Positions 1 to 64,000 of a stretch of 64,000 bases of DNA are shown here, piece after piece (position 1 is the stretch's first letter; the number at the start of each line of letters is the position of its first letter). The stretch is from an uncultured Gemmatimonadales bacterium (GTDB taxonomy: Bacteria; Gemmatimonadota; Gemmatimonadetes; Gemmatimonadales; GWC2-71-9): positions 477,331 to 541,330 of the forward strand of contig CAVVHO010000004.1 in assembly GCA_963748035.1 (NCBI GenBank). Direction: 5' to 3'. Under the pieces are notes generated by a model. That model made no database searches. It was not told the DNA's origin and worked only from the letters and a program-made list of their open reading frames with translations. A program made the translations under genes and the position numbers.

Positions 1-500
1 GAGGTGCCCCGCAGGTTAGCGCCGGCGAAGTTCGCACCGCTCAGATTGGCTTCGGCCAGGTCGGCCCCGGAGAAATCGGAACCCGGGAAGCTGGTATGGT
101 CGAGCCCTCCCCGCGAAATCTTCGCATCCCGAAAGTCCGCGCCCGGCTGCCCGGCACTCGCGAGCTTGAAGCTGGCTCGCGTCAGGTCCGCCTGGCGGAG
201 GCAGGCGCCCGTCAGGTTGGCCCCGAGCAATCTGCCATCGGTGATCTGCGCCCGGACCAAGCTGGCACCGGCGAGTATGGAAGCGCTCAGATCGGCACCT
301 CGTAGGTCAGCCCCGTCCAGGCAAGCTCCCGTAAGGTCCGCGGAGCAGAGGTCGGCGCCTCGCAAGTCGGCCCCCGACAGATCCACCCCGGGCAGGTCGG
401 CATAGAGCAGCACTGCGTGCGCCAAGCGGGCCCCGCGCAAAGTCGGAGCGTCCAGTTCGAGGAGAAGTGCTCGCGAGTCCCTGCGCTCGATGCGGATCAT
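1..500 (-). CDS. pentapeptide-repeat protein (3' end runs off the left edge)
   Basis: Not in the ORF track because no stop is reached. Reverse-strand ATG at 500-498. My translation is MIRIERRDSRALLLELDAPTLRGARLAHAVLLYADLPGVDLSGADLRGADLCSADLTGACLDGADLRGADLSAS...ADLAEANLSGANFAGANLRGT, an uninterrupted A(D/N)LXX pentapeptide array. Confidence 0.8.
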   Translation of the reverse strand, partial: MIRIERRDSRALLLELDAPTLRGARLAHAVLLYADLPGVDLSGADLRGADLCSADLTGACLDGADLRGADLSASILAGASLVRAQITDGRLLGANLTGACLRQADLTRASFKLASAGQPGADFRDAKISRGGLDHTSFPGSDFSGADLAEANLSGANFAGANLRGT

Positions 501-639
501 GGCTGACCGGGCTGAGGTGAGATGTCAGGTCCGATTTCCAAGATACGGTCCATCTCGCCGGGGCGAAACGGGAACCGATTGGCCACCTCCCGGCGTTAAG
601 GCTGCCAGGACCCGGATCTCGCCGAGTCGAAGGGGAAGG

Positions 640-810
640 ATGAGAGAGGCCATGGATCGTCAACCGCCGGAGCGCCGGGCAGCCAAGTCGGCGCCGGAGG
701 AACCGTGGCTTCGCGTGGTGCGCGCCCAGCTCCAGACGGTGCGTGCTCCGGAGAGCCTGAGGGCGCGGATCACCGCCATGCTTGCGGTGGAGCGGGAACT
801 GGGGCCCTGA
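640..810 (+). CDS. small hypothetical protein (57 aa)
   Basis: Internal ATG of track ORF 490..810, preceded by GAAGGGGAAGG. The tail ...VRAPESLRARITAMLA is reminiscent of small anti-sigma-type proteins, but no diagnostic motif is present. Confidence 0.25.
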   Translation: MREAMDRQPPERRAAKSAPEEPWLRVVRAQLQTVRAPESLRARITAMLAVERELGP

Positions 811-894
811 CAAGGATCTCGGGGCGGCCGCTCCCGTCCAGCACGCCTACGAGCGCGTCCAATCACGAAGCGGATCAAAGACCGGAGGATCACG

Positions 895-3612
895 GTGCAG
901 CAGACGACAGCGGAGTCGGAGCGGCTCGAGCAGGACCGCAAGGGTGAGGCGAACTGGCGCCGCTGGGGTCCTTATCTCTCCGAGCGGCAGTGGGGAACGG
1001 TCCGGGAGGACTACAGTGCTGATGGTGCTGCGTGGGACTACTTACCCCATGATCATGCCCGCAGTCGCGCGTACCGCTGGGGGGAGGACGGCCTGGCGGG
1101 GATCTCCGATCACGAACAGCGGCTCTGTCTCTCGCTGGCGCTTTGGAACGGCCGCGACCCCATTCTCAAGGAGCGGCTATTCGGCCTGACCAACTCGGAA
1201 GGCAACCACGGTGAAGACGTGAAGGAGCTGTATTACTTCCTGGACGCCACCCCGAGTCACTCCTACCTCAAGATGCTGTACAAGTATCCGCAGCAGCCCT
1301 TCCCCTATGAGGATTTGCTGCGGGAGAACGCCCGACGCGGCGTCGGACAGCCGGAGTACGAGCTGCTCGACACCGGCGCCTTCGACGGCGACCGCTATTT
1401 CGATATCGAAGTGGAATACGCCAAGGCCGGCCCGGACGACGTGCTTCTTCGGATTACGGCACACAACCGCGGCCCCGAGGCCGCGGAACTGCATCTGCTA
1501 CCCCAGCTCTGGTTTCGGAACACCTGGTCCTGGCGTGACGGCACGACCAGGCCGGTGCTCCGGGCTGTCGATGGGAGCGTGGCCGCTACCCACCCGACGC
1601 TGGGGCAATATCGCTTCAAGGTCGCTGGAAGCCCCGAGTACCTCTTCACAGAGAATGAAACCAACGTTACCCGCCTCTACGGCACCAGCGCGCCGGGCCG
1701 CTTCTTCAAGGACGCGTTCCATGAGCGAGTCGTTGGCGGCCGACCGGAAGTCGTAAACCCAGAGATGCGGGGCACCAAGGTCGCGGCGTGGCTGCCGGTG
1801 ACTGTACCGCCGCACGGAGCCACAGTGGTGCGCGCGCGTCTCACCGCCGGCACTCGGCACCCCGGATTCGAGGAGTTCGACCAGGTATTCGCCCAGCAGA
1901 TCAAGGAGGCCGATGAGTTCTACCGCCAGATCCAGCGGGATCTCGCTGACCCCGACGCACGCATGGTCCAGCGTCAGGCTTTCGCGGGCATGATCTGGAG
2001 CAAGCAGTTCTTTCATTACGACGTCGCGGAATGGCTGGACGGTGACCCCAACCAGCCGGCACCACCGCCGAATCGCCGTCGGGGCCGGAACTCGGAATGG
2101 AGACACCTGAATAACGCGGATATCATCTCCATGCCGGACTCGTGGGAATATCCGTGGTACGCAGCGTGGGATCTCGCATTCCACTGTATCCCCTTGGCAG
2201 TGATCGATGCGGAGTTCGCCAAGCAGCAGCTGGTCCTGCTTACGCGCGAGTGGTACATGCACCCGAACGGGCAGCTCGCGGCCTACGAGTGGGCGTTTGG
2301 GGACGTGAATCCTCCAGTGCACGCCTGGGCCTCCTGGCGAGTGTTCCAGATCGATCGCAAGCGCCGAGGCGGCGTGGGAGACCTCGCGTTTCTCGAGCGG
2401 GTATTCCACAAGCTCATGCTCAACTTTACGTGGTGGGTGAACCGCAAGGACGCCCAAGGCCGGAACGTCTTCCAGGGCGGATTCCTCGGTCTGGACAACA
2501 TCGGCGTCTTCGACCGGAGCGCACCGCTCCCAACCGGCGGGTACATCAATCAGGCCGACGGCACCGCGTGGATGGGGATGTACAGCCTCAACCTCATGCG
2601 CATTGCGCTGGAGCTGGCTCGGCACAACAAGGTCTACGAAGACATCGCGACCAAGTTCTTCGAGCACTTCCTCCATATCGCCGAGGCGATGACCAACCTC
2701 GGTGACGATGGGGTGGGCCTGTGGGACGAACAGGACCAGTTCTACTACGACGTCCTGAACACCCCGGACAACCAGTTGATCCCGCTCCGGGTCCGCTCGA
2801 TGGTGGGGCTGATTCCGCTCTTCGCGGTGGAGACGATCGACCAGGCCCTGCTGGACGAGCTTCCCGACTTCGCCACGCGACTGCGCTGGTTCCTCGAGCA
2901 CCGCCCCGAGCTCGCGCGACTGGTCTCCCGCTGGCAGGAGCCAGGCATGGGCGATCGCCGGCTCCTCGCGCTGGTGCGCGGGCACCGCATGAAGCGGTTG
3001 CTGACCCGCATGCTGGACGAAACCGAATTCCTCTCCGACTACGGCATCCGTGCCCTCTCCAAGAAGCACGAGGGGGAACCATACGTCTTCGAGGTCATGG
3101 GAATGCCGCTTTCGGTCCGGTATCAGCCGGCGGAATCGGACTCTGGACTGTTCGGGGGCAATTCCAACTGGCGCGGGCCGATCTGGTTCCCGGTCAACTA
3201 CCTGCTCATCGAGTCGCTGCAGAAGTTCCACCACTACTACAGCGATGACTTCAAGGTCGAGTGTCCGACCGGTTCGGGCCGATACCTCACTCTCGCCGAG
3301 GTGGCGGACGAACTCACCGCCAGAATGTCGCGAATCTTCCTGCGGGACGGGTCCGGACGGCGGCCGGTGTTTGGCCACTCCGAGAAACAGCAGACCGACC
3401 CGCATTTCCGCGATCTCGTGCTGTTTCACGAGTACTTCCACGGCGACACCGGGCGAGGCGTGGGCGCCTCACACCAGACCGGCTGGACCGGATTGATCGC
3501 CAAGCTGCTCATGCCACGGGCCATGCCGGCGGCGAGTACGCTGCGGGCCGAGCCCAAGTCCACCTCAGCAAGAACGCGGATTCCCCGGGAGATGAAACAT
3601 GCCGGCAAGTGA
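895..3612 (+). CDS. long MGH1-like glycoside hydrolase family 63 glucosidase
   Basis: Intact 905-aa [22 protein letters not shown]...[12 protein letters not shown]...[34 protein letters not shown]...YKYPQ is the conserved N-terminal signature of the ~900-aa bacterial/fungal GH63 (YMR196W-type) glucosidases as I remember them. Confidence 0.9.
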
Positions 3613-4450
3613 GATGATGCGACCACGGGAGACGATGCGACGCCCCATACCCAAGCTGCTGGTGGGGCAGCGGGCACTGGTCACCGGCGCCAGTTCGGGA
3701 ATCGGTCGAGCCATCGCGCTAGCCCTTGGTGAGGCCGGCGCGGACGTGGGCGTCAACTTCTCCTCTGCCGAGGGCCCCGCGCTCGAGGTCGTCGGAGTGC
3801 TGAAGGACATGGGGCGGCGAGCCTTTGCCTACAAGGCTGATGTGGCCAATGAGACCCAGGTGGCGGCGATGTTCCAGCGCGCCCGGGACGAATTCGGCAG
3901 CCTGGACATCCTGATCAACAACGCCGGGCTGCAGAAAGACGCTGCCTTGCACGATATGAGTCTGGCCGACTGGCAGCGAGTGATCGATGTGAATCTCACC
4001 GGTCAGTTCCTGTGTGCTCGCGAGGCGGTTCGTGAGTTTCGCCGCCGCGGACCCGCGCCGGAGATTTCTTCGGCCCTGGGGAAGATTCTCTGCGTCAGCT
4101 CGGTACACGAGGTGATCCCCTGGGCGGGACATGTGAACTATGCCGCCTCCAAGGGCGGAGTCATGCTGATGATGAAGAGCATCGCCCAGGAATACGCTCA
4201 GCAGCGGATCCGGGTGAACAGCGTGGCGCCCGGCGCGATCCGGACGCCGATCAACCGTTCGGCATGGGAGACGCCCGAGGCCTACGAGTCTCTGCTCAAG
4301 CTGATTCCCTACAAGCGGATCGGAGAGCCGGAAGACCTCGCGCGGGCGGCGGTGTGGCTGGTGTCCGACGAAGCGGACTACATCACCGGGACGACCCTGT
4401 TCGTGGACGGGGGAATGACACTTTATCCCGGGTTCGAGAGCGGCGGGTGA
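3599..4450 (+). CDS. glucose 1-dehydrogenase (classical SDR)
   Basis: Intact ORF with [14 protein letters not shown] and [21 protein letters not shown] (YxxxK). The C-terminus [22 protein letters not shown] closely parallels Bacillus-type GDH. Alternative start ATG at 3635 (MRRPIPK). Confidence 0.85.
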
Positions 4451-4616
4451 GCGGGAACTTCGCGGGGCCGGAGGGCGTTCCATTGGGGACAGCACAACAC
4501 CACCGTCTCCGTGAGGCAGCCATGCGACGCCTGATTCCTGCATTCCAGTTCGTGATCCTCGCGCTCGAGGACGAAGCGCCCGCGCTGCTCCGCCGCGCCT
4601 TGCGCTGGACCTGAGC

Positions 4617-6606
4617 GTGCTTCCCACCGATCGCCTGGATGCCGAGTGGCTCGAGGCCGATGGGCTCGGCGGTTTCGCCTCGGGGACCGTCGCCGGATGG
4701 CGCACGCGGCGCTACCACGGTCTGCTCACCCCGGCGGTCGAGGTCCCATCTCGCCGGGCCGTAATGGTAGACGGCTTCGAGGCATGGATCGAGCAAAGCG
4801 GCACCAGGACTGCGCTGACGGCGCAACAGTACGTCCCGGGCGTGATCCATCCCGATGGTCATCACCACCTGGTCGGGTTCAGCGCTTCCCCTTGGCCGAC
4901 TTGGATCTGGCGGCTGGAGTCGGGGCTCGAGGTGACCCAGGAGATCCTGGTTCCCCACGAGCGCCCGGCGGCAATTGTCCGCTGGTCCTGCAAGCAGCGC
5001 TCTCCGGGCACTCGGCTCATCGTGCGCCCGCTCCTCTCCGGGCGCGATACCCACGCGCTCCATTTCGAGAATCCTGCCCTGCGAGGCGACGCCGGGGTGA
5101 CCGGCGAGCGGGTGCGCTGGCGCCCATATGAGGGGCTGCCGACGATCCTGAGTCTCGCCAATGCCACGTACCACCATGACCCGGTCTGGTACCGGAATTT
5201 CCTTCTGGCTGAGGAGCGCAATCGCGGCTTCGACCACCGAGTGGATCTGCTCTCTCCCGGGGAGCTGACCTGGGACCTCGCTGTCGGCGAAGCGGTGTGG
5301 TTGCTCGCCGCCGAGGGGGTCGAGGGACACGTGTCGGTCAACCGGGGCTCGGCACAGAGTGTGGTCACCAAATTGGTGGATCAGGAAACCGAGCGCCGCG
5401 CCGAGTTCACCTCGCCGCTGGAATTGGCGGGCGACGCGTACCTCGTGCGCCGCGGCAAGGGCAAAACGATCATCGCGGGCTATCCCTGGTTCACCGACTG
5501 GGGGCGGGACACTTTCATCGCGCTCCGGGGTCTCTGCCTCGCCACCGGAAGGCTGGACGACGCTCGGGCGATTCTGCTCGAGTGGGCGGGACTCGTCTCC
5601 GAGGGCATGCTCCCCAACCGCTTCGTCGAGGGCGGCGATGCGCCGGAGTTCAATTCGGTCGACGCCTCACTCTGGTATGTAATTGCGGTGCATGAATTCC
5701 TCGAAGCCACGAAGGCGGCGGGGAAGCCTCAGCCTCCGAAGGATCGCGCGAAGCTCGAACAGGCCATCGAGGCCATCCTCTCCGGCTACGCCGCGGGAAC
5801 CCGCTACGGCATCAGGATGGACGACAACGGTCTCCTCTCCGCGGGCGTCCCCGGGGTGCAGCTCACCTGGATGGACGCGAAGGTGGGTGACTGGGTCGTC
5901 ACCCCGCGTATCGGCAAGCCGGTCGAAGTGCAGGCACTGTGGATCAATGCGCTCATGATCGGAGCCCGCATCTCGGATCGCTGGAAACGAGACCTGGGCC
6001 GTGCTACCGCTGCATTCCCGGATGCCTTCTGGAACGCCGCCGGCTACCTCAATGATGTCGCGGACGCGAACGGTAACCCCGGTGAGAGCGACGACGCGTT
6101 CCGACCCAACCAGATCTTTGCGATCGGCGGACTTCCCGGTGCCGATCATCGACATGGGCCGCGCGCGCCTGATCGTGGATGCGGTCGAGGCGCGGCTGTG
6201 GACCCCCATGGGCCTCAGAAGCCTCGCCCCCGGCGATCCGGCCTATCGGCCGGTGTATGCCGGCGGGCCGGTCGAGCGGGACGGCGCCTACCATCAGGGA
6301 ACCGTCTGGCCCTGGCTAGCGGGGCCGTTCATCGAGGCGTGGGTGCGGGTGCGCGGCGGGACCGTTGAGGCCAGACGTGAAGCCAGGAGCCGCTTCTTCG
6401 ATCCCTTGTTAGGCCAATTGGATCGAGCGGGACTGGGCCATCTGGCGGAGATCGCCGACGCGGAGCCGCCACACACGCCGCGCGGCTGCCCGTTCCAGGC
6501 CTGGTCGATGGGCGAGTTGCTGCGGCTGGATCGCGTAGTCCTCGCGGGTACTAGGCCGGCCCCCAAGGCTCGGCGCACGGCCGCGGTGCGGCGGGGTGCT
6601 CGATGA
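4617..6606 (+). CDS. glycogen-debranching-type amylo-alpha-1,6-glucosidase (one frameshift in this sequence)
   Basis: Track ORFs 4617..6368 and 6001..6606 form one gene. It reads EWLEADGLGGFASGTVAGWRTRRYHGLL (GDE_N), GYPWFTDWGRDTFIAL, then RPNQIFAIGGL | FPVPIIDMGRARLIVDAVEARLWTPMGLRSLAP...YHQGTVWPWLAGPFIEAW (GDE_C). The frame change is near 6135. Confidence 0.85.
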
Positions 6607-7376
6607 CACGCGATCACCTGCCGGAATACGCGGCGGAGGCCTTGGGACTCGGACTCTTCATGCTGTCGGCGTGCGGATTCGCTGTGCTCCTCTTTCATCC
6701 GGCTAGTCCGGTGCCCACGGCGTTGCCGAGCCTGATGCTCAGAAGCGCGCTGATGGGGCTCGCCATGGGGCTGACCTGTGTGCTGAACGTGTATTCGCCG
6801 TGGGGCCGCCGCTCCGGGGCCCATCTCAACCCATCCTTCACCCTCGCCTTCTACCGGTTGGGGAAGCTGTCTCGCAAGGACGCGGTGGGTTACATCCTGG
6901 CGCAGTTCATGGGCGGACTCGCCGGAACCGGGCTCGCGGTCCTGCTCTTTCGACCATGGCTTGCCAATCCTGCAGTGAACTACGTCGCGACCGTACCGGG
7001 GCCATGGGGACTTGCCGCCGCCTTTCTGGCGGAGCTCGCGATCTCGTTCTTTCTCATGGTGGTCGTGCTCAGCGTGTTGAGCAGGCCCAGACTTGCGCCT
7101 TTCACCGGCCTCTTCGCCGGTACGCTGGTCGCGCTGTACATCACCTTCGAGAACCCGGTCTCGGGTATGAGCATGAATCCGGCGCGCACGGTCGGGTCCG
7201 CGGCGTTCGCGCACGTCTGGACCGGACTCTGGCTGTATTTCACCGCGCCCCCGCTGGGCATGCTGCTGGCGGTCGAGCTCATGCGGGGCAGTGGAGCGAT
7301 TCGGGAACGGATGTGCGCGAAGCTGCATCACGACGCGCGGGCCCGTTGCATCTTCTGCGAGCATCGGATGGGCTGA
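6603..7376 (+). CDS. MIP/aquaporin-family channel
   Basis: Intact 257-aa ORF with six hydrophobic segments, first loop HLNPSFT (NPS) and second loop MSMNPARTVG (NPA). It has a Cys/His-rich tail, CAKLHHDARARCIFCEH. Confidence 0.9.
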   Translation: MTRDHLPEYAAEALGLGLFMLSACGFAVLLFHPASPVPTALPSLMLRSALMGLAMGLTCVLNVYSPWGRRSGAHLNPSFTLAFYRLGKLSRKDAVGYILAQFMGGLAGTGLAVLLFRPWLANPAVNYVATVPGPWGLAAAFLAELAISFFLMVVVLSVLSRPRLAPFTGLFAGTLVALYITFENPVSGMSMNPARTVGSAAFAHVWTGLWLYFTAPPLGMLLAVELMRGSGAIRERMCAKLHHDARARCIFCEHRMG

Positions 7377-7472
7377 AGCGGGAACTCTTCCGGGGTTGCC
7401 GGCATTATGGCCGGTACACGCAACGCGGTACCGGCACTAGGCCGGTGCCCCACACAACCTCTGGAGGACAAG

Positions 7473-7862
7473 ATGCGCAGGACTCTCGCGGCTCTCGCCT
7501 TGCTCGTGACCGTGGTCGGGATGACGACCGCGGCGACCTACGCCCCCAAGAACTACACCAGCAAGCAGTTCATGGGCGTAAAGGCCAACACCGGTACGGT
7601 GACGGCATCGGTGGACAACGGCTCGATCACCCTGAAGGTCTCGGATGATTTCGTGATCCCGGACACTCCGGCTCCAAGCTGGCAGATCGTGGACTCCAAG
7701 GGCAACACGTACCTGCTGAACCAGTTCCGCATCAAGGGCGACAAGACCAACCGTCAGATCACGCTCCCGAGCTACATCAAGGACGTGGCCAAGGTGCAGG
7801 TGTGGTGCTCCTTCGCCGAAGTGCTGCTCGGCGAGACCACCTTCGACAGCATCGTCAAGTAA
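7473..7862 (+). CDS. secreted protein of unknown function (DM13-like beta-sandwich suspected)
   Basis: ATG at 7473 lies 6 nt after GGAGGA. Signal peptide MRRTLAALALLVTVVGMTTAA. The track ORF starts upstream at 7407. Confidence 0.55.
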   Translation: MRRTLAALALLVTVVGMTTAATYAPKNYTSKQFMGVKANTGTVTASVDNGSITLKVSDDFVIPDTPAPSWQIVDSKGNTYLLNQFRIKGDKTNRQITLPSYIKDVAKVQVWCSFAEVLLGETTFDSIVK

Positions 7863-7929
7863 CCAGTCCACGCACACCGCCGGTCGGGCGCTCCCGGCCG
7901 GCGGTCGTGTTTACCCGGAGGATTCACCC

Positions 7930-8438
7930 ATGCGACAGATCACTCTGCTGGCCGCAGCGCTTGCGCTCTCCGGCCTGGCATCACCGGCTCCCGCCCAGGT
8001 GGCCGAACACAAGAGACTCACGCTCGAAGGCGCCAAGAACGTCATCGCGGCCGCGGTCACCTATGCCCGCACCAAGGCGGGGACCGGCGTCATCGCCGTG
8101 GTGGACGACGGTGGCAACCTGATGGCGCTGGAGCGGCTCGACGGAACCTTCGCGGCCGGGGCCAACATCTCGATCGGCAAGGCCCGCACTGCGGCGCTGT
8201 TCAAGAAGCCCACCCGGGTCTTCGAGGAGCTGATCAACAAGGGCCGCACCGCCATGACCGCGGTCAACGACTTCACGCCGCTCATCGGTGGCGTGCCGAT
8301 TCTTGTCGATGGCCAGATCGTCGGCGCCGTCGGCGTGAGCGGGGCCGCCAGCGCCCAGGAGGACGAGGAGGTGGCGATGGCCGGAGCTGCCGGTGTGAGC
8401 ACCCAAGTCTCCATGGCCGTCGCCGATCCACGCGATGA
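7930..8438 (+). CDS. GlcG/HbpS-like (DUF336) heme-binding-type protein, secreted
   Basis: Signal peptide, then GVIAVVDDGGNLMALERLDGTFAAGANISIGKARTAALFKKPT...VGAVGVSGAASAQEDEEVA. Family-like sequence ends near 8400. The track ORF reads on to 8676, overlapping the cupin gene. Frame 0 gives a TGA at 8436-8438 overlapping the cupin ATG (ATGA), so I place the 3' end there, assuming a 1-nt indel. Confidence 0.65.
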
Positions 8439-8803
8439 ACGTGAGCTACTTCCCGCGCGATCAGGTGAGCGCGGCCTTCGCCAAGGGCAGCGTGCTGCTC
8501 GATGGCTCGGGCCGCAACTACATGGTCCACGCAAGCCGGCGGGAGAAGGCGGGACAGGTCGAGGTGCACATCCTCGACACCGACGTCATTTACGTGCAGG
8601 ACGGGTCGGCGACCTTTGTGACCGGTGGTACGATGGTCGGTGGCAAGACCATCGAACCGAACGAGATCCGGGGTGACTCGATCACCGGTGGCGAAACTCG
8701 CCGCATCGCCAAGGGTGACGTGATCACCGTGCCGAACGGGACCCCGCACTGGTTCCAGGACGTGAAGGGCACGCTGACGTACTACGTCGTCAAGGTCCGG
8801 TAG
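8435..8803 (+). CDS. cupin-domain protein
   Basis: Intact 122-aa ORF. GQVEVHILDTDVIYVQDGSATFVTGG...IAKGDVITVPNGTPHWF is typical of small cupin_2 barrels. Confidence 0.7.
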   Translation: MNVSYFPRDQVSAAFAKGSVLLDGSGRNYMVHASRREKAGQVEVHILDTDVIYVQDGSATFVTGGTMVGGKTIEPNEIRGDSITGGETRRIAKGDVITVPNGTPHWFQDVKGTLTYYVVKVR

Positions 8804-8810
8804 GCCGACC

Positions 8811-10454
8811 ATGCGACGCGCTCTCACTCTCATTGTTGCAGTTGCCGGGCTCGGATTCTCCGGGGTCCGTGCGCAAGTCACCGGCGACGCGCCCTACGGC
8901 AAACCCGCGGCCATCATCAACCTCGGCAGCACCGACGGGGTGGCGCTGGTGGGCGGGCCGTGGCGCTACAGCGATGCCCACTTCGTTGAGGTTGAGCACC
9001 GCGGCCCCGGAACCGATCTCCGGCCCTCCGGCGCTCCCAATCGCACCAACGACATCACACCTCACGCCGGCGCCGCGGAGTTCGACGATTCGTCCTGGCC
9101 GGCTTTCCCGGCGGAGTCGATCGAGGCTCGGCGAGGGACCGGAAAGTTCAGCTTCAACTGGTACCGGATCAACGTGACCGTGCCCGAGCGGGTCGGCCGC
9201 CTCGACCCAACCGGGATGACGGTGGTGTTCGAGCTGGTGGTGGACGACTACGCCGAAGTCTGGGTCAACGGCAAACTGCCGGTGACGCTGGGACAGACCG
9301 GCGGCCAACTGGTGAAGGGCTTCAACGCTCCGAATCGCGTGGTTCTCACCCGGGACGCCCGTCCCGGGCAAGCAGTTCCAGCTCGCCATCTTCGGCATGA
9401 ACGCGCCGGTCTCCAATCCGCCGGTCAACTTCATCTGGATCCGCTCGGCGACGCTCGACTTCTACACTCCCGAGCAGGCGCGGGTCGCGCGGGCGGTGCC
9501 CGGCAAGATTCTTCGGCAGCACCCTGCACTTGATCAGCTCATCAAGCGGGATGCCGAGGTCGAGAAGCTGGCCGGCGGATTCGAGTTCGTCGAAGGGCCG
9601 GTCTGGGTGCGCGACGGCGGCTATCTGCTGTTCAGCGATCCCAACACCAACATGATCTATCGCTGGGCGCCGGACGGGCAGGTCAGCGTCTACCGCACCA
9701 AGAGCGGCTACGCCGGTCTGGACATCGGCGAGTACCACCAACCGGGCTCCAATGGCCTGACGCATCGACCGCGAGGGCAGGGTCGTGGTCAATCAGCACG
9801 GCAATCGGCGGGTGATCCGGATCGAGCGGACCGGAGCGATCACGGTGCTCGCGGACCGGTATGAAGGGCAAGCGGCTCAACAGTCCGAACGACCTGGTCT
9901 ACCGATCCGACGGGGGACTCTATTTCACCGATCCGCCATTCGGACTCCCCAAGGTCTTCGAGGATTCCGGCAAGGAGACACCGTGGAGCGGCGTCTACCT
10001 GCTGCGCGACGGGCAGGTCACCCTGCTCACCAAGGAGCTGAGCGGCCCCAACGGGATCGCCTTCTCGCCTGACGAGAAGACCCTGTACGTGGACAATTGG
10101 GATCCCAGGCACAAGGTCATCATGCGCTATGATGTGAATCCCGACGGGACCATCGCCAACGGGCGCGTCTTCGTTGACATCACCCGTTCGGCTCCGGGAG
10201 ACGATGCCTGGGATGGGCTCAAGGTAGACCAGCGCGGCAATGTGTACGCCGCCGGGCCGGCCGGGATCTATGTGTTCTCTCCCGACGGCAAGAGGCTTGG
10301 CGCGATCACCCTGCCGGAGCATGTGGCCAACTTCGCCTGGGGCGATGACGACTACCGCACACTCTTCATTACGGCGTCCACCGGGCTCTATCGGGTGCGA
10401 GTCGAGGTACCGGGTTTCGTGCCGTTCGCGGCGATGGAGGCGGCGGGGCGGTGA
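8811..10454 (+). CDS. SMP-30/gluconolactonase/LRE-family lactonase with N-terminal secreted domain (three frameshifts here)
   Basis: Joined from track ORFs 8811..9533, 9397..9864, 9785..10072 and 9861..10454. It reads ...FEFVEGPVWVRDGGYLLFSDPNTNMIYRW...SNGLT | DREGRVVVNQHGNRRVIRIERTGAITVLADRYEG | KRLNSPNDLVYRSDGGLYFTDPPFGL. Frame changes are near 9368 (CCCGGGC), 9762 and 9866 (GGG run). Confidence 0.8.
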
Positions 10455-10478
10455 GACGGTCGGGGGTCATGGGTCCTT

Positions 10479-10633
10479 CTGTCATTGCGAGGTCGCGCAG
10501 CGACCGAAGCAATCCCGCGGCATGCCACCGGATTGCCTCGGCGCTCGGCGTCCAGCGTCCAGCGTTCAGGGTTGTAAGTTCAGGTAGATAGGCTCGCCTC
10601 GAGTGCCTACGCTGAACGCTGAACGCTGAACGC
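10479..10633. repeat. intergenic repeat: CTGTCATTGCGAG..CGAAGCAATC module plus octamer-array hairpin
   Basis: The module lies at 10479-10514, with inner hairpin GGTCGC GCA GCGACC. The arm GCGTCCAGCGTCCAGCGTTCAG (10548-10569) is the reverse complement of CTGAACGCTGAACGCTGAACGC (10612-10633). Confidence 0.85.
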
Positions 10634-10660
10634 TTCCTGTCACCCAGCTGGGAACTGACT

Positions 10661-11755
10661 ATGCGAACCCTGTCCGCCCCGACCGCCCCGACCGCCCTGA
10701 CCGCCTCGACCGTCCTGACCGCCCCGACCGCCTTGACCGCCCTGACCGCCCTGACCGCCTTGACCGCCGCCGCGGCTCTCGCCCAAGGCCCCGGCACGCC
10801 TGCGGTCGAAGGCCGGATCACCAGTCTCGACCCGCGCTTCGGTCGTCTGATTGCGCGGGACGCCAAGCTTGAAGTAGTGGTCCGGGACCACGACTGGGTT
10901 GAGGGCCCGCTATGGGACCCGAGCACCCGGTGTCTCCTGTATTCCGACATCCCGCGCAATGCGATCTACCGCTGGTGTGAACGCAAGGGCGACGAGCTCT
11001 TCCTCAAGCCCAGCGGCTACACCGGCCTCAAGCCATTCTTGGGGAAGGAGCCAGGTTCCAACGGACTCGCCTTCGGTCTGGACGGTCGGCTCATCATGGC
11101 GCAGCACGGCGATCGGCGGATCAGCCGAATTGACGCGGGTGGCCGAAGGGTCACGCTGGCGGATCGGTTCGAGGGAAAGCGGCTCAACAGTCCCAACGAT
11201 GTGATCGTCGCCTCGAACGGCGATCTGCTGTTCACCGATCCGCCCTGGGGGCTGCAGTTTGGAGGGGACGATCCAGCCAGGGAACTCGACTTCAGTGGCG
11301 TGTTCCGGCTTACGCCGCGCGGTGTGCTGACGGTACTCACCCACGACCTCGAGGCGCCCAACGGCATCGCCCTCTCTCCTGACGAGACTCGGCTCTACGT
11401 GAGCGAGTCCAAACCGGAACTCGCCGCCTGGTATGTCTTCGATGTCGCCCCCAATGGCACGCTGACCAAGAAGCGCCGGCTGCTCGATGCGCTGCCCTGG
11501 GCCGCGGCTCGGCAGGGCGCCCCCGACGGGCTCAAAGTTGATGATTCGGGGAACATCTTCGCGGCCGGACCCGGTGGCGTCTACGTGATCGATCCCGGAG
11601 GACCCCTCGTCCCCGCCGGGACCCTGCTCGGGGTCATCGAGACGGGGGTTGCCACGTCCAACACCGCATGGGGCGGCGACGGGACCATCCTCTATATCAC
11701 TGCTGGCACTCGGATCTTCCGGATCAAGACGACGACCCGGGGAGCGGGGTGGTGA
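10661..11755 (+). CDS. SMP-30/gluconolactonase/LRE-family lactonase (secreted)
   Basis: Intact 364-aa ORF with WVEGPLWDPSTRCLLYSDIPRNAIYRW, GSNGLAFGLDGRLIMAQHGDRRISRI, RFEGKRLNSPNDVIVASNGDLLFTDPPWGL and APNGIALSPDE. Confidence 0.85.
   Translation: MRTLSAPTAPTALTASTVLTAPTALTALTALTALTAAAALAQGPGTPAVEGRITSLDPRFGRLIARDAKLEVVVRDHDWVEGPLWDPSTRCLLYSDIPRNAIYRWCERKGDELFLKPSGYTGLKPFLGKEPGSNGLAFGLDGRLIMAQHGDRRISRIDAGGRRVTLADRFEGKRLNSPNDVIVASNGDLLFTDPPWGLQFGGDDPARELDFSGVFRLTPRGVLTVLTHDLEAPNGIALSPDETRLYVSESKPELAAWYVFDVAPNGTLTKKRRLLDALPWAAARQGAPDGLKVDDSGNIFAAGPGGVYVIDPGGPLVPAGTLLGVIETGVATSNTAWGGDGTILYITAGTRIFRIKTTTRGAGW
10675..10777 (+). repeat. 9-bp tandem repeat (about 11 units, CYGACCGCC) inside the signal-peptide region of the lactonase gene
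   Basis: Direct reading gives ccgaccgcc ccgaccgcc ctgaccgcc tcgaccgtc ctgaccgcc ccgaccgcc ttgaccgcc ctgaccgcc ctgaccgcc ttgaccgcc. This encodes (P/L)TA repeats. Confidence 0.9.
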
Positions 11756-11761
11756 CGGGCC

Positions 11762-12188
11762 GGCGGTCCGACGGCCGAGGTTCTGTCATTGCGAGGCAAC
11801 GCTTGTCCCGAGCGAAGCGAGGACAAGCGGCCGAAGCAATCTTTGGTCGTGGCGCGCGATAGACCCATGACCCATGACCCACGACCCGTGACGCATGACC
11901 CACGACCCACGACTCACGACCCCCCGGTGTCACTTCAGTGACATCTGCCGAGCTGCGAGTCTCGCGGCATGCCGAGCTGGGCAAACGGCTCACCACGGAA
12001 ACACGGAAATCACGGGAACAAACACGGAACAGAGTTCCGTGCACTCTCCGTGCATTCCGTGCTTCCGTGGTGAATGGTTTAGGGAGTGAGGAGTAAGGAG
12101 TAAGGAGTGAGGAGTGGCCCGAAGGCGGCCTCATTCTGGGCCGCGGCTTCAGTCGCGACGGTGGCTCTATCCGTGTCCTCCGTGGTGA
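11762..12188. repeat. modular intergenic mosaic element (copy 1)
   Basis: Module order:
- CTGTCATTGCGAG..CGAAGCAATC (11783-11841)
- (CATGACCC/CACGACCC)n (11864-11921)
- palindrome GGTGTCACTTCAGTGACATC (11926-11945)
- long hairpin CACCACGGAAACACGGAAA...TTCCGTGCTTCCGTGGTG (11991-12072)
- (GAGGAGTR)n (12081-12116). Confidence 0.85.
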
Positions 12189-12292
12189 ATTGCTTCAAGC
12201 AGTTAGGAGTGAGGAAGCCTGTCGTTCTGAGAGAGAAGTGACCGTAGCCACCCCGTCTTGCTCATCCCTCCCACGCGCGCCAAAGGCCCTGT

Positions 12293-12925
12293 ATGTTTTC
12301 GCCAATGCCCGCCAATGCCGAGGAGGAATCCACGACGCTTGTGCAGGACCTGCTCCAGCCGGGGATGGTCCGCGATGCCGCGATCACTCGGCTGCATGCA
12401 CTACTCCTCCGGGTGGCACGGGCGGAGGCCGGCCGGCGCCGACTCACGACTGCCCGACCGGGTGGTCGAGGAAGTCGACGACCTCTGCGTGCAGGCGGCC
12501 AACGACGCGGTGATGAACATCCTGAGGAAGCTGGACGACTTCCGCGGCGCGGCGCGCTTCACAACCTGGGCGTGCAAGTTCGTGATCTTCGAGATCTCCA
12601 CTCGACTGCGGCGCCACGCCTGGCGGCAGCACGGGGCTCGAAGGACCACGAGGTGTGGGGCCAGCTGGCCGATCGGCGCCCCTCCGCGCTGGGAACGTGG
12701 AGAATCAGGAGCTGGTGGAGGCGCTCCAGCGCGCCGTCCAGGATCGGCTGACCGATCATCAGCGCGACCGTCTTCCAGGCCGCGGCTATTGACGAGGTCC
12801 CGATCGACGTGCTGGCCGAGCGGTTCGACAGTTCCCGCGGGGCCATTTATAAGACCCTGCACGACGCTCGCCGCAAACTTCGAGTGGCGCTCACCGACGC
12901 CGGATACGCGGAGCATCTGGCATGA
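12293..12925 (+). CDS. ECF-type RNA polymerase sigma-70 family factor (frameshifted here)
   Basis: Reconstructed from three frames. Region 2 reads VDDLCVQAANDAVMNILRKLDDFRGAARFTTWACKFVIFEISTRLRR. Region 4 reads LTDHQRTVFQAAAIDEVPIDVLAERFDSSRGAIYKTLHDARRKLRVAL, ending TGA at 12923-12925. There are at least two frame changes. Confidence 0.7.
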
Positions 12926-13153
12926 CCAGGCCGCCGATCGAGCAATTGCGTGGCACGGTCGATCGAGACCCGGGCGTGATGCCGCCTTCGGGTATTGGAT
13001 CAATACGTCGAGGCGGTGCGACGTGGTGAGGATCCCCGTCTCCGCTACCCCGAGTTGGTGACCCACATCCGGCACTGTGCCGCCTGCCGGGAGGACACCG
13101 AGGGGCTGCTGGCCACCCTCGACCTCCTCGACCAGCCCCCCTCGCTGACGTAA
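12922..13153 (+). CDS. small zf-HC2-type anti-sigma factor, copy 1 (frameshifted here)
   Basis: ATG at 12922 overlaps the sigma-factor stop (ATGA). After frame correction it reads DPG.DAAFG.LDQYVEAVRRGEDPRLRYPELVTHIRHCAACREDTEGLLATLDLLDQPPSLT*, with an H-x3-C-x2-C motif. Confidence 0.55.
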
Positions 13154-13246
13154 GAACCCGGCGGCCGCGGCCACTAACTCGTATGGCCGTGTCTCCACCT
13201 CCCAACCCCGTCCCCGGCAGGTACGTGACGGATCGCCCTCTGACCG

Positions 13247-13458
13247 ATGGCTCGGGTCGGGCGTCCCGACCCCGGGTGCGAAGGCGCATTCGAGGTGCTG
13301 GACCAGTATGTCGAGGCCTCCGTCGCAGGGCATGGATGTCGACGCTCCGTTATCCCGACTTCGTCACCCACATCCGCAACTGCGCCGCCTGCCGGGAAGA
13401 CACCGAGGGACTGCTGGCCGCGCTCAACGATCTGGAGCAGCTGCCCCCCGGCAAGTAA
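13247..13458 (+). CDS. small zf-HC2-type anti-sigma factor, copy 2 (tandem paralog, frameshifted here)
   Basis: DPGCEGAFEVLDQYVEASVAG (track ORF 13247..) continues in another frame as LRYPDFVTHIRNCAACREDTEGLLAALNDLEQLPPGK* (track ORF ..13458). It is near-colinear with copy 1. Confidence 0.5.
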
Positions 13459-13560
13459 GATCTTCGCCGCCGCCGCCACTAACGGGAGTAACAGATTCCG
13501 AGGGGCGGCTAGGCCGAAACGCCGGGCGCCCCTCCCGCCATCACTTCCAGGAGGGGTATC

Positions 13561-14603
13561 ATGATCCACCTCGTCACAGTTCCCACCAGTCGCCATGCGT
13601 CATTCTGTCGGTCATCGCCACCGCCACGCTCGCTCTGAACGGCTGCGGCCGCGGTACCCGGCCGTGCCTGTCGACCGCCCCGCGACGTCTCGAGGTGACA
13701 GCTCCACGCAGGATTCGATGCTCCGCCGCCGGCAGCAGCGCCATCAGCTACCGCTCGGCCAAGATCGAGGGGCTCAACGTCTTCTATCGCGAAGCGGGCG
13801 ATCCCCGGAACCCGACGATCGTGCTGCTGGGCGGGTTTCCGTCCTCGTCTCACATGTTCCGCGACCTGATGCCCGTAGCTCGCCGGCAAGTTCCACCTGA
13901 TCGCGCCTGACTACCCGGGTTTCGGCAACACCGACCTCCCCGACCCGGCGGTCTTCGAGTATTCGTTCGATCATCTTTCGTCGATCACCGAGCAGCTGTT
14001 GAGCAGCTTCACGTCACCCGCGCCGGTTTCTACCTGCAGGACTACGGCGGCCCGATCGGCAACCGCATCCTGGCTCGGCACCCGGAGTGGCTGCAGTGGC
14101 AGATCATCCAGAACGGCAACGCCTATGAGGAAGGGTTCACCGGGGTGTGGGACGCCCTGCGGGGCGCCCTCTGGAAGAACCGCAGCCCGGAGACCGAGGC
14201 GCCGCTCGAAGGGTTCCTCGAACTCGCGGGTGTCAAGCAGATCTACCTGACCGGCTCCCCGGACCCGGCCAGGATCAGCCCCGACGCCTGGAACTCGGAT
14301 CTGTTCTTCCTGGCACGGCCCGGGGCCCATCGCGCGAACCTCGATCTGCTGTACGACTACCGCAAGAACGTGCCGCTCTATCCCACGTGGCAGAAGTTCC
14401 TGCGGGACCACCGGCCGCCGACGCTGATCGTCTGGGGCAAGGGCGACGTGTTCTTCACCCAGGCCGGCGCCACGGCGTACCTGCGTGACCTGCCCGATGC
14501 CGAGCTGCATTTCCTGGATGGCGGGCACTTCGTCCTGGAGGATCACGCCGCGGAGGTCGCTGGGCTGATCACCAGCTTCTATGGCAGGAAGGTCGCGAAG
14601 TAG
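13561..14603 (+). CDS. alpha/beta-fold hydrolase (epoxide-hydrolase/haloalkane-dehalogenase-like), lipoprotein signal; several frameshifts here
   Basis: Lipobox LALNGC, then IEGLNVFYREAGDPRNPTIVLLGGFPSSSHMFRDLMP | LAGKFHLIAPDYPGFGNTD ... FYLQDYGGPIGNRILARHPEWL ... TLIVWGKGDVFF...LHFLDGGHFVLEDHAAEVAGLI. These pieces lie across track ORFs 13308..13910 and 14145..14603 and unlisted frames. Confidence 0.75.
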
Positions 14604-14656
14604 CTGGGTCCACGATGGGGCGGCCTTCGGATTCGCGGAGGGCCGCCCCGGGGATG

Positions 14657-15079
14657 TTAGCTGTTCCGCCAACCGGGGGTCGTGACGTCGCGGGGGTCGA
14701 AGTGGTTTTCCTGCTCCACGATCTTCCCGGCGGTGTTAACGACAAACCGGTCGGCGACCCGGAGCGTGGCCCGCGGATTGGTGGTGTAGATGTCGGCTTC
14801 GGTGATGATCGCCGTGAGATCCTCGTTGTAATAATGGGCAATCACCTTTACTCCCCATAGCAGCGGCAGCAATGGCGGCCACCAGGTGGTTCGCAGAGCC
14901 TCCTTACCCATCAAGGGGAAGTGCCGGCCACCAGGGGCGATGGGGGCCCGGAACACGACATTCTGGTCGTAGGGAATTGCCTCGAAGTCCTTCTGATCCA
15001 ACCCGTCGAAAAACGCCTCGGCCGCTCCACGCAGCTGAGCTTTCCGCTCAGCAACCGAGCCTTCCTCTCCCTTGCGCAT
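14657..15079 (-). CDS. NTF2-fold (SnoaL-like) protein
   Basis: Internal ATG at 15079 preceded by GAAGGAGAG. About 140 aa, with AEAFFDGLDQKDFEAIPYDQNVVFRAPI... typical of SnoaL/NTF2-like small proteins. Family assignment is from memory only. Confidence 0.5.
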   Translation of the reverse strand: MRKGEEGSVAERKAQLRGAAEAFFDGLDQKDFEAIPYDQNVVFRAPIAPGGRHFPLMGKEALRTTWWPPLLPLLWGVKVIAHYYNEDLTAIITEADIYTTNPRATLRVADRFVVNTAGKIVEQENHFDPRDVTTPGWRNS

Positions 15080-15228
15080 CAAGCTCTCCTTCTGCGGTAA
15101 GATATGAGCCGAGCCCGCCACCAACACAATAACACGAAGCGGGGCTGACCAGGGCTTCCGGCAGACGGCCTCGACTCCGAGCGACTCCGAATGGAGCAAG
15201 CAGATCGTATTCCTGAGGGAGATGGATC

Positions 15229-15880
15229 ATGCTGCGGATCGCGGGTTTGTGGCGCTACCCGGTCAAGACGCTGGCAGGTGAGCCGTTGGAAGCGACAGAG
15301 TTGACCACTGCCGGTATCCTGGGGGATCGCCTGGTTCACGTCCGCGGCCCCGAAGGGGTACGCACCTCGCGCAGGCATCATCGCCTGCTTGGTCTCCGCG
15401 GAACTCTTGGGGCCGACGGCCAGCCGCTGGTGAACGGCCACCCTTGGCAAGGCACGGAGGCGCTCGCGCTGGTAAAGGAGGCGGCCGGCTCGGACGCCTG
15501 GCTGGCATCCCACGACGGGCTCGAAAGATTCGACATCCTACCGTTGCTGGTCGCGACCGACGGCGCCGTCGCCGCGTTTGGACGGGATATCCGCCGCTTG
15601 CGCCCGAATGTTCTGGTCGGTGGAGTCGGATGGAATGGATGAAGTGAACTGGGAGGGGGCCGAGCTTCATGCCGGTAATGTGGTCGTGCGCCTGGATTCA
15701 CTCCGTGCCCGATGCCCGATGACCACTGTGGATCCGGATACACTGGTCCGGGATCCGGAGGTACTCCGCGACATTGGCCGCCGCTTCGGTGGCCGGCTGG
15801 CGCTCAACGCCGAGGTCCTTCGCCCCGGCCATTGCCGTATTGGGGACATGGTGGATCTCGTGAGGGTCGCCAAAGCGTGA
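15229..15880 (+). CDS. MOSC-domain protein (one frameshift here)
   Basis: MLRIAGLWRYPVKTLAGEPL...IRRLRPNVLVGGV | DGMDEVNWEGAELHAGNVVVRLDSLRARCPMTTVDPDT (track ORFs 15229..15642 and 15578..15880). An extra G lies near 15628. Confidence 0.75.
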
Positions 15881-15980
15881 GAGGGGAACCGATCGTTGGT
15901 TCGGTCCGCGTGGTTCGGTATCTTGCCCAAGGTCCATCACTGCCCCGTGCCTTCTCCGGCCCACGGAATCCCCGCTGCGG

Positions 15981-16560
15981 ATGTCATCCCGACTGCTTCC
16001 GATTGCTCGCGCCATCTGCCGCCACCTGCGTCATGTTGCCATGCGGGCCCGTCGCACCAGCTACGGCCCGGTCGACGCTGCACTTGGAGCCTGGTACGAG
16101 CTCGTCGATGGGTTCAACGGGCTCGAGTTGAGCGAGAACGCCATTCTGCTCGGTTTCGCTGTTGTCATCGGCTTGGCTGGCTCGTTCGGTGTCGTAGGCT
16201 TCTACAAACTGATTGACCTGGCACACACCGCCTTCTTCGAGTGGCCGGAATCGGTGTTGCCCAGTCTCGGGAGACTAGCGTATCGGCCGCTTACCACAGG
16301 CGTCGGCGCGGTGCTCGCCTGGTGGACCATGCGGCGGTTCGTTCAGGGCAAGGATGGGCTCACTGTCCCCGACGTCCAGCTCGCGGTCGTGCGCCGGCAG
16401 GGAGAGATCCCGGCGGGGCCGGCGCTGATGCGCCCCGCAGCGAGCGCCATCACCATCGGCAGTGGTGGATCGGCGGGGAGCGAAGGGCCGGTCGCGGTGT
16501 TCGGCGCGATGGTTGCCTCGCGGCTCGGACGCGCCTTTCGCTTCTCCGGATCTCGGCGGG
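15981..16560 (+). pseudogene. truncated N-terminal fragment of a ClC chloride-channel gene
   Basis: AILLGFAVVIGLAGSFGVVGFYKLIDL...ITIGSGGSAGSEGPVAVFGAMVASRLGRAF. The ClC GSGGSxGxEGP motif is present, but the frame degenerates after about 16555. That is exactly where the convergent intact ClC gene ends. Confidence 0.6.
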
Positions 16561-16568
16561 ACAACCGA

Positions 16569-18022
16569 CTACGAGTCGTCACTGTCTTCCTGTCGTCGCC
16601 CGCGCGAGCGGCCGAGATTGTGTACCCGCTCCGTCAGCGTCCCCTTCCGGATTCGGACTTCGGCACGGTCGACATCGCCGATGGCGCCGCCTAGTGGGAC
16701 GTCCAGGCCGGCCGATTTGGAGAAACCGAGCTTCTGGCTCGCGTACACGCTGCGGTGTCCCACCATGAGAAAGGCGGTGGCCGCGGCAAGCGCGGCATAC
16801 ACCCCCTCCGAGGGCGGAAGCAGTTCCATCGCCATGACGGCCGCTGCTAACGGCGTATTCGCCGCGGCGGCGAGCACAGCCACGAACCCAAACGCCGCGA
16901 GCAGGCTGGGTGGGACCCCAAACACCGTGGCCAGCGCCGCCCCGCTGGTTGTCCCGATAAAGAAGATCGGCGTGACAATGCCGCCGCTGCCTCCTGTCTC
17001 GAGTGTAATCGCGGTCGCTGCGATCTTGAGGAGAAAGACGGCGCCGGTAACCTGAATTGTGCCGGCAAGGACTCCATTGATGGTGTCTGTGCCCAACCCG
17101 GCGTAGCGGTCACCGGCGAAGTGGTACAACACGACGAGGGCTGCGCCACCGGCCGCTGCCAGTAGATACGGGCGATTCTCAAATCGTCGTAGCGCCCGCT
17201 CGAGCCCGCGAAGCGACTCGATCAGCAGGAGAGCGACCAGGCCAAATACCGCCCCGGCCGCGAGACTGATAAGGATCATCCGCACCTGTGGCGTCCCCCG
17301 AAGGGATCCGCCAGGACAGGAAAGGGCGGGTGCACTCCACAGGCGAGGTGCCCCACGATGCCCGCAACGAGGGCGGGAAAGATCACCGTGTAGTCGAGAC
17401 GGCCCAGATAAAGCACCTCGATTCCAAACAACGCGCCCGAGACGGGCGTTCCGAAGACCGCCGCGAAGCCGGCACTGATCCCACAGATGACGAGGCGACG
17501 ACGGTCTTCATCGCCAAGGCGGAGAATGTCCGAGAACAGGCTCGTGAGGGCGGCACCAATCTGCGCCGCAGGGCCCTCCTTGCCGACCGACCCGCCAAAG
17601 GCAAGCGTCAGGACGGTTGCACCGAGCTTGACGGGCGCGATCAGCCAGTCGATGCGTCCTGACCGCTGATGGATGGCCGCGATGACCGCTTCGGTGCCGT
17701 GGCCCCGCGCTTCGGGGGCGAAGGTCCGGATAATCCATACACAGGCTGGGAGCGCTAACGGAAGGATCCAGAACGCCGGGAACGCACCCCTGGTGAGTGT
17801 GTGGACGCCCGCCGTCGAGCTGCCGAGGGCCCAGAGGAATCCCCGAGTCCCGAAGCCGACACAGATACCCGCTCCCGCACCGAGGAGCGCCCACTTGAGT
17901 GTGCTGATGAGAAGGGCGGTATGCTCGGTATACCAGTGGCTCTCGTCTGCCAGGCGTGGCGCATCGAGCTCGTCGGGAACGAACCGGAATCGGGTGAGGA
18001 ACTGCCGCAGACGCGAGGTCAT
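16569..18022 (-). CDS. voltage-gated ClC-type chloride channel (one frameshift here)
   Basis: Track ORFs 17276..18244 (internal ATG at 18022, MTSRLRQF; GHGTEAVIAAI, GGSVGKEGPAAQIGAAL, GISAGFAAVFGTPVSGALFGIEVLY) and 16569..17285 (LETGGSGGIVTPIFFIGTTSGAAL) form one gene. The junction is near 17280. Confidence 0.85.
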
Positions 18023-18384
18023 GGCGCGCGACCACCGGTCTCGGGAAAGCAGGCCCTGACACGGCCACTCGGCAGGTAGCCGATCATGGCACCGCCGATC
18101 GGGACGTCCATCAGGGTCCGCAAGGCTCCTCGCTGGATCGCGTTGGGACAATCCCCCGTCAGATCCACTCCCAGCACCTGGTGGCCAGTCGCTGACACCG
18201 GCGGTGCCGAGTCCACGGCGCCCGCGCCGAAGCGCGCACGCCATGAGAGCACCGTGAGGGCAAGGAAGCCGCGTGGTCGGCTGCTGCGGAGAGAAGTGAC
18301 CATCCGTCCGACCGTCGGGACCGCTTGCCAGAATAATACTTAGATATCAACATAATACCATCACCCTGACCTGAGACCCGCAGC

Positions 18385-18900
18385 ATGACCGCGACTCCAC
18401 GGAGCAGACGCCGGACTGGACGGGCCAAAGCGCAGTCCCTCCCCGATGAGGCCTCTGATATCGTCAACGGCTTGCGACGGATCGTTCGGGCCATCGAGTT
18501 GTATTCACAGGAAGTCTACAAGGGCTTTGGACTGACCGGCCCCCAACTCTGGGCCCTCAAGACCCTCAGCCGCCGCGGCACGCTCGCCACCACGGATCTT
18601 GCAACGGCGCTGGCGGTTCAACCCAGTACCCTCTCGGTGCTTGTGGACCGGCTGGAAAAGCGCGGGCTGGTCAGACGAAATAGGCCCCGGGAGGATCGAC
18701 GATTCGTCGAAATCACCCTCACGCCCCGTGGGACGGCCCTGGCAGCCCGCGCACCTGACCCGGCACAAGGGCGCCTGCTCCACGGCCTGAGGACCCGATC
18801 GCCCCGTGAGCTTCGCACGATCCGCACGTCGGTTGATCAACTGGTCGAAATGATGGAGGCGAGCCAGGTGGAGGCCCGCTTCTTCTTTTCCGACGACTGA
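18385..18900 (+). CDS. MarR-family transcriptional regulator
   Basis: Intact ORF. LTGPQLWALKTLSRRGTLATTDLATALAVQPSTLSVLVDRLEKRGLVRRNRPREDRRFVEITLTPRG is a winged-helix MarR core. It is divergent from the ClC gene across an AT-rich spacer containing TTAGATATCAA. Confidence 0.85.
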   Translation: MTATPRSRRRTGRAKAQSLPDEASDIVNGLRRIVRAIELYSQEVYKGFGLTGPQLWALKTLSRRGTLATTDLATALAVQPSTLSVLVDRLEKRGLVRRNRPREDRRFVEITLTPRGTALAARAPDPAQGRLLHGLRTRSPRELRTIRTSVDQLVEMMEASQVEARFFFSDD

Positions 18901-18943
18901 CCTTGTCAGGTCAGTCAGCCAACAACCAATTGAGGACCACCCC

Positions 18944-19381
18944 ATGCAAGTCGGAAGGCAACCGCAAGATGCGACGATCGGCATTTCCTTCGGAACAGCG
19001 TTCATCACTTGGCTTCCCGTCGCTCTGGGGATCATGCTGGGGACGATACTGCGCCTCGCCGTCTTTCTTCTCAACGGTAGCCAGGCCTTAGCCGCCGCGG
19101 GCAGTATTGCAGGGGCCGCCCTCGGCGCAGTGCTGGCCGTCTCATGGCTGCAGCGGTCGGAGGAGAGTTCGTCCTGGTGGGGCGTGCTGAAGCTCATCGC
19201 AACCTGGGTCGTGCTCAGCGCGGCGTTCCGGGCGGCGTGGCTCGGATTCGTGATCGGTAGTGGATGGAGCGGTGTCACAGGGGACTATGCACTCGAGGAT
19301 GGGCAACCGTGGCCGATCGTTCTCGGCCTCATTGCGGTGGCCCCACTCGCCTTGAGGTGGAGCGGGCGCAGGGGCGACTAG
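18944..19381 (+). CDS. hypothetical integral membrane protein
   Basis: Intact 145-aa ORF with four hydrophobic segments. No motif recognised. Confidence 0.5.
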   Translation: MQVGRQPQDATIGISFGTAFITWLPVALGIMLGTILRLAVFLLNGSQALAAAGSIAGAALGAVLAVSWLQRSEESSSWWGVLKLIATWVVLSAAFRAAWLGFVIGSGWSGVTGDYALEDGQPWPIVLGLIAVAPLALRWSGRRGD

Positions 19382-19410
19382 TCAATTGGCCATGCCCCAG
19401 AGTCGCGGAC

Positions 19411-19507
19411 GAGGAGTGAGGAGTGAGGAGTGAGGAGTAAGGAGTGAGGAGGGACTACCATCACGGTGAGTTCCTCCTCACTCCTCACTCCTTACTCCTC
19501 ACTTCTC
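19411..19507. repeat. octamer-array hairpin (GAGGAGTG)n / (CTCCTCAC)n between convergent genes; possible bidirectional terminator
   Basis: Left arm at 19411-19452 and right arm at 19473-19507 are reverse complements. The right arm abuts the stop of the minus-strand gene at 19508. Confidence 0.85.
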
Positions 19508-20182
19508 TTACGCCGCCGACTGACCCTTCTTGCCGCCCTCAACCAGCTTCGGCTTCGGATAGGGGAAGTTGCGGGCCGACATCCAGGCCGCGAACTCACG
19601 CGGCTGATCGGCGAACAGCGACCGGAAGATGCCATCGAACCGCTTGAGCAGCGCCATCACCTGTCTCGCCAGCGGCCGCAACTCCGCCCGGGCGCCCACG
19701 TGGAGCTGATGATTGTTGTGGACAATGATTTCTGCGGCGGCGAACTCCTCGATGGTCCGACCCATCCCAGCCACGAAGTCCTCCGGCATCTTGTCGCCGA
19801 TGAACACCGCCTTGTGCTCCTCGGCCAGGGTCATGACGGCGTGGGTCGCCCCGATATAGGCGGTCCGGTTACTGCCCTTCTTGGGGGCGCGAAACCGGCG
19901 CGCAATGGCCGGATCCAGCGCGGCATTACCGCGGGCGATCGCCGCGATGGGCAGCAGATACCGCCCATGCAGCACATCCAGCAACCGGGCCTTGTCCAGA
20001 TTGGCGGCGGCGGCCTCACGGTCTCCGGTCTCGCAGTCCGTGAGCACTACCCCGATCCGGGCCACTATCCCGCGCAGCTCATTGACCAGGGTGAGATGGC
20101 TCCCAATCAAGGCGATGTGCAGGTCGAGGAAGTCGAGCGACGATTTCCCCACTTCATAGGTATTGCTGATGCGGCCATTCAT
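19508..20182 (-). CDS. hypothetical protein (224 aa)
   Basis: Internal ATG at 20182 lies 7 nt after GGAAGGAG (MNGRISNTYEVGK...). The track ORF extends to 20305. No family recognised. Confidence 0.55.
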   Translation of the reverse strand: MNGRISNTYEVGKSSLDFLDLHIALIGSHLTLVNELRGIVARIGVVLTDCETGDREAAAANLDKARLLDVLHGRYLLPIAAIARGNAALDPAIARRFRAPKKGSNRTAYIGATHAVMTLAEEHKAVFIGDKMPEDFVAGMGRTIEEFAAAEIIVHNNHQLHVGARAELRPLARQVMALLKRFDGIFRSLFADQPREFAAWMSARNFPYPKPKLVEGGKKGQSAA

Positions 20183-20296
20183 ACGTAACTCCTTCCTGCC
20201 TTGGATCCCGGGCGCCGAACGGGGCGGTGCCGGTGAACTGCGAAGGGTTGGCCAGTCGGAGAATACCCCGTCCATTCCGCCGGCGAGGGCCCTTAT

Positions 20297-20312
20297 TGCC
20301 AGCATCGTGCCA
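20297..20312 (-). promoter_or_regulatory. candidate sigma-54 (-24/-12) promoter
   Basis: The reverse strand reads TGGCACGATGCTGGCA against consensus TGGCACG-N4-TTGCW, with correct GG-N10-GC spacing. It lies about 115 nt upstream of the ATG at 20182. Confidence 0.4.
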
Positions 20313-20642
20313 AAGGCCAGGCGCGGTCGATGAACGGACGCCGGTTGGTTCTTGCACGAGTTTCCAAATAATTCTCTGGCAAATAGTTAGGCGACTGTAC
20401 AACAACCACGGCGAGCTCGGTCTATTGCCCGCGACGGCTCCGGTGTCGGGCACCGATTTGTCCTCCAGCGAGGACAGTGAACCCTCCGAACGAGGACACT
20501 GACCCCGGCAGGGTGGCGGCGGGAGCGACGCCAATGACGCCGGTCGGCCGCGCAATCCGGTCGCCGGCGCTGCCAGCGTATCCCGCGCGTCGCGCAGGCC
20601 AGGCAGGTCATCGTGCAGGACGCTCAGACGGATCGAACGGCG

Positions 20643-20890
20643 TGGCAGGCGAGAAAAACGGGGAGGCCGGCGACAGTAACGGGAAGGCGGATGACAGTAA
20701 CAGGACAGCCAGAGCGACCTTCCGGGCAGGCGGACGAGAAAAACGGGCCGGCGGACGACGCAAACGGGGTGGCAGACGAAGCAAACGGGCCGGCGGACGA
20801 CGCAAACGGGGTGGCAGACGAAGCAAACGGGGTGGCAGACGAAGCAAACGGGCCGGCGGACGAAGTAAACGGGGTGGCTGACGACTCGGT
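20643..20890. repeat. 21-bp minisatellite (about 7 clean plus 4 degenerate units)
   Basis: Units alternate CCGGCGGACGACGCAAACGGG and GTGGCAGACGAAGCAAACGGG, contiguous with no spacers. The period is a multiple of 3, which generates the heptad ORFs seen on both strands in the track. Confidence 0.9.
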
Positions 20891-21045
20891 CAGACGGTCA
20901 GACGGTCCGACGGTCCGGCGGTCAAGGTTCGAGGTGCGGGTGACCCGTGACCCTGACTCATGACCCACGACTCATGACCCACGACCCATGACCCATGACC
21001 CATGACTCACGACCCCCCGGTGTCACTTCAGTGACATCAGCCGAG
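20889..21045. repeat. modular intergenic mosaic element (copy 2, short)
   Basis: (GACGGTCM)n at 20889-20920, (CATGACCC/CACGACYC)n at 20940-21014, and palindrome GGTGTCACTTCAGTGACATC at 21019-21038. Confidence 0.85.
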
Positions 21046-21081
21046 CCGCGGCTTTAGCCGCGAGCTCGAGAGTGTGGCTGG

Positions 21082-21909
21082 TCAGCCCACAACGGCCTTG
21101 GCGGCATCCTGTAGCTCATCGAGCGGGGTCCAGTACGGCTTGGGCTCGGGCCACTGAAATGGGCCACCCGCCAAACGATGCCGGAAGAAGCCAAGCGCGA
21201 GCCCGTGGAGCCGGCGGACCATGTCCGCATCGTCCGTGTGGAATGTGAGGTCCCGCAGGGTGATAAACCGCTTCACGGCCGCCGGGTTGATGTTGGCCTC
21301 GCGGCTCAGCAACCATTGCATGCAGACGGCGTATGCCTCGCTCTTGTCTCTGACTGTCCAAGGGCCGTGGTTGGGAACGAGGCCGCCGCAGGCGATGGCG
21401 GTGCTGAGGACGTCGGCCGAAAGCGCAGGGGCGCAGTCAGAAATGCGCCACTGGCCGGTCGCCTCGACGGTACCGCGGTACCGGTGGTTTCCGAACACGG
21501 TATTGGTGTCTGCCTTGGCGTCAGAGTCCCGTTTGACAATGCCCAGGTTGGCAGAGGCGAGTTCCACCGTCATCCCGGGCTGGGCGAGGGACGCCACTCC
21601 TGTTGCGAGCGGAAAGAGAGCAAAGGTGCTGGGTGCAATCCCATCGCCGGGAACCCCGACGAGGAGTCCGCCGGCCTCCGAGGGGGCAACATAAACGCCG
21701 GTGATTTTGGGTAGAAGCGACTTCTTCAGGGTAGTGCCGGGAGCGGTCAGCCGAAGCGACCAGTGGATGGAGAGATCACAAAACCAGGGGACGAGGGAGA
21801 GGCCGGCGAGTGCGTCGAGTGGTACAACGAGGGGACCGTCGGCAAGCGGCGTCAGTGGCACGGCGTCCATGACTTCGAAGACCCGTGCGGCGATCTCGGT
21901 CTTCTTCAT
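21082..21909 (-). CDS. hypothetical protein (275 aa)
   Basis: Intact ORF MKKTEIAARVFEVMD... with plausible composition. No motif recognised. Confidence 0.5.
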   Translation of the reverse strand: MKKTEIAARVFEVMDAVPLTPLADGPLVVPLDALAGLSLVPWFCDLSIHWSLRLTAPGTTLKKSLLPKITGVYVAPSEAGGLLVGVPGDGIAPSTFALFPLATGVASLAQPGMTVELASANLGIVKRDSDAKADTNTVFGNHRYRGTVEATGQWRISDCAPALSADVLSTAIACGGLVPNHGPWTVRDKSEAYAVCMQWLLSREANINPAAVKRFITLRDLTFHTDDADMVRRLHGLALGFFRHRLAGGPFQWPEPKPYWTPLDELQDAAKAVVG

Positions 21910-22048
21910 GTAGCGGGCCCTTGAGTAAGGAAGCCGGCTAACGTCCCCGCAAACGCCTCGGCTTTCGCACCCCAGAGGAGTGCTATGAACCGTAACCCAA
22001 ACTGTTGCACTTCAAACTTGAATTCTCAGTGAACCAACCGTGTCAGTG

Positions 22049-22459
22049 TCACGCCCAGTTGCCGAGAATGGCCCCCATCGCGGTGAGATAGACGAGCTGA
22101 TACCCGGCATCGATGAGGAAGGCGGCGAGCGGCTTGTCGGAGTAGAGATTAGCGGTGAATCCAATGGGCAACGCGAAGCCCACCCACGCGTGAAATCCCC
22201 AACCGGCACCGGCGCTCAGTGTAGTAGCGCCGAGCCGACTTAGAAAGAGATGAAGGATGTACGCAACGAGGATGAATGCGATGAAGGAGCCAAGATAGGC
22301 CTTCGCCGCATTCGCTTGCATCGCTGCCACCCTCTCTGGCGAATAGCCATTGGTGCGTACCCATGCCTTGGCGAAAAGGAGCGGCGAGTACCACAAGGCG
22401 CCGAGAAGCCAAGCGACGATGGCGGCAGCCAGGATGATGGGCCAGTGGCCAAACGACAT
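22049..22459 (-). CDS. DUF1761-family membrane protein
   Basis: Intact 136-aa ORF with four hydrophobic segments. LLGALWYSPLLFAKAWV matches my memory of DUF1761. Confidence 0.6.
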   Translation of the reverse strand: MSFGHWPIILAAAIVAWLLGALWYSPLLFAKAWVRTNGYSPERVAAMQANAAKAYLGSFIAFILVAYILHLFLSRLGATTLSAGAGWGFHAWVGFALPIGFTANLYSDKPLAAFLIDAGYQLVYLTAMGAILGNWA

Positions 22460-22502
22460 AAGAGGCTCAGGGATATGGTTGGCGGTATGAGGACGAGTAG
22501 CA

Positions 22503-22600
22503 ACCTAACATCCTGCGCTTGAGCTGCAACGCGCGGCTCGTGATGGTCGTCCTAAACTAAGCGTTGGGCCGCGCGTTGGCAGCTCAAGCGCCGGTTAGCC
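22503..22600 (-). repeat. attC-like site (98 bp) downstream of the DoxX cassette ORF
   Basis: The plus strand reads ACCTAAC...GTTAGCC. Arms GCGCTTGAGCTGC/GCAGCTCAAGCGC (13 bp) and AACGCGCGGC/GCCGCGCGTT (10 bp) pair perfectly. One bulged G on the plus strand lies in the arm next to DoxX. Confidence 0.7.
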
Positions 22601-22646
22601 AGCGTTGGTGTCGCAGCCAGTAAGGGCCTCTCGGTGCGCGCTCCGT

Positions 22647-23027
22647 CTAGGTGTGGCGTTGGAGGGCCAGGGTGGCGACGGACCCAGCCAAAACCAGCAG
22701 GGCCATGATGAAGAGGCTCGGATCGCCACCGTAGGTGATACCGATTTTGAAGACGTGGGTTGCGAGGGCCCCGGTCATGAGCCCGACGCCGAGGAGAGCG
22801 CCGAACCGTGTGCTACGGGGCCAGAGGAGGAGGCCCGCCGTAACCAACTCGACCATTCCAAGGAGGACCCTGCCCCAAGGCTCAACCCCGAGCAGAGTGA
22901 AGAGGGCCACGGCGTCCGCCGCCCCCGTCAGCTTTGTGAAACTGGCCATTGAGAGGATCGCGGCTGGCACGACTCGCGCGATCCAGATGAGGGCGACACG
23001 GCTCTTGGAGTCAGTTTGAGCTGTCAT
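22647..23027 (-). CDS. DoxX-family membrane protein
   Basis: Intact 126-aa ORF. ...AAILSMASFTKLTGAADAVALFTLLGVEPWGRVLLGMVELVTAGLLLWPRS...GALATHV has a DoxX-like topology and motif. Confidence 0.7.
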   Translation of the reverse strand: MTAQTDSKSRVALIWIARVVPAAILSMASFTKLTGAADAVALFTLLGVEPWGRVLLGMVELVTAGLLLWPRSTRFGALLGVGLMTGALATHVFKIGITYGGDPSLFIMALLVLAGSVATLALQRHT

Positions 23028-23158
23028 GGCTGCTTGGAGAAAGAGGTAACAGTCAACGATGCAGGGAGGTAACAGTCAACGATGCAGGCAGGTCTGTGGA
23101 TCTCCGACACCCTGCGCTGGAGCGACGACCGGTGTAGGGCGCCGAGTCGTGAAACGCT

Positions 23159-23234
23159 GGCTAACGTACGATTGGACCTGCCTCAAATGTACCGCCAAGA
23201 CAACCTATTACCATCTCACTGCGACTTGTCAGAC
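23159..23234 (-). repeat. short attC-like site (degenerate)
   Basis: The minus strand reads GTCTGAC...GTTAGCC. Its central 45 bp (GGACCTGCCTCAAATGTACCGCCAAGACAA...) recurs at 28410-28455. Arm pairing is only partial. Confidence 0.4.
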
Positions 23235-23745
23235 GGTCAGAGGGGCGGACGGTCCGAGGGTCAAGGTTCTGTCATTGCGGCAGCGCTTGCCCCGAGCGAG
23301 CGAGGGCACGCGCCGAAGCAATCTTTGCTCGGGAGCCCATTGCGCCCCCGATCTCCAACGTACCGTCGTAGGGGCGACCCAACGGGTCGCCCGTTTCAAC
23401 GATAAGCAACGGTGGTTGTGGCGACCCGCGCCAACCCATCTTGGCTGGGTAAACTTCTCACCACGGAAACACGGAAATCACGGAAACAACCACGGAACAG
23501 TTCCGTGCACTCTCCGTGCCTTCCGTGTTTCCGTGGTGAATGGTTGATGTGCTGGCGCGCCGGCACGTCGCTAAAGCGACCGCGAGAGGACGGTCCGACG
23601 GTCCGACGGTCCGACGGTCCGACGGTCAAGGTTCGAGGGGCGCAGGTGACCCACGACCCACGACTCATGACCCACGACCCATGACCCACGACCCGCGACT
23701 ACGACCCCCCGGTGTCACTTCAGTGACATCAGCCCTGCCGGCGGA
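23228..23745. repeat. modular intergenic mosaic element (copy 3), lying between the monooxygenase stop and its attC-like site
   Basis: Module order:
- (GACGGTC)n (23228-23258)
- CTGTCATTGCGG..CGAAGCAATC (23269-23323)
- REP1 CGTAGGGGCGACCCAACGGGTCGCCC (23367-23392)
- long CACCACGGAAACACGG hairpin (23459-23541)
- (GACGGTCC)n (23589-23628)
- (CATGACCC)n (23646-23706)
- palindrome (23711-23730). Confidence 0.85.
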
Positions 23746-24959
23746 CTAGACGGTCAGTACAACCGAGGTAACCCCGTGCTGGAACGCCTCCAGCCGCTTG
23801 CCCATCATCCGCTTGATGAGTCCGGTCTGGACGAGCAGAGGCAAGAGGCGCATCGCCCAGCGGCTGAGCATGGTTGGCTGGAGGAACAGGCGGGCTTGCC
23901 GATCCTGGTGTTCCTGGATGGCCGCGATCTCCGGGAGGCGTTCTGCGGCAACCCGTTGAGCGGCTATGTCCAGAGATGGAAGGCTGCCCCCACCCAACAG
24001 AGCCGGACAGAGGTGATTCGCCGCGACGATCGCGTCGCGCAGCGCCAGGTTGAGCCCTTGCCCGCCAATGGGAGACATCGGGTGCGCGGCATCGCCGAGC
24101 AGCAACTGCCCGGGTGCAGTCCACGAATCCAGGCGGCCAACCATCACATCGAGGAGTACAGTCTTCCGGAGGGCGTGGTAGTGGTCGCGAACGTGCGCGG
24201 CGAGGTCGGGGGACAGCCGGTCGATCAGTTGATCGACCCAATGCTCCGGATCGACGCGGCGCAGCTCGGGCAAGCTGCCCTTCGCGATGGTGAAGCCGGT
24301 CTGAAGGTCGCCGTCGCTCGCGGGGATGCCGCCGCTCAGAAACCCCGCGCCGAGTTCGATGCGGGCGGTTGTCGGGTCGGGCCAGAAGGCGGGAAAGGGG
24401 AGTTTGAGCCACACAATGTCGAACACCTGGCGCAAGGCGGTCTCCGGGAAGTGACCCGCCTTGCGGGTCATCGAGTAGCGTCCATCGGTACCGACAATCA
24501 GGTCCGCCCTGAACTCGACCGGACCGCCGGGCGCGTCGGCGCGCACCCCGACGACGCGACCCTGGTCAAACAGGAGGGCCCGGACCGCCGTCCCCATGTG
24601 GAGCTGGAACGTCGGCGAGCGGCCGGCCTGGTCGGTGAGCAGCCGCAGCAGCGCGGGTTGCGCGACGAATCGACCGGCGAAACCGAGCCGGTCGGTTGAG
24701 ACGCGAGCCCGGAGCCGGTGGCCCCAATACAGCTCAATAGCGCGGACGGCGACCTGCGGCAGCCCGGCGACCGCTTCGGCGAGCCCCATTTGCGCGAGGG
24801 CGTCTAGGCCGCTCTGTTGCAGCCCCTCACCCCGAAAGCTGCGGTCGAAGTCGCAGTGCCGCTCCAGCAGGGTAGTTGTGATGCCGCGCCGCGCCAGCAG
24901 GTACGCCAGCGCGGCACCCGCGGGTCCCGCGCCGACGATGAGGACCGAGCCTGGGGCAT
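23746..24959 (-). CDS. FAD-dependent monooxygenase (UbiH/PHBH-type)
   Basis: The in-frame upstream extension of track ORF 23746..24789 reads SVLIVGAGPAGAALAYLLARRGITTTLLER (GxGxxG). Later motifs are LIVGTDGRYS and LLLGDAAHPMSPIGGQGLNLALRDA. The only ATG (24959) is one base out of frame, so there is an N-terminal indel or an unrecognised start. Confidence 0.8.
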
Positions 24960-24993
24960 GAGGGATAGGTGGGGTGAGGGGAGAAGGGCTGCG

Positions 24994-25119
24994 GGCTGAC
25001 GCCGCGCTTAAGCGGCAGGGACGCAGCGAGATCGCTTCAGTATGCGGTGAGACGGCTGGTGGTGCCAGTCCTACACCAACCGACGGCCGTGCCCTGTCAA
25101 CTTCATGCGGTTGTCAGAC
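24994..25119 (-). repeat. attC-like site (126 bp, degenerate left arm)
   Basis: The plus strand reads GGCTGAC...GTCAGAC. The right arm and centre (GGTGGTGCCAG.CCTACAC..CCG..GGCCG.GCCCTGTCAACTTCATGCGGTTG) belong to the same family as 25922-26048. The left arm pairs poorly. Confidence 0.5.
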
Positions 25120-25921
25120 GGCAATCACTTAGCCGGAATGCTGAGCTCACCGACAATCGTGCTGACGTGAGGCAGGAGGAGTTCACAAAACCGGCGAGCT
25201 TCTGAGTACAGCTGGGTCATGGAATCTTGTAGATGTTTCAGGGTCACTACCGGCACTAACGCTTGGTGGTGCTCAATATCTCCTGGGACGGCAGCGAGCA
25301 GGTAGTCGACTTCCCTTAGTTCAGGCCCCGCGGGGACAGACTGTAGAGCATCAGCTGGCCGTGAAACACGACGAGTGGAAGCATTACGGCTGCAGAGGGG
25401 TGAGTTGGGGAGGAGAGACGGCTTGTGGTTGCACGCGCCTTATCCAGGCTGCGCACCGCGGAGCATGCCTGCATCATCGCAGGTATGGCGCAGGCCGGCG
25501 TTGTGAACGGGCGTGGCATCCGCGGCAAGGGCCTGGCGAGCCCAGCCCACTCTTGGCGCGACCTCATGTCGGATGTAAGCGCGGGAAGATGGCATGAACG
25601 TTCCACATTAGCATCGGGCTACTGCCATAGTGCGCCACTGTCTCTGACAGGCAAGTAGCCGTTCTGTCAACTCGCCTCCAGAGTGAGACCCAAGGTATCG
25701 GCTGGACTTGCAGCTCAACAGGAAAGCCTACCGTATGGCCCGCCGGTGGGCAGTAACAGGCAAGAACATTAGTCGCTGGATGGGCAGTTTGTGGTCTGTC
25801 GCTGTAGCGAGCCCCCCACCCGCCCTCGCGCACGTCCAGCGCAGCGTCGAGGGGATAGCCCGTCTATCGAGCCATTCAAGACTGTGGATCCTTGAACGGT
25901 GCCATCCTATAGTGATTGCCG

Positions 25922-26048
25922 GCCTAACGCCCCGCATAAGTTGCAGGGCCGCGGCGCGTTCGCTTCAGTATGGGGGACACCGACAGGTGGTGCCAGCCCC
26001 TACACAACCCGATGGCCGCGCCCTGTCAACTTCATGCGGTTGTTAGAC
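25922..26048 (-). repeat. attC-like site (127 bp)
   Basis: The plus strand reads GCCTAAC GCCCCGCATAAGTTGCAGGGCCGCGGC ... GCCGCGCCCTGTCAACTTCATGCGGT TGTTAGAC. The ends match RYYYAAC and GTTRRRY. The long imperfect stem has two unpaired bases, both in the right arm, and an inner CACC GACA GGTG hairpin. Confidence 0.7.
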
Positions 26049-26530
26049 CACGTAACGACGTGGGTTCACTGAGACGTGGCGTCTGGCATCCGCCGTAAAT
26101 CGATGACCGCTGGTTACGTTACGACTTCAATCGGTCGCCTGAGGGATGAGTGAAGTCACGCCGTTCACGACGTCCGGCTGGCTTATGAGCGCCGGACAAT
26201 CGTGACAGGCAGCTTCGATAGTGGGAATCCCAGTGCGTCGGGTCGTAGTTCGACCTGATTGTGATCCTTGCGACAGTGGTCTGTGCCTCGGCTACCCCAA
26301 GCCAGTGCACGGCCGGGTTGGCATAGACTGGTGGCGCTGAGCGCGCAGTCCACGCCATACGAGCTGTGCCACTGATGCTTGGTCCTGAAGGAGGGAATCG
26401 AGGGCTCCCGGCCAGATGATAGGGTGTACGATCGGCTCAGCGATGCAGCGTGCCGGGGCACTGATACACATAGCGTCATTGACTAGCTGGGCAGCCCGAA
26501 CGAGCGATGGAGTCTACCTCAGGAAAACCT

Positions 26531-26657
26531 GTCTAACGCCCCGCATAAGTTGCAGGGCCGCGGCGCGTTCACTGCAGTATGGGGGGGCACGGCAGGTGGT
26601 GCCAGCCCCTACACAAACCGTTGGCCGCGCCCTGCCAACTTCATGCGGTTGTTAGCT
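26531..26657 (-). repeat. attC-like site (127 bp), about 90 % identical to 25922-26048
   Basis: The plus strand reads GTCTAAC...GTTAGCT. The stop codon of the HEPN ORF (TAA, 26652-26654) lies inside the terminal AGCTAAC on the minus strand. Confidence 0.7.
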
Positions 26658-27288
26658 GGCATCAACCCAAGACTTGGCCAGTCTCTCCGGCGCACTGAGA
26701 AAGGCTGTACAATAGAGCTCAAGGCGTCGCTGTACGGGAGACTGGCGAAACTCGTGACGAAGGAACGCGCCAGGCGATTGCTTATTGCGGGGCAATGAAG
26801 CTACACCTGGAACCCTTACCCTGTAGATGCTGTACGCGGAATCACTAGAATGCGCAATAACATTGCGGATATGAACAGTCGCTGACTAAAGGTTCGGTTG
26901 TAGGGCTTATCCCCACGACTGGGCCGCCCTTCTTCAAGAAGAGCTCAATGAGCGAGCTTCCTTCCTCGCGGGGGTTAACCGGATGTAATCCGCGTCCGGG
27001 TGTCGCAGAATCTTCTCAAGGCGCGATCGCGAAGGAACGCGAGTAGGGGGTCTTCTTGCCAGCGAGGCGGGACCTCCCGCAGACTTCCGCGTACCCGGAT
27101 TCTTCCAGAAAGGCTTCCCACGGTGTTAGGATAGAGAGAAAGCCTGAGGAGTAGACAAACTCCACGTCTGTTACTAGTAGACGGTTAGCCTGAAGTTCAT
27201 CTTCAACACGGTTGCAGGTCTTAAGAACTTTGCGAACATACGCATCGAATGCCGCTTGCTCTCTAGCAAGTGGGCGAAGTCGTGGCAT
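26652..27288 (-). pseudogene. HEPN-domain protein (R-x4-H), at least three frameshifts in this sequence
   Basis: Track ORF 27016..27288 (MPRLRPLAREQAAFDAYVRKVL...FLSILTPWEAFLEES) continues in other frames as SRSRLEKILRHPDADYIRLTP..., then TVHIRNVIAHSSDSAYSIYRVRVPGVASLPRNKQSPGAFLRHEFRQSPVQRRLELYCTAFLSAPERLAKSWVDAS*. RNVIAH is a HEPN-type Rx4H motif. Confidence 0.5.
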
Positions 27289-27315
27289 ATCAAGCGCCCT
27301 TTAAGCCTAATCTCT

Positions 27316-28359
27316 TCAACAAGTAGTCGTGCCTGGTTCGGTGACGGCCGGGTCACTCGTCGCCGTTCTCCATTGCATCCTGAATCTTCTCAGGAGGGTT
27401 CTGCCAGGTAATGTCTGCGCTTGCTTACGCAGCTTGTCGGCCAGTCCTGAGGGCAGGGCCTGCGCTGGACGCTTCTTTAATGCGCTCTGCAGGCCGTACA
27501 TATGATCGTATGAAGTGACCCAGAGAGAGAAAGAAGCAGCAGGACGCTTGAACGCTGAAGTCGGAAGCAAGGGGCAGATCGAAGCTTCGATGGCACCCAT
27601 CACTTTCGTGAACCGATCCTCTAGAATCCGTTCCGATCGCAGCTCATCGTCATAGGTCTTGTAGTATTGCGTGATCTTCGATTGTGTCTTTCCTTTGAGT
27701 CCCTCGATCATGGCGATCAAGAATTCGGAGGTTGCCTCAACCTCGTCCATCCGCGAGATGGAATCGTTGGTAAAGACCTGCCATCCCCTCCATTGGTCCA
27801 AGTATTGGAAGGCAAGTTCATATGACAGCGATGCAAAGGCTCCGTGGAATTCCGAATTGCGGATCTCTTGCTTGTTGAGTGACAAGCCCGTCGAATTCAA
27901 TCGAGCAAAAATACGAAAAACCAGCTCGTCGCCTGCCGAAGCCGGAAGCACGTGCGTGCTGAATTCATAGTCAAGGATGCACTGCTTGTCGTCTGAGGAG
28001 AGCTTCTCAAACGGCTTTCCTGCCAACTCGGCGTTGTGAGTCTTGCGGACGACTACTCCGTCACGAGCTTCGTCGTAGTCGTCGAGGGCCGAGGAATCTA
28101 GATATGAAATCAGAGTGCGAAGCCTCTGTTGGCCGTCGACGACTTCCATCCTGGACTTTAGGGTCTCAGGAGATGTAGTTGCGCAGCAGAAAGCGGGATG
28201 GGATTTCCACGATGAATGCTGTCGATCGGCCGAATCGCGCTGGAGCTTTCCAGGTACGAGGCCGAGGAGGAAAATAGGATTCAGCCCAGGGCTGCACTGC
28301 GCGTGCCACTCAAGGCACAGGCGGCGGTGAAGACGGTTTCGTGACTTGATGGATGCCAT
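27316..28359 (-). CDS. DUF262 (ParB-like nuclease, DGQQR motif) protein; frameshifted near both ends
   Basis: Track ORF with MEVVDGQQRLRTLISYL. N-terminal DUF262 elements appear in other frames (RPRTWK; SSSAIRPIDSIHRGNPIP; FLLRNYIS). The likely true C-terminus, ADITWQNPPEKIQDAMENGDE*, is in a shifted frame ending near 27355. No DUF1524/HNH tail is present. Confidence 0.7.
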   Translation of the reverse strand: MASIKSRNRLHRRLCLEWHAQCSPGLNPIFLLGLVPGKLQRDSADRQHSSWKSHPAFCCATTSPETLKSRMEVVDGQQRLRTLISYLDSSALDDYDEARDGVVVRKTHNAELAGKPFEKLSSDDKQCILDYEFSTHVLPASAGDELVFRIFARLNSTGLSLNKQEIRNSEFHGAFASLSYELAFQYLDQWRGWQVFTNDSISRMDEVEATSEFLIAMIEGLKGKTQSKITQYYKTYDDELRSERILEDRFTKVMGAIEASICPLLPTSAFKRPAASFSLWVTSYDHMYGLQSALKKRPAQALPSGLADKLRKQAQTLPGRTLLRRFRMQWRTATSDPAVTEPGTTTC

Positions 28360-28384
28360 GGGTGCTAAGGGTGGTTGTCAGGTC

Positions 28385-28475
28385 GCCCGGAGCTGATCGC
28401 CCGCATAACTTACAATTGGACCTGCCTCAAATCTACCGCCAAGACAAACTATTACTATCTCCCTGCATACCAAGC
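28385..28475 (-). repeat. attC-like remnant at the right edge of the array
   Basis: The minus strand ends ...GGTCCAATTGTAAGTTATGCGGGC GATCAGC, resembling the L'-R' half of the 127-bp sites. The centre is shared with 23159-23234. No convincing R'' box is present. Confidence 0.3.
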
Positions 28476-28479
28476 GGCC

Positions 28480-29100
28480 TAATCCGACCGACCGACGCGA
28501 GCGAGATTGCGCGGGGAGCGGCAGAACGCGGGGGGAGGACGTGGGGGGGAGAGGAAGGCGGGGTAGCGGACGGGGCGGACGAAGCGGACCAAGCGCCTTG
28601 CGGCCCCGACCTCCAACGTACCGTCGTAGGGGCGACCCAACGGGTCGCCCGTTTCAACGATAAGAAACGGTGGTTTTGGCGACCCGTGCCAACCCGTCTT
28701 GGCTGGGTAAACTTCTCACCACGGAAACACGGAAATCACGGAAACAACCACGGAACAGTTCCGTGCACTCTCCGTGTCTTCCGTGCTTCCGTGGTGAATG
28801 TTTTAGCAGTGAGGAGTGAGGAGTAAGGAGTGAGGAGTAAGGAGTAAGGAGTGAGGAGTGAGGAGTGAGGAGTAGGGAGTAGGGAGTAGGGAGTAACGAG
28901 GGGCCCGAGGGCGCTCCCCATTCTGGCCGAGTGTCCCTTCAGTGACATCAGCCGCGGACGGCGCGGAAATAAAGGGATTGCTTCGTCGGTCGCTGCGCTC
29001 CCTCCTCGCAATGACAGCTGTCCGCCTGTCGCCCCGTCCGCCCCGTCCGCCTGTCCGCCCGTCCGCCCTGTCCGCCCCTTCCGCCCCGCCCCCCGGGAAC
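28480..29100. repeat. modular intergenic mosaic element (copy 4, largest)
   Basis: Module order:
- G-rich GGCGGACG-type array (28515-28590)
- REP1 (28625-28650)
- long CACCACGGAAACACGG hairpin (28717-28799)
- (GAGGAGTR/GGGAGTA)n (28808-28905)
- palindrome variant GTGTCCCTTCAGTGACATC (28931-28949)
- inverted GATTGCTTCG..CTCGCAATGACAG module (28977-29017)
- (CCGTCCGCC)n (29019-29090), complementary to the first array. Confidence 0.85.
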
Positions 29101-29143
29101 CTCCTGCCGCCTCCGGCGTTAAGGCAGGCAGGAGGAAATACCC

Positions 29144-29332
29144 ATGTCGACGACCCGTCAGCCTGAGACCATCCTGATGCACTCGGCCCTTGCCGGCCTG
29201 ACCCTGTTCACGCGGCGGGGGGCAGCCCCCTGGGCGGCCTACGAGATCCTGCCCGAGGGCAGGCTCGGCGACTGTCGGCCCACCGAGGCCGACCCCTCAT
29301 CCCATGCCTGGCGTGGAGCGTCGTCCCGATGA
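29144..29332 (+). CDS. small ORF translationally coupled to the GMC oxidoreductase gene
   Basis: ATG at 29144 lies 8 nt after GGAGGA. The stop TGA overlaps the next ATG (ATGA at 29329-29332). No family recognised, and the tail may be out of frame. Confidence 0.3.
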   Translation: MSTTRQPETILMHSALAGLTLFTRRGAAPWAAYEILPEGRLGDCRPTEADPSSHAWRGASSR

Positions 29333-30920
29333 ACAGCAACCACTACGACGTCATCATCATCGGCTCCGGCGCCGGCGGCGGCACCCTGGCCCACCGGCTG
29401 GCGCCGTCCGGCAAGCGGATCCTGCTGCTCGAGCGGGGCGACTACGTGCCGCGCGAGCGGGAGAACTGGAGCACCCGCGCCGTCAACCTCGAGGGGCGCT
29501 ACAACACCAAGGAAGAGTGGCGCGACGAGGACGGCAAGGCGCTGCATCCGCACACCAACTACTGCGTCGGCGGCAACACCAAGTTCTACGGCGCCGCCCT
29601 CTTCCGGCTTCGGCAGCGAGGACTTCGGCGAGCTCCGCCACCACGGCGGCGTCTCACCGGCCTGGCCGATCGGCTACGACGACCTCGAGCCGTACTACAC
29701 CGAGGCCGAGCATCTCTACCAGGTCCACGGTGAGCGCGGCGAGGATCCGACCGAGCCGCCGGCCAGCGCGCCCTACCAGTATCCCGCGGTCAGCCATGAG
29801 CCGCGCATCCAGCAGCTGCACGAGGACTTCGCCGGCTCGGGACTCCGGCCGTTTCACGTGCCGATGGGCGTGCATGCTCAACGAGCGGAACCCGCGGAAG
29901 AGCGCCTGCATCCGCTGCTCGACCTGCGACGGCCATCCCGTGCCTGGTGAACGCCAAGTCGGACGCGCAGGTCATCTGCGTGGATCCGGCGCTCGAGCAT
30001 CCCAACGTCACCCTGCTCACCGGCGCCTACGTCTCTCGCCTGGAGACCGATGCCTCCGGCCGCGAGCGTGACGACGGTGCACGTCGAGCGGGACGGCGCC
30101 AAGGAGACCTACTCGCGGCGACATCGTGGTGGTCTCCGCCGGCGCGATCAACTCGGCGGCGCTGCTGCTCCGCTCGGCGTCGGACAAGCACCCCCGCGGC
30201 CTGGCCAACGGCTCGGACGTGGTCGGGCGCCACTACATGGGGCACGTCAACTCGGTGCTGATGGCGCTCTCGCAAGTGCCCGAACCCGACGGTGTTCCAG
30301 AAGACCCTGGCGGTCAACGATTTCTACTTCGGCTCGCCGGAGTGGCAGCTACCCGATGGGTCACATCTCCTTCGTCGGCAAGCTCGACGGCGACACCCTC
30401 TCCGCCGGCGCACCGGCGATCGCTCCGGGGTGGACGCTCGATCTGATGGGCAAGCACTCGCTCGATTTCTGGCTGACCTCGGAGGATCTGCCCGATCCCG
30501 AGAACCGGGTGACGCTCGACCGCGACGGCAAGATCGTGCTCAGCTACCGGCCCAACAACGAAGAGGGCCACAAGCGGCTGATCGGCCAAGCTCGAGAAGC
30601 TGATGAAGCCGCAGACCGCCTGCGCGGTGCACGGCCACGAGTGCCATCAGGGACTCTTCTCCCGGAATCTCTTCCTCGGACAGCGCATCCCGCTCGCCGG
30701 CGTGGCCCACCAGAACGGCACCATTCGCTTCGGCCACGATCCGAAGACCTCGGCGCTCGATGCCAACTGCAGAGCCCACGAGGTGGACAACCTCTACGTG
30801 GTGGACGGCAGCTTCTTCCCGTCGAGCGGCGCGGTGAACCCCGCGCTCACCATCATGGCCAACGCGCTCCGGGTGGGCGACCACCTGCTCGAGCGGCTGG
30901 CGCTGATGCGCGCCGCGTGA
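29329..30920 (+). CDS. GMC-family FAD oxidoreductase (at least five frameshifts here)
   Basis: [25 protein letters not shown]...[18 protein letters not shown], then the sequence continues through track ORFs 29304.., 29947.., 30126.., 30050.. and 30603..30920. These read ...[42 protein letters not shown]... and ...[60 protein letters not shown]. Confidence 0.8.
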
Positions 30921-30996
30921 GCTGTACGTCGGGCTGGAGCCATGGGCTGGAACGCGCTGGCCATGAGCACTCGCTACCTCGTGTGGTACTACCTCG

Positions 30997-32057
30997 ATGA
31001 GTGTGGTGCTGCTCGTGTCGCCGCTTCCCGCGCAGGCGCCGTGGACCGGGCCCGGGGTAGGTCTCCCCGCGCAGGCACCGCGCATTGATCGGGAGCCGGG
31101 ACTCCCCGCGGCCACAGCGGTGCCGGTGGTGGGCCTCACCGTCTCGGACATGGATCGGTCGCTCGAGTTCTACACCCGGGTGCTCCCCTTCACGGGTGGA
31201 GTCCGATACCGAGGTGGCCGGCAACGACTGGGAACAGCTCACGGGGTCTTCGGCGTGCGGCTGCGGGTCGTCCGGCTCCGGCTGGGCGAGGAGCAGCTGG
31301 AGCTCACCGAGTACCTGGCGGCGTCTACCCCCGGGCGGCCCGCACCGGTGGACTCTCGCAGCAACGATCGCTGGTTCCAGCACGTCGCCATCATCGTCAG
31401 CGACATGGACAGCGCCTATCGCCGGCTGCGACGCACCGGGTGCGCAGTGCATCGACCGGTCCCCAGCTGCTGCCCAAGACCATCCCCGGCGCCGCCGGGC
31501 ATCCGCGCCTTCTATTTCAAGGACCCCGACGGCCATCCGCTGGAGATCCTGCAGTTCCCGGCCGACAAGGGCGATCCCAAGTGGCACGACAAGGACAGTC
31601 CGGGCTCTTTCTCGGCATCGATCACACCGCAATCGTGGTTAGCGACACCGAGCGCGAGCCTGGCCTTCTATCGCGACCTGCTCGGCCTCCGGGTCGCGGG
31701 AGAGAGCCGGAACTTCGGGACCGAGCAGGAGCACCTGAACAACGTGGAAGGCGCGCGGCTCCGGATCACCGGTCTCCGGAGTCCCGCCGGACCGGGCATC
31801 GAGTTGCTGGAGTACCTCGCTCCGACCGACGGCCGGCCCTACCCCGCCGACGAGCGGCCCAACGACCTGGTCCACTGGCAGACGACCGTTCGTCCGCGGG
31901 CTGGCCCAGTGTCGCAGCCGGACTGGAGTCGGCGGGGTGCCGCTGGTCTCCCGTCGAGCGTCCGGCGCCGGCGATCGTCCCGGAACCTCGCGCGGCTGCC
32001 CGCGGCGTTCTAGTCAGAGACCCCGATGGCCATGTCCTACAGCTGGTAGACCGGTAA
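30997..32057 (+). CDS. two-domain VOC/glyoxalase-family protein (frameshifted here)
   Basis: VVGLTVSDMDRSLEFYTRVLPF...FQHVAIIVSDMDSAYRRL...IRAFYFKDPDGHPLEILQFP...LAFYRDLLGLRV...IELLEY, ending VLVRDPDGHVLQLVDR* in the frame of track ORF 31440..32057. Confidence 0.65.
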
Positions 32058-32076
32058 CGACGGTCGGGAGCGAACG

Positions 32077-32529
32077 ATGGCAACCCAGTTTCGGCAGCTT
32101 GGTCCCGAGGATGCTGATCTCCTGGTCGGCTTCCTGCTCGGATGGCACCGACGGGAGGGCCTCTCGCTCGATGCCGACCGCGGCCCGGCGCGAGGTGGAG
32201 CGGCTCCTGGCTGACAACCACGACTCCCACAGTTGGCTGATCCAGCACGGGGAGCAGGTGATCGGCTACCTGATGCTGAACTTCAAGCAGGGCGGGCAGC
32301 TCGAGGCCCACCGGGCCTATGTCTCGGCGCTCTACGTCGCGCCGGAGGCCCGCGACACTGGAATATCGGACGCCGGGCCCATCGCTTCATCGCCGACCTC
32401 GCGCGCTGGCTCCAGGTACGGGTCTTCGACTTCGACGTTGAGCGGGAAGACCGCCACGCGGCCGCATTCACCCGTGTTGCCGCTGCTCCGCGCTGGCTGG
32501 ACACTCTTCCCCAACAGGCAAGCGCATGA
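32077..32529 (+). CDS. GNAT-family N-acetyltransferase (two frameshifts here)
   Basis: ATG at 32077 after [37 protein letters not shown] ... [17 protein letters not shown]...[17 protein letters not shown] | [15 protein letters not shown]. The stop overlaps the next ATG (ATGA at 32526-32529). Confidence 0.6.
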
Positions 32530-33686
32530 CTGGCATCCTGACCGACTCGACCACCGGCCGAATGGCCCGACCAAACGCGCCGATGATGAAGGCGATCGCC
32601 GTGATCCCGGGGAAGCCGGACTCGGTGCATCTGGCCGAAATGCCCCGGCCGCAGCTCGGCGAGGTGCCGAACGGGCGCGGCGTTCTCGTCAAGGTGCTCA
32701 GCGTCGGGGTGGACGGGACCGATAAGGAGATCAACGCCGCCGAATACGGTGCCGCGCCGCCGGGGTTCGATTTCCTGGTGATTGGCCACGAGAGCTTTGG
32801 GCGGGTGGAGGCCGTGGGGCCGAACGTGACCGAGCTTGTCCCGGGCGACTACGTGGTTGCCACGGTGCGCCGGCCCGGGCACAGCATCTACGATCTCATT
32901 GGCACCAATGACATGACCACAGACGACGTGTACTACGAGCGGGGCATCAATCTCCGCCACGGCTATCTGGCCGAGTACTACGTGGATGATGTGGAGTTCC
33001 TGGTGAAGATCCCTCAGGGGCTCAAGGACGTCGGTGTGCTGCTAGAGCCTACGACCGTGGTGGAGAAGGGGATCGCGCAGGCGTACGAGATCCAGCGCCG
33101 ACTTCGGGTCTGGCATCCGCGCAAGGCGGCGGTGATGGGTGCCGGGACGATTGGCCTGCTCGCAGCCATGGCGCTCCGCATTCGTGGACTGGATGTGACG
33201 GTCTTCGGGCTCGATCGGAAGCCGTATCTCAATTCCGATCTCATCGAAGCGCTAGGCGCCCGCTACGAGTCCACTCGCGACCTGCCGATCCCGGCCGGAG
33301 CGGCAAAATATGGCCCATTCGACCTCATCTTCGAGGCGACGGGGTTCTCACCGGTCGTCTTCGAGAGCATGCAGGCACTGGCCAAGAACGGCGTGCTGGT
33401 ACTCTCCAGCGTGACCGGTGGCGACCGAATGATCGAAGTCCCAGCAGACCGGATCAATCTCGATTTCGTGCTGGGCAACAAGGTCATGGTGGGCACCGTC
33501 AACGCGAATCGCGAGTACTTCGAGATCGGAGTGAAGGATCTGGCGACCTGTGAGGCGCAGTATCCCGGCTGGCTGAGCCGGCTGCTCACCCACCCGGTGG
33601 ACGGGTTGGCCAACTACCAGCAGCTTTTCGAGTTGTTGACCATGGGGAAGGGCGCGATAAAGGTGTATTGTCGGGTTTCAGAGTAG
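32526..33686 (+). CDS. Zn-dependent glucose 1-dehydrogenase (MDR family, archaeal-type GDH)
   Basis: Intact [23 protein letters not shown]...[10 protein letters not shown]...[15 protein letters not shown]...[16 protein letters not shown]...[12 protein letters not shown]...[12 protein letters not shown] resembles the Sulfolobus/Thermoplasma-type GDH layout. Alternative start at 32583/32586. Confidence 0.85.
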
Positions 33687-33698
33687 GGCAACTAAGGT

Positions 33699-33910
33699 GG
33701 AACGGTAGAACGGTAGAACGGGGGAACGGGGGAACTACGGTAGAACGGTGAACGGGGGAACGGGGGAACGGGAACTGCCCGTCGCGAGATTGACGCGAGC
33801 AGGGGCGAGGCGCTGTCCCGTTCACCGTTCTACCGTTCACCGTTCTACCGTAGCTCTACCGTTCTACCGTAGCTCTACCGTTCTACCGTAGTTCTACCGT
33901 TCTACCGTTC
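33699..33910. repeat. octamer-array hairpin (GAACGGTA/GAACGGGG)n ... (TACCGTTC)n
   Basis: The left arm (33699-33775) and right arm (33816-33910) are reverse-complementary period-8 arrays. The element starts 13 bp after the GDH stop. Confidence 0.9.
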
Positions 33911-34760
33911 TGGCTGATAACCTTTCACGGGAGCCTTACCACCCTGTGCACCGCTGATCCATGCATCTGCCGGGCTATGCCGTTGAAGCCGAACTCTATC
34001 GTGGCCGCAAGCGCGCGGTGTATCGTGCACGTCGGCTGGCCGACGGCACACCGGTCATCGTCAAGGCGCTCATCGAGGAGTTCCCCTCCGCGGCCGACAC
34101 CGCCAACCTGCGGCGTGAGTACGCCATCCTGCGTTCGCTTGAGGTCCCGGGGATCGCCCGCGCTGTCGCCCTGGAGAATCAGGATGGCCGACCGGCGCTG
34201 GTCCTTGAGTACGCCGGGGAGACGACCCTCAAGGAGCTCATTGTCCGCCGCCAGGTGGACCTAGGGTTCAGCCTCTCCATCGCCCAGCAACTGGCTAGTG
34301 TACTGGCGTCACTGCACCACGCCGGCATCGTACATAAAGACGTCAATCCCAACAACATCATCGTGGCCCGTGACTCGGGGCGGGCCACGCTCACCGACTT
34401 TGGCATCGCATCGCGGGCCAGCTCCGAGGCCCAGCGCCCTGGTGTCCCCCACCTGATTGAGGGGACCCTGGCCTACATGTCCCCGGAGCAGACGGGGCGG
34501 ATGAACCGCGATCTCGACTATCGCAGCGACCTCTACTCGCTCGGCGTGACCTGTTTTGAAATGCTGACCGGACGAGTGCCGTTCGAGTCCGCAGACCCCT
34601 TGGAGGTCATCCACGGCCATGTGGCTCAACCTCCGGTCCCTCCCGTAGACCTCGACCCCACTATTCCACGTGCACTCTCCGATCTGGTGCTCCGGCTTCT
34701 CGGGAAGGCGGCCGAGGAACGCTACCAGAGCGCCGAGGGGGTCGCGGCGGATCTGGAACA

Positions 34761-39431
<4,671 letters not shown>

Positions 39432-39445
39432 AAACCGCAGGCTAA

Positions 39446-39540
39446 CAGGCGATAGGCGGCAGGCGACAGGCGACAACAGCGAGCTAAAGGCGAGAAGGCG
39501 AGGAGGCGAAGTCTCGCCTCCTCGCCTTCTCCCTGTTCGC
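39446..39540. repeat. octamer-word array plus hairpin GGCGAGAAGGCGAGGAGGCGA / TCGCCTCCTCGCCTTCTCC
   Basis: Read directly from the sequence. The element starts 15 bp after the stop at 39431. Confidence 0.85.
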
Positions 39541-39688
39541 CCGACCACCAGCCCTCTCCCGAACCCCCATCCCCGACAGTTCGTGACACTCACGAAATTT
39601 CGTGAGTCCCTCCCGGCACGATCCACCTGCCAAGATCATAAGTACTTACATAACAGCGTCTTAGACAACTGCTCATGGCTGCGCCTCC

Positions 39689-39704
39689 CGGCACGCGCCC
39701 TGCC
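39689..39704 (+). promoter_or_regulatory. candidate sigma-54 (-24/-12) promoter upstream of the STAS/ECF genes
   Basis: CGGCACGCGCCCTGCC against consensus TGGCACG-N4-TTGCW, with correct GG-N10-GC spacing and about 40 nt to the ATG at 39745. A second CTCCCGGCACG copy at 39611-39632 has wrong spacing. Confidence 0.35.
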
Positions 39705-39744
39705 TTACCAGGGGCTCGGACAGATCACCGGAGAGAGCTTCACG

Positions 39745-40014
39745 ATGCTGCGCCTCACCATCGGGACCAATGGCGGAAAGCACCCTCGCATACGGGCGGA
39801 GGGACGGCTCGTGGGGGACTATGCCAGCCTCCTGGAGAGCGAATGCCTGCGCGTCCTGCGTGAAGCCCCGGAGATCGAGCTGGAATTAGCTGAAGTGACA
39901 GATGTGGACGCTCGCGGGCTGGCGGCGCTCCGCCGCCTTCGGGGGCAGCCGATCGCACTGATAGGCTGCACCCCGATCCTGCTCGCGCTGCTAACCGACG
40001 GGAGTGCGACATGA
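39745..40014 (+). CDS. STAS-domain (anti-sigma-antagonist-like) protein
   Basis: Internal ATG at 39745 after GGAGAG. MLRLTIGTNGGKHPRIRAEGRLVGDYASLLESECLRVL...ELELAEVTDVDARGLAALRRL is SpoIIAA/STAS-like. The stop overlaps the next ATG (ATGA). Confidence 0.55.
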   Translation: MLRLTIGTNGGKHPRIRAEGRLVGDYASLLESECLRVLREAPEIELELAEVTDVDARGLAALRRLRGQPIALIGCTPILLALLTDGSAT

Positions 40015-40619
40015 CGGCACCACGGATGCTGGAATCGACCAACGCAGCGCAGCGCACTGCCACATCCTTTGCGGTGGGAGAATTCGAGGCGCTGCTCGAG
40101 GGGGTCCTCGATGTCGCCTATCGTACCGCCTACCACCTCACCCGCAACCCGGCAGATGCGGAGGACCTGGTGCAGGACGCCGCGCTGCTCGCTTGCCGGC
40201 ATCGCGCGACTTTTCAACGGGGCACGAACTTCCGCGCCTGGTTCCTCAAGATCCTGACCAATGCGTTCTATTCGAAGTGCCGGAAGCATCCGGCCGCCAA
40301 GGAAACGATATCGCTGGACCAGGAGTCGCCGACCCGGCTCTTCGCCATGGCGCAGGGGAGCGGGTTCGCGGCGGATCCCGACCCGGCGCTGACGTTTACC
40401 GACCGACTGGACGCCGAGACGATCAGTCGGGCCCTCGAGAATCTGCCGCTGGAGTTTCGGGTGGTCACCACCATGTACCTCGTGGATGATCTTCCCTATC
40501 GGGACATCGCCAGCGCACTCGAAATTCCTGTCGGAACCGTGCGCTCCCGGCTCCACCGCGGCCGGGCCATGCTGAAGCGATCGCTGTGGCAGGCGGCGGT
40601 GGATCGCGGATTGCACTGA
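40011..40619 (+). CDS. ECF-type RNA polymerase sigma factor
   Basis: Intact 202-aa ORF. Region 2 reads AYHLTRNPADAEDLVQDAALLACRHRATFQRGTNFRAWFLKILTNAF. Region 4 reads LPLEFRVVTTMYLVDDLPYRDIASALEIPVGTVRSRLHRGRAML. Confidence 0.85.
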   Translation: MTAPRMLESTNAAQRTATSFAVGEFEALLEGVLDVAYRTAYHLTRNPADAEDLVQDAALLACRHRATFQRGTNFRAWFLKILTNAFYSKCRKHPAAKETISLDQESPTRLFAMAQGSGFAADPDPALTFTDRLDAETISRALENLPLEFRVVTTMYLVDDLPYRDIASALEIPVGTVRSRLHRGRAMLKRSLWQAAVDRGLH

Positions 40620-40640
40620 TCGAGCCGATTGTTGATTGCT

Positions 40641-40808
40641 CGTGGGTCGAGTGTCATGGGTCGTGGGACATGGGTCATGACTTATGGACCTCAGACTCAT
40701 GACCCAAGTCCCATGACCCACGTCCCATGACCCACGACTCATGACCCACGTCCCATGACCCATAACCCACGACCCATGACCCTCGACCCATGACGCACGA
40801 CCCACGAC
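40641..40808. repeat. octamer-array hairpin (GTGGGTCG/CATGGGTC)n ... (CATGACCC/CACGACCC)n
   Basis: Left arm at 40641-40680 and right arm (about 13 units) at 40697-40808. The element starts 22 bp after the sigma-factor stop. Confidence 0.9.
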
Positions 40809-41074
40809 ACGTCTCTCTCGTCCCTCTTGCGAAGCCCCCTTCCGGCCGGTACGTTCTCCGCCACCGAATAGCTACCTAACAGACGAAGGTTCACGGCTGC
40901 CCTCTCGGTGCGACCGGCACTCAGTGCTGGCCGTCGGAGTATTGCAGCCGTCAGGACCCGGTGGTGCGCTGGCACCGGGCCTGCCCCGGCACAGACAGAC
41001 ATCTCGTGAGTTCCCCACATCCGCCCGGATCGAGCCGGGCAAACCACCGCCGGTTCCGGCGGCAGGAGGTAGTG

Positions 41075-44000
41075 ATGCACGGCCTTCAGTGCCCGTCCGT
41101 CCGACGTCCCTGGTTGCTCGCTACCATCGTCCTGTGTGTCGCCACGACCGCGCATCTCGTGGCCCAGGACGTTGAGATGGCGGGGCGCGCCCACGGTGTG
41201 AAGCCGCCGAATTCCTATTACACCAAGAAGGCGAAGGATCCGCATGCCTTCGAATTCCGGCGCGCCTGGCTGAACGTTGCCAAGGAGGTCGGTCGGGAGC
41301 GGGCAGAAGCGGCCTCTCACATGGACCTCCGCCGACTCAACGGCGGGTTCGCGGGCGGGCGAGCCGCCCCGGCGGCCGCAGTTGCGCAGCGAGTCGCAGT
41401 GGCCGGCACTCGCAAGATCCCGGTGCTGCTCGGCATGTTTTCCAACTCGGATTCGAACGCGGTCGTGGCCGTCGGCGACTCGGTCGCGTACCGAACCAAG
41501 CTGTTCGGTACCACCACCGCACCACCCTATTCGGTCACCACCTACTACGACGAGATCTCCAACGGCCTGCTCACGCTGAGCGGATCGACCTTTGGCTGGT
41601 TCCGCGCCAATAGCCCGGACACCTTCTACGAGGGCTCGTCAGGCTGCAACGGCCTTGATGAAGGCTGCGGCGGGCACACCGGCGACTATCTCCAGGAAAT
41701 CCTCGCCAAGGCCGATGGACAGGTGGACTTCAGTCAGTTCGATAACGACGGGCCGGACGGCATCGCCAACAGCGGCGATGATGACGGCTACGTGGATTTT
41801 GTCGCGTTCGTGATGCCGGAGGTGGGTGGAGAATGCGGCACCAGCAATCTGTGGGCGCACCGCTATGTCCTGGAAGGCTGGTCCCCCGGTGTCGGCTTCA
41901 CGACCAACGATCCCGCGGCAGGCGGCGGAAATATCCTGGTCAGCGACTACATCATCCAGTCCGGGGTGGGCGGCTCGACGGCCTGCACCGCCGGGCAGAT
42001 CATGCCGGTCGGAACGATGGCCCACGAGTCAGGTCACGCCTTCGGGCTCCCGGACCTCTACGATACCTTCGGAATCAGCGAAGGGACCGGGGAATGGAGC
42101 CTCATGGGATCGGGGAGCTACCTCATCCCGGACGCCCCGGCTCATATGGATGGCTGGTCCAAGTTCACGCTTGGCTGGATTGCCGTCGATACCATGACCG
42201 GCGGCGCTTCCCCGCGGCCGTACGTACTCAATCACATCGTACACCCAGCCTCTCTGGTTCCGGACACAGCGCTGGCGCTGTGCACCAACGCGGCGGCCTG
42301 CTTTGATAATGAGTACTTGCTCCTGGAAAACCGGCAGGCGATCGGCTCGGACGCATCGGTGCACGGCGGGGGCGGTTTGGTGGTGTGGCATGTGGATCCC
42401 GCCGCGATCGCCGCCCGGCTGTTCTTCAACACCGTCAACGCCGAGACGCCACATGGTCTCGCCATGCTCGAGGCGGACGGCCTGGATGAACTGGATGCGC
42501 CATTCGGCGACCGCGGGGACGCAGGCGACCCGTTCCCGGGAAGCACCGGAAATCACGCCCTGGGCCTGACCACCAATCCCTCCACCGCCCTCAACTCAGG
42601 GTTCCCGTCGGGAATCGTGATCGACAACATCACCGAGAATCCCGATAGTACCATCGGGTTCGAGGTGCACTACGAGGCAGTCCCGGATCCTCCGACCCAG
42701 ATCACGCTCATTACGCCTCCTTCCGGGGGGGTCTCAGGCCAGGTCCTGACTCAGGTACCGATCGTGGAGATGCGGGACGGCAGCGATCAGCCCGTGCTCA
42801 TCGCGGGCGTGCCGGTGTCGGTCAATATCGAGACGGGGCCAGGGGTCATTTGGGCGAATCCGCCGGGGAAGGGCAAGACCGATAACGCCACCAAGACCAA
42901 GATCGGCGGACCGCAGCGCAGTTGGAATGTCGGTTCGGTCCTGAGCGATGCCACCGGACGGGCAACCTTCAGCGACCTGGTGCTCACCGACGCCGGTGAT
43001 TACACCCTCACATTCAAGGTCGCCGGGCTGCCCCCGGTCACATCGCCGAGCTTCACCGTGACCCAGCCGGCCTCGACTCCGCTGACCAACGGCGTGGCGG
43101 TGACCGGGCTGACCGACCAGCCGGGGCGGGCGAAGTACTACCTGCTGTCGGTGCCAGCCGGGATCTCCTCGCTGGACGTCCAGACCACAGGCGTGGGTGA
43201 CGTCGATCTGTTGATCCGTCAGGGCGTGCCGGCGACTTTCGCGGACGCGGATTGCGTGAGTTTTTCCTTCACCGCCAATGAGAGCTGTCACATCGCCAAC
43301 CCAACCGCCGGTGACTGGTACATCCTGCTCTCGGCGTTTGCGAACTACTCCAATGTGACCCTCACGGCGACGGCCGCGAGCTTCACCCAGCTCGCAGTGA
43401 TCACCCAGCCTGGGGGAGGCGTCTCCGGCAGCGTCCTCACTCAGCAGCCGGTGATCGAAATCCGCAATGCCGGTGGTCAGCCGGTATTGCAGCAAGGGGT
43501 CGTGGTCACGGCTGTTCGGGCCAGCGGACCCGGCGTGCTCCATGGGAGTTCCGGCGCGCACGACAAGTCGACCAAGGGCACCGGCAAGCGGGGGTTAAAC
43601 GGTCCTCAGCTCGCTTTTGGAGCGGTTAACGCCACGACAGACGCGGCCGGGCGCGCGACCTTCTCCAGCCTGTCGCTCATCGATGCCGGCAACTATACCT
43701 TGGGCTTCGCAGCCGGCTCGGCTACAGCGGTCTCCCAGAGTTTTACGGTGACCCAGCCGGCCTCGACCCCTCTCGTGAACGGGCAGGCCGTGAGCCTCAC
43801 GGCCCTGGAGGGGAGTGCGAGGTACTACAGCCTCACGGTCCCGGCAGGAGCCGATTCGCTCGTCGTGACGATCACCGGCGGGACGGGGGACGCTGATCTG
43901 TACCTTGCCCATGGGAGCCCCCCGACAGTGCAGATCAACGACTGTAGCCCCTTCCTGATCGGGAACGAGGAGGAATGCGGGATCGATACCCCCGCCGGTG

Positions 44001-44587
44001 GAGCCTGGTATGTCATGGTGATCGGCTTCGAGGACTACGCCGACGTCGAGCTGACGGCGAGATATCCTGGCGTTGCGTATGCACTGGATATCACCGGGGC
44101 AGGAACCGGCTCCGGCACGGTGACGGCCCCCGGGGCGGGGATCGATTGCACCCTGACTGCGGGTACTGCCACTGGGACCTGCACCGGGCCCGTGCTTGCG
44201 GCTACCCCGGTGACTCTCACCGCTACCGCCACCAGCACGTCACTCTTTACGCTTTGGACCGGGGCTGGTGCCTGTGACCACGTGGCCACGTGCGATGTCA
44301 CTCCCAGCGGCGCCACCGGCGTGACGGCGCGGTTCGTTCTGGCGCCCAGTCAAACCGCGGGGGCCGGGCCGCTGCTGAGCGGTCCCGCACTGGACACCGA
44401 GTCTGCCACCGCCCTCGACCAACTCGGCAATAAGAACGGCAGCTACGATATCGGCGACTACCTCGCGCTGATCGATCACCTGACCACACCGATTCGCTTC
44501 GCCACGGTAGCCGCAACGGTACACCCACCATTGCTCAGGCCCGCCAGCCGGGCACTTCACGCTCCGAAGAAGGGAGACCGGCCATGA
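41075..44587 (+). CDS. secreted M6-family (immune inhibitor A-like) metalloprotease with repeated C-terminal beta-sandwich/PPC-like domains
   Basis: Internal ATG at 41075 after AGGAGG, plus a signal peptide. The zinc site is GTMAHESGHAFGLPDLYD. Two repeated blocks read ...FTVTQPASTPL.NG.AV..L......YY.L.VPAG..SL.V...G.GD.DL, with PPC-like GDxDLY. Confidence 0.85.
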   Translation: MHGLQCPSVRRPWLLATIVLCVATTAHLVAQDVEMAGRAHGVKPPNSYYTKKAKDPHAFEFRRAWLNVAKEVGRERAEAASHMDLRRLNGGFAGGRAAPAAAVAQRVAVAGTRKIPVLLGMFSNSDSNAVVAVGDSVAYRTKLFGTTTAPPYSVTTYYDEISNGLLTLSGSTFGWFRANSPDTFYEGSSGCNGLDEGCGGHTGDYLQEILAKADGQVDFSQFDNDGPDGIANSGDDDGYVDFVAFVMPEVGGECGTSNLWAHRYVLEGWSPGVGFTTNDPAAGGGNILVSDYIIQSGVGGSTACTAGQIMPVGTMAHESGHAFGLPDLYDTFGISEGTGEWSLMGSGSYLIPDAPAHMDGWSKFTLGWIAVDTMTGGASPRPYVLNHIVHPASLVPDTALALCTNAAACFDNEYLLLENRQAIGSDASVHGGGGLVVWHVDPAAIAARLFFNTVNAETPHGLAMLEADGLDELDAPFGDRGDAGDPFPGSTGNHALGLTTNPSTALNSGFPSGIVIDNITENPDSTIGFEVHYEAVPDPPTQITLITPPSGGVSGQVLTQVPIVEMRDGSDQPVLIAGVPVSVNIETGPGVIWANPPGKGKTDNATKTKIGGPQRSWNVGSVLSDATGRATFSDLVLTDAGDYTLTFKVAGLPPVTSPSFTVTQPASTPLTNGVAVTGLTDQPGRAKYYLLSVPAGISSLDVQTTGVGDVDLLIRQGVPATFADADCVSFSFTANESCHIANPTAGDWYILLSAFANYSNVTLTATAASFTQLAVITQPGGGVSGSVLTQQPVIEIRNAGGQPVLQQGVVVTAVRASGPGVLHGSSGAHDKSTKGTGKRGLNGPQLAFGAVNATTDAAGRATFSSLSLIDAGNYTLGFAAGSATAVSQSFTVTQPASTPLVNGQAVSLTALEGSARYYSLTVPAGADSLVVTITGGTGDADLYLAHGSPPTVQINDCSPFLIGNEEECGIDTPAGGAWYVMVIGFEDYADVELTARYPGVAYALDITGAGTGSGTVTAPGAGIDCTLTAGTATGTCTGPVLAATPVTLTATATSTSLFTLWTGAGACDHVATCDVTPSGATGVTARFVLAPSQTAGAGPLLSGPALDTESATALDQLGNKNGSYDIGDYLALIDHLTTPIRFATVAATVHPPLLRPASRALHAPKKGDRP

Positions 44588-44982
44588 TCTCGACCCGAGC
44601 CATTCTGCTGCCGCTCGTGGCTGTCGCAGCACTGGCCACCTGTGGTGGGGACGACGAGAACCCGACCCCGGGGAGCCTGATCGTTCAGGTGACGAGCGCC
44701 ACGAGTGAGGACGGCGCCATTCTGTTCACGATTGAGGGGAGCAAGATCACCAACGTGCGAGCGTCGCGCGGCTCGATCCAGACCGTCACGGTCGACAATA
44801 CGCACCAGAAGGTCCTGCTGCTCGGATCGTTGGACGCAGGGGACCTCATCGAGTTCGACGTCCCGAACCCGGGGAAGGTGGCTAACTACACCGCCACCGT
44901 GGAGCAGGTGGCGGGACGGTCCAATTCCTATGCGCTCCTCGTACCTGCGGACTTCCCGCTCCAGGTGGTGAAGGCCCCCTGA
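44584..44982 (+). CDS. lipoprotein of unknown function
   Basis: The ATG overlaps the protease stop (ATGA). Lipobox LATC in MISTRAILLPLVAVAALATCGG. Confidence 0.5.
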   Translation: MISTRAILLPLVAVAALATCGGDDENPTPGSLIVQVTSATSEDGAILFTIEGSKITNVRASRGSIQTVTVDNTHQKVLLLGSLDAGDLIEFDVPNPGKVANYTATVEQVAGRSNSYALLVPADFPLQVVKAP

Positions 44983-45173
44983 CGCGGGCCGGTCGGATGG
45001 TTCTATCCCTGCAGCGGGGCCCTCGGGTCCCGCTGCAGGCGTATGGACCCTTGGCGAATCCGGTCCCGCCATCCTCTTGCGATCCACGCCCGCTATTGGT
45101 AATTACCAGCCGCATCCACGGAGCGCCTCATTTCGCGGCGCCAGACCTTCACACCTCTACCTGCGAGGCTTAC

Positions 45174-45689
45174 GTGCGGGCATCTCGTCGAGGGCTGCTC
45201 TTGGCAGCCTTGGCCACCGTCGCCCTCTTCTCAACCGCCACCGCTCAGCGCCAGTCCCAGGGCTTTGCGCAGGGCCATAGCATGCTGCTCGGCCCCCATG
45301 CCGGGTTCGGCACGAACGATGTCGACTTCTTTATCGGTGCGCAGTTTGCGGCGCCGGTCGCCAACCGCTTCGATATTTACCCAACATTTGATTTCTACTT
45401 CCCCGGGAACGACGTCACCATTTGGAGCTTGGACGGGGCGGTTCGCTACTGGCCGAAGCTCAACATGCGGAACGCCGGCCTCTATGCGGGAGCAGGCCTG
45501 AATCTGACTCACGTCAGCGTCAACCCGCCGGGACCCGGCAGCGCCTCGAACACCGACGCAGGCTTGTCCTTGTTCAGTGGCTGGGATTTCAAGACGACCA
45601 GCATCCGGCCGTTTGCGCAGGTCCGGCTGGTGATTGGGGACGCGGATCGGTTCGAGTTCAGCGGAGGAATCAATTTCAAGATGAACTAG
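45174..45689 (+). CDS. small outer-membrane beta-barrel protein
   Basis: GTG at 45174 lies 6 nt after GAGG. Signal peptide, then alternating beta-strand pattern. The C-terminal ...FEFSGGINFKMN ends in an aromatic-x-x pattern typical of OMPs. Confidence 0.5.
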   Translation: MRASRRGLLLAALATVALFSTATAQRQSQGFAQGHSMLLGPHAGFGTNDVDFFIGAQFAAPVANRFDIYPTFDFYFPGNDVTIWSLDGAVRYWPKLNMRNAGLYAGAGLNLTHVSVNPPGPGSASNTDAGLSLFSGWDFKTTSIRPFAQVRLVIGDADRFEFSGGINFKMN

Positions 45690-45693
45690 GTCC

Positions 45694-45913
45694 CGTAGGG
45701 CGACCCGTTGGGTCGCCCCTACGATTTTCCCCTGCGATTTGAGCGGGCGACCCGTTGGGTCGCCCGTTCGATTTTGCCCCTCGGAACTTGAGGGAAGGGG
45801 ACCCGGGTCTGTTGTGGGGCCGGGGCGGGCATCTGTCGCCGATTGATCTTCCGCCCGCGTGGCGATCCCCATCGTACAAGAGGGTTCGGGCGACCCGTTG
45901 GGTCGCCCCTACG
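45694..45913. repeat. REP1 cluster (3 copies of GGGCGACCCGTTGGGTCGCCC hairpin) left of RAYT-1
   Basis: Copies at 45694-45724, 45744-45768 and 45888-45913. The stem is GGGCGACCC / GGGTCGCCC. Confidence 0.9.
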
Positions 45914-46502
45914 ACGCGGCCGAGGAGTGACGCGAGCGTGCCCGCACCACGGAAGACCCGTGGTTCCGTTCCCATTCAATCGGGTTCATCGCGAGGTAGG
46001 CCCGCGCGCCTACCACCGCCTGTTCGGACCAAAGCATCCGATCATGGTAGCCGCGTTGCCATAGGCGCTCACCGATCGGCCAGAGCCCAGCGGCTTTCGC
46101 GGCCTTGGTCACACGCGATTTCCATTGCCCCACCACCGCACCGATGCTCCCACGGGCAGGGCCACCGCGTTTCGGCCGCGCAGGCGGCGAAGCCTGGGTC
46201 ACGATCCAGAGAATCCCATGGAAGTGGTTCGGCATGACCACGAAGGTATCTGCGATGATCCACGGAAACCGCTGCTCAAGAGCCCTCCATTCGCGTTCCA
46301 CAAGCCGCCCGAGTGGGCTTGGACAAACCAGCGTTTGCCGTAACCCGAGATAGGGCGGGAATTCGACCCTCCACGCAAACCGTGATGAGATAGGCCCGGG
46401 TCGATCGATAGTCCCATCCGGGTGCCCTAAGGGAATGAGGGCGGCGGGGAAGTCGTGCCATGCCGGAATGGTGGCTCGGCGCATGGATCCCGCGGTAACC
46501 AT
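45909..46502 (-). CDS. REP-associated tyrosine transposase (RAYT, IS200/IS605 TnpA-like Y1)
   Basis: Intact ORF. FVVMPNHFHGILW (HUH motif), LWQRGYHDRML and ARAYLAMNPIEW match RAYT/Y1 transposase hallmarks. Confidence 0.8.
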   Translation of the reverse strand: MVTAGSMRRATIPAWHDFPAALIPLGHPDGTIDRPGPISSRFAWRVEFPPYLGLRQTLVCPSPLGRLVEREWRALEQRFPWIIADTFVVMPNHFHGILWIVTQASPPARPKRGGPARGSIGAVVGQWKSRVTKAAKAAGLWPIGERLWQRGYHDRMLWSEQAVVGARAYLAMNPIEWERNHGSSVVRARSRHSSAAS

Positions 46503-46560
46503 TTCGACGCGAGATCGCTGATTGAATGGGAAGGGGATTTCAGGGGAGGAGTTACGGGTC

Positions 46561-47100
46561 TGTCATGATGCAGGGGGTGCCCGCGTCACTTCGGGTCCGC
46601 GTCGTAGGGGCGACCCAACGGGTCGCCCGCCTCAACGTTTCTATGATCCAGGCCCCCTAGAATCGGCGATTGCGCGTGTTGTTTTGGGCATATCGCACCG
46701 GTTGGTTCGGGCGACCGGTTGGGTTGCCCGATCACCAACGGGTCCAGGGCGGCTTCATCGACGAACCCCATTGAATATGAAGTGGATTGCACTGGAAGGG
46801 ACGATGGGTCTGGCATGATGCCAGGGGTACCCGCGTCACTTCGGGTCCGCGTCGTAGGGGCGACCCAACGGGTCGCCCGCCTCAACGATCCAGGGATGCC
46901 GGCCTGAAAAAGGTGGCGATCGCCCTCCGACGCCCACCCATCGATCGGTACGGTGCGATCAGGATTGAGGACCCCGCATTAACCGCCGGCCCATCGACGA
47001 CGCGCCCATCGGGCCTGTCCTATCGCATGGTTCGGGCGACCCGTTGGGTCGCCCCTACGACGCGGTCGAGGGGTGACGCAGGCGACCGGGCATCATGAAC
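46561..47100. repeat. REP1 cluster right of RAYT-1 (opposite orientation; about 75-bp unit duplicated)
   Basis: CGTAGGGGCGACCCAACGGGTCGCCC at 46603-46628 and 46853-46878, a degenerate copy near 46705-46730, and an inverted copy at 47034-47059. The extended units at 46561-46637 and 46813-46890 are near-identical. Confidence 0.9.
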
Positions 47101-47276
47101 GCGATCGTGCAAAAAGCGGGCGAGCAGATCAGGAGTGATGACTATCTGGGGGCGAAGGCCACGCTGGAGGGCGTAAAAGAGCGGATCCAGAAGGCGGTCA
47201 TCGCGATCGAGGCGGTCAACGGATCGCAATCCCAGCGACGTCGTCGCTGATCCAGGTACGCAGAAATGACGAGGTT

Positions 47277-47397
47277 GGCCGGCCGTAAAGGCTGGCCGCA
47301 TCCGTTAAGGGCCGGCCTGCATCAGGCAGATCCCTAATCGGCCGAGTCACCGATAGGGATCTCATTCTTGATGCAGGGCGGGCCTTTACGGCCGGCC
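47277..47397. repeat. REP2 inverted-repeat unit (GGCCGGCCGTAAAGG ... CCTTTACGGCCGGCC)
   Basis: The termini are reverse complements, with a long internal hairpin CCTGCATCAGGCAGATCCCTA...TAGGGATCTCATTCTTGATGCAGG. Confidence 0.85.
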
Positions 47398-47444
47398 CGT
47401 GATCCTGAAATCGAACCGGCCTGCTAATCTGCAATGCACCCCGC

Positions 47445-47897
47445 ATGCGACCGCAGCGGGTCAAGGGCTTCTCCTACCTCGGTCTCCACCGATATCTCAT
47501 AACGATTTGCACGAAAGACAGGCGGGAGAGATTCGTCGACGCCGCCGTCGTCGACTCCGCGCATGCGCAATTTCAGCGCACTGCGGACGACGAGCACTTT
47601 GCAATCCTTGCGTACTGCTTCATGCCGGACCACGTGCATCTCGTCCTCGAAGGAATCAGCGACGATTCCGATCTGCGGATGTTCGTCAGCGTCGGCAAGC
47701 AGCGCGCTGCGTACGCGCTCTGGACGGATCACAAGCTGTCGAAGGTCTGGCAGGGGGGTTATCACGATTGGGTGATTCGGCCGGATCAGAAGCATCACGG
47801 AGACGATCCGGTATGTGCTCGATAATCCGGTTCGCGCCGGGCTGGTCAGAGGTGGGATGAGTACCCGTTCTCGGGATGCAAGTATCCGCTTGAATGA
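47445..47897 (+). CDS. second RAYT / IS200-like Y1 transposase (two frameshifts near the 3' end)
   Basis: YCFMPDHVHLVLEG (HUH) and VWQGGYHDWVIR, then in shifted frames ETIRYVLDNPVRAGLV and RWDEYPFSGCKYPLE* (stop at 47895-47897). Confidence 0.7.
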
Positions 47898-47906
47898 GCT
47901 GATCTG

Positions 47907-48007
47907 GCGGCCGTAAAGGCCCGCCCTGCATCGGGCAGGGTCCCTGATCGAGAAGAGTCGGCCAGCCAGGCACTTCATTCATGCGGGGCGGGCCTTTACG
48001 GCCGGCC
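47907..48007. repeat. REP2 inverted-repeat unit
   Basis: GGCGGCCGTAAAGGCCCGCC...GGCGGGCCTTTACGGCCGGCC. It overlaps the extended tail of the dapF ORF. Confidence 0.85.
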
Positions 48008-48892
48008 AACCGGCATCACACGGCCGCGATTTCTAACTGGGCTTCCATTCTTGAGGCAGGGCCGGCCTTCACGGCGGGCAGCACATGCGTTCTTGCCGGC
48101 GCCCCACCATTCCCCGTCGAGGACGATCACGGCCCAGCCGGTCAGGTAGACGCCGGCCTCGTGCCACTCGACGCGCTGGGTGCCGCCGGGCGCCACCACG
48201 TCGAGGGTCCGCCCGGCCCCGCCATGCGCCGCCGCCGCCACGGCGGAGGCTGACGAACCGGTTCCCGACGATGTGGTCGGGCCGACGCCGCGCTCCCAGA
48301 TCAGGATCTGCACGCGGTCGGGCGCCTCGACGTGCGCGAACTCGACGTTGGTTCCCGCGGGAAACATCGGATGTGTGGAGAGCGCGGGTCCCAGGCGCAT
48401 GAACCGTTCGCGATCGGGCAACGGGCCCAGCACGACGCATTGCGGGTTGCCCATGTTCATCACCGATGCGGTGACGTCCTCGCCGAGGACGGGAATCTTC
48501 ACCTCGCGGACGTCGGTCGGCTGGCCGAGCGCGGCGCGGAAAGTAAACGTGCCGCGATCGCGCTCGAGCAGTTCCAGCGTCTTCACCCCGGCGCCCGTAT
48601 CGACGGTGACCGTCTCCGACGGCTGAAGGTTCTGATCGCGGGCCACCAGCGCCGCGAGGCACCGCAGCCCGTTCCCCGAGAGCTCCGACGGGCTGCCGTC
48701 CGCATTCAACAGCTCCATCGTCGCGCCTCGTTCCCGGAGCTCGTACAGGATCAGGCCGTCAGCACCGATGCCAGTGTGCCGGTCGCACATATGGCGAGCG
48801 AGGTGGGTGGTGGCGGTCCGCACGTCCTGCCGCGGCACCAGCAGGAAGTCGTTGCCGTACGCGTTGGCCTTGCAGACGGGCAGTCCTCTCAT
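47996..48892 (-). CDS. dapF: diaminopimelate epimerase
   Basis: ATG at 48892 inside the 513-aa track [82 protein letters not shown]. The last ~15 codons read into REP2, so the true stop is probably a little upstream. Confidence 0.85.
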   Translation of the reverse strand: MRGLPVCKANAYGNDFLLVPRQDVRTATTHLARHMCDRHTGIGADGLILYELRERGATMELLNADGSPSELSGNGLRCLAALVARDQNLQPSETVTVDTGAGVKTLELLERDRGTFTFRAALGQPTDVREVKIPVLGEDVTASVMNMGNPQCVVLGPLPDRERFMRLGPALSTHPMFPAGTNVEFAHVEAPDRVQILIWERGVGPTTSSGTGSSASAVAAAAHGGAGRTLDVVAPGGTQRVEWHEAGVYLTGWAVIVLDGEWWGAGKNACAARREGRPCLKNGSPVRNRGRVMPVGRP

Positions 48893-49770
48893 CAGGGAAC
48901 CTGAAAGGCGTTGAAGACGTACGTGAATCCGGCAGTCATGCCAATCGACGGGATCGGACGAGGTCACGCCAAACATCAGCGCCGCATCGGCCCGCCACCC
49001 GCCGATCGTGTAACGGGCGCCAAACCGCACGGCGCTACGCGACTCGGTGCCAGGAGGCACGCCCGTGTCGCGCATGTTGACGCGGCCGTTCACCTCGCCC
49101 ACCACCTCGGCCGCCTGCGTCACGGCGCGTGCGAAGGACACTCCGTAGGTCAGCACGTCGTTCTGCCGATCGCCGCGCGTCGGATCTCCAAGGATGCCCA
49201 GACCGACGTTGCTGACGAGACGCACCGACTGGACGGTCTTGCCGACGATCAGCGACGCGTAGAAGTCGGTGGTGTCGAGACCGAGGCCGCTCTCGTTCGA
49301 CGCGTTCGGCAGCTTGGTCGCAAATCGAAACCCGAACGCCGGGCGCGACACGCCTTCGGGCACGAGCCGCACCTTGGTGCCGATCACCAGGTCCTCGACG
49401 CTCGATGTCGAATCGCCGGTGGCGGTGACCATCGATCTGCAGCGGTCCGGGCCCGCGCCGCGTAATCGTGAGCCGGTCGTACAGACCGCCGTCGATCTGG
49501 ATCTCCGCGATCGAGCTGACGCCGATGCTGACGCCAATCACCGGAAAACGAAACAGGTTGCCCTTCGAGCCCGGACACCGGATAGACCACGTCGCGCTGC
49601 GCGTCGACGCCCGCCTCGACGAGCACGCGACCGGCGCCGATCGTTTCCGGATCTTCGGTGACGAGCGGACGCTGCTGCGCGAATGCCGAGATCGGAATCG
49701 CGATCGTCGGCGACACACACAGCCACGAAACACCGAGGCACCGAGGCACCGAGGATACGCTTCTTACCAA
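48892..49770 (-). CDS. outer-membrane beta-barrel protein (several frameshifts here)
   Basis: The signal peptide ends ...AFAQQ (track ORF 49384..49770). Beta-barrel body reads [34 protein letters not shown]...[24 protein letters not shown], and the corrected tail is [18 protein letters not shown]. The stop overlaps the dapF ATG by 1 nt. Confidence 0.5.
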
Positions 49771-50247
49771 ACCTGGAATGACGCATAGAGACTCAGGACT
49801 GTCGTTTTGCTGTCGATCAGAATGGTCACGGGGCCGTCGTTCACGAGCTCGACGTGCATCATGGCCCGGAATTCGCCGGTGGCCACCGGCAGTGAGGCCG
49901 CACGCAATTCTCTCACGAGATCTTCGTAGAGCGCCCGCGCGTGCTCGGGCGCCGCGGCGCGCATCGAACGACGGCCGCCGTCCCCTTTCGGACGTCGCCG
50001 TAGAGCGTGAACTGCGACACGACGAGCACCGAGCCGTTCACGTCCATCACCGACCGATCCATCGGCTTGTCGTTCTCGCCTTCGAAGACGCGGATGTCGC
50101 GGATCTTTCCGGCGACATACGTCACGTCCTCCGGACCGTCGTCGCGGCCCACGCCAAGCAGGACGAGCAGCCCCGGCCAATCTCGCCGGTGACACGGTCG
50201 CCCACTCGGACACGCGCCTGGGTGACGCGCTGAACGACGGCTCGCAC
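49764..50247 (-). CDS. dtd: D-aminoacyl-tRNA deacylase (frameshifted here)
   Basis: GTG at 50247. [26 protein letters not shown] | [29 protein letters not shown]...[18 protein letters not shown] | ...ARALYEDLV...[25 protein letters not shown], spread across three track ORFs. Confidence 0.75.
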
Positions 50248-50248
50248 G

Positions 50249-51095
50249 TCAGTGTTGGATTTGAATCAGGTTGGGCGCGCCTTCCTCTTCGAGGCGAAGC
50301 GCGACGCTGTCGCGCAGCTCGCCGCTCGGATTCAGGCGGGTGTCGAGCAGATGCCGGGGCATGACGTTGCCAAGCGCCTTGAGCATCGACTGCTTCACAC
50401 CGGAATGCTCGCGCTCGAGATCGAGTATCAGCCGCTTCAACCGCTGGCGCTGCAGGCTCAGGTCTCCACAGGCCGGACAGCAGCAGCCGATGATCGGAAG
50501 CTCGCACTCCTTGGCGTACAAGCGCGCCTCGTCCTCACCCACGTAGACGAGCGGACGGATGACGACGTGCTCGCCGTTGTCAGAGACCAGACGCGCCGGC
50601 ATCGCTTTGAGCGCGCCGGCAAAGAAGAGATTCAGGAGCAGCGTCTCGATGAAGTCGTCCAGGTGATGCCCGAGCGCGATCTTCGTGGCACCCACTTCGG
50701 TGGCGATCCGGTAGAGCACGCCGCGCCGCAGCCGGGCGCACAGCGAGCACGGGCGTGGCGTTGGCTTCGAGCAGGTCGTCCATGACCTCGCCGATGTCGG
50801 TGTGCTCGATGCGCAGCTCCCAGCCCCGCTCTTCGCACGTCTTCGTGATGACGTCGTGCTTGTAATCCTTGTAGCCGGAATCGACGTTCACGGCGATCAG
50901 CGAGAAGTCGATTGGTGCCCGCTTCCGCAGGTTGTCGAGCGTCTGCATCAGCGCCCAGCTGTCCTTGCCGCCCGAGAGCCCGACCATGACGCGGTCGCCG
51001 TCTTCAATCAGGTTGAAGTCGATGATCGCCTTGGTCGTTTTCTTCGCGATGCGGGACTTCGAGCGGGCTTCGGTAGGCCATTGGTAGGAGTGTAG
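50249..51095 (-). CDS. ttcA: tRNA 2-thiocytidine(32) synthetase (frameshifted here; start uncertain)
   Basis: [28 protein letters not shown] (PP-loop) ... [10 protein letters not shown] ... | [38 protein letters not shown]...CCCPACG. No clean in-frame ATG lies outside REP2. Confidence 0.8.
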
Positions 51096-51105
51096 CAGGC
51101 GAGGA

Positions 51106-51209
51106 GGCGGGCCGTAAAGGGCCGGCCCTAGGTGAGCAAGGGAGCGGGCATCGAGCAAGAGGGCAGCGCGGGCATCTTCCTCATGCGGGGCCGGCCTTTA
51201 CGGCCCGCC
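51106..51209. repeat. REP2 inverted-repeat unit
   Basis: GGCGGGCCGTAAAGGGCCGGCC...GGGGCCGGCCTTTACGGCCCGCC, between ttcA and the cytochrome c gene. Confidence 0.85.
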
Positions 51210-51220
51210 ATGACGTAATC

Positions 51221-52289
51221 TCAGCGCGCGGCGGTCTGACGCGCCGCCGCCGATGGCGTCCGCGACGAGAGGTACGCGGCGATCGCGACGAAGTCGTCGC
51301 CGGTCAGCTTGTCGACGACCGGCTTCATCAACGACGTCCACACGCCGTTACGCGTGCCGACCTGCATGTCGTACAGCTGTCGGACGACATAGCTCGGCGA
51401 TCGGCCCGCGATGCCCGGCACCGGCCCGAGCCCTTCGAGCGTCGGCCCGTGGCACACCGCGCACGCGGTCGTCTTGCCGTTGCCGCCGGTCTTCACGAGC
51501 GCCTCGCCCGCCTTGATGCTGCCAACCGGCACGTACGCCACGAAGCCCGAATGCGGATCGCGAATCTCGGTGCGCTCGAAACTCTCCGGCGATTCGACGA
51601 TGCGCGCGCCGAGCGGTTCGGTGTCGGTGCCTTCGAGCTTGACGAACATGCCGTTCAGCAGGCGCGTCTTCGGCACGGTCTTCGTTTCGACGACCCGGAT
51701 GTACTGCGTCCACGGAATCGAGGAGTAGTACTTCGCCGCGTCCTTGATTTCCTGGTCGGTCATCGCCTGGGCAAAGCGCGACCATCCGGTTGGTATTGAC
51801 CTTCCGCGGGTCCGCGCTGTGCCTCAGGCCGTTCTTGAAATCCATCATCGCCTGCACGAAGTAGTCGTACGGCAGGCCGGCGATCCCGGCGTTCTCCTGC
51901 CGGCCGTGCCCGCCGATGTAATGGCACAAGCCGCACGCGTTGATGGCGGCGTCGCGCCGGCCGTGCGCGACGATCTCGGGCACGGCCGCCGGATGGTCCG
52001 CTGGAAACCAGTCGGCCGGACCGTAGGGGTCGTTGGCCTGCGTGCGCGTAAACGTGCGGGTGGCGCCCGGAAGGCTGAGTTGCGTCGTATCAGTCGAGGC
52101 GGCAGGAGCGGCCGCTGCAGCCGGAGCCGCCGGCGTGGGCGGCGGGACAAACGGCGCCGGCACGCTGCCTGGAGGCGGCGGATCGACGAAGCCGTACGCC
52201 CACGATGGATGCTGCGCGGCGGCGTGAAGCACTGCGACCGCAAGAACCGACGCCACGACACAGATCAACACGGCGATGGACTTTCGCAT
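51221..52289 (-). CDS. dihaem c-type cytochrome (one frameshift here)
   Basis: ATG at 52289 after GGAGAGAGG, with a signal peptide. The haem sites are CGLCHY and CAVCHG. The junction between track frames is near 51780. Confidence 0.75.
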
Positions 52290-52348
52290 GCGGCACCTCT
52301 CTCCTAACGGTGGCGATTGTAGCGCAGCCCGAGGGCTTCGGGTTTCAG

Positions 52349-53841
52349 CTACAGCGACGGCCTGCGGCGGTGCCACTCGGTCGCCTGCTCGTAGGCGTGC
52401 GCCAGGGCCAGCACGGCCGGTTCGCCGAGCGGCGGCCCGCTGATCGTCAGCCCGATCGGAAGGCCGCTGCTGCTGAATCCGCAGGGCACCGAGATGGCGG
52501 GAGTCCCGTAGATGTCGAACGGCTGCGTGTTCCGCAGCGTCAGCGCCACGCTGCCTGCCGGCGGCGTGCTCATGTCGTTGAGCGCCTCGTCGACGCGTCA
52601 TCGGCAGCACCGCGGTCGTCGGCGTGATGAGCAGATCGACGCTCGCAAACACCGTGCGAATGTCGCGGCGCAGCCGATCGAGCTCGCGGCGGCCTTCGAT
52701 GTACGCCGCGGCAGAGACGCGGGATCCCGCCTCGAGCCGACGACGGGTCATCGGCTTGTACCGCTCGGGCGTCTTGGTGAAGTACGGCGCGTGAAACGCG
52801 TAGGCTTCCGCGCCGGCGACGGGCAGTATCTGGTACGACGGAAGCGTGACGTCGCGTGCGCCCGACGTGAGCCGCCGAAGCACGTCGAGCGCGCCGTCAA
52901 CCGCACGTGCAATCTCGGGGTCGAGCGTGTCGTAGAAGACGGCCCTCGGCACGCCGAGCCGCAGGCTCGACACCTTGCCGCCGCAGCGCGGCGGCGTAGT
53001 CGGGCGGCGACACCGCGAGGCTGCTGGTCTCGAGCGGATCGTGACCGGCGATCGGCTGCAGCGTCAGCGCGACATCCGCGACGGTGCGGCACATCGGGCC
53101 GACGTGATCCAACGACCAGGAGAGTGGAACGACGCCGCGCGTGCTGACGAGGCCGTAGGTCGGCTTGAGACCCGCGATCCCGCAGTACGCCGCCGGCTGG
53201 CGGATCGATCCGCCGGTATCCGAACCGAGCGCCGCGTAACAGAGCCCGGTCGCGACGGCCGCCGCCGATCCTCCCGAGGATCCGCCGGGCACGCGGTTCA
53301 GGTCCCATGGATTGCGCACGGGTCCGAAGTGGCTTTGCGCCGAGCTGTCGCCGTACGCGAACTCGTGCATGTTCAGCTTGCCGAGCACGACCGCGCCGGC
53401 AGCCCTGAGCCGGCGAACCACTTCCGCATCCTCGGAGGGCACGCGGTCCTCGAAGATCGCGCTGGCGGCGGTGGTTCGCACACCTGCGGTGTCGAACAGA
53501 TCCTTGAGCGCGATGGGGATTCCATGCAGCGGTCCGCGCCAGCGCCCCTTGGCGATGTCGCTTTCCGCCGCGCGCGCGTCGGCGAGCGCCTGCTCGGCGG
53601 TCACGGTGATGAACGCATTCAGGCGTGGGTTGAGCCGCTCAACGCGGGCGAGACACGCACGCGTGAGCTCAACCGGCGAGACCTTCTTCCGCCGTACCAG
53701 CTCGCTGACCTCCGCCAGCGACATCATCGCGAGATCGTCTGCGGCGCGCTGGGAACCTGCGCACCCACAGCACGCGCGCCCAGCGCCGCCGCATACGCGC
53801 CCGCGCGTGGCTCTCAGGAAATCCCGCCTGTCCTCGTGCAC
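52349..53841 (-). CDS. amidase-signature enzyme with Tat-like leader (at least three frameshifts here)
   Basis: RRDFLRA leader. PLHGIPIALKDLFDTAG, GGSSGGSAAAVATG, ALGSDTGGSIRQPAAYCGIAGLKPTYG. The C-terminus PCGFSSSGLPIGLTISGPPLGEPAVLALAHAYE is in track ORF 52349..52573. Confidence 0.8.
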
Positions 53842-53942
53842 GTCGTCCTCCGGTCGGGTGATTCTAGCCGACCTATAATCGGACGTTTCGCATCATTCAT
53901 CGCTGTTCGTTCCCGCTTCGTTTCATTTCGTGGAGGATCATT

Positions 53943-55413
53943 CATGACAAGAACTTCAATCACAGGCGCGACGCTCGTCACCGCTGATGCTCGCGTGGCT
54001 GTCGATCGGCGTGCGCGCGCAAAGCACCGTCGACCGTCGTCGCCAACGCATCGAAGGCAACCGGCGTCGAGAACCTCTCGTCGATCACGTTCTCCGGATC
54101 CGCGCAGAACGCCAACTTCGGACAGAGCATCGAACATCGGCACGCCGTGGTCGCCCACCGGCGATCACGCGCATCACCAACTACACGCGCACGATTGACT
54201 TGAATCAGCCGGCGTCGCGAGCGTTCGGCCCGACGCAGCCGCCGCAGGTGCCTGGCGCGCCGGCGCCCATGCCGGGCAACTTCAACCAGAACATCACGCC
54301 GGCGCAGAACAACTGGACGCAGCAGCTCGAAATCTGGATCACGCCGTGGGGATTCCTGAAGGGCGCGGCGGCCAACAACGCGACGATGCGGCAGGCCGGC
54401 GGCACGACGCGTCGTGTCATGGTCGCCGGCCATGAAAGCGCCGTCGGGTCAGGCCTACGTCGTGACCGGCTACATCAACGACCAGAACCTCGTGGAGAAG
54501 GTCGAAACGCGCGTCGACCATCCGATCCTCGGCGACATGCTCGTCGAAGCGCGAGTACTCCGACTACAAGGATTTCGGCGGCGTGAAGGTGCCAGGGCGG
54601 ATCGTCCAGAAGCGCGCCGGACTTCAGACATTCGAGGCCACGGTGACGAGCGCCACGCGCGAACCCGGCAAATCTCACAGAGCTGCTGACGCCGCCGGCC
54701 CCGGCCGGCCAGGGCGGCGGCGGCGCCGCGGCGGCCGCGCCTGCGTCGAAACGCAGCGTCTGGCCGATGGCGTGTTTCGGATCACGGGCGGTTATGTCGC
54801 GCTCGCGGTCGACATGGGCGATCACATCGTGGTGCTCGAAGGGCCGCAGAACGAGGCGCGCGCGCTGGCGGTGATCGCGGCCGCGAAGCAGGCGATCCCG
54901 AACAAGCCGATCCGCTTCGTCGTCAACACCCATCCGCACTTCGATCACGCGGGCGGGCTGGCGCCGTTTGTCGCCGAGGGCGCGACCATTCTCACGCACG
55001 AGAACAACGAACGGTTCCTCGAGCGGGCGCTCGCGGCGCCGCGGAGGCTGGTCGGCGACACGCTGGCGAAGTCGAACCGGAAGCCGAATGTCGAAGGCGT
55101 CGGCGACCGCCGCGTGCTTCGAGGCGGCGAACCGCACCATCGAGCTGCATCACGTGGCGAACCTTCAGCACTCGGACGGGATGCTGATGAGCTATCTGCC
55201 GAACGAGAAGATCCTCTTCACGGCGGACTTCGGGATTCCGAATCCCGGCGCGCGCGCCGGCGCCCGTGAACCCGTCGCTCACGGTGCTGGTGGCGAACCT
55301 CGAACGGCTGAAGCTCGACTTCACGACCGTACATCATGGTGCACCCGCCGGTGCCCGATCGTCCGCTGACGCGGGCGGATCTCATGGCTGCGGCTGGTCG
55401 CGGGACGAACTGA
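53943..55413 (+). CDS. MBL-fold metallo-hydrolase with N-terminal extension (at least four frameshifts here)
   Basis: ATG at 53943 after GGAGGA. ...VFRITGGYVALAVDMGDHIVVLEGPQ...IRFVVNTHPHFDHAGGLAPFVAEGATILTHE (HxHxDH) ...LPNEKILFTADF... The corrected tail ends TGA at 55411-55413. Confidence 0.7.
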
Positions 55414-56157
55414 GGATCTGCCGAATCTCGTAGAGGCGTGGCGAGGCGGTCGCCGGGTCGATCGCCTCGCGCATCAGACGCCGGATGCGTCAGGATGTCG
55501 CGCGACCACGACAAACGTGCGCGACAGGCCGTATTTCGAGCGCCCATGCTGCCGCGGCCGGTGGTTGACGACCACCTCGGTGATGCGCCCGCCCAAGCTG
55601 ACTGGCCAGCGCCGGCAGGTAGCGATGCATGCCGGGCCTCAGCTTCAGCGGCTTGACGACCTCGGCGCGAAACACCTTCAGCGAGCAGCCGTTGTCGTGA
55701 AGGCGGATGCCGGTCACGAGTCCGAGCAGCCAGTTCGCGACCACCGACGGCACGTGGCGCGTGAGGAACGCGTCCTTGTCGATCCTTGCGCCATCCGCAC
55801 ACGATGTCGTGGTCGCGGGCCAGCGTCGAGCATCTTCGGGATGTCGGCGGGATCGTTCTGCAGGTCGCCGTCCGATGGTGACGATGAACCGGCCGCGCGC
55901 GTACGGCGAAGCCGGCGGCGAAGGCGGCGGTCTGGCCGAAGTTCCGCGTGAACCGAATCACGCGCACCCGCGGATCGCGCGACTGGATCTCGCGCAAGCG
56001 TCTCGAACGTCGCGTCCTCGCTCCCGTCGTCGATCAGGATGATCTCGTACGGGATGCCGAGTCGGCTGCGAGGACGCGCCGTCAGCTCCTCGTGCAGCGG
56101 CACGACGTTGAGCTCCTCGTCGCGAAGCGGAATGACGAGCGAGACCTCGGGCGTCAC
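55382..56157 (-). CDS. family-2 glycosyltransferase (polyprenyl-phosphate sugar synthase-like; at least four frameshifts here)
   Basis: GTG at 56157. VTPEVSLVIPLRDEELNV...YEIILIDDGSEDATFETL | REIQSRDPRVRVIRFTRNFGQTAAFAAGF | ...VANWLLGLVTGIRLHDNGCSLKVFRAEVV...GMHRYLPAL. The corrected tail is IRRLMREAIDP...RDQPQP*. Confidence 0.75.
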
Positions 56158-56728
56158 GCGCGGCCGTGCCGCTGGCAGCACGACCACCAGCCGACCGCGG
56201 CCAGCCGACGATGACGCCGGCGAGCGCCAGGCGCCACACTGCGGCCATGCGTCCGCATCAACTCGAGCGCCGCGTCGCCGTACCAGATCGCGAGCATGCC
56301 GAGCGCCAGGTAGCGGACGCCGCGGGCGATCGCAATCGCCGTCACGAATTGCACCGGCCGCACGCTGCGCCACGCCCGCCAGCGAGCACGAACAGCTTGA
56401 AGGGCGCCGGCGGCGGCAGCAGCGCCGGCACCATCAGCGCCAGCAGGCCGTGACGCTGGTAGAGCGCCAGCGCGCGCTCGGATGTGCCGGCGTTCAGCCG
56501 CTTGCGGAGAAACGCCTCGCCGCCCTTTTCGGCGAGGTAGTAGATCACGTAGCAGCCGGCGACCGAGCCGAGCGTCGCCATCGCGGCGTAGTACAGCATC
56601 CAGGCCTTGTTCTGCGTGACCATCAGCACGACGAGGATGTCGTTGATCTGCGGCAGCGAGACGAAGGAGGAGTCGAGGAAGGCGACGGCGAAGAGGCCGG
56701 GGCCGCCGATGGCCAGCGGCAAAGCCAT
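56154..56728 (-). CDS. YqaA/DedA-type (SNARE-associated) membrane protein (one frameshift here)
   Basis: MALPLAIGGPGLFAVAFLDSSFVSLPQINDILVVLMV...YYLAEKGGEAFLRKR...LLALMVPALLPPPAPFKLFVL | ...VRPVQFVTAIAIARGVRYLALGMLAIWYG. Confidence 0.6.
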
Positions 56729-56799
56729 GGAGCCAGTCGATGAACGATTTCACTCGAGGTGGTTGCTGACGCGTTATCCTGAGGACAGCTCCGTGATTA

Positions 56800-58298
56800 T
56801 AGCCCGCATCGCTCGCGGCGCGCCGCCACGGCGCGCCGGCCTCGCCGCATGGATCGTCTTCCTGCGCGCCGGGCTCGTCCTCAGCCACTACGACGCGCAA
56901 GGCCCATCTCGTCGTCGCGCGGCGCGTCATCGACAGCATCACGCCGGGCTGGCAGCAGATCGGCGCCGTCTGGCTGCCGCTGCCCCATCTGATTCAATCT
57001 CTCCCGACACAGATCGACTTCTTCTATCGCACCGGCGCGTTCGCATCGCTGCGTGTCGATCGCCTGCTTCGGCATCACCGCGTATGCCAGCGCGCGGCTC
57101 GTGCTGGCGATGACCGGCTCGCGCGCTCGGCGCGGTCGACGGCGACGGCGCTGCTCGCGCTCAATCCGAATCTGCTGTACCTCCAGGCCACGCCGATGAC
57201 CGAGCCGCTGCTGCTCGCGGCGCACGTTCCTGGCGGTGCTCTGGCTCTACGAATGGGTCGCCGCTCAACGTCGGACGACGGTTCCCACGCGGCTCGAGGT
57301 GGCGCTCGTTCGCGGCGACATGGACACGGTACGAGGCGTGGCCGGTTCTCGCCGCGGCCATCGGCTGCGGCCGCTCTTCGCCTCGTGGACGGCGTGCGCG
57401 TGCCCGCGTGGCGCGTCGCGCGGCGCGGCTGCGATCTGGCCATCTGGCCGGTCGTCGGCCGTTCTCGCTGTTCGTGCTCAACAGCCGGATCACGGTCGGC
57501 GCGTGGTTCGTGAGCGAGCGGCTTCTACGTGCCGGACCCCGCGCTACCAGGGGCCGGCTCTGCGCAGTCTCATCGCGGTCTGGTGGGGCACGCACGAGCT
57601 GAGCGACACGTCGACCGAGCTCGTCGCGCTCGCGACAGCCGCGGTGCTTCTGGCGCTGCGCGCGCTCGTGCAGCCGCGCCGAAGCGCCGATGCTCGTGAC
57701 CGCTCGCGCTGCTTCGCCGCCGGCGCGCTTCCGCTTCTACGCGTTCTACGAGGGGCATCCCTTCCGCATCCGCTACATGATGCCGCTCGTCGCCGCCTGC
57801 GCGCTGTTCTGCGGGCTGGCGGTCGGACTCGCTGCGGCGGGATCGCGGCGATCGTCGCTGGCGGCGCTGCGCTCGTCTCGTGATGCTCGGCATCACGCTG
57901 ATCCAGTCGCCGCCGTGGAAGCGCGACGCGCCGATGCTGCTCGAGGCGCAGTGGGATCGTGCCGCCAGCGAAGGCCGCCGCGCCGTCACGCGCCTGCCTG
58001 GCGCCGCGGTACCGCAGGCGAGAAGATCCTCGCGAGCATGGGATCGCTCGCGCACTACATGCAGGAGCTGTCCCGCGAGGGATTCGCGCATCGCGCGACT
58101 TCATTCACGAAGGCAACGGCGCGATCTGGAAGCTGGCGCTCGAGACCGGGCCGGCGCCGCACGCGGGCTGGATGCTCGTCGAGGAGCAGTCGGAAGGCGG
58201 CGACGTGCTCGCGCAGCGGATTCGCCGCGATCCGCACTTCACGCGACGGGATGCACGGGTCTGCGAAGGCGGCGGCGTTGCCTTGTACAAACGCGTAG
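56800..58298 (+). CDS. large polytopic membrane protein, possibly ArnT/PMT-like glycosyltransferase (heavily frameshifted; ends approximate)
   Basis: Fragments in several frames read KAHLVVARRVIDSITPGWQQIGAVWLPLPHLIQSLPTQIDFFYRTGAFAS, ALLALNPNLLYLQATPMTEPLLLA, FYAFYEGHPFRIRYMMPLVAACALF and HEGNGAIWKLALETGPAPHAGWMLVEEQSEGGDVLAQRI. The family call is inferred from the adjacent GT2 gene and is weak. Confidence 0.35.
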
Positions 58299-58370
58299 TC
58301 AGAATCAGAAGTCAAGCTCAAAGCCAACTGCCTGGACATTCGGAGTTCTGACGTTCGAACTTGGCAGTTC

Positions 58371-59094
58371 CTACCGTCCGAACCGCATCCCGACCGTGAA
58401 CTGATAGGTCCAGCCGCCGAGATCGATGCGCGGATTGCGTCGGCCGCGAAGGTCGTGCCGAGGCTCGCCGTCGGCCTTCTGATACCGGATTTCGCCGCCG
58501 GCGCTCAGCGCTGTCGCCCGCGAAGCGAATGCCGCCGAGCACGACCGGACCCGTCTCGCTGCCCGATCGCGACGAACGAGTCGCGGAAGATCGCGATTCC
58601 GTCGCCGAAGTCGATGAACTCGCCCGCTCTCGCTGTAGCGCCAGTTGATGATGCCGAGTGCCGCCACCGAAGTACGGCTGCACGCCGGACGACTGGCCCG
58701 AGCGGCAGCACGCGGACGGTGAACGCGACGGGAACCAGCCGCAGCCGCAGGTCCTGCTCGATCTCGCTGCCATCGGTGTCGACGAAGTCCTCGTAGACGC
58801 TCGGAACCGTGCGTCGCGAGAAGCTGACGCCCTGCGCCCGCCTCGAGATAGTTGCCCAGCGGCACCAGCCACTCGCCGCCGACCGACGCGCCGTTGAAAT
58901 CCTTGACGTCGAAGACGAACGCGTTGCGGTTGGTCGTTGAGCATGTCGCGCGTCGACGCGCGCGTCTTCGCCGCGTGGGCGTGAAGTAGCCGAGGGAAAA
59001 GTTCAGCGTCTGCTGCGCCGAGCGCCGGGCGCGCGGCATCCGACGAGCATCGCGCACGCCGCAATCGCCAGCACAGCCGAGTCTGCTGACGCAT
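58371..59094 (-). CDS. outer-membrane beta-barrel protein (heavily frameshifted)
   Basis: ATG at 59094. Signal-like AVLAIAACAMLVG, then QQTLNFSLGYFTP, FVFDVKDFNGASVGGEWLVPLGNYLEAGAG, and the terminal IDLGGWTYQFTVGMRFGR*. Confidence 0.45.
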
Positions 59095-59186
59095 TCGATG
59101 GCCTCCAGCCCGGCCGGTGTGCATGGCAAGTGCCATTGCAGAATCGCGTCGAGAATGCTGAGCATTTCGGCGCGATGACTGCGACG

Positions 59187-60016
59187 TCAGTCCGTCCGCT
59201 TTCGAGCACGGCCGGCGCGGAACTCGCGGATGACGTCGAGCATCTGCGTCGTGCACGCGGCCGTTCGACGCGACCAGATGCGCCGGCCGCAGGGTCGAAC
59301 GGCGACGCCGTCCATGCCGGTGACGCGTCCGCCGGCCTCTTCGACGATCAGCGCGCCGGCCGCGACGTCCCAGGGCTTCAGATGCTGTTCCCAGAACGCC
59401 TCGAAGCGACCGGCCGCGACGTAGCAGAGATCGAGCGCCGCCGATCCCAGACGACGCACGGCGCGCGCGCGTCCGAGGAACGCGCCGAACAGCTCGACGA
59501 GATCGCGCGCTCTGCTTGTGCACGTCGTAGGGAAATCCGGTGACGAGCAGCGCATCGATCAGCGTCGTCGGTGTCCGACACCGCCAGCTGCCGGCCGTTG
59601 AGAAACGCGCCTTCGCCGCGCTCGGCGGTGAACAGCTCCTGCCGGGTCGGGTCGAAGACGGCGCCGACATCGACCGCGGCCGTCGATCTCGAGGCCGAGC
59701 GACGAGCAGAAGATCGGCAGGCCGTGCGCGTAGTTGGTCGTGCCGTCGAGCGGATCGAAGACCCAGCGATAGCGTCGAGCGCGGCGCGTCGGCCGCGCCC
59801 CCGCCCAACTCCTCGGCGAGCACGTCGTGATCGGGAAAGCGCTCGGCGATGACCGCGCGACACATCCGCTCGCACTCGAGATCGACCTCGGTGACGAGAT
59901 CGATCTCGCCCTTCTTGGTCGACGCGGAAGCCGGACTCGCGCCGCGCCAGCTGGATCGCGCCGGCGCGCAGGACGATTTCGATGGCGGTGGCGAGGAAAT
60001 GGATCGGACGGTTCAT
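59187..60016 (-). CDS. inositol-monophosphatase-family protein (at least three frameshifts here)
   Basis: [23 protein letters not shown]..., ...[30 protein letters not shown]..., [46 protein letters not shown] (WD(V/I)AAG motif). Confidence 0.75.
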
Positions 60017-60472
60017 CGATCAGGCTCGATCCGCTGCGGCTGAGCGCGCTTGACCATCACCACTTCCATGCCGCCCTGCGGCGCGCGCTGCAGCACCATT
60101 TCGTCCATGAAGCTGCGAATGAGGAAGATGCCGCGGCCGCTCGACTTGAGGAGGTTCTCCGGCGCGCAGCGGATCGGGCACCGCCTCGGGATCGAAGCCG
60201 GAGCCTTCGTCACGGACGCGGATGGCGACGCCGCTGGCGCGCTCGTCGTCGAGCGGCGTGAACTCGACGTGCACGCGCTTGCTGCGCGTCGTTGCGCGTT
60301 GCCGTGCTTGATGGCGTTGATGACCGACTCGCGCACGGCCACGCCCACCCAGTGGACGCGCGTCGTCGTCGAGTCCGGCCATCCGTCCGATGTGGTCGCT
60401 GACGACCTGCACGAAGTCGAGCATGTCGAAGGAGCTGTGGAAGTCGAGACGGACAGCGTTGCCGCAGGTCAT
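60013..60472 (-). CDS. anti-sigma regulatory factor, RsbW/SpoIIAB-like Ser kinase (HATPase_c; two frameshifts here)
   Basis: ATG at 60472. MTCGNAVRLDFHSSFDMLDFVQVVSDHIG... | GVAVRESVINAIKHGN | ...VAIRVRDEGSGFDPEAVPDP | ENLLKSSGRGIFLIRSFMDEMVL. The stop overlaps the IMPase ATG (ATGA). Confidence 0.7.
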
Positions 60473-60614
60473 CAGGGACTGCCGGACTGATTGAGTGCAC
60501 TCGCACAAGTCCGGGCGATCAGCGGGCTGCACACGGAGCGGCCCTGCAGATTGACGGCACGTGCACCGTGCCATTGACACGTCGCACCGTGCACGCTCCT
60601 GTTATAGTCGTCGG

Positions 60615-61935
60615 ATGTCTTCGGTCATGGTGCACCCGGCCCCGCGGGTGCGGGGCCGCGTGCGGCCGCCGGGCGACAAGTCCATCTCTCACCGCTACGC
60701 GCCTGCTGGCCGCCATCGCCGACGGCGTCTCGACGATCCACGGCTACTCCACCGGCGCCGACTGCGCCTCCACGCTTCGCTGCCTGCGCGGCCTCGGCGT
60801 CGCGAATCGACGAAATCGGCCGGGATCCGGCGCTCGGGCATCGAGCATCCGGATCGAGGGCCGCGGCCTCCGCGGGCTGCGTCGCGCCCGCCGCGACGCT
60901 CGACGCCGGCAATTCCGGCAGCACGATGCGGATGCTCGCCGGGATCCTCGCCGCGCACCCGTTCCGCGACCTCGATCACCGGCGACGACTCGCTGCAGCG
61001 GCGCCCGATGCGCCGGATCATCGTCCCGCTCGAGCGCATGGGCGCGCGCGATCGCCTCCTCCGACGGCCGGCCGCCGCTGACCATCGAGGGCACCCGCGC
61101 GCTGGCGGCCATCGACTTCGAGCCCGAGGTGCCCAGCGCGCAGGTCAAGAGCGCGGTGCTGCTGGCCGGTCTCCACGCGGACGGCGTCACGCGGGTCCTC
61201 GAGCCGCTGCCCACGCGGGATCATACGGAGCGCGCGCTGGACGCGTTCGGCGTGCCGGTCGACGCGTGTCGGGCCAGCGTCGTCGGCCATCGAGGGCGGC
61301 CAGCGCCTGACCGGGCGCGACGCTCGACGTGCCGGGCGACATCTCGTCGGCGGCGTTCTGGATGGTGGCCGCCGCGGCGCTGCCCGGTTCGGAGGTCACC
61401 ATCGAGCACGTGGGCCTCAATCCCACCCGCGCGGCGGGCATCCTCGACATCCTTCGCCGGCATGGGCGCGAGCGTCGAGGTCACCCCGCGGCGGCGCCGT
61501 CACCGGCCGGCGAGCCGATCGGCACGATCGTCGTCCGCCACGACGCGCTCTGTCGAGCGCCGACATCGCCCGGACGAAGTGCCCGGCGTCATCGACGAGC
61601 TGCCGGTGCTGGCGGCGCTGGCCACGCACGGCGGCGAGCTGCGCGTGAGCGGGGCGCAGGAGCTGCGCGTCAAGGAGAGCGACCGCATCTCGGCGCTGGC
61701 CGACGGATTCCGGCGCATGGGCGCCGACATCGACGAGCAGCCGGACGGCTTTCACGTCCGCGGCGGCCGCCGGCTGCGGGGCGGCGAGGTGGACGCGCAC
61801 AACGATCATCGCCTGGCCATGGCGTTCGCGATCGCGGCGCTCGGCGCCTCGGGACCGACGACGATTCACGACGCCGGCGCGGCGGCGGTGTCGTATCCCG
61901 AGTTCTTTTCCGTGCTCGAGTCGCTGCGCGCGTGA
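60615..61935 (+). CDS. aroA: 3-phosphoshikimate 1-carboxyvinyltransferase (at least five frameshifts here)
   Basis: ATG at 60615. [14 protein letters not shown] | [33 protein letters not shown] ... [24 protein letters not shown] ... [18 protein letters not shown]...TRDHTERAL ... [26 protein letters not shown] ... [23 protein letters not shown]...[13 protein letters not shown]. Confidence 0.85.
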
Positions 61936-62427
61936 GGGCCGACAAGCTCTATCTGGTCGGATTCATGGGCGCCGGCAAGACCACCGTCGCGCGCGCGCTG
62001 GGCCGGCGGCTCGGCTGGCGCGTCGAGGACATCGACGAGCGCATCGAGGCGCGCGAGCGCCGCAGCGTCGTCGGCCATCTTCGCCCGCGAGGGCGAGCCG
62101 TACTTCCGGCAGGTCGAGCGGCGGTGCTGCAGGAGCTGCTGCCCGAGCGGAACATCGTGGTCGCCACCGGCGGCGGCACGTTCGTCGATCCGGACAATCG
62201 CGCCGTGATGCTGACCGACGGCGCCGTGGCCTGGCTCGACATTCCGCTGGCGCGCGTCATCGATCGCGTGCCGCCGACGGCCGCCGGCCGCTGGCCGCGG
62301 ATCGCGAGCAGATGGAGCAGCTGTACGAGCGCCGCCGGGTCGCCTACGCCAGGCGCACATGCGCATCGACGCGAGCAGACCGGTCGACGAAATCGTCGAA
62401 CGCCTGCTGGAGTGGATCGGCTACTGA
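61932..62427 (+). CDS. aroK: shikimate kinase (at least two frameshifts here)
   Basis: GTG at 61932 overlaps the aroA stop (GTGA). [39 protein letters not shown]... | [13 protein letters not shown] ... [16 protein letters not shown] ... [12 protein letters not shown]. Confidence 0.8.
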
Positions 62428-62428
62428 T

Positions 62429-63165
62429 GTGAGCTATCTCATCATCAGCGACATCCACGCCAATCTCGAGGCGCTCGAGGCGACGCTGGCGGCGGCCGGC
62501 CCGTACGATCGCGCGCTCGTGCTCGGCGATCTCGTCGGCTACGGCGCCGACCCGAACGCCGTCATCGATCGCGTGCGCGCGCTCCCCGGCGCCGTCATCA
62601 TCCGCGGCAATCACGACAAGGTCGGCGCGGGGCTCGAGGACGTCGAGGGCTTCAACCACCTGGCCCGGCACGCGATCGAGTGGACCGCCGCCGCGCTGAC
62701 CCCCGACAACCGCGACTGGCTCGCGGCGCTGCCGCAGGGCCCGGTGATCATCGACGACGCCGTCGAGATCTGCCACGGCACGCCGTTCGACGAGGACGTC
62801 TACGTCTTCGACGACCTCGACGCGCTGCGCGCGCTCCGGGCGGCGCGGCGGCCGCTCTGCCTGTTCGGCCACACGCACGTGCCGGCGGTCTTCAGGCTGG
62901 GCACGAATGCCGAGCTCTCGATGATGCCTCCCACCGCGCGTCTCGCCGTTCGATCTGCCGCTCGACCAGGGACGCCACCTGATCAACGGCGGCGCCGTCG
63001 GCCAGCCGCGCGACGGCGACTCCGCGCGCGGCATTCGGCTTCTTCGACACCGAGACGCGCACAGTGACGCTGATGCGCGCCACGTACGACGTCGCGGCCG
63101 CGCAGGCCAAGATCATTGCGGCCGGCTGCCCGAGGTGCTCGCGCAGCGGCTGGCGCTCGGACGGT
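62429..63165 (+). CDS. metallophosphoesterase (YfcE/MPP family; frameshifted at the 3' end, end approximate)
   Basis: GTG at 62429. [18 protein letters not shown]...[15 protein letters not shown]...IRGNHD...ICHGTP...CLFGHTHVP, then shifted frames read [14 protein letters not shown] and [32 protein letters not shown]. Confidence 0.75.
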
Positions 63166-63171
63166 ACGTCG

Positions 63172-63270
63172 ACTCCCAATTCCCAACGCCGAACTCCCAA
63201 ACGGATCTAGCTATCGTGCGATTCGGAGTTCGTTGGGAGTTGGGAGTTGGTCGTTGGGAGTTGGGCGTTG
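63172..63270. repeat. octamer-array hairpin (CTCCCAAN)n ... (GTTGGGAG)n
   Basis: ACTCCCAATTCCCAACGCCGAACTCCCAAACG is matched by TTCGGAGTTCGTTGGGAGTTGGGAGTTGGTCGTTGGGAGTTGGGCGTTG. The element lies between convergent genes. Confidence 0.9.
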
Positions 63271-63389
63271 AGCGGCGCATCTGCGCCGCGTACGCATCGG
63301 CGGCGGCGCGCGAGCCGAGAATCCATCCGATGACGATCCCGAGGACGAGGCACGCCCGGGATGTAGAGGAAGTGGGCGGCGGTCGGCAT

Positions 63390-63685
63390 CAGGGCCGCCG
63401 CGTCTTCTTGCAGATCCGACTCCAGCCGCTCGAGCTCGCGCTGCACGGTCGCGAGCCGGCGCGCCACCGACAGGACGTAGGCGAAGAGCGCCACCATCAC
63501 GAACGAGTACGCGGCGATCGAGCAGCGGCGCGGCCGGCAGCTGATCCTGCGGCGGCAGCTGGTCGATCGGCACGAACTCGTTCTGCTGCTGCGGGCTGCG
63601 CGGGCTGCTGGGCCGACGAGCGGCGTGCACGCGCACGCGCCAGCAGGAGCACGACGTCAGCGACGAGCGCGTCGAAGGATGTCAT
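63390..63685 (-). CDS. small membrane protein, CcmD-family-like (frameshifted; 3' end approximate)
   Basis: ATG at 63685, 5 nt after the corrected ccmC stop. Shifted frames give NEFVPIDQLPPQDQLPAAPLL | IAAYSFVMVALFAYVLSVARRLATVQRELERLESDL, the pattern I recall for CcmD-family proteins of Acidobacteria-like genomes. Confidence 0.35.
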
Positions 63686-63689
63686 CACG

Positions 63690-64000
63690 TTATTCGTCCA
63701 GTGAAAGGTAGAGCGCATCGAGGCGCGCGCGCTGCTCTTCGAGCCGGACCCGCATCTTCAGCAGCAGGACGAAACAGCAGCAGGAACGTCGCGACCGTAA
63801 ACCACAGCGGGAAGCCCATCGAGACCGGCAGCGTCGGCACGACGCTCGTCGGCGGATGAATCGTGCGCCAGTAGTTCACCGAGATGTAGATGAACGGCAC
63901 GTTGGCCATGCCGAAGAGCGCCAGGCCGGCGGCGAGCTTGTCGGAGCCCGGGCCGCCGTACTTGCGGAGCAGCAGGTACGCCACCGAGACCATCCATCCC
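63690..64000 (-). CDS. ccmC: haem exporter protein C (C-terminal part; 5' end beyond the right edge; one frameshift)
   Basis: LALFGMANVPFIYISVNYWRTIHPPTSV (Trp-rich WWRTxHP-type motif). The corrected tail FLLLFVLLLKMRVRLEEQRARLDALYLSLDE* ends at TAA 63690-63692. Confidence 0.7.

Follow-up and report, generated by a model that had tools for sequence, protein, structure and literature searches.

Within 64,000 nucleotides from an uncultured Gemmatimonadales bacterium (the whole stretch of DNA analysed, hereafter the window), a 6.5-kb stretch of GC-rich chromosome carries imperfect palindromes between unrelated genes, all of the recognizable ones on the minus strand. The question raised by this locus is whether the palindromes are attC sites and the units between them integron cassettes, as the sequence-only reading had proposed in describing an array of the CALIN type, or whether they are repeats of another origin. 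We conclude with high confidence that the stretch is a CALIN, an integron gene-cassette cluster with intI absent nearby; arrays of the same sites elsewhere, cassette boundaries, a family-specific covariance model (R1) and the integrase of a related integron support this interpretation. Each of the refuting conditions attached to the sequence-only reading was decided in favor of that reading. The array is in decay, and because its site family adjoins a true intI in a metagenome contig we regard it as a real yet ordinary representative of an established element type.

Architecture and family of the attC sites

The sites and site remnants of the window are listed below, with folding z-scores (z) and R1 scores.

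22503-22600, plus strand: attC site of the DoxX cassette, ends ACCTAAC...GTTAGCC; z -5.6/-6.9
25922-26048, plus strand: attC site of the 127-nt type, ends GCCTAAC...GTTAGAC; z -3.2/-3.9; 155.6 bits, as one of the model's own training sequences
26531-26657, plus strand: attC site of the 127-nt type, ends GTCTAAC...GTTAGCT; z -4.3/-2.7; 156.5 bits, as one of the model's own training sequences
24994-25119, plus strand: degenerate copy of the 127-nt attC site, GGCTGAC...GTCAGAC; 122 bits
21936-22048, plus strand: decayed terminal attC site of the DUF1761 cassette, of which the left (R'/L') arm GGCTAACGTCCCCGCAAAC alone is recognizable
23153-23165, plus strand: R' half-site AACGCTGGCTAAC at the upstream boundary of the DoxX cassette
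28391-28416, plus strand: probable attC left-arm remnant GAGCTGATCGCCCGCATAACTT, 14 of 19 positions matching the family left arm; no R1 match

The hairpins at 22503-22600, 25922-26048 and 26531-26657 have the ends claimed for them and, as single-stranded DNA, fold far better than their shuffles (z -2.7 to -6.9). The two foldable 127-nt copies share 91% identity, in line with the earlier estimate of ~90%. At 25922-26048 the R box gives way to an internal loop of 2-3 nt and two 6-bp segments, the first followed by a bulged C and the second by a bulged T, before a stem; the extrahelical bases at 26531-26657 are a bulged C and C, and the 22503-22600 site comprises a 13-bp stem, one bulged G on the 3' arm and then an 11-13-bp stem. 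These unpaired single bases are on the 3' (ORF-proximal) arm of the plus strand, where the sequence-only reading had placed them. When the boxes R'' and R' are read on the top (minus) strand and compared with RYYYAAC/GTTRRRY, the 25922-26048 site (GTCTAAC...GTTAGGC) matches at 7/7 and 7/7 positions, the 26531-26657 site (AGCTAAC...GTTAGAC) at 6/7 and 7/7, and the 22503-22600 site (GGCTAAC...GTTAGGT) likewise at 6/7 and 7/7.

R1 recognizes four sites in the window with significant E-values (4e-40, 8e-40, 9e-31 and 4e-11), on the same strand and within 4.2 kb, and has no further match in the rest of the 64 kb. Both 127-nt copies and the degenerate copy at 24994-25119 were part of the R1 training alignment, so the only independent match among these is that to the 22503-22600 site, which spans 22498-22605 (49.8 bits, E 4e-11 to 3e-12). 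The right-arm 17-mer occurs three times in the window against 0.08 occurrences expected, all within 4.2 kb. Four of the six sites originally proposed thus stand as family members, namely the three good ones and 24994-25119, which was rightly called a degenerate relative and has ~9 broken pairs and a lost fold (z -0.8/-1.2). The remaining two, at 23159-23234 and 28385-28475, fail as palindromic attC sites (no fold, z +1.0 to +2.0; no R1 match) and belong to the left module of a mosaic repeat described below, though each starts with a true attC left-arm remnant. The terminal remnant at 21936-22048 likewise gives no fold (z -0.5/+0.06) and no R1 match; a homologous DUF1761 cassette (L037) retains an intact site at this place.

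Outside the window, a 20-mer scan located the family at 7 Gemmatimonadales MAG loci and on 20 metagenome contigs. The 127-nt site is 85-95% conserved in Gemmatimonadales MAGs and soil metagenomes, and the family is seen mainly in Gemmatimonadales MAGs. Its sites there form dense tandem arrays on one strand; in L013, for instance, 6.5 kb holds 10 sites. Family members share conserved CTAAC and GTTAG motifs, single-base bulges are found on the 3' arm in 164 cases vs 40 on the 5' arm, and the two bulges are separated by 6 bp in 45 sites and by 7 bp in 12. Of 90 family sites, 76 have C as the first extrahelical base, where G is canonical; the 22503-22600 site departs too, with a single bulge only. 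Three of the five class 1 attC sites in L035 are found by R1 at E <= 0.01 (1e-8, 7e-4 and 0.01), in the correct places, on the correct strand and with nothing ranked above them. Rfam contains no attC family.

In the putative mechanism the plus strand would be the recombinogenic bottom strand, which when single-stranded folds into a hairpin: the R box (RYYYAAC/GTTRRRY) and a small internal loop, then 6 bp, one extrahelical base, 6-7 bp, another extrahelical base and a stem, with both extra bases on the 3' arm. The integron integrase would have cut the left box between its A and C, joining the cassettes head to tail.

Cassette units, their boundaries and the integrase

Each unit would be a former circular cassette, made up of a promoterless minus-strand ORF and then an attC site. 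The unit sizes of ~0.57, 0.66, 1.84, 0.93, 0.61 and 1.85 kb are as first reported, and the contents are as follows.

22049-22459, minus strand: DUF1761 cassette ORF, 136 aa (Pfam PF08570, E 9.8e-28)
22647-23027, minus strand: DoxX-like cassette ORF, 126 aa (Pfam DoxX_2, E 1.6e-7)
23746-24959, minus strand: FAD-dependent monooxygenase gene (Pfam FAD_binding_3, E 2.6e-22)
25120-25921, minus strand: cassette-sized unit with no credible ORF, the longest (96 aa) covering 35% of the unit
26049-26530, minus strand: cassette-sized unit with no credible ORF, the longest (98 aa) covering 57% of the unit
26652-28377, minus strand: DUF262/GmrSD_N pseudogene (Pfam GmrSD_N, E 2.1e-14, on 27316-28359)

The boundaries of such units are most readily seen in the arrays elsewhere, where family sites do delimit ORFs: the longest ORF runs opposite to the model strand in 55 of 58 intervals, with a mean coverage of 78%. 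Because the end of a site belongs to the next cassette, the flank beyond R'' is expected to pair with that beyond R' of the integrase-proximal neighbor, and the complementarity averages 6.8 of 9 positions vs 4.2-4.35 in three controls (Mann-Whitney p 1e-11 to 1e-20), with at least 7 of 9 positions matching in 40 of 58 pairs. We interpret the pairing of each right flank with the left flank of the next site as the signature of cassettes whose crossover lies in the R' box. In the window, the half-site at 23153-23165 and the right flank of the 22503-22600 site (GTTAGCCAGCGTT, 22594-22606) are complementary at 13/13 positions. The DUF1761 cassette starts at the crossover between G and TTAGG at window position 22508, which is also where its nucleotide homology with L037 begins (GTTAGGTTGC; 87% over the ORF), and relatives at >=90% amino acid identity are present in the long arrays L036-L040. 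Recurrence in other arrays, with a homology breakpoint exactly at this crossover, suggests that the DUF1761 cassette has been mobile. The DoxX-like ORF has one relative at >=90% identity, on another contig.

The cargo in the window is for the most part decayed, with an intact ORF in only two of the six units (DUF1761 and DoxX). The DUF262 pseudogene contains two in-frame stops and shifts frame at least twice, and the HEPN label that the sequence-only reading had attached to this unit finds no Pfam support. The stop codon TAA noted within the terminal TAAC of the adjoining site is real (26652-26654, inside the R'' box); it ends the last fragment of the DUF262 pseudogene. The units at 25120-25921 and 26049-26530 had been taken for orphan ORFs, and the longest ORF of each has neither a Pfam match nor a gene on record. 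In the FAD gene, the ATG and the Rossmann motif are in different frames, offset by one base at a run of four C; the gene has no attC right arm and is an unproven candidate cassette only. The lower GC content first noted in this region amounts to 53-61% at 25-29 kb, relative to ~66% elsewhere in the window.

A single instance ties this site family to an integron integrase: in the contig L033, the gene at 1965-2939 reaches 415.5 bits on TIGR02249 (integron integrase; cutoff 265). Its product aligns gap-free with IntI1 at 53% identity, the IntI-specific segment included. The gene is oriented like the cassette ORFs and stops ~75 nt short of the first cassette gene, and nine R1 sites follow, the ninth of which is of the window's 127-nt type (143.5 bits). 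Six other integrase-proximal array ends carry no intI, namely those of the window, L005, L007, L012/21/25, L029 and L002 (IS-interrupted). Neither phmmer searches with IntI1 and XerC nor a tblastn search with the L033 IntI detects a tyrosine recombinase in the 64 kb, confirming the earlier statement; the sole weak tblastn match falls in EPSP synthase. An integron integrase that has since been lost, or that is encoded at another place in the genome, would have inserted these cassettes.

We consider it possible, though on balance rather unlikely, that the array is a live satellite and not a relic, its cassettes being excised and reinserted in trans by a complete integron elsewhere in the same genome. 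The three foldable sites retain intact R boxes and bulges, one MAG holds at least two separate family arrays (L004/L030 and L006/L029), implying that multiple arrays per genome do occur, and about half of CALINs lie in replicons encoding IntI (Cury et al., PMC4889954). Heavy decay argues in the other direction, with one attC site too degenerate to fold, two cut by the mosaic repeat and the terminal one nearly gone, as do the in-frame stops in DUF262, the two units devoid of ORFs, and the lack of an integrase within 21 kb of the array on one side and 35 kb on the other. The losses of sites are consistent with an ongoing decay of the array, in which the one pseudogene and two non-coding units would represent the decay of its cargo.

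The mosaic repeat and the extent of the array

The sequence at the two rejected palindromes is accounted for by a ~570-bp mosaic repeat, present twice in the window.

23166-23739, plus strand: mosaic repeat copy A, aligned with copy B, occupying the expected place of the attC site of the FAD unit
28406-28953, plus strand: mosaic repeat copy B, aligned with copy A

Copy A opens with a 61-nt left module and a variable G-rich stretch; a 212-nt core containing a hairpin comes next, then 7-8-nt tandem repeats and, last, a terminal hairpin. The repeat encodes no protein and is assembled from host repeat modules, and both copies are joined to a short attC left-arm remnant. We note that other host repeat families with hairpins are present in the window, and that the tandem-repeat-plus-hairpin module after the FAD gene is the same as that after the host ORF at 21082-21909.

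These junctions bear on whether the stretch is one array or two. It is conceivable that two short arrays (21936-23165 and 24994-28416) are each headed by the 61-nt module, acting as an attI-like junction or as the end of an attC-targeting element, with FAD as a host gene between them. The 61-nt module is found only at the two break points of attC left arms, the FAD region has a host-like GC content (69%) and the FAD gene shares its trailing module with a host ORF. We nevertheless find this arrangement improbable: the module is dissimilar to the region between intI and first cassette in L033 and to ~330 kb of related loci, its association with the break points may be chance given just two copies, and the junction of copy B keeps ~20 nt of the attC left arm, more in keeping with an interrupted attC site than with an attI.

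Relation to known systems

That the sites are REP- or MITE-like host repeats or transcription terminators between genes, unrelated to integrons, is an explanation to which we give almost no credence, because, although hairpin-bearing host repeats do occur in the window and the first extrahelical base differs from the canonical G, a dispersed palindromic repeat is contradicted by the absence of copies beyond one single-strand 4.2-kb cluster in 64 kb, by strictly same-strand tandem arrays with one ORF for each unit, by the crossover point that neighboring flanks reveal, by the adjoining TIGR02249 integrase and by the cross-recognition of class 1 attC sites by R1.

We applied the CALIN definition of Cury et al. 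(2016; the IntegronFinder paper, PMC4889954). The R1 sites of the window start at 22498, 24989, 25917 and 26526 on the plus strand, with a widest gap of 2.4 kb, and so share with CALINs the presence on one strand of two or more attC sites <4 kb from each other and the lack of a neighboring intI. The small array of four recognizable sites and the unknown or non-resistance functions of its cassettes are also CALIN-like. It differs in that its sites were called with the family-specific model R1 and not with IntegronFinder's own, in being unusually decayed and in having two sites truncated by a host mosaic repeat.

Sedentary chromosomal arrays such as those of the Vibrio cholerae repeats (~120-130 nt) similarly have long (~127 nt), highly conserved attC sites repeated along the array, one small ORF per unit and extrahelical bases on the 3' arm of the bottom strand. 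The window family differs from these in sequence and host lineage (Gemmatimonadales MAGs), in a first extrahelical base of C rather than G and in being common to many species-level MAGs and soils at 85-95% identity. Integrons with an 'inverted' integrase (e.g. Treponema; PMC4889954) resemble L033 in an intI co-oriented with the cassette ORFs, a likeness of the related integron and not of the window, which has no intI.

The presence of the mosaic repeat inside two attC sites recalls elements that insert into attC, such as the IS1111-attC group of the IS110 family and group IIC-attC introns. The ~570-bp element differs from them in being non-coding and made of host repeat modules, and its attC targeting is only putative. 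Family sites are interrupted by IS110- and IS3-family elements in L001, L002, L029 and L030, and the aadA attC site in L035 is interrupted by a group II intron.

attC sites in the window and beyond

The sequence-only reading placed a cassette array at 21936-28475, with attC sites on the plus strand, the presumed bottom strand, and cassette ORFs on the minus strand. Its three imperfect palindromes, taken there as the good sites, are indeed strong, with fold z-scores between -2.7 and -6.9:

22503-22600, plus strand: attC hairpin; fold z -5.6 (plus strand), -6.9 (minus strand)
25922-26048, plus strand: attC hairpin, 127-nt type; fold z -3.2 (plus strand), -3.9 (minus strand)
26531-26657, plus strand: attC hairpin, 127-nt type; fold z -4.3 (plus strand), -2.7 (minus strand)

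The two sites of the 127-nt type, described as near-copies, share 91% identity across 128 nt, and the window contains three copies of a right-arm 17-mer (0.08 expected), all of them within the site cluster. Three further stretches had been called degenerate sites. That at 24994-25119 is a sequence relative of the 127-nt type, as proposed, but its folding is lost. The call failed for 23159-23234 and 28385-28475, which have positive z-scores on both strands and thus fold no better than shuffles; alignment assigns them to the left end of a composite repeat of ~570 bp, which occurs in two copies. The stretch at 28391-28416 shares 14 of 19 positions with the 127-nt-type left arm, and the left arm alone remains of the terminal attC of the array. 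R1, a covariance model of the family built from ten sites, found exactly four plus-strand sites in the window (E 4e-40, 8e-40, 9e-31 and 4e-11), three of which belonged to the training alignment, leaving 22498-22605 as the sole independent match. No further R1 sites were found in the 64-kb window, even with filters off. Rfam returned no relevant family at gathering and E-value thresholds, only microRNA-like chance matches far below the cut-off.

A right-arm 20-mer scanned against one genome per species identified eight loci, seven of them in Gemmatimonadales MAGs and one in a MAG labelled Gammaproteobacteria, at all of which the entire 127-nt site is conserved; the identical scan of JGI metagenomes gave 20 contigs. 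When applied to the outside loci, R1 revealed many additional divergent sites, on one strand throughout and spaced by 0.45-1.0 kb, reaching ten sites per 6.5 kb in L013 and likewise in L020. A viral contig scan and plasmid BLAST with the site gave no matches. One locus, seen in three soil samples (L012 8313-8332, L021 5812-5831, L025 1463-1482), retains a 127-nt-type site as its right arm alone, fused to the apparent end of a small membrane-protein ORF.

Cassette organization and site structure

The expectation that the sites delimit ORFs in other genomes was borne out: in 55 of 58 inter-site intervals the longest ORF is encoded opposite to R1, with a mean fill of 78%, which indicates that each unit holds a single ORF and has its site at the 3' end of this ORF. 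To compare site borders, the nine bases following GTTA were matched with the reverse complement of the nine bases preceding TAAC of the next site. Neighbouring sites agreed at a mean of 6.8 of 9 positions, and at 7 or more of 9 in 40 of 58 pairs, whereas the controls (own left flank, wrong-direction neighbour and random pairs) gave 4.2-4.35 of 9. Such matching between neighbouring flanks is expected if recombination splits the left box between A and C, so that every unit holds the two halves of its own R box. The window preserves the same signature, as the right flank of 22503-22600 (GTTAGCCAGCGTT) pairs at 13 of 13 positions with 23153-23165; thus, the supposed site at 23159 begins with a true R' half-site.

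Folding of 106 sites with the R box constrained gave a common plan consisting of the R box, a small internal loop, 6 bp, a single bulged base, a further 6-7 bp, a second bulged base and then the stem. Single-base bulges fall predominantly on the 3' arm (164, versus 40 on the 5' arm). This geometry is that of canonical attC bottom strands, as judged against the aadA attC in a class 1 integron used as control (L035), whereas the identity of the bulged bases departs from the canonical G and T. The earlier caveat about non-canonical unpaired bases applies across the family: 76 of 90 sites have C at the first bulge, whereas the second bulged base varies, so that C can take the place of G as the extrahelical base closest to the R box. 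R1 also matched attC sites of the class 1 intI1 array in L035 (E 1e-8, 7e-4 and 0.01), with intergenic positions and strand both as expected. The aadA attC of L035 is split at ...GAATTGT|GTACGCC by a group II intron with RVT_1 and GIIM domains (954-2858).

Related arrays also harbour insertion sequences (L001 3372-3400; L002 39-1310 and 1944-3320; L029 7248-8282; L030 5332-6511), comprising an IS3-like end abutting a half attC, an HTH and rve element, and IS110-family transposases. The IS110-family gene of L030 adjoins a truncated site, reminiscent of the attC-targeting IS1111 group.

An integron integrase linked to the family

The reported absence of a tyrosine recombinase from the 64 kb of the window was upheld, and none was found in the first 28 outside loci. 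A homologue search with IntI1, whose query sequence is 100% identical to a database cluster, returned IntI1-like proteins only and no Gemmatimonadales integrase. We walked MAG contigs through cassette proteins recovered by mixed-profile search. No intI was present at the end of the L029 array, the L030 array continues to the edge of the stretch examined and the L031 array runs off its contig. The hydrolase cassette of L030 has a near-identical homologue, P0124, which pointed to another contig, L033, in which the gene at 1965-2939 matches TIGR02249 "integron integrase" over its full length (415.5 bits; cutoff 265) and encodes a protein 53% identical to IntI1 over 314 gapless residues, the IntI-specific segment included. 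Nine R1 sites come after this gene, the ninth being of the window's 127-nt type (143.5 bits). The integrase gene and the cassettes share one orientation, as has been described before (PMC4889954). Directly 3' of its stop codon, L033 2940-2985 (ACGACCCACGACCC...GGGTGTCAC) resembles the heptamer-repeat-plus-hairpin module of the window, although the match is too short to carry weight. A weak tblastn match of the L033 integrase to the window at 61573-61683 was rejected, as it falls inside EPSP synthase.

The 127-nt attC type and its wider family are thus tied both to MAGs of Gemmatimonadales and to a genuine integron integrase gene, so that this type could be used in soil metagenomes as a taxon marker for cassettes. 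To our knowledge, no pool of mobile small genes in soil is larger than that of integron cassettes, and we know of no hosts for most soil cassettes. Gemmatimonadota are listed among integron-bearing phyla in reviews (PMC8618304), and CALINs are well described (PMC4889954). We found no description of the present attC family in the open literature. The proposal of an integrase-less, CALIN-like array accordingly identified, correctly, an element of a known kind, and the detail at family level appears to be undescribed so far. These results leave the current picture of integrons unchanged.

Array decay and the mosaic repeat

The window array exemplifies decay, with an integrase that is lost or remote, attC sites that have eroded or been broken up by a host repeat, and cargo that is turning into pseudogenes. 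Intact cargo is limited to DUF1761 and DoxX; in the FAD monooxygenase a four-C run puts the start codon out of frame by one base, the DUF262 gene contains in-frame stops and frame changes, and two units have no credible ORF. The HEPN domain assigned to the DUF262 unit could not be detected. The low GC attributed to the array was confirmed as a dip at 25-29 kb, to 53-61% against a window mean of ~66%. EPSP synthase (aroA, 60568-62432) is split across two overlapping frames, the second of which runs on into shikimate kinase, through either a frameshift or an assembly indel. Because aroA also looks frameshifted, some of the frameshifts in the window may be assembly errors.

One window cassette bears signs of mobility: the DUF1761 protein has relatives of at least 90% identity on several soil contigs, within long arrays, beside different neighbours and with R1 sites at the borders. 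Nucleotide homology of this cassette to the window is 39% upstream of the boundary and 87% across the ORF, fading past the stop codon; it opens with ten identical bases, GTTAGGTTGC (window 22508-22499). Searches of all loci with the window cassette ORFs (tblastn and tblastx) gave no matches except the attC sites themselves. Another Gemmatimonadales MAG carries a GmrSD_N (DUF262) cassette with a 127-nt-type attC (L031 3062-4274), whose similarity to the window pseudogene is undetectable by tblastn. Directly upstream of the DoxX start codon, at 23043-23088, two perfect copies of a 23-nt unit (GAGGTAACAGTCAACGATGCAGG) lie in tandem.

The interrupting repeat and its parts are as follows:

23166-23739 and 28406-28953: mosaic repeat, ~570 bp, two copies (A and B; alignment)
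11862-12072, 20955-21042 and 40729-40777: partial mosaic modules (module searches)
23162-23222 and 28406-28466: 61-nt module, non-palindromic, copies 90% identical

The mosaic is a modular host repeat with a 212-nt core bearing a CACGGAAAC hairpin, tandem 7-8-nt repeats including (GACCCAY)n, (GACGGTCC)n and (GGAGTRA)n, and, at its end, a further hairpin, GGTGTCACTTCAGTGACATCAGCC. ORFs 21082-21909 and 23746-24789 each have the tandem-repeat-plus-hairpin module just 3' of them. No mosaic modules were found in ~330 kb of related loci. The 61-nt module is confined to the two truncated attC sites, at the point where the attC left arm breaks off, and may represent an attI-like junction, the end of an element that targets attC, or a chance association. 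We consider it improbable that the ~570-bp protein-less element headed by this module is a non-autonomous mobile element whose insertion is specific to folded attC sites, or a portable attI-like junction; if it were, it would be a new kind of integron-array parasite or remodeller, splitting arrays and silencing cassettes. Copy B is flanked by long short-tandem-repeat tracts, (GGAGTRA)n and (CCGYCCGY)n, at 28805-28900 and 29018-29104, and a G-rich tract (28557-28589) and a C-rich tract (29030-29093) are partly complementary.

Follow-up and report, generated by a model that had tools for sequence, protein, structure and literature searches.

Two adjacent genes, a DUF262 gene (gene A) and a small gene for a candidate HEPN-type protein (gene B), lie on the minus strand of the 64,000-nucleotide stretch of DNA analysed here (the window), where they are followed by an attC-like site and set within a variable island (Table 1). 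GC content falls to 0.53-0.59 at the locus (window mean 0.657), and the low-GC island described in an earlier, sequence-only reading of this DNA is a real dip. All of the sequence elements quoted in that reading were recovered on the minus strand where it had placed them. The open reading frame 27316..28359 (347 aa) contains MEVVDGQQRLRTLISYL, and the other two frames of the gene A stretch carry RPRTWKAPAR, AIRPIDSIHRGNPIP and FLLRNYIS, the last of which is the least secure because frameshift-aware alignment favours the other frame there. With the frame of its C-terminus corrected, gene A has its true stop at the TGA of 27292-27290, and the second open reading frame proposed to start at 27288 does so, with its ATG 1 nt past that stop. 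Read through its frame breaks, gene B yields TVHIRNVIAHSS...PGAFLRHEFR...LELYCTAFLSAPERL and ends at a TAA (26654-26652) that falls, as had been claimed, inside the attC-like site, as part of the AGCTAAC box (26657-26651) in a hairpin repeat 127 nt long. The Pfam E-value of gene A and the homologue E-values of both genes place the sequence signal far beyond chance.

Table 1. Features of the cassette cluster and its surroundings, in window coordinates.
Feature	Position	Strand	Basis
Variable island holding the cassette cluster, 17.4 kb	11757..29132	.	blastn of related contig L021 against the window
attC-like site 4, GGCTAAC ... GTTAGGT	22499..22605	-	in-house covariance model only (50.9 bits, E = 1.7e-11)
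attC-like site 1, degenerate, GTCTGAC ... GTCAGCC	24990..25124	-	repeat family and covariance model; poor fold
attC-like site 2, GTCTAAC ... GTTAGGC	25917..26053	-	repeat family, fold, covariance model
attC-like site 3, 3' end of the A-B cassette, AGCTAAC ... GTTAGAC	26527..26662	-	repeat family and hairpin fold
Gene B, RiboL-PSP-like HEPN family (predicted), about 213 aa, all-helical	26652..27288	-	homologue P0121
RNVIAH, Rx4H motif of gene B	26850..26867	-	73 diverse family members
Gene A, DUF262 / GmrSD_N (ParB-like NTPase)	27290..28359	-	PF03235 and frameshift-aware alignment
DGQQR motif of the DUF262 domain	28126..28140	-	read from sequence
Putative 5' junction of the A-B cassette, TTATGCGGGCGATCAGCT	28388..28405	-	compared with attC-like sites 2 and 3
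Composite non-coding repeat 'u3', adjoining gene A on its upstream side	28406..28959	.	related copies at 23162-23743 and 20600-21048

The identification of gene A as a DUF262 (ParB-like) gene holds even for the broken reading frame, which matches Pfam GmrSD_N (PF03235) at 2.1e-14 with 54.5 bits, above the gathering cut-off of 33.2; the intact homologue L002 matches the same family at 6.6e-26 (92.1 bits). The family is one of proteins of about 358 aa (intact relatives, 358-360 aa); 632 homologues were found, the best intact one at E = 2.9e-102, and after frameshift-aware alignment 221 of 358 positions are identical to homologue P0002. PF03235 was the only Pfam family among the 120 listed of the 632 homologues, save for one protein without any domain. 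The remark that the protein lacks a DUF1524/HNH tail was borne out, as neither A nor B gave a match and none is recorded in the precomputed Pfam annotation of the 120 homologues. The DGQQR motif, described in the literature as the nucleotide-hydrolysis motif of ParB/GmrSD-like proteins, occurs in the context MEVVDGQQRL (28152-28123) and is kept in homologues P0002-P0034. The PADLOC NsnA model was matched at 1.4e-38 by the intact homologue and at 9.6e-24 by the window frame, with 263 residues aligned (residues 4-266 to positions 43-294 of 385), the C-terminal half of A aligning with the model beyond the DUF262 domain. The PD-T4-2_A model was matched at 1.1e-22 across about half of its length only, matches to HEC-05/06 (GmrSD-like) and SspE were weak, and the NCBIfam search returned nothing for A or B.

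Read through, gene B leads to a 213-aa homologue at 5.8e-64, and 127 of 213 residues are identical to P0121 after frame correction. The family consists of all-helical proteins of about 206-213 aa with 779 cluster representatives at E<=1e-3; a repetitive protein of 1297 aa (P0169) was set aside as a spurious match to the profile. The R-x4-H motif that had been read in the second frame is present as RNVIAH, the sole match to RN.[IVL][AC]H in the six-frame translation of the window, and across 73 diverse members its Arg is invariant while the Asn, Ala, His and next Ser are each at least 90% conserved. An additional conserved C-terminal motif, PGAFLRHEFR, is present in the window protein and its close relatives. 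The only Pfam family to recur among the 73 members is HEPN_RiboL-PSP (PF18735), which matches 14 of them at E<=0.01 (best 1e-6) and thereby connects the family to HEPN as had been proposed; one member (P0213), whose gene comes directly after a 358-aa GmrSD_N gene, reaches 29.2 bits, just over the cut-off of 28.4. Close homologues of gene B itself score 14.7-17.7 bits. As the window protein and its closest relatives lie below the cut-off that this one member passes, the link of the window protein to HEPN is transitive, and the motif together with this transitive profile evidence suggests that gene B encodes a HEPN protein. An AF2 model of B is nearly all helix (pLDDT 94.6). Foldseek searches with two models against the PDB and one against the viral library BFVD returned nothing at E below about 0.5, with the HEPN toxins 7bxo_F, 7ae9_C and 8xdj_B appearing against the PDB at non-significant probabilities of 0.15-0.41 only, and PDB sequence and profile searches with B gave noise only.

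The linkage of homologous pairs implied by reading the two genes as one module proved to be strict. Every examined locus with a full B, 19 in total, has gene A immediately upstream of gene B, with a spacing that ranges from a 17-nt overlap to a 25-nt gap. These loci derive from metagenomes and from MAGs of Acidobacteriota and Alphaproteobacteria, Bryobacterales, Geminicoccaceae and Hyphomicrobiales among them, and include B members down to 24-26% identity. At none of these loci does an ATPase gene adjoin A, which is always followed by B, and B itself gives no PADLOC match. Locus scans with the B profile returned five loci from genomes and seven from metagenomes, the window's own contig not being among these.

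The pair ends in an attC-like site within the low-GC variable island, in agreement with the claim that it is carried as a cassette. The island is absent from related contig L021, where both flanks are syntenic at 85-88% nucleotide identity, and holds four attC-like hairpins, all in one orientation. The hairpin of site 3 has z-scores of -4.2 (plus strand) and -2.5 (minus strand, that of the genes); its score of 149 bits on the in-house covariance model is expected, since the model was built from that copy. Contig L004, which is unrelated, has a site of the same attC family 3' of its B stop, where the stem has changed from CC/GG to GG/CC in a compensatory manner. Two other cassettes have exact boundaries: the first six bases (TTAGAC) of the 609-nt cassette closed by site 2 exactly complement its own GTCTAA box, and the DoxX cassette begins with TTAGCC, the exact complement of the GGCTAA box of site 4, which has a DoxX-like gene on one side and a DUF1761 gene on the other. 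The corresponding start of the A-B cassette, TCAGCT, agrees with its own AGCTAA box at five of six positions and lies 12 nt inside the boundary of the u3 repeat; the sequence at this junction resembles the end of an attC 3' arm followed by the TCAGCT start, which is suggestive of a cassette boundary. The end boxes of the 'u' repeats (about 570 nt) would suit giant attC sites, but minimum-free-energy folds leave the ends unpaired. Rfam gave no match over the whole window, so the repeats are neither a known RNA family nor a group II intron. The attC array is flanked by a GMC oxidoreductase gene and ordinary island genes. No tyrosine-recombinase box was found in the 64-kb window with two motif patterns applied to the six-frame translation of this indel-rich sequence, and by this motif scan the attC cluster is at best an orphan (CALIN-type) array. 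Additionally, no sigma-70-like promoter was found in 26400-29200.

It should be noted that both reading frames are broken in the window. The sequence-only reading had recognised this and allowed for at least three corrections per gene, a count that was too low. Frameshift-aware alignment to the closest intact homologues identified 10-12 corrections in 1.7 kb, all of them indels of 1-2 nt, with no nonsense substitutions. Gene A has six shifts (near 28338, 28318, 28268, 28233, 28168 and 27392) and one in-frame stop that is explained by two further shifts, with an excursion around 27350-27370, and gene B has four small indels (near 27078, 26956, 26900 and 26880). Gene A has no indel between about 28164 and 27400. 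The probability of such an indel-free central stretch (about 770 nt) is about 0.001-0.003 under uniform placement, and the uneven distribution does not obviously fit random error. The corrected identities to homologues, 62% for A and 60% for B, are within the range observed between intact homologues.

Comparison with these homologues and with the rest of the window favours assembly error over decay as the probable source of the breaks, with decay keeping a sizeable share, and most likely they are indel errors of a draft, long-read-type assembly. Conserved ordinary genes of the window carry similar private indels where their relatives are intact: ClC, the GMC oxidoreductase, a kinase and Dtd have split reading frames, and the SGL gene needs two shifts against the intact protein of L021. 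This related contig served as the frameshift reference for ordinary genes, the homologue search for the GMC oxidoreductase having returned fragments only. A codon-model frame tracker recorded 68 same-strand frame switches in 64 kb, with patches as dense as the module, and at three switch points sampled from the GMC gene, short-read contigs from related organisms and the window disagree by a single letter (for site 30349 this applies to four of the covering contigs, from three runs). The alternative, to which we give a substantial minority chance, is that the same module is genuinely dead, its two genes being decaying pseudogenes in an orphan cassette array, with expression or selection lost. 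Its 10-12 disruptions are denser than in most of the window, their density of about 6-7 per kb being at the top of the window range, and they cluster in B and in the N-terminal catalytic part of A, where function would be abolished; the lack of an integrase in the window and of a promoter-like site upstream, and the degeneracy of attC-like site 1 and of the upstream junction, point the same way. Further, copies in the short-read contigs L016 and L017 are also frame-broken, so genuine decay of such modules does happen. Against decay of the window copy, the disruptions are indels without a single nonsense substitution, and the family-invariant residues survive frame correction. Some 12 neutral indels in a bacterial pseudogene would, as a rough expectation, be accompanied by several premature stops. 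The module was present in none of the public sequencing runs, and runs sharing 12-15% of the window's words had no contig on 26660-28390.

Several known systems resemble the module in part, and the suggestion that the pair is uncharacterised was overstated, as PD-T4-2 and a 2013 survey of HEPN proteins already contain DUF262 with a RiboL-PSP-type HEPN. PD-T4-2 of E. coli ECOR65, annotated as 'DUF262, HEPN', protects E. coli against T4, and its deletion from the native strain allows T4 to form plaques again; its B protein was assigned to PF18735 by HHpred at 97.8% (Vassallo et al. 2022, PMC9519451). The same architecture, DUF262 plus HEPN (PF18735), is given for this validated anti-T4 system in PMC10952713. 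The statement that ParB/DUF262-like and HEPN pairings are known from comparative work was correct, as Anantharaman et al. 2013 (PMC3710099) note an 'operon with ParB' for the RiboL-PSP-HEPN family. The window module shares with PD-T4-2 a two-gene operon, a DUF262 gene without DUF1524 followed by a small gene that here is predicted to encode a PF18735-type HEPN protein, and a similar overall size (1.71 kb, against 1.54 kb for PD-T4-2). It differs in that the PD-T4-2_B model of PADLOC matches 0 of 73 B members (E<=0.01) and 0 of 4 close homologues (E<=1) and that A scores higher on NsnA, in its hosts (Acidobacteriota and Alphaproteobacteria of soil and sediment, not E. coli) and in the attC-like sites that bound the window copy, for which defence is a predicted role. 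On these sequence comparisons the module is best regarded as having the PD-T4-2 architecture, and as a distant relative of PD-T4-2 rather than a new system. In the 2013 family, too, a RiboL-PSP-type HEPN gene is predicted to pair with a ParB-like (DUF262) gene, but the window B and its close relatives fall short of the PF18735 cut-off and carry the extra PGAFLRHEFR, and no L-PSP fusion is seen. The alignment of A with NsnA of Menshen (PMC12065111) spans the ParB-DUF262 domain and some of the next region, for which DNA binding has been described, whereas neither the NsnB ABC-ATPase nor the NsnC effector is present here and the HEPN gene comes directly after A. GmrSD, BrxU and SspE also have a DUF262 NTPase domain with DGQQR, the sensor of modified DNA in those systems, but their own effector is a fused DUF1524 HNH DNase or nickase, whereas here it is a separate HEPN protein (a predicted RNase). 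Integron cassettes are already well known to carry defence genes (bioRxiv 10.1101/2024.07.02.601686), and the compact defence-type module bounded by attC in a chromosomal array is similar to the anti-phage systems of that study; its main text is without DUF262 or PD-T4-2, and in the present case there is no integrase nearby and the host is no Vibrio.

Taken together, we consider it rather probable that the locus holds a translationally coupled DUF262 and HEPN pair on an integron-type cassette, similar to PD-T4-2, in which the frame breaks are most likely assembly error. By analogy with the DUF262 proteins GmrSD, BrxU and SspE and with HEPN effectors, protein A would act as the sensor and protein B as the effector of a predicted defence system. 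Protein A may sense invading, possibly modified, phage DNA and hydrolyse NTP, and a signal from A would then free or activate protein B. The activated B would cut RNA (tRNA, rRNA or mRNA), and this cleavage could halt phage production either directly or through arrest of the infected cell.

The tight, translationally coupled two-gene operon would also suit a toxin-antitoxin-like addiction module, in which the HEPN protein is the toxin, the DUF262 protein neutralises it and the pair stabilises the cassette array or island rather than acting against phage. Toxin-antitoxin cassettes are common in chromosomal integrons, and HEPN proteins are the toxins of HEPN-MNT systems, such toxins having the highest, though non-significant, probabilities in the fold search. 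We regard addiction as improbable as an alternative, given that B has as its partner an NTPase of 358 aa from a sensor family, neither a small antitoxin nor an MNT nucleotidyltransferase, and that the order of sensor then effector is that of the phage-defence system PD-T4-2; addiction and abortive-infection defence are, moreover, mutually compatible. The pair could instead be what is left of a larger DUF262 system, either Menshen (NsnABC) without NsnB and NsnC or a split type IV restriction system of the GmrSD type, as NsnA is the best PADLOC match of A and the HEC-05/06 and SspE models also respond, if weakly. Gene content contradicts both versions and leaves them a negligible probability: what follows A in 19 of 19 loci is B and never an NsnB ABC-ATPase or NsnC-like gene, DUF1524/HNH is missing from A, B and the 120 listed homologues of A, and the cassette is too small for a third gene.

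Under the preferred reading of a PD-T4-2-like defence cassette, the module adds a divergent and environmentally widespread branch to the DUF262 and HEPN anti-phage class. Whether the clade amounts to a distinct DUF262 defence subtype, with an NsnA-like sensor coupled directly to a RiboL-PSP-type HEPN effector and no Menshen ATPase, moving between phyla as an integron cassette of about 1.9 kb, is a tentative and rather doubtful proposal, under which trigger and target could be different from those of PD-T4-2. The window copy itself is of little use before its reading frames are confirmed. The PADLOC v2 models did not call the pair, and since current models miss it the family could improve defence-system annotation. 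The cassette context indicates that soil Acidobacteria-like genomes can carry the DUF262 and HEPN class in the form of an integron cassette: in addition to the window and L004, whose sites belong to the same attC family, an attC-like hairpin lies 3' of B in contig L001 and probably in L011 and L013.

The two genes on the minus strand at 26652-28359, a DUF262 gene (gene A) followed by a gene for a predicted HEPN protein (gene B), have an architecture that is a known and experimentally validated type of defence, since PD-T4-2 from E. coli ECOR65 has been described as 'DUF262, HEPN' (Vassallo et al. 2022, PMC9519451) and a 2013 survey of HEPN proteins lists the RiboL-PSP-HEPN family as an 'operon with ParB' (PMC3710099). 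HHpred assigned the PD-T4-2 A protein to PF03235 and its B protein to PF18735 (97.8%), and deletion of the system from its native strain restored T4 plaquing (PMC9519451); reviews place it among DUF262 systems without DUF1524, with mechanism unknown. The window module likewise joins a DUF262 gene to a HEPN-type gene, but the PADLOC model for PD-T4-2 B has no match among 73 members of the window-type B family and, because of this, PADLOC does not call the module PD-T4-2. In a sequence-only reading the pair, in its cassette context, had looked uncharacterised. The gene identities and cassette setting of that reading stood, while its novelty did not, and the module is rejected as a new kind of system in favour of a divergent member of a published one.

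All motif strings quoted in that reading were recovered where it had placed them when the sequence and its frames were read. MEVVDGQQRLRTLISYL lies within the 347-aa ORF 27316..28359, RPRTWKAPAR and AIRPIDSIHRGNPIP lie in frames adjoining that of this ORF, and an ATG at 27288 opens a second ORF, for which a shifted frame gives TVHIRNVIAHSS...PGAFLRHEFR...LELYCTAFLSAPERL and a TAA at 26654-26652. In the frame matching its homologues, the C-terminus of gene A runs to a TGA at 27292-27290, one base ahead of the ATG of gene B. The low-GC setting also held (54% G+C in the A-B region vs 66% for the window).

Gene A encodes a stand-alone ParB-like DUF262 NTPase, given its GmrSD_N match, the lack of DUF1524/HNH and the PADLOC matches of its family. 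The broken ORF alone matched Pfam GmrSD_N (DUF262) at 2.1e-14, over the curated cut-off, and a protein search returned 632 relatives. The best intact relatives (358-360 aa, 65-67% identity across the central region) have PF03235 as their sole domain, and Pfam annotation placed no DUF1524/HNH domain among the best 120 of the 632, in agreement with the tail-less DUF262 protein originally claimed. In PADLOC, an intact relative matched NsnA of the Menshen system first (1.4e-38) and PD-T4-2_A second (1.1e-22). The NsnA model alignment extends past the DUF262 domain into the C-terminal half of A; the NsnA region beyond DUF262 has been described as DNA-binding (PMC12065111).

Gene B is treated here as probably encoding a remote HEPN of the RiboL-PSP branch, a placement made through transitive profile evidence and the motif, without a direct match. 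In three contigs with A relatives, the gene after A encodes a 206-213-aa protein lacking Pfam annotation, and these proteins align with the second gene of the window across its several frames; the read-through of gene B matched a 213-aa protein at 5.8e-64. Fourteen close relatives have an invariant RN-IAH-S and a common PGAFLRH-FR motif. A B-family profile searched against 1.84 billion representatives gave 779 matches at E<=1e-3 (288 at 1e-10), nearly all of ~200 aa. In 73 diverse members the Arg of the Rx4H motif never varies, and conservation of the Asn, His and Ser is 90% or higher. The sole Pfam family matched repeatedly (14/73) is HEPN_RiboL-PSP (PF18735), with one member, P0213, scoring 29.2 bits vs a cut-off of 28.4 and preceded by a 358-aa GmrSD_N gene; the nearest relatives of the window protein score below the threshold. 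PADLOC matches were scattered and fell on HEPN-containing models. AlphaFold gave the closest intact relative a confident model (pLDDT 94.6) that is nearly all helix. Foldseek searches of B models against PDB and viral structures, a check proposed at the outset, gave no significant match, with HEPN toxins at low probability only, and sequence searches of PDB with B found nothing. The HEPN identity is thus supported by the conserved Rx4H and the family link to PF18735, and not by a direct profile or fold match. In the representative search, one B-family protein, P0278 (350 aa), was found to have SeqA_C (PF03925, 33 bits) as its C-terminal domain. SeqA uses this domain to bind hemimethylated GATC DNA, which hints that some members of the HEPN family of B may read DNA methylation state directly.

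Pairing of the two genes as a module, as originally proposed, recurs elsewhere: A lies immediately 5' of B on the same strand in 19/19 loci with a full B, the two genes overlapping by up to 17 nt or lying up to 25 nt apart. Among the 19 are MAGs labelled Bryobacterales, Acidobacteriota, Geminicoccaceae and Hyphomicrobiales, several metagenome contigs and three distant B members (24-26% identity to P0121, the closest intact B relative) that were looked up separately. Outside the 19 are a twentieth locus (L019), too short to name the upstream gene, and L010, with a C-terminal B fragment only. Module G+C is below that of the flanks in every locus, as expected of genes moving horizontally.

Beyond the domains, motifs, linkage and cassette context seen here, a mechanism can be inferred by analogy, because DUF262 in GmrSD, BrxU and SspE senses phage DNA, with NTP hydrolysis turning on a nuclease, and HEPN effectors are RNases. 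A would sense invading DNA and thereby activate B, which would cut RNA and block phage production. Alternatively, the pair may serve in addiction, much as toxin-antitoxin pairs do, a role compatible with this defence scheme.

The three attC-like repeats found by repeat search are 128-134 nt long and fold into long imperfect hairpins ending in CTAAC/GTTAG boxes. As claimed, gene B ends inside one of them, its stop codon lying in the first box of repeat 3, an arrangement common in integron cassettes. The first six bases of two cassettes are the exact complement of their own attC first box; the putative start of the A-B cassette is complementary at 5/6. An unrelated short-read contig with the closest homologous pair (L004) has the same attC family 3' of the pair, in a copy whose loop differs and whose stem carries GG/CC for CC/GG, a compensatory change. 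Among other loci, B is followed in L001 by an attC-like palindrome of a different kind and in L011 and L013 by G+C-rich ones. A covariance model trained on these sites located site 4, missed by the plain repeat search, between genes of DoxX-like (22647-23027) and DUF1761 (22049-22459) type; the array of cassettes thus extends further than it would seem from the three obvious repeats. A motif scan of the six-frame translation of this indel-rich 64-kb sequence found no tyrosine-recombinase motif, so the attC sites are, at least locally, an orphan cluster. Cassettes 25125-25916 (~790 nt) and 26054-26526 (~470 nt) hold no ORF of recognisable family, and a 98-aa ORF (26183-26479) has no Pfam match; both cassettes may also be frame-damaged.

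Positions of attC-like sites and of frame-broken sites in the window
Feature	Position	Strand	Basis or type
attC-like repeat 1	24990-25124	-	repeat search
attC-like repeat 2	25917-26053	-	repeat search
attC-like repeat 3	26527-26662	-	repeat search
attC-like site 4	22499-22605	-	covariance model
Frame-broken sites, examples across the window	9763, 9866, 17285, 29606-30587, 34809, ~50170, 54-63 kb		1-2-nt indels

Each gene had been said to need at least three frame corrections, and aligning both to their nearest intact proteins with frameshifts allowed gave six 1-2-nt shifts and one excursion producing one in-frame stop in gene A and four shifts in gene B. These breaks are probably indel errors of the draft assembly, because ordinary genes carry the same damage, the differences from short-read contigs are of a single letter and the disruptions are small indels throughout, with no nonsense substitution. 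The ClC channel, GMC oxidoreductase, large Ser/Thr kinase-AAA protein and Dtd genes are split, and a gluconolactonase-like gene has two shifts vs the intact protein of L021, a related syntenic contig. Three switch points were sampled in the GMC gene, and there the window and short-read contigs from related organisms differ by one letter. Over the 64 kb, a codon-usage frame tracker counted 68 switches of frame on the same strand, with patches as dense as the module; the damage is patchy, leaving stretches of 3-4.6 kb untouched. L021 itself, from a sample also yielding long MAG contigs, has private breaks in genes intact in the window. The window contig has the look of a long-read assembly that is unpolished or of low coverage, so pseudogene calls within it need read support; a search for reads from the source library found none.

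True decay of this A-B copy is somewhat doubtful, given the indel-only pattern, the damage to ordinary genes and the retention of family-invariant residues after correction (62% identity for A, 60% for B), but the indels of gene A avoid its central ~770 nt, which is unlikely under uniform placement. Frame-broken copies also exist on two JGI metagenome contigs, L016 (1-1068) and L017 (551-2223), assumed to be short-read assemblies, where both genes of the pair have frame changes; genuinely decayed module copies may therefore exist in nature.

Segment 11757-29132 (17.4 kb), which contains the attC cluster, is absent from L021, syntenic on both sides at 85-88% identity, and is a strain-variable island. 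Its other genes are small and ordinary (FAD monooxygenase, DoxX, DUF1761, MarR, SnoaL and hydrolase), and a classical defence island was rejected on this account. A composite non-coding hairpin repeat of ~570 nt occurs in three copies (20600-21048, 23162-23743 and 28406-28959), with pieces at 11976-12215; the left edge of the island carries a piece of it. The copies have both ends in common and a 212-nt core, 95% identical, with two strong hairpins; these parts are separated by variable arrays in which 7-8-nt units (GAGGAGT, GACCCAC, CGGTCCGA) repeat in tandem, with a 21-nt unit at 20617-20911. No Rfam match was found for the composite repeat. On the gene strand, GTTA is the exact point at which homology ends between the copies at 23162-23743 and 28406-28959. 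One copy is followed by TTAGCC, six bases exactly complementary to the first box of the next attC, and attC-like repeat 1 is followed by six (TCAGCC) that are complementary to the beginning of that copy (GGCTGA). The ends of the repeat thus act as attC ends do, but they showed no pairing in folds. A small G+C-rich hairpin, GGGGCGACCCAACGGGTCGCCCC, is present both within the composite repeat core and in six copies at 45698-47062, a gene-poor stretch, and behaves like a REP-like dispersed element.
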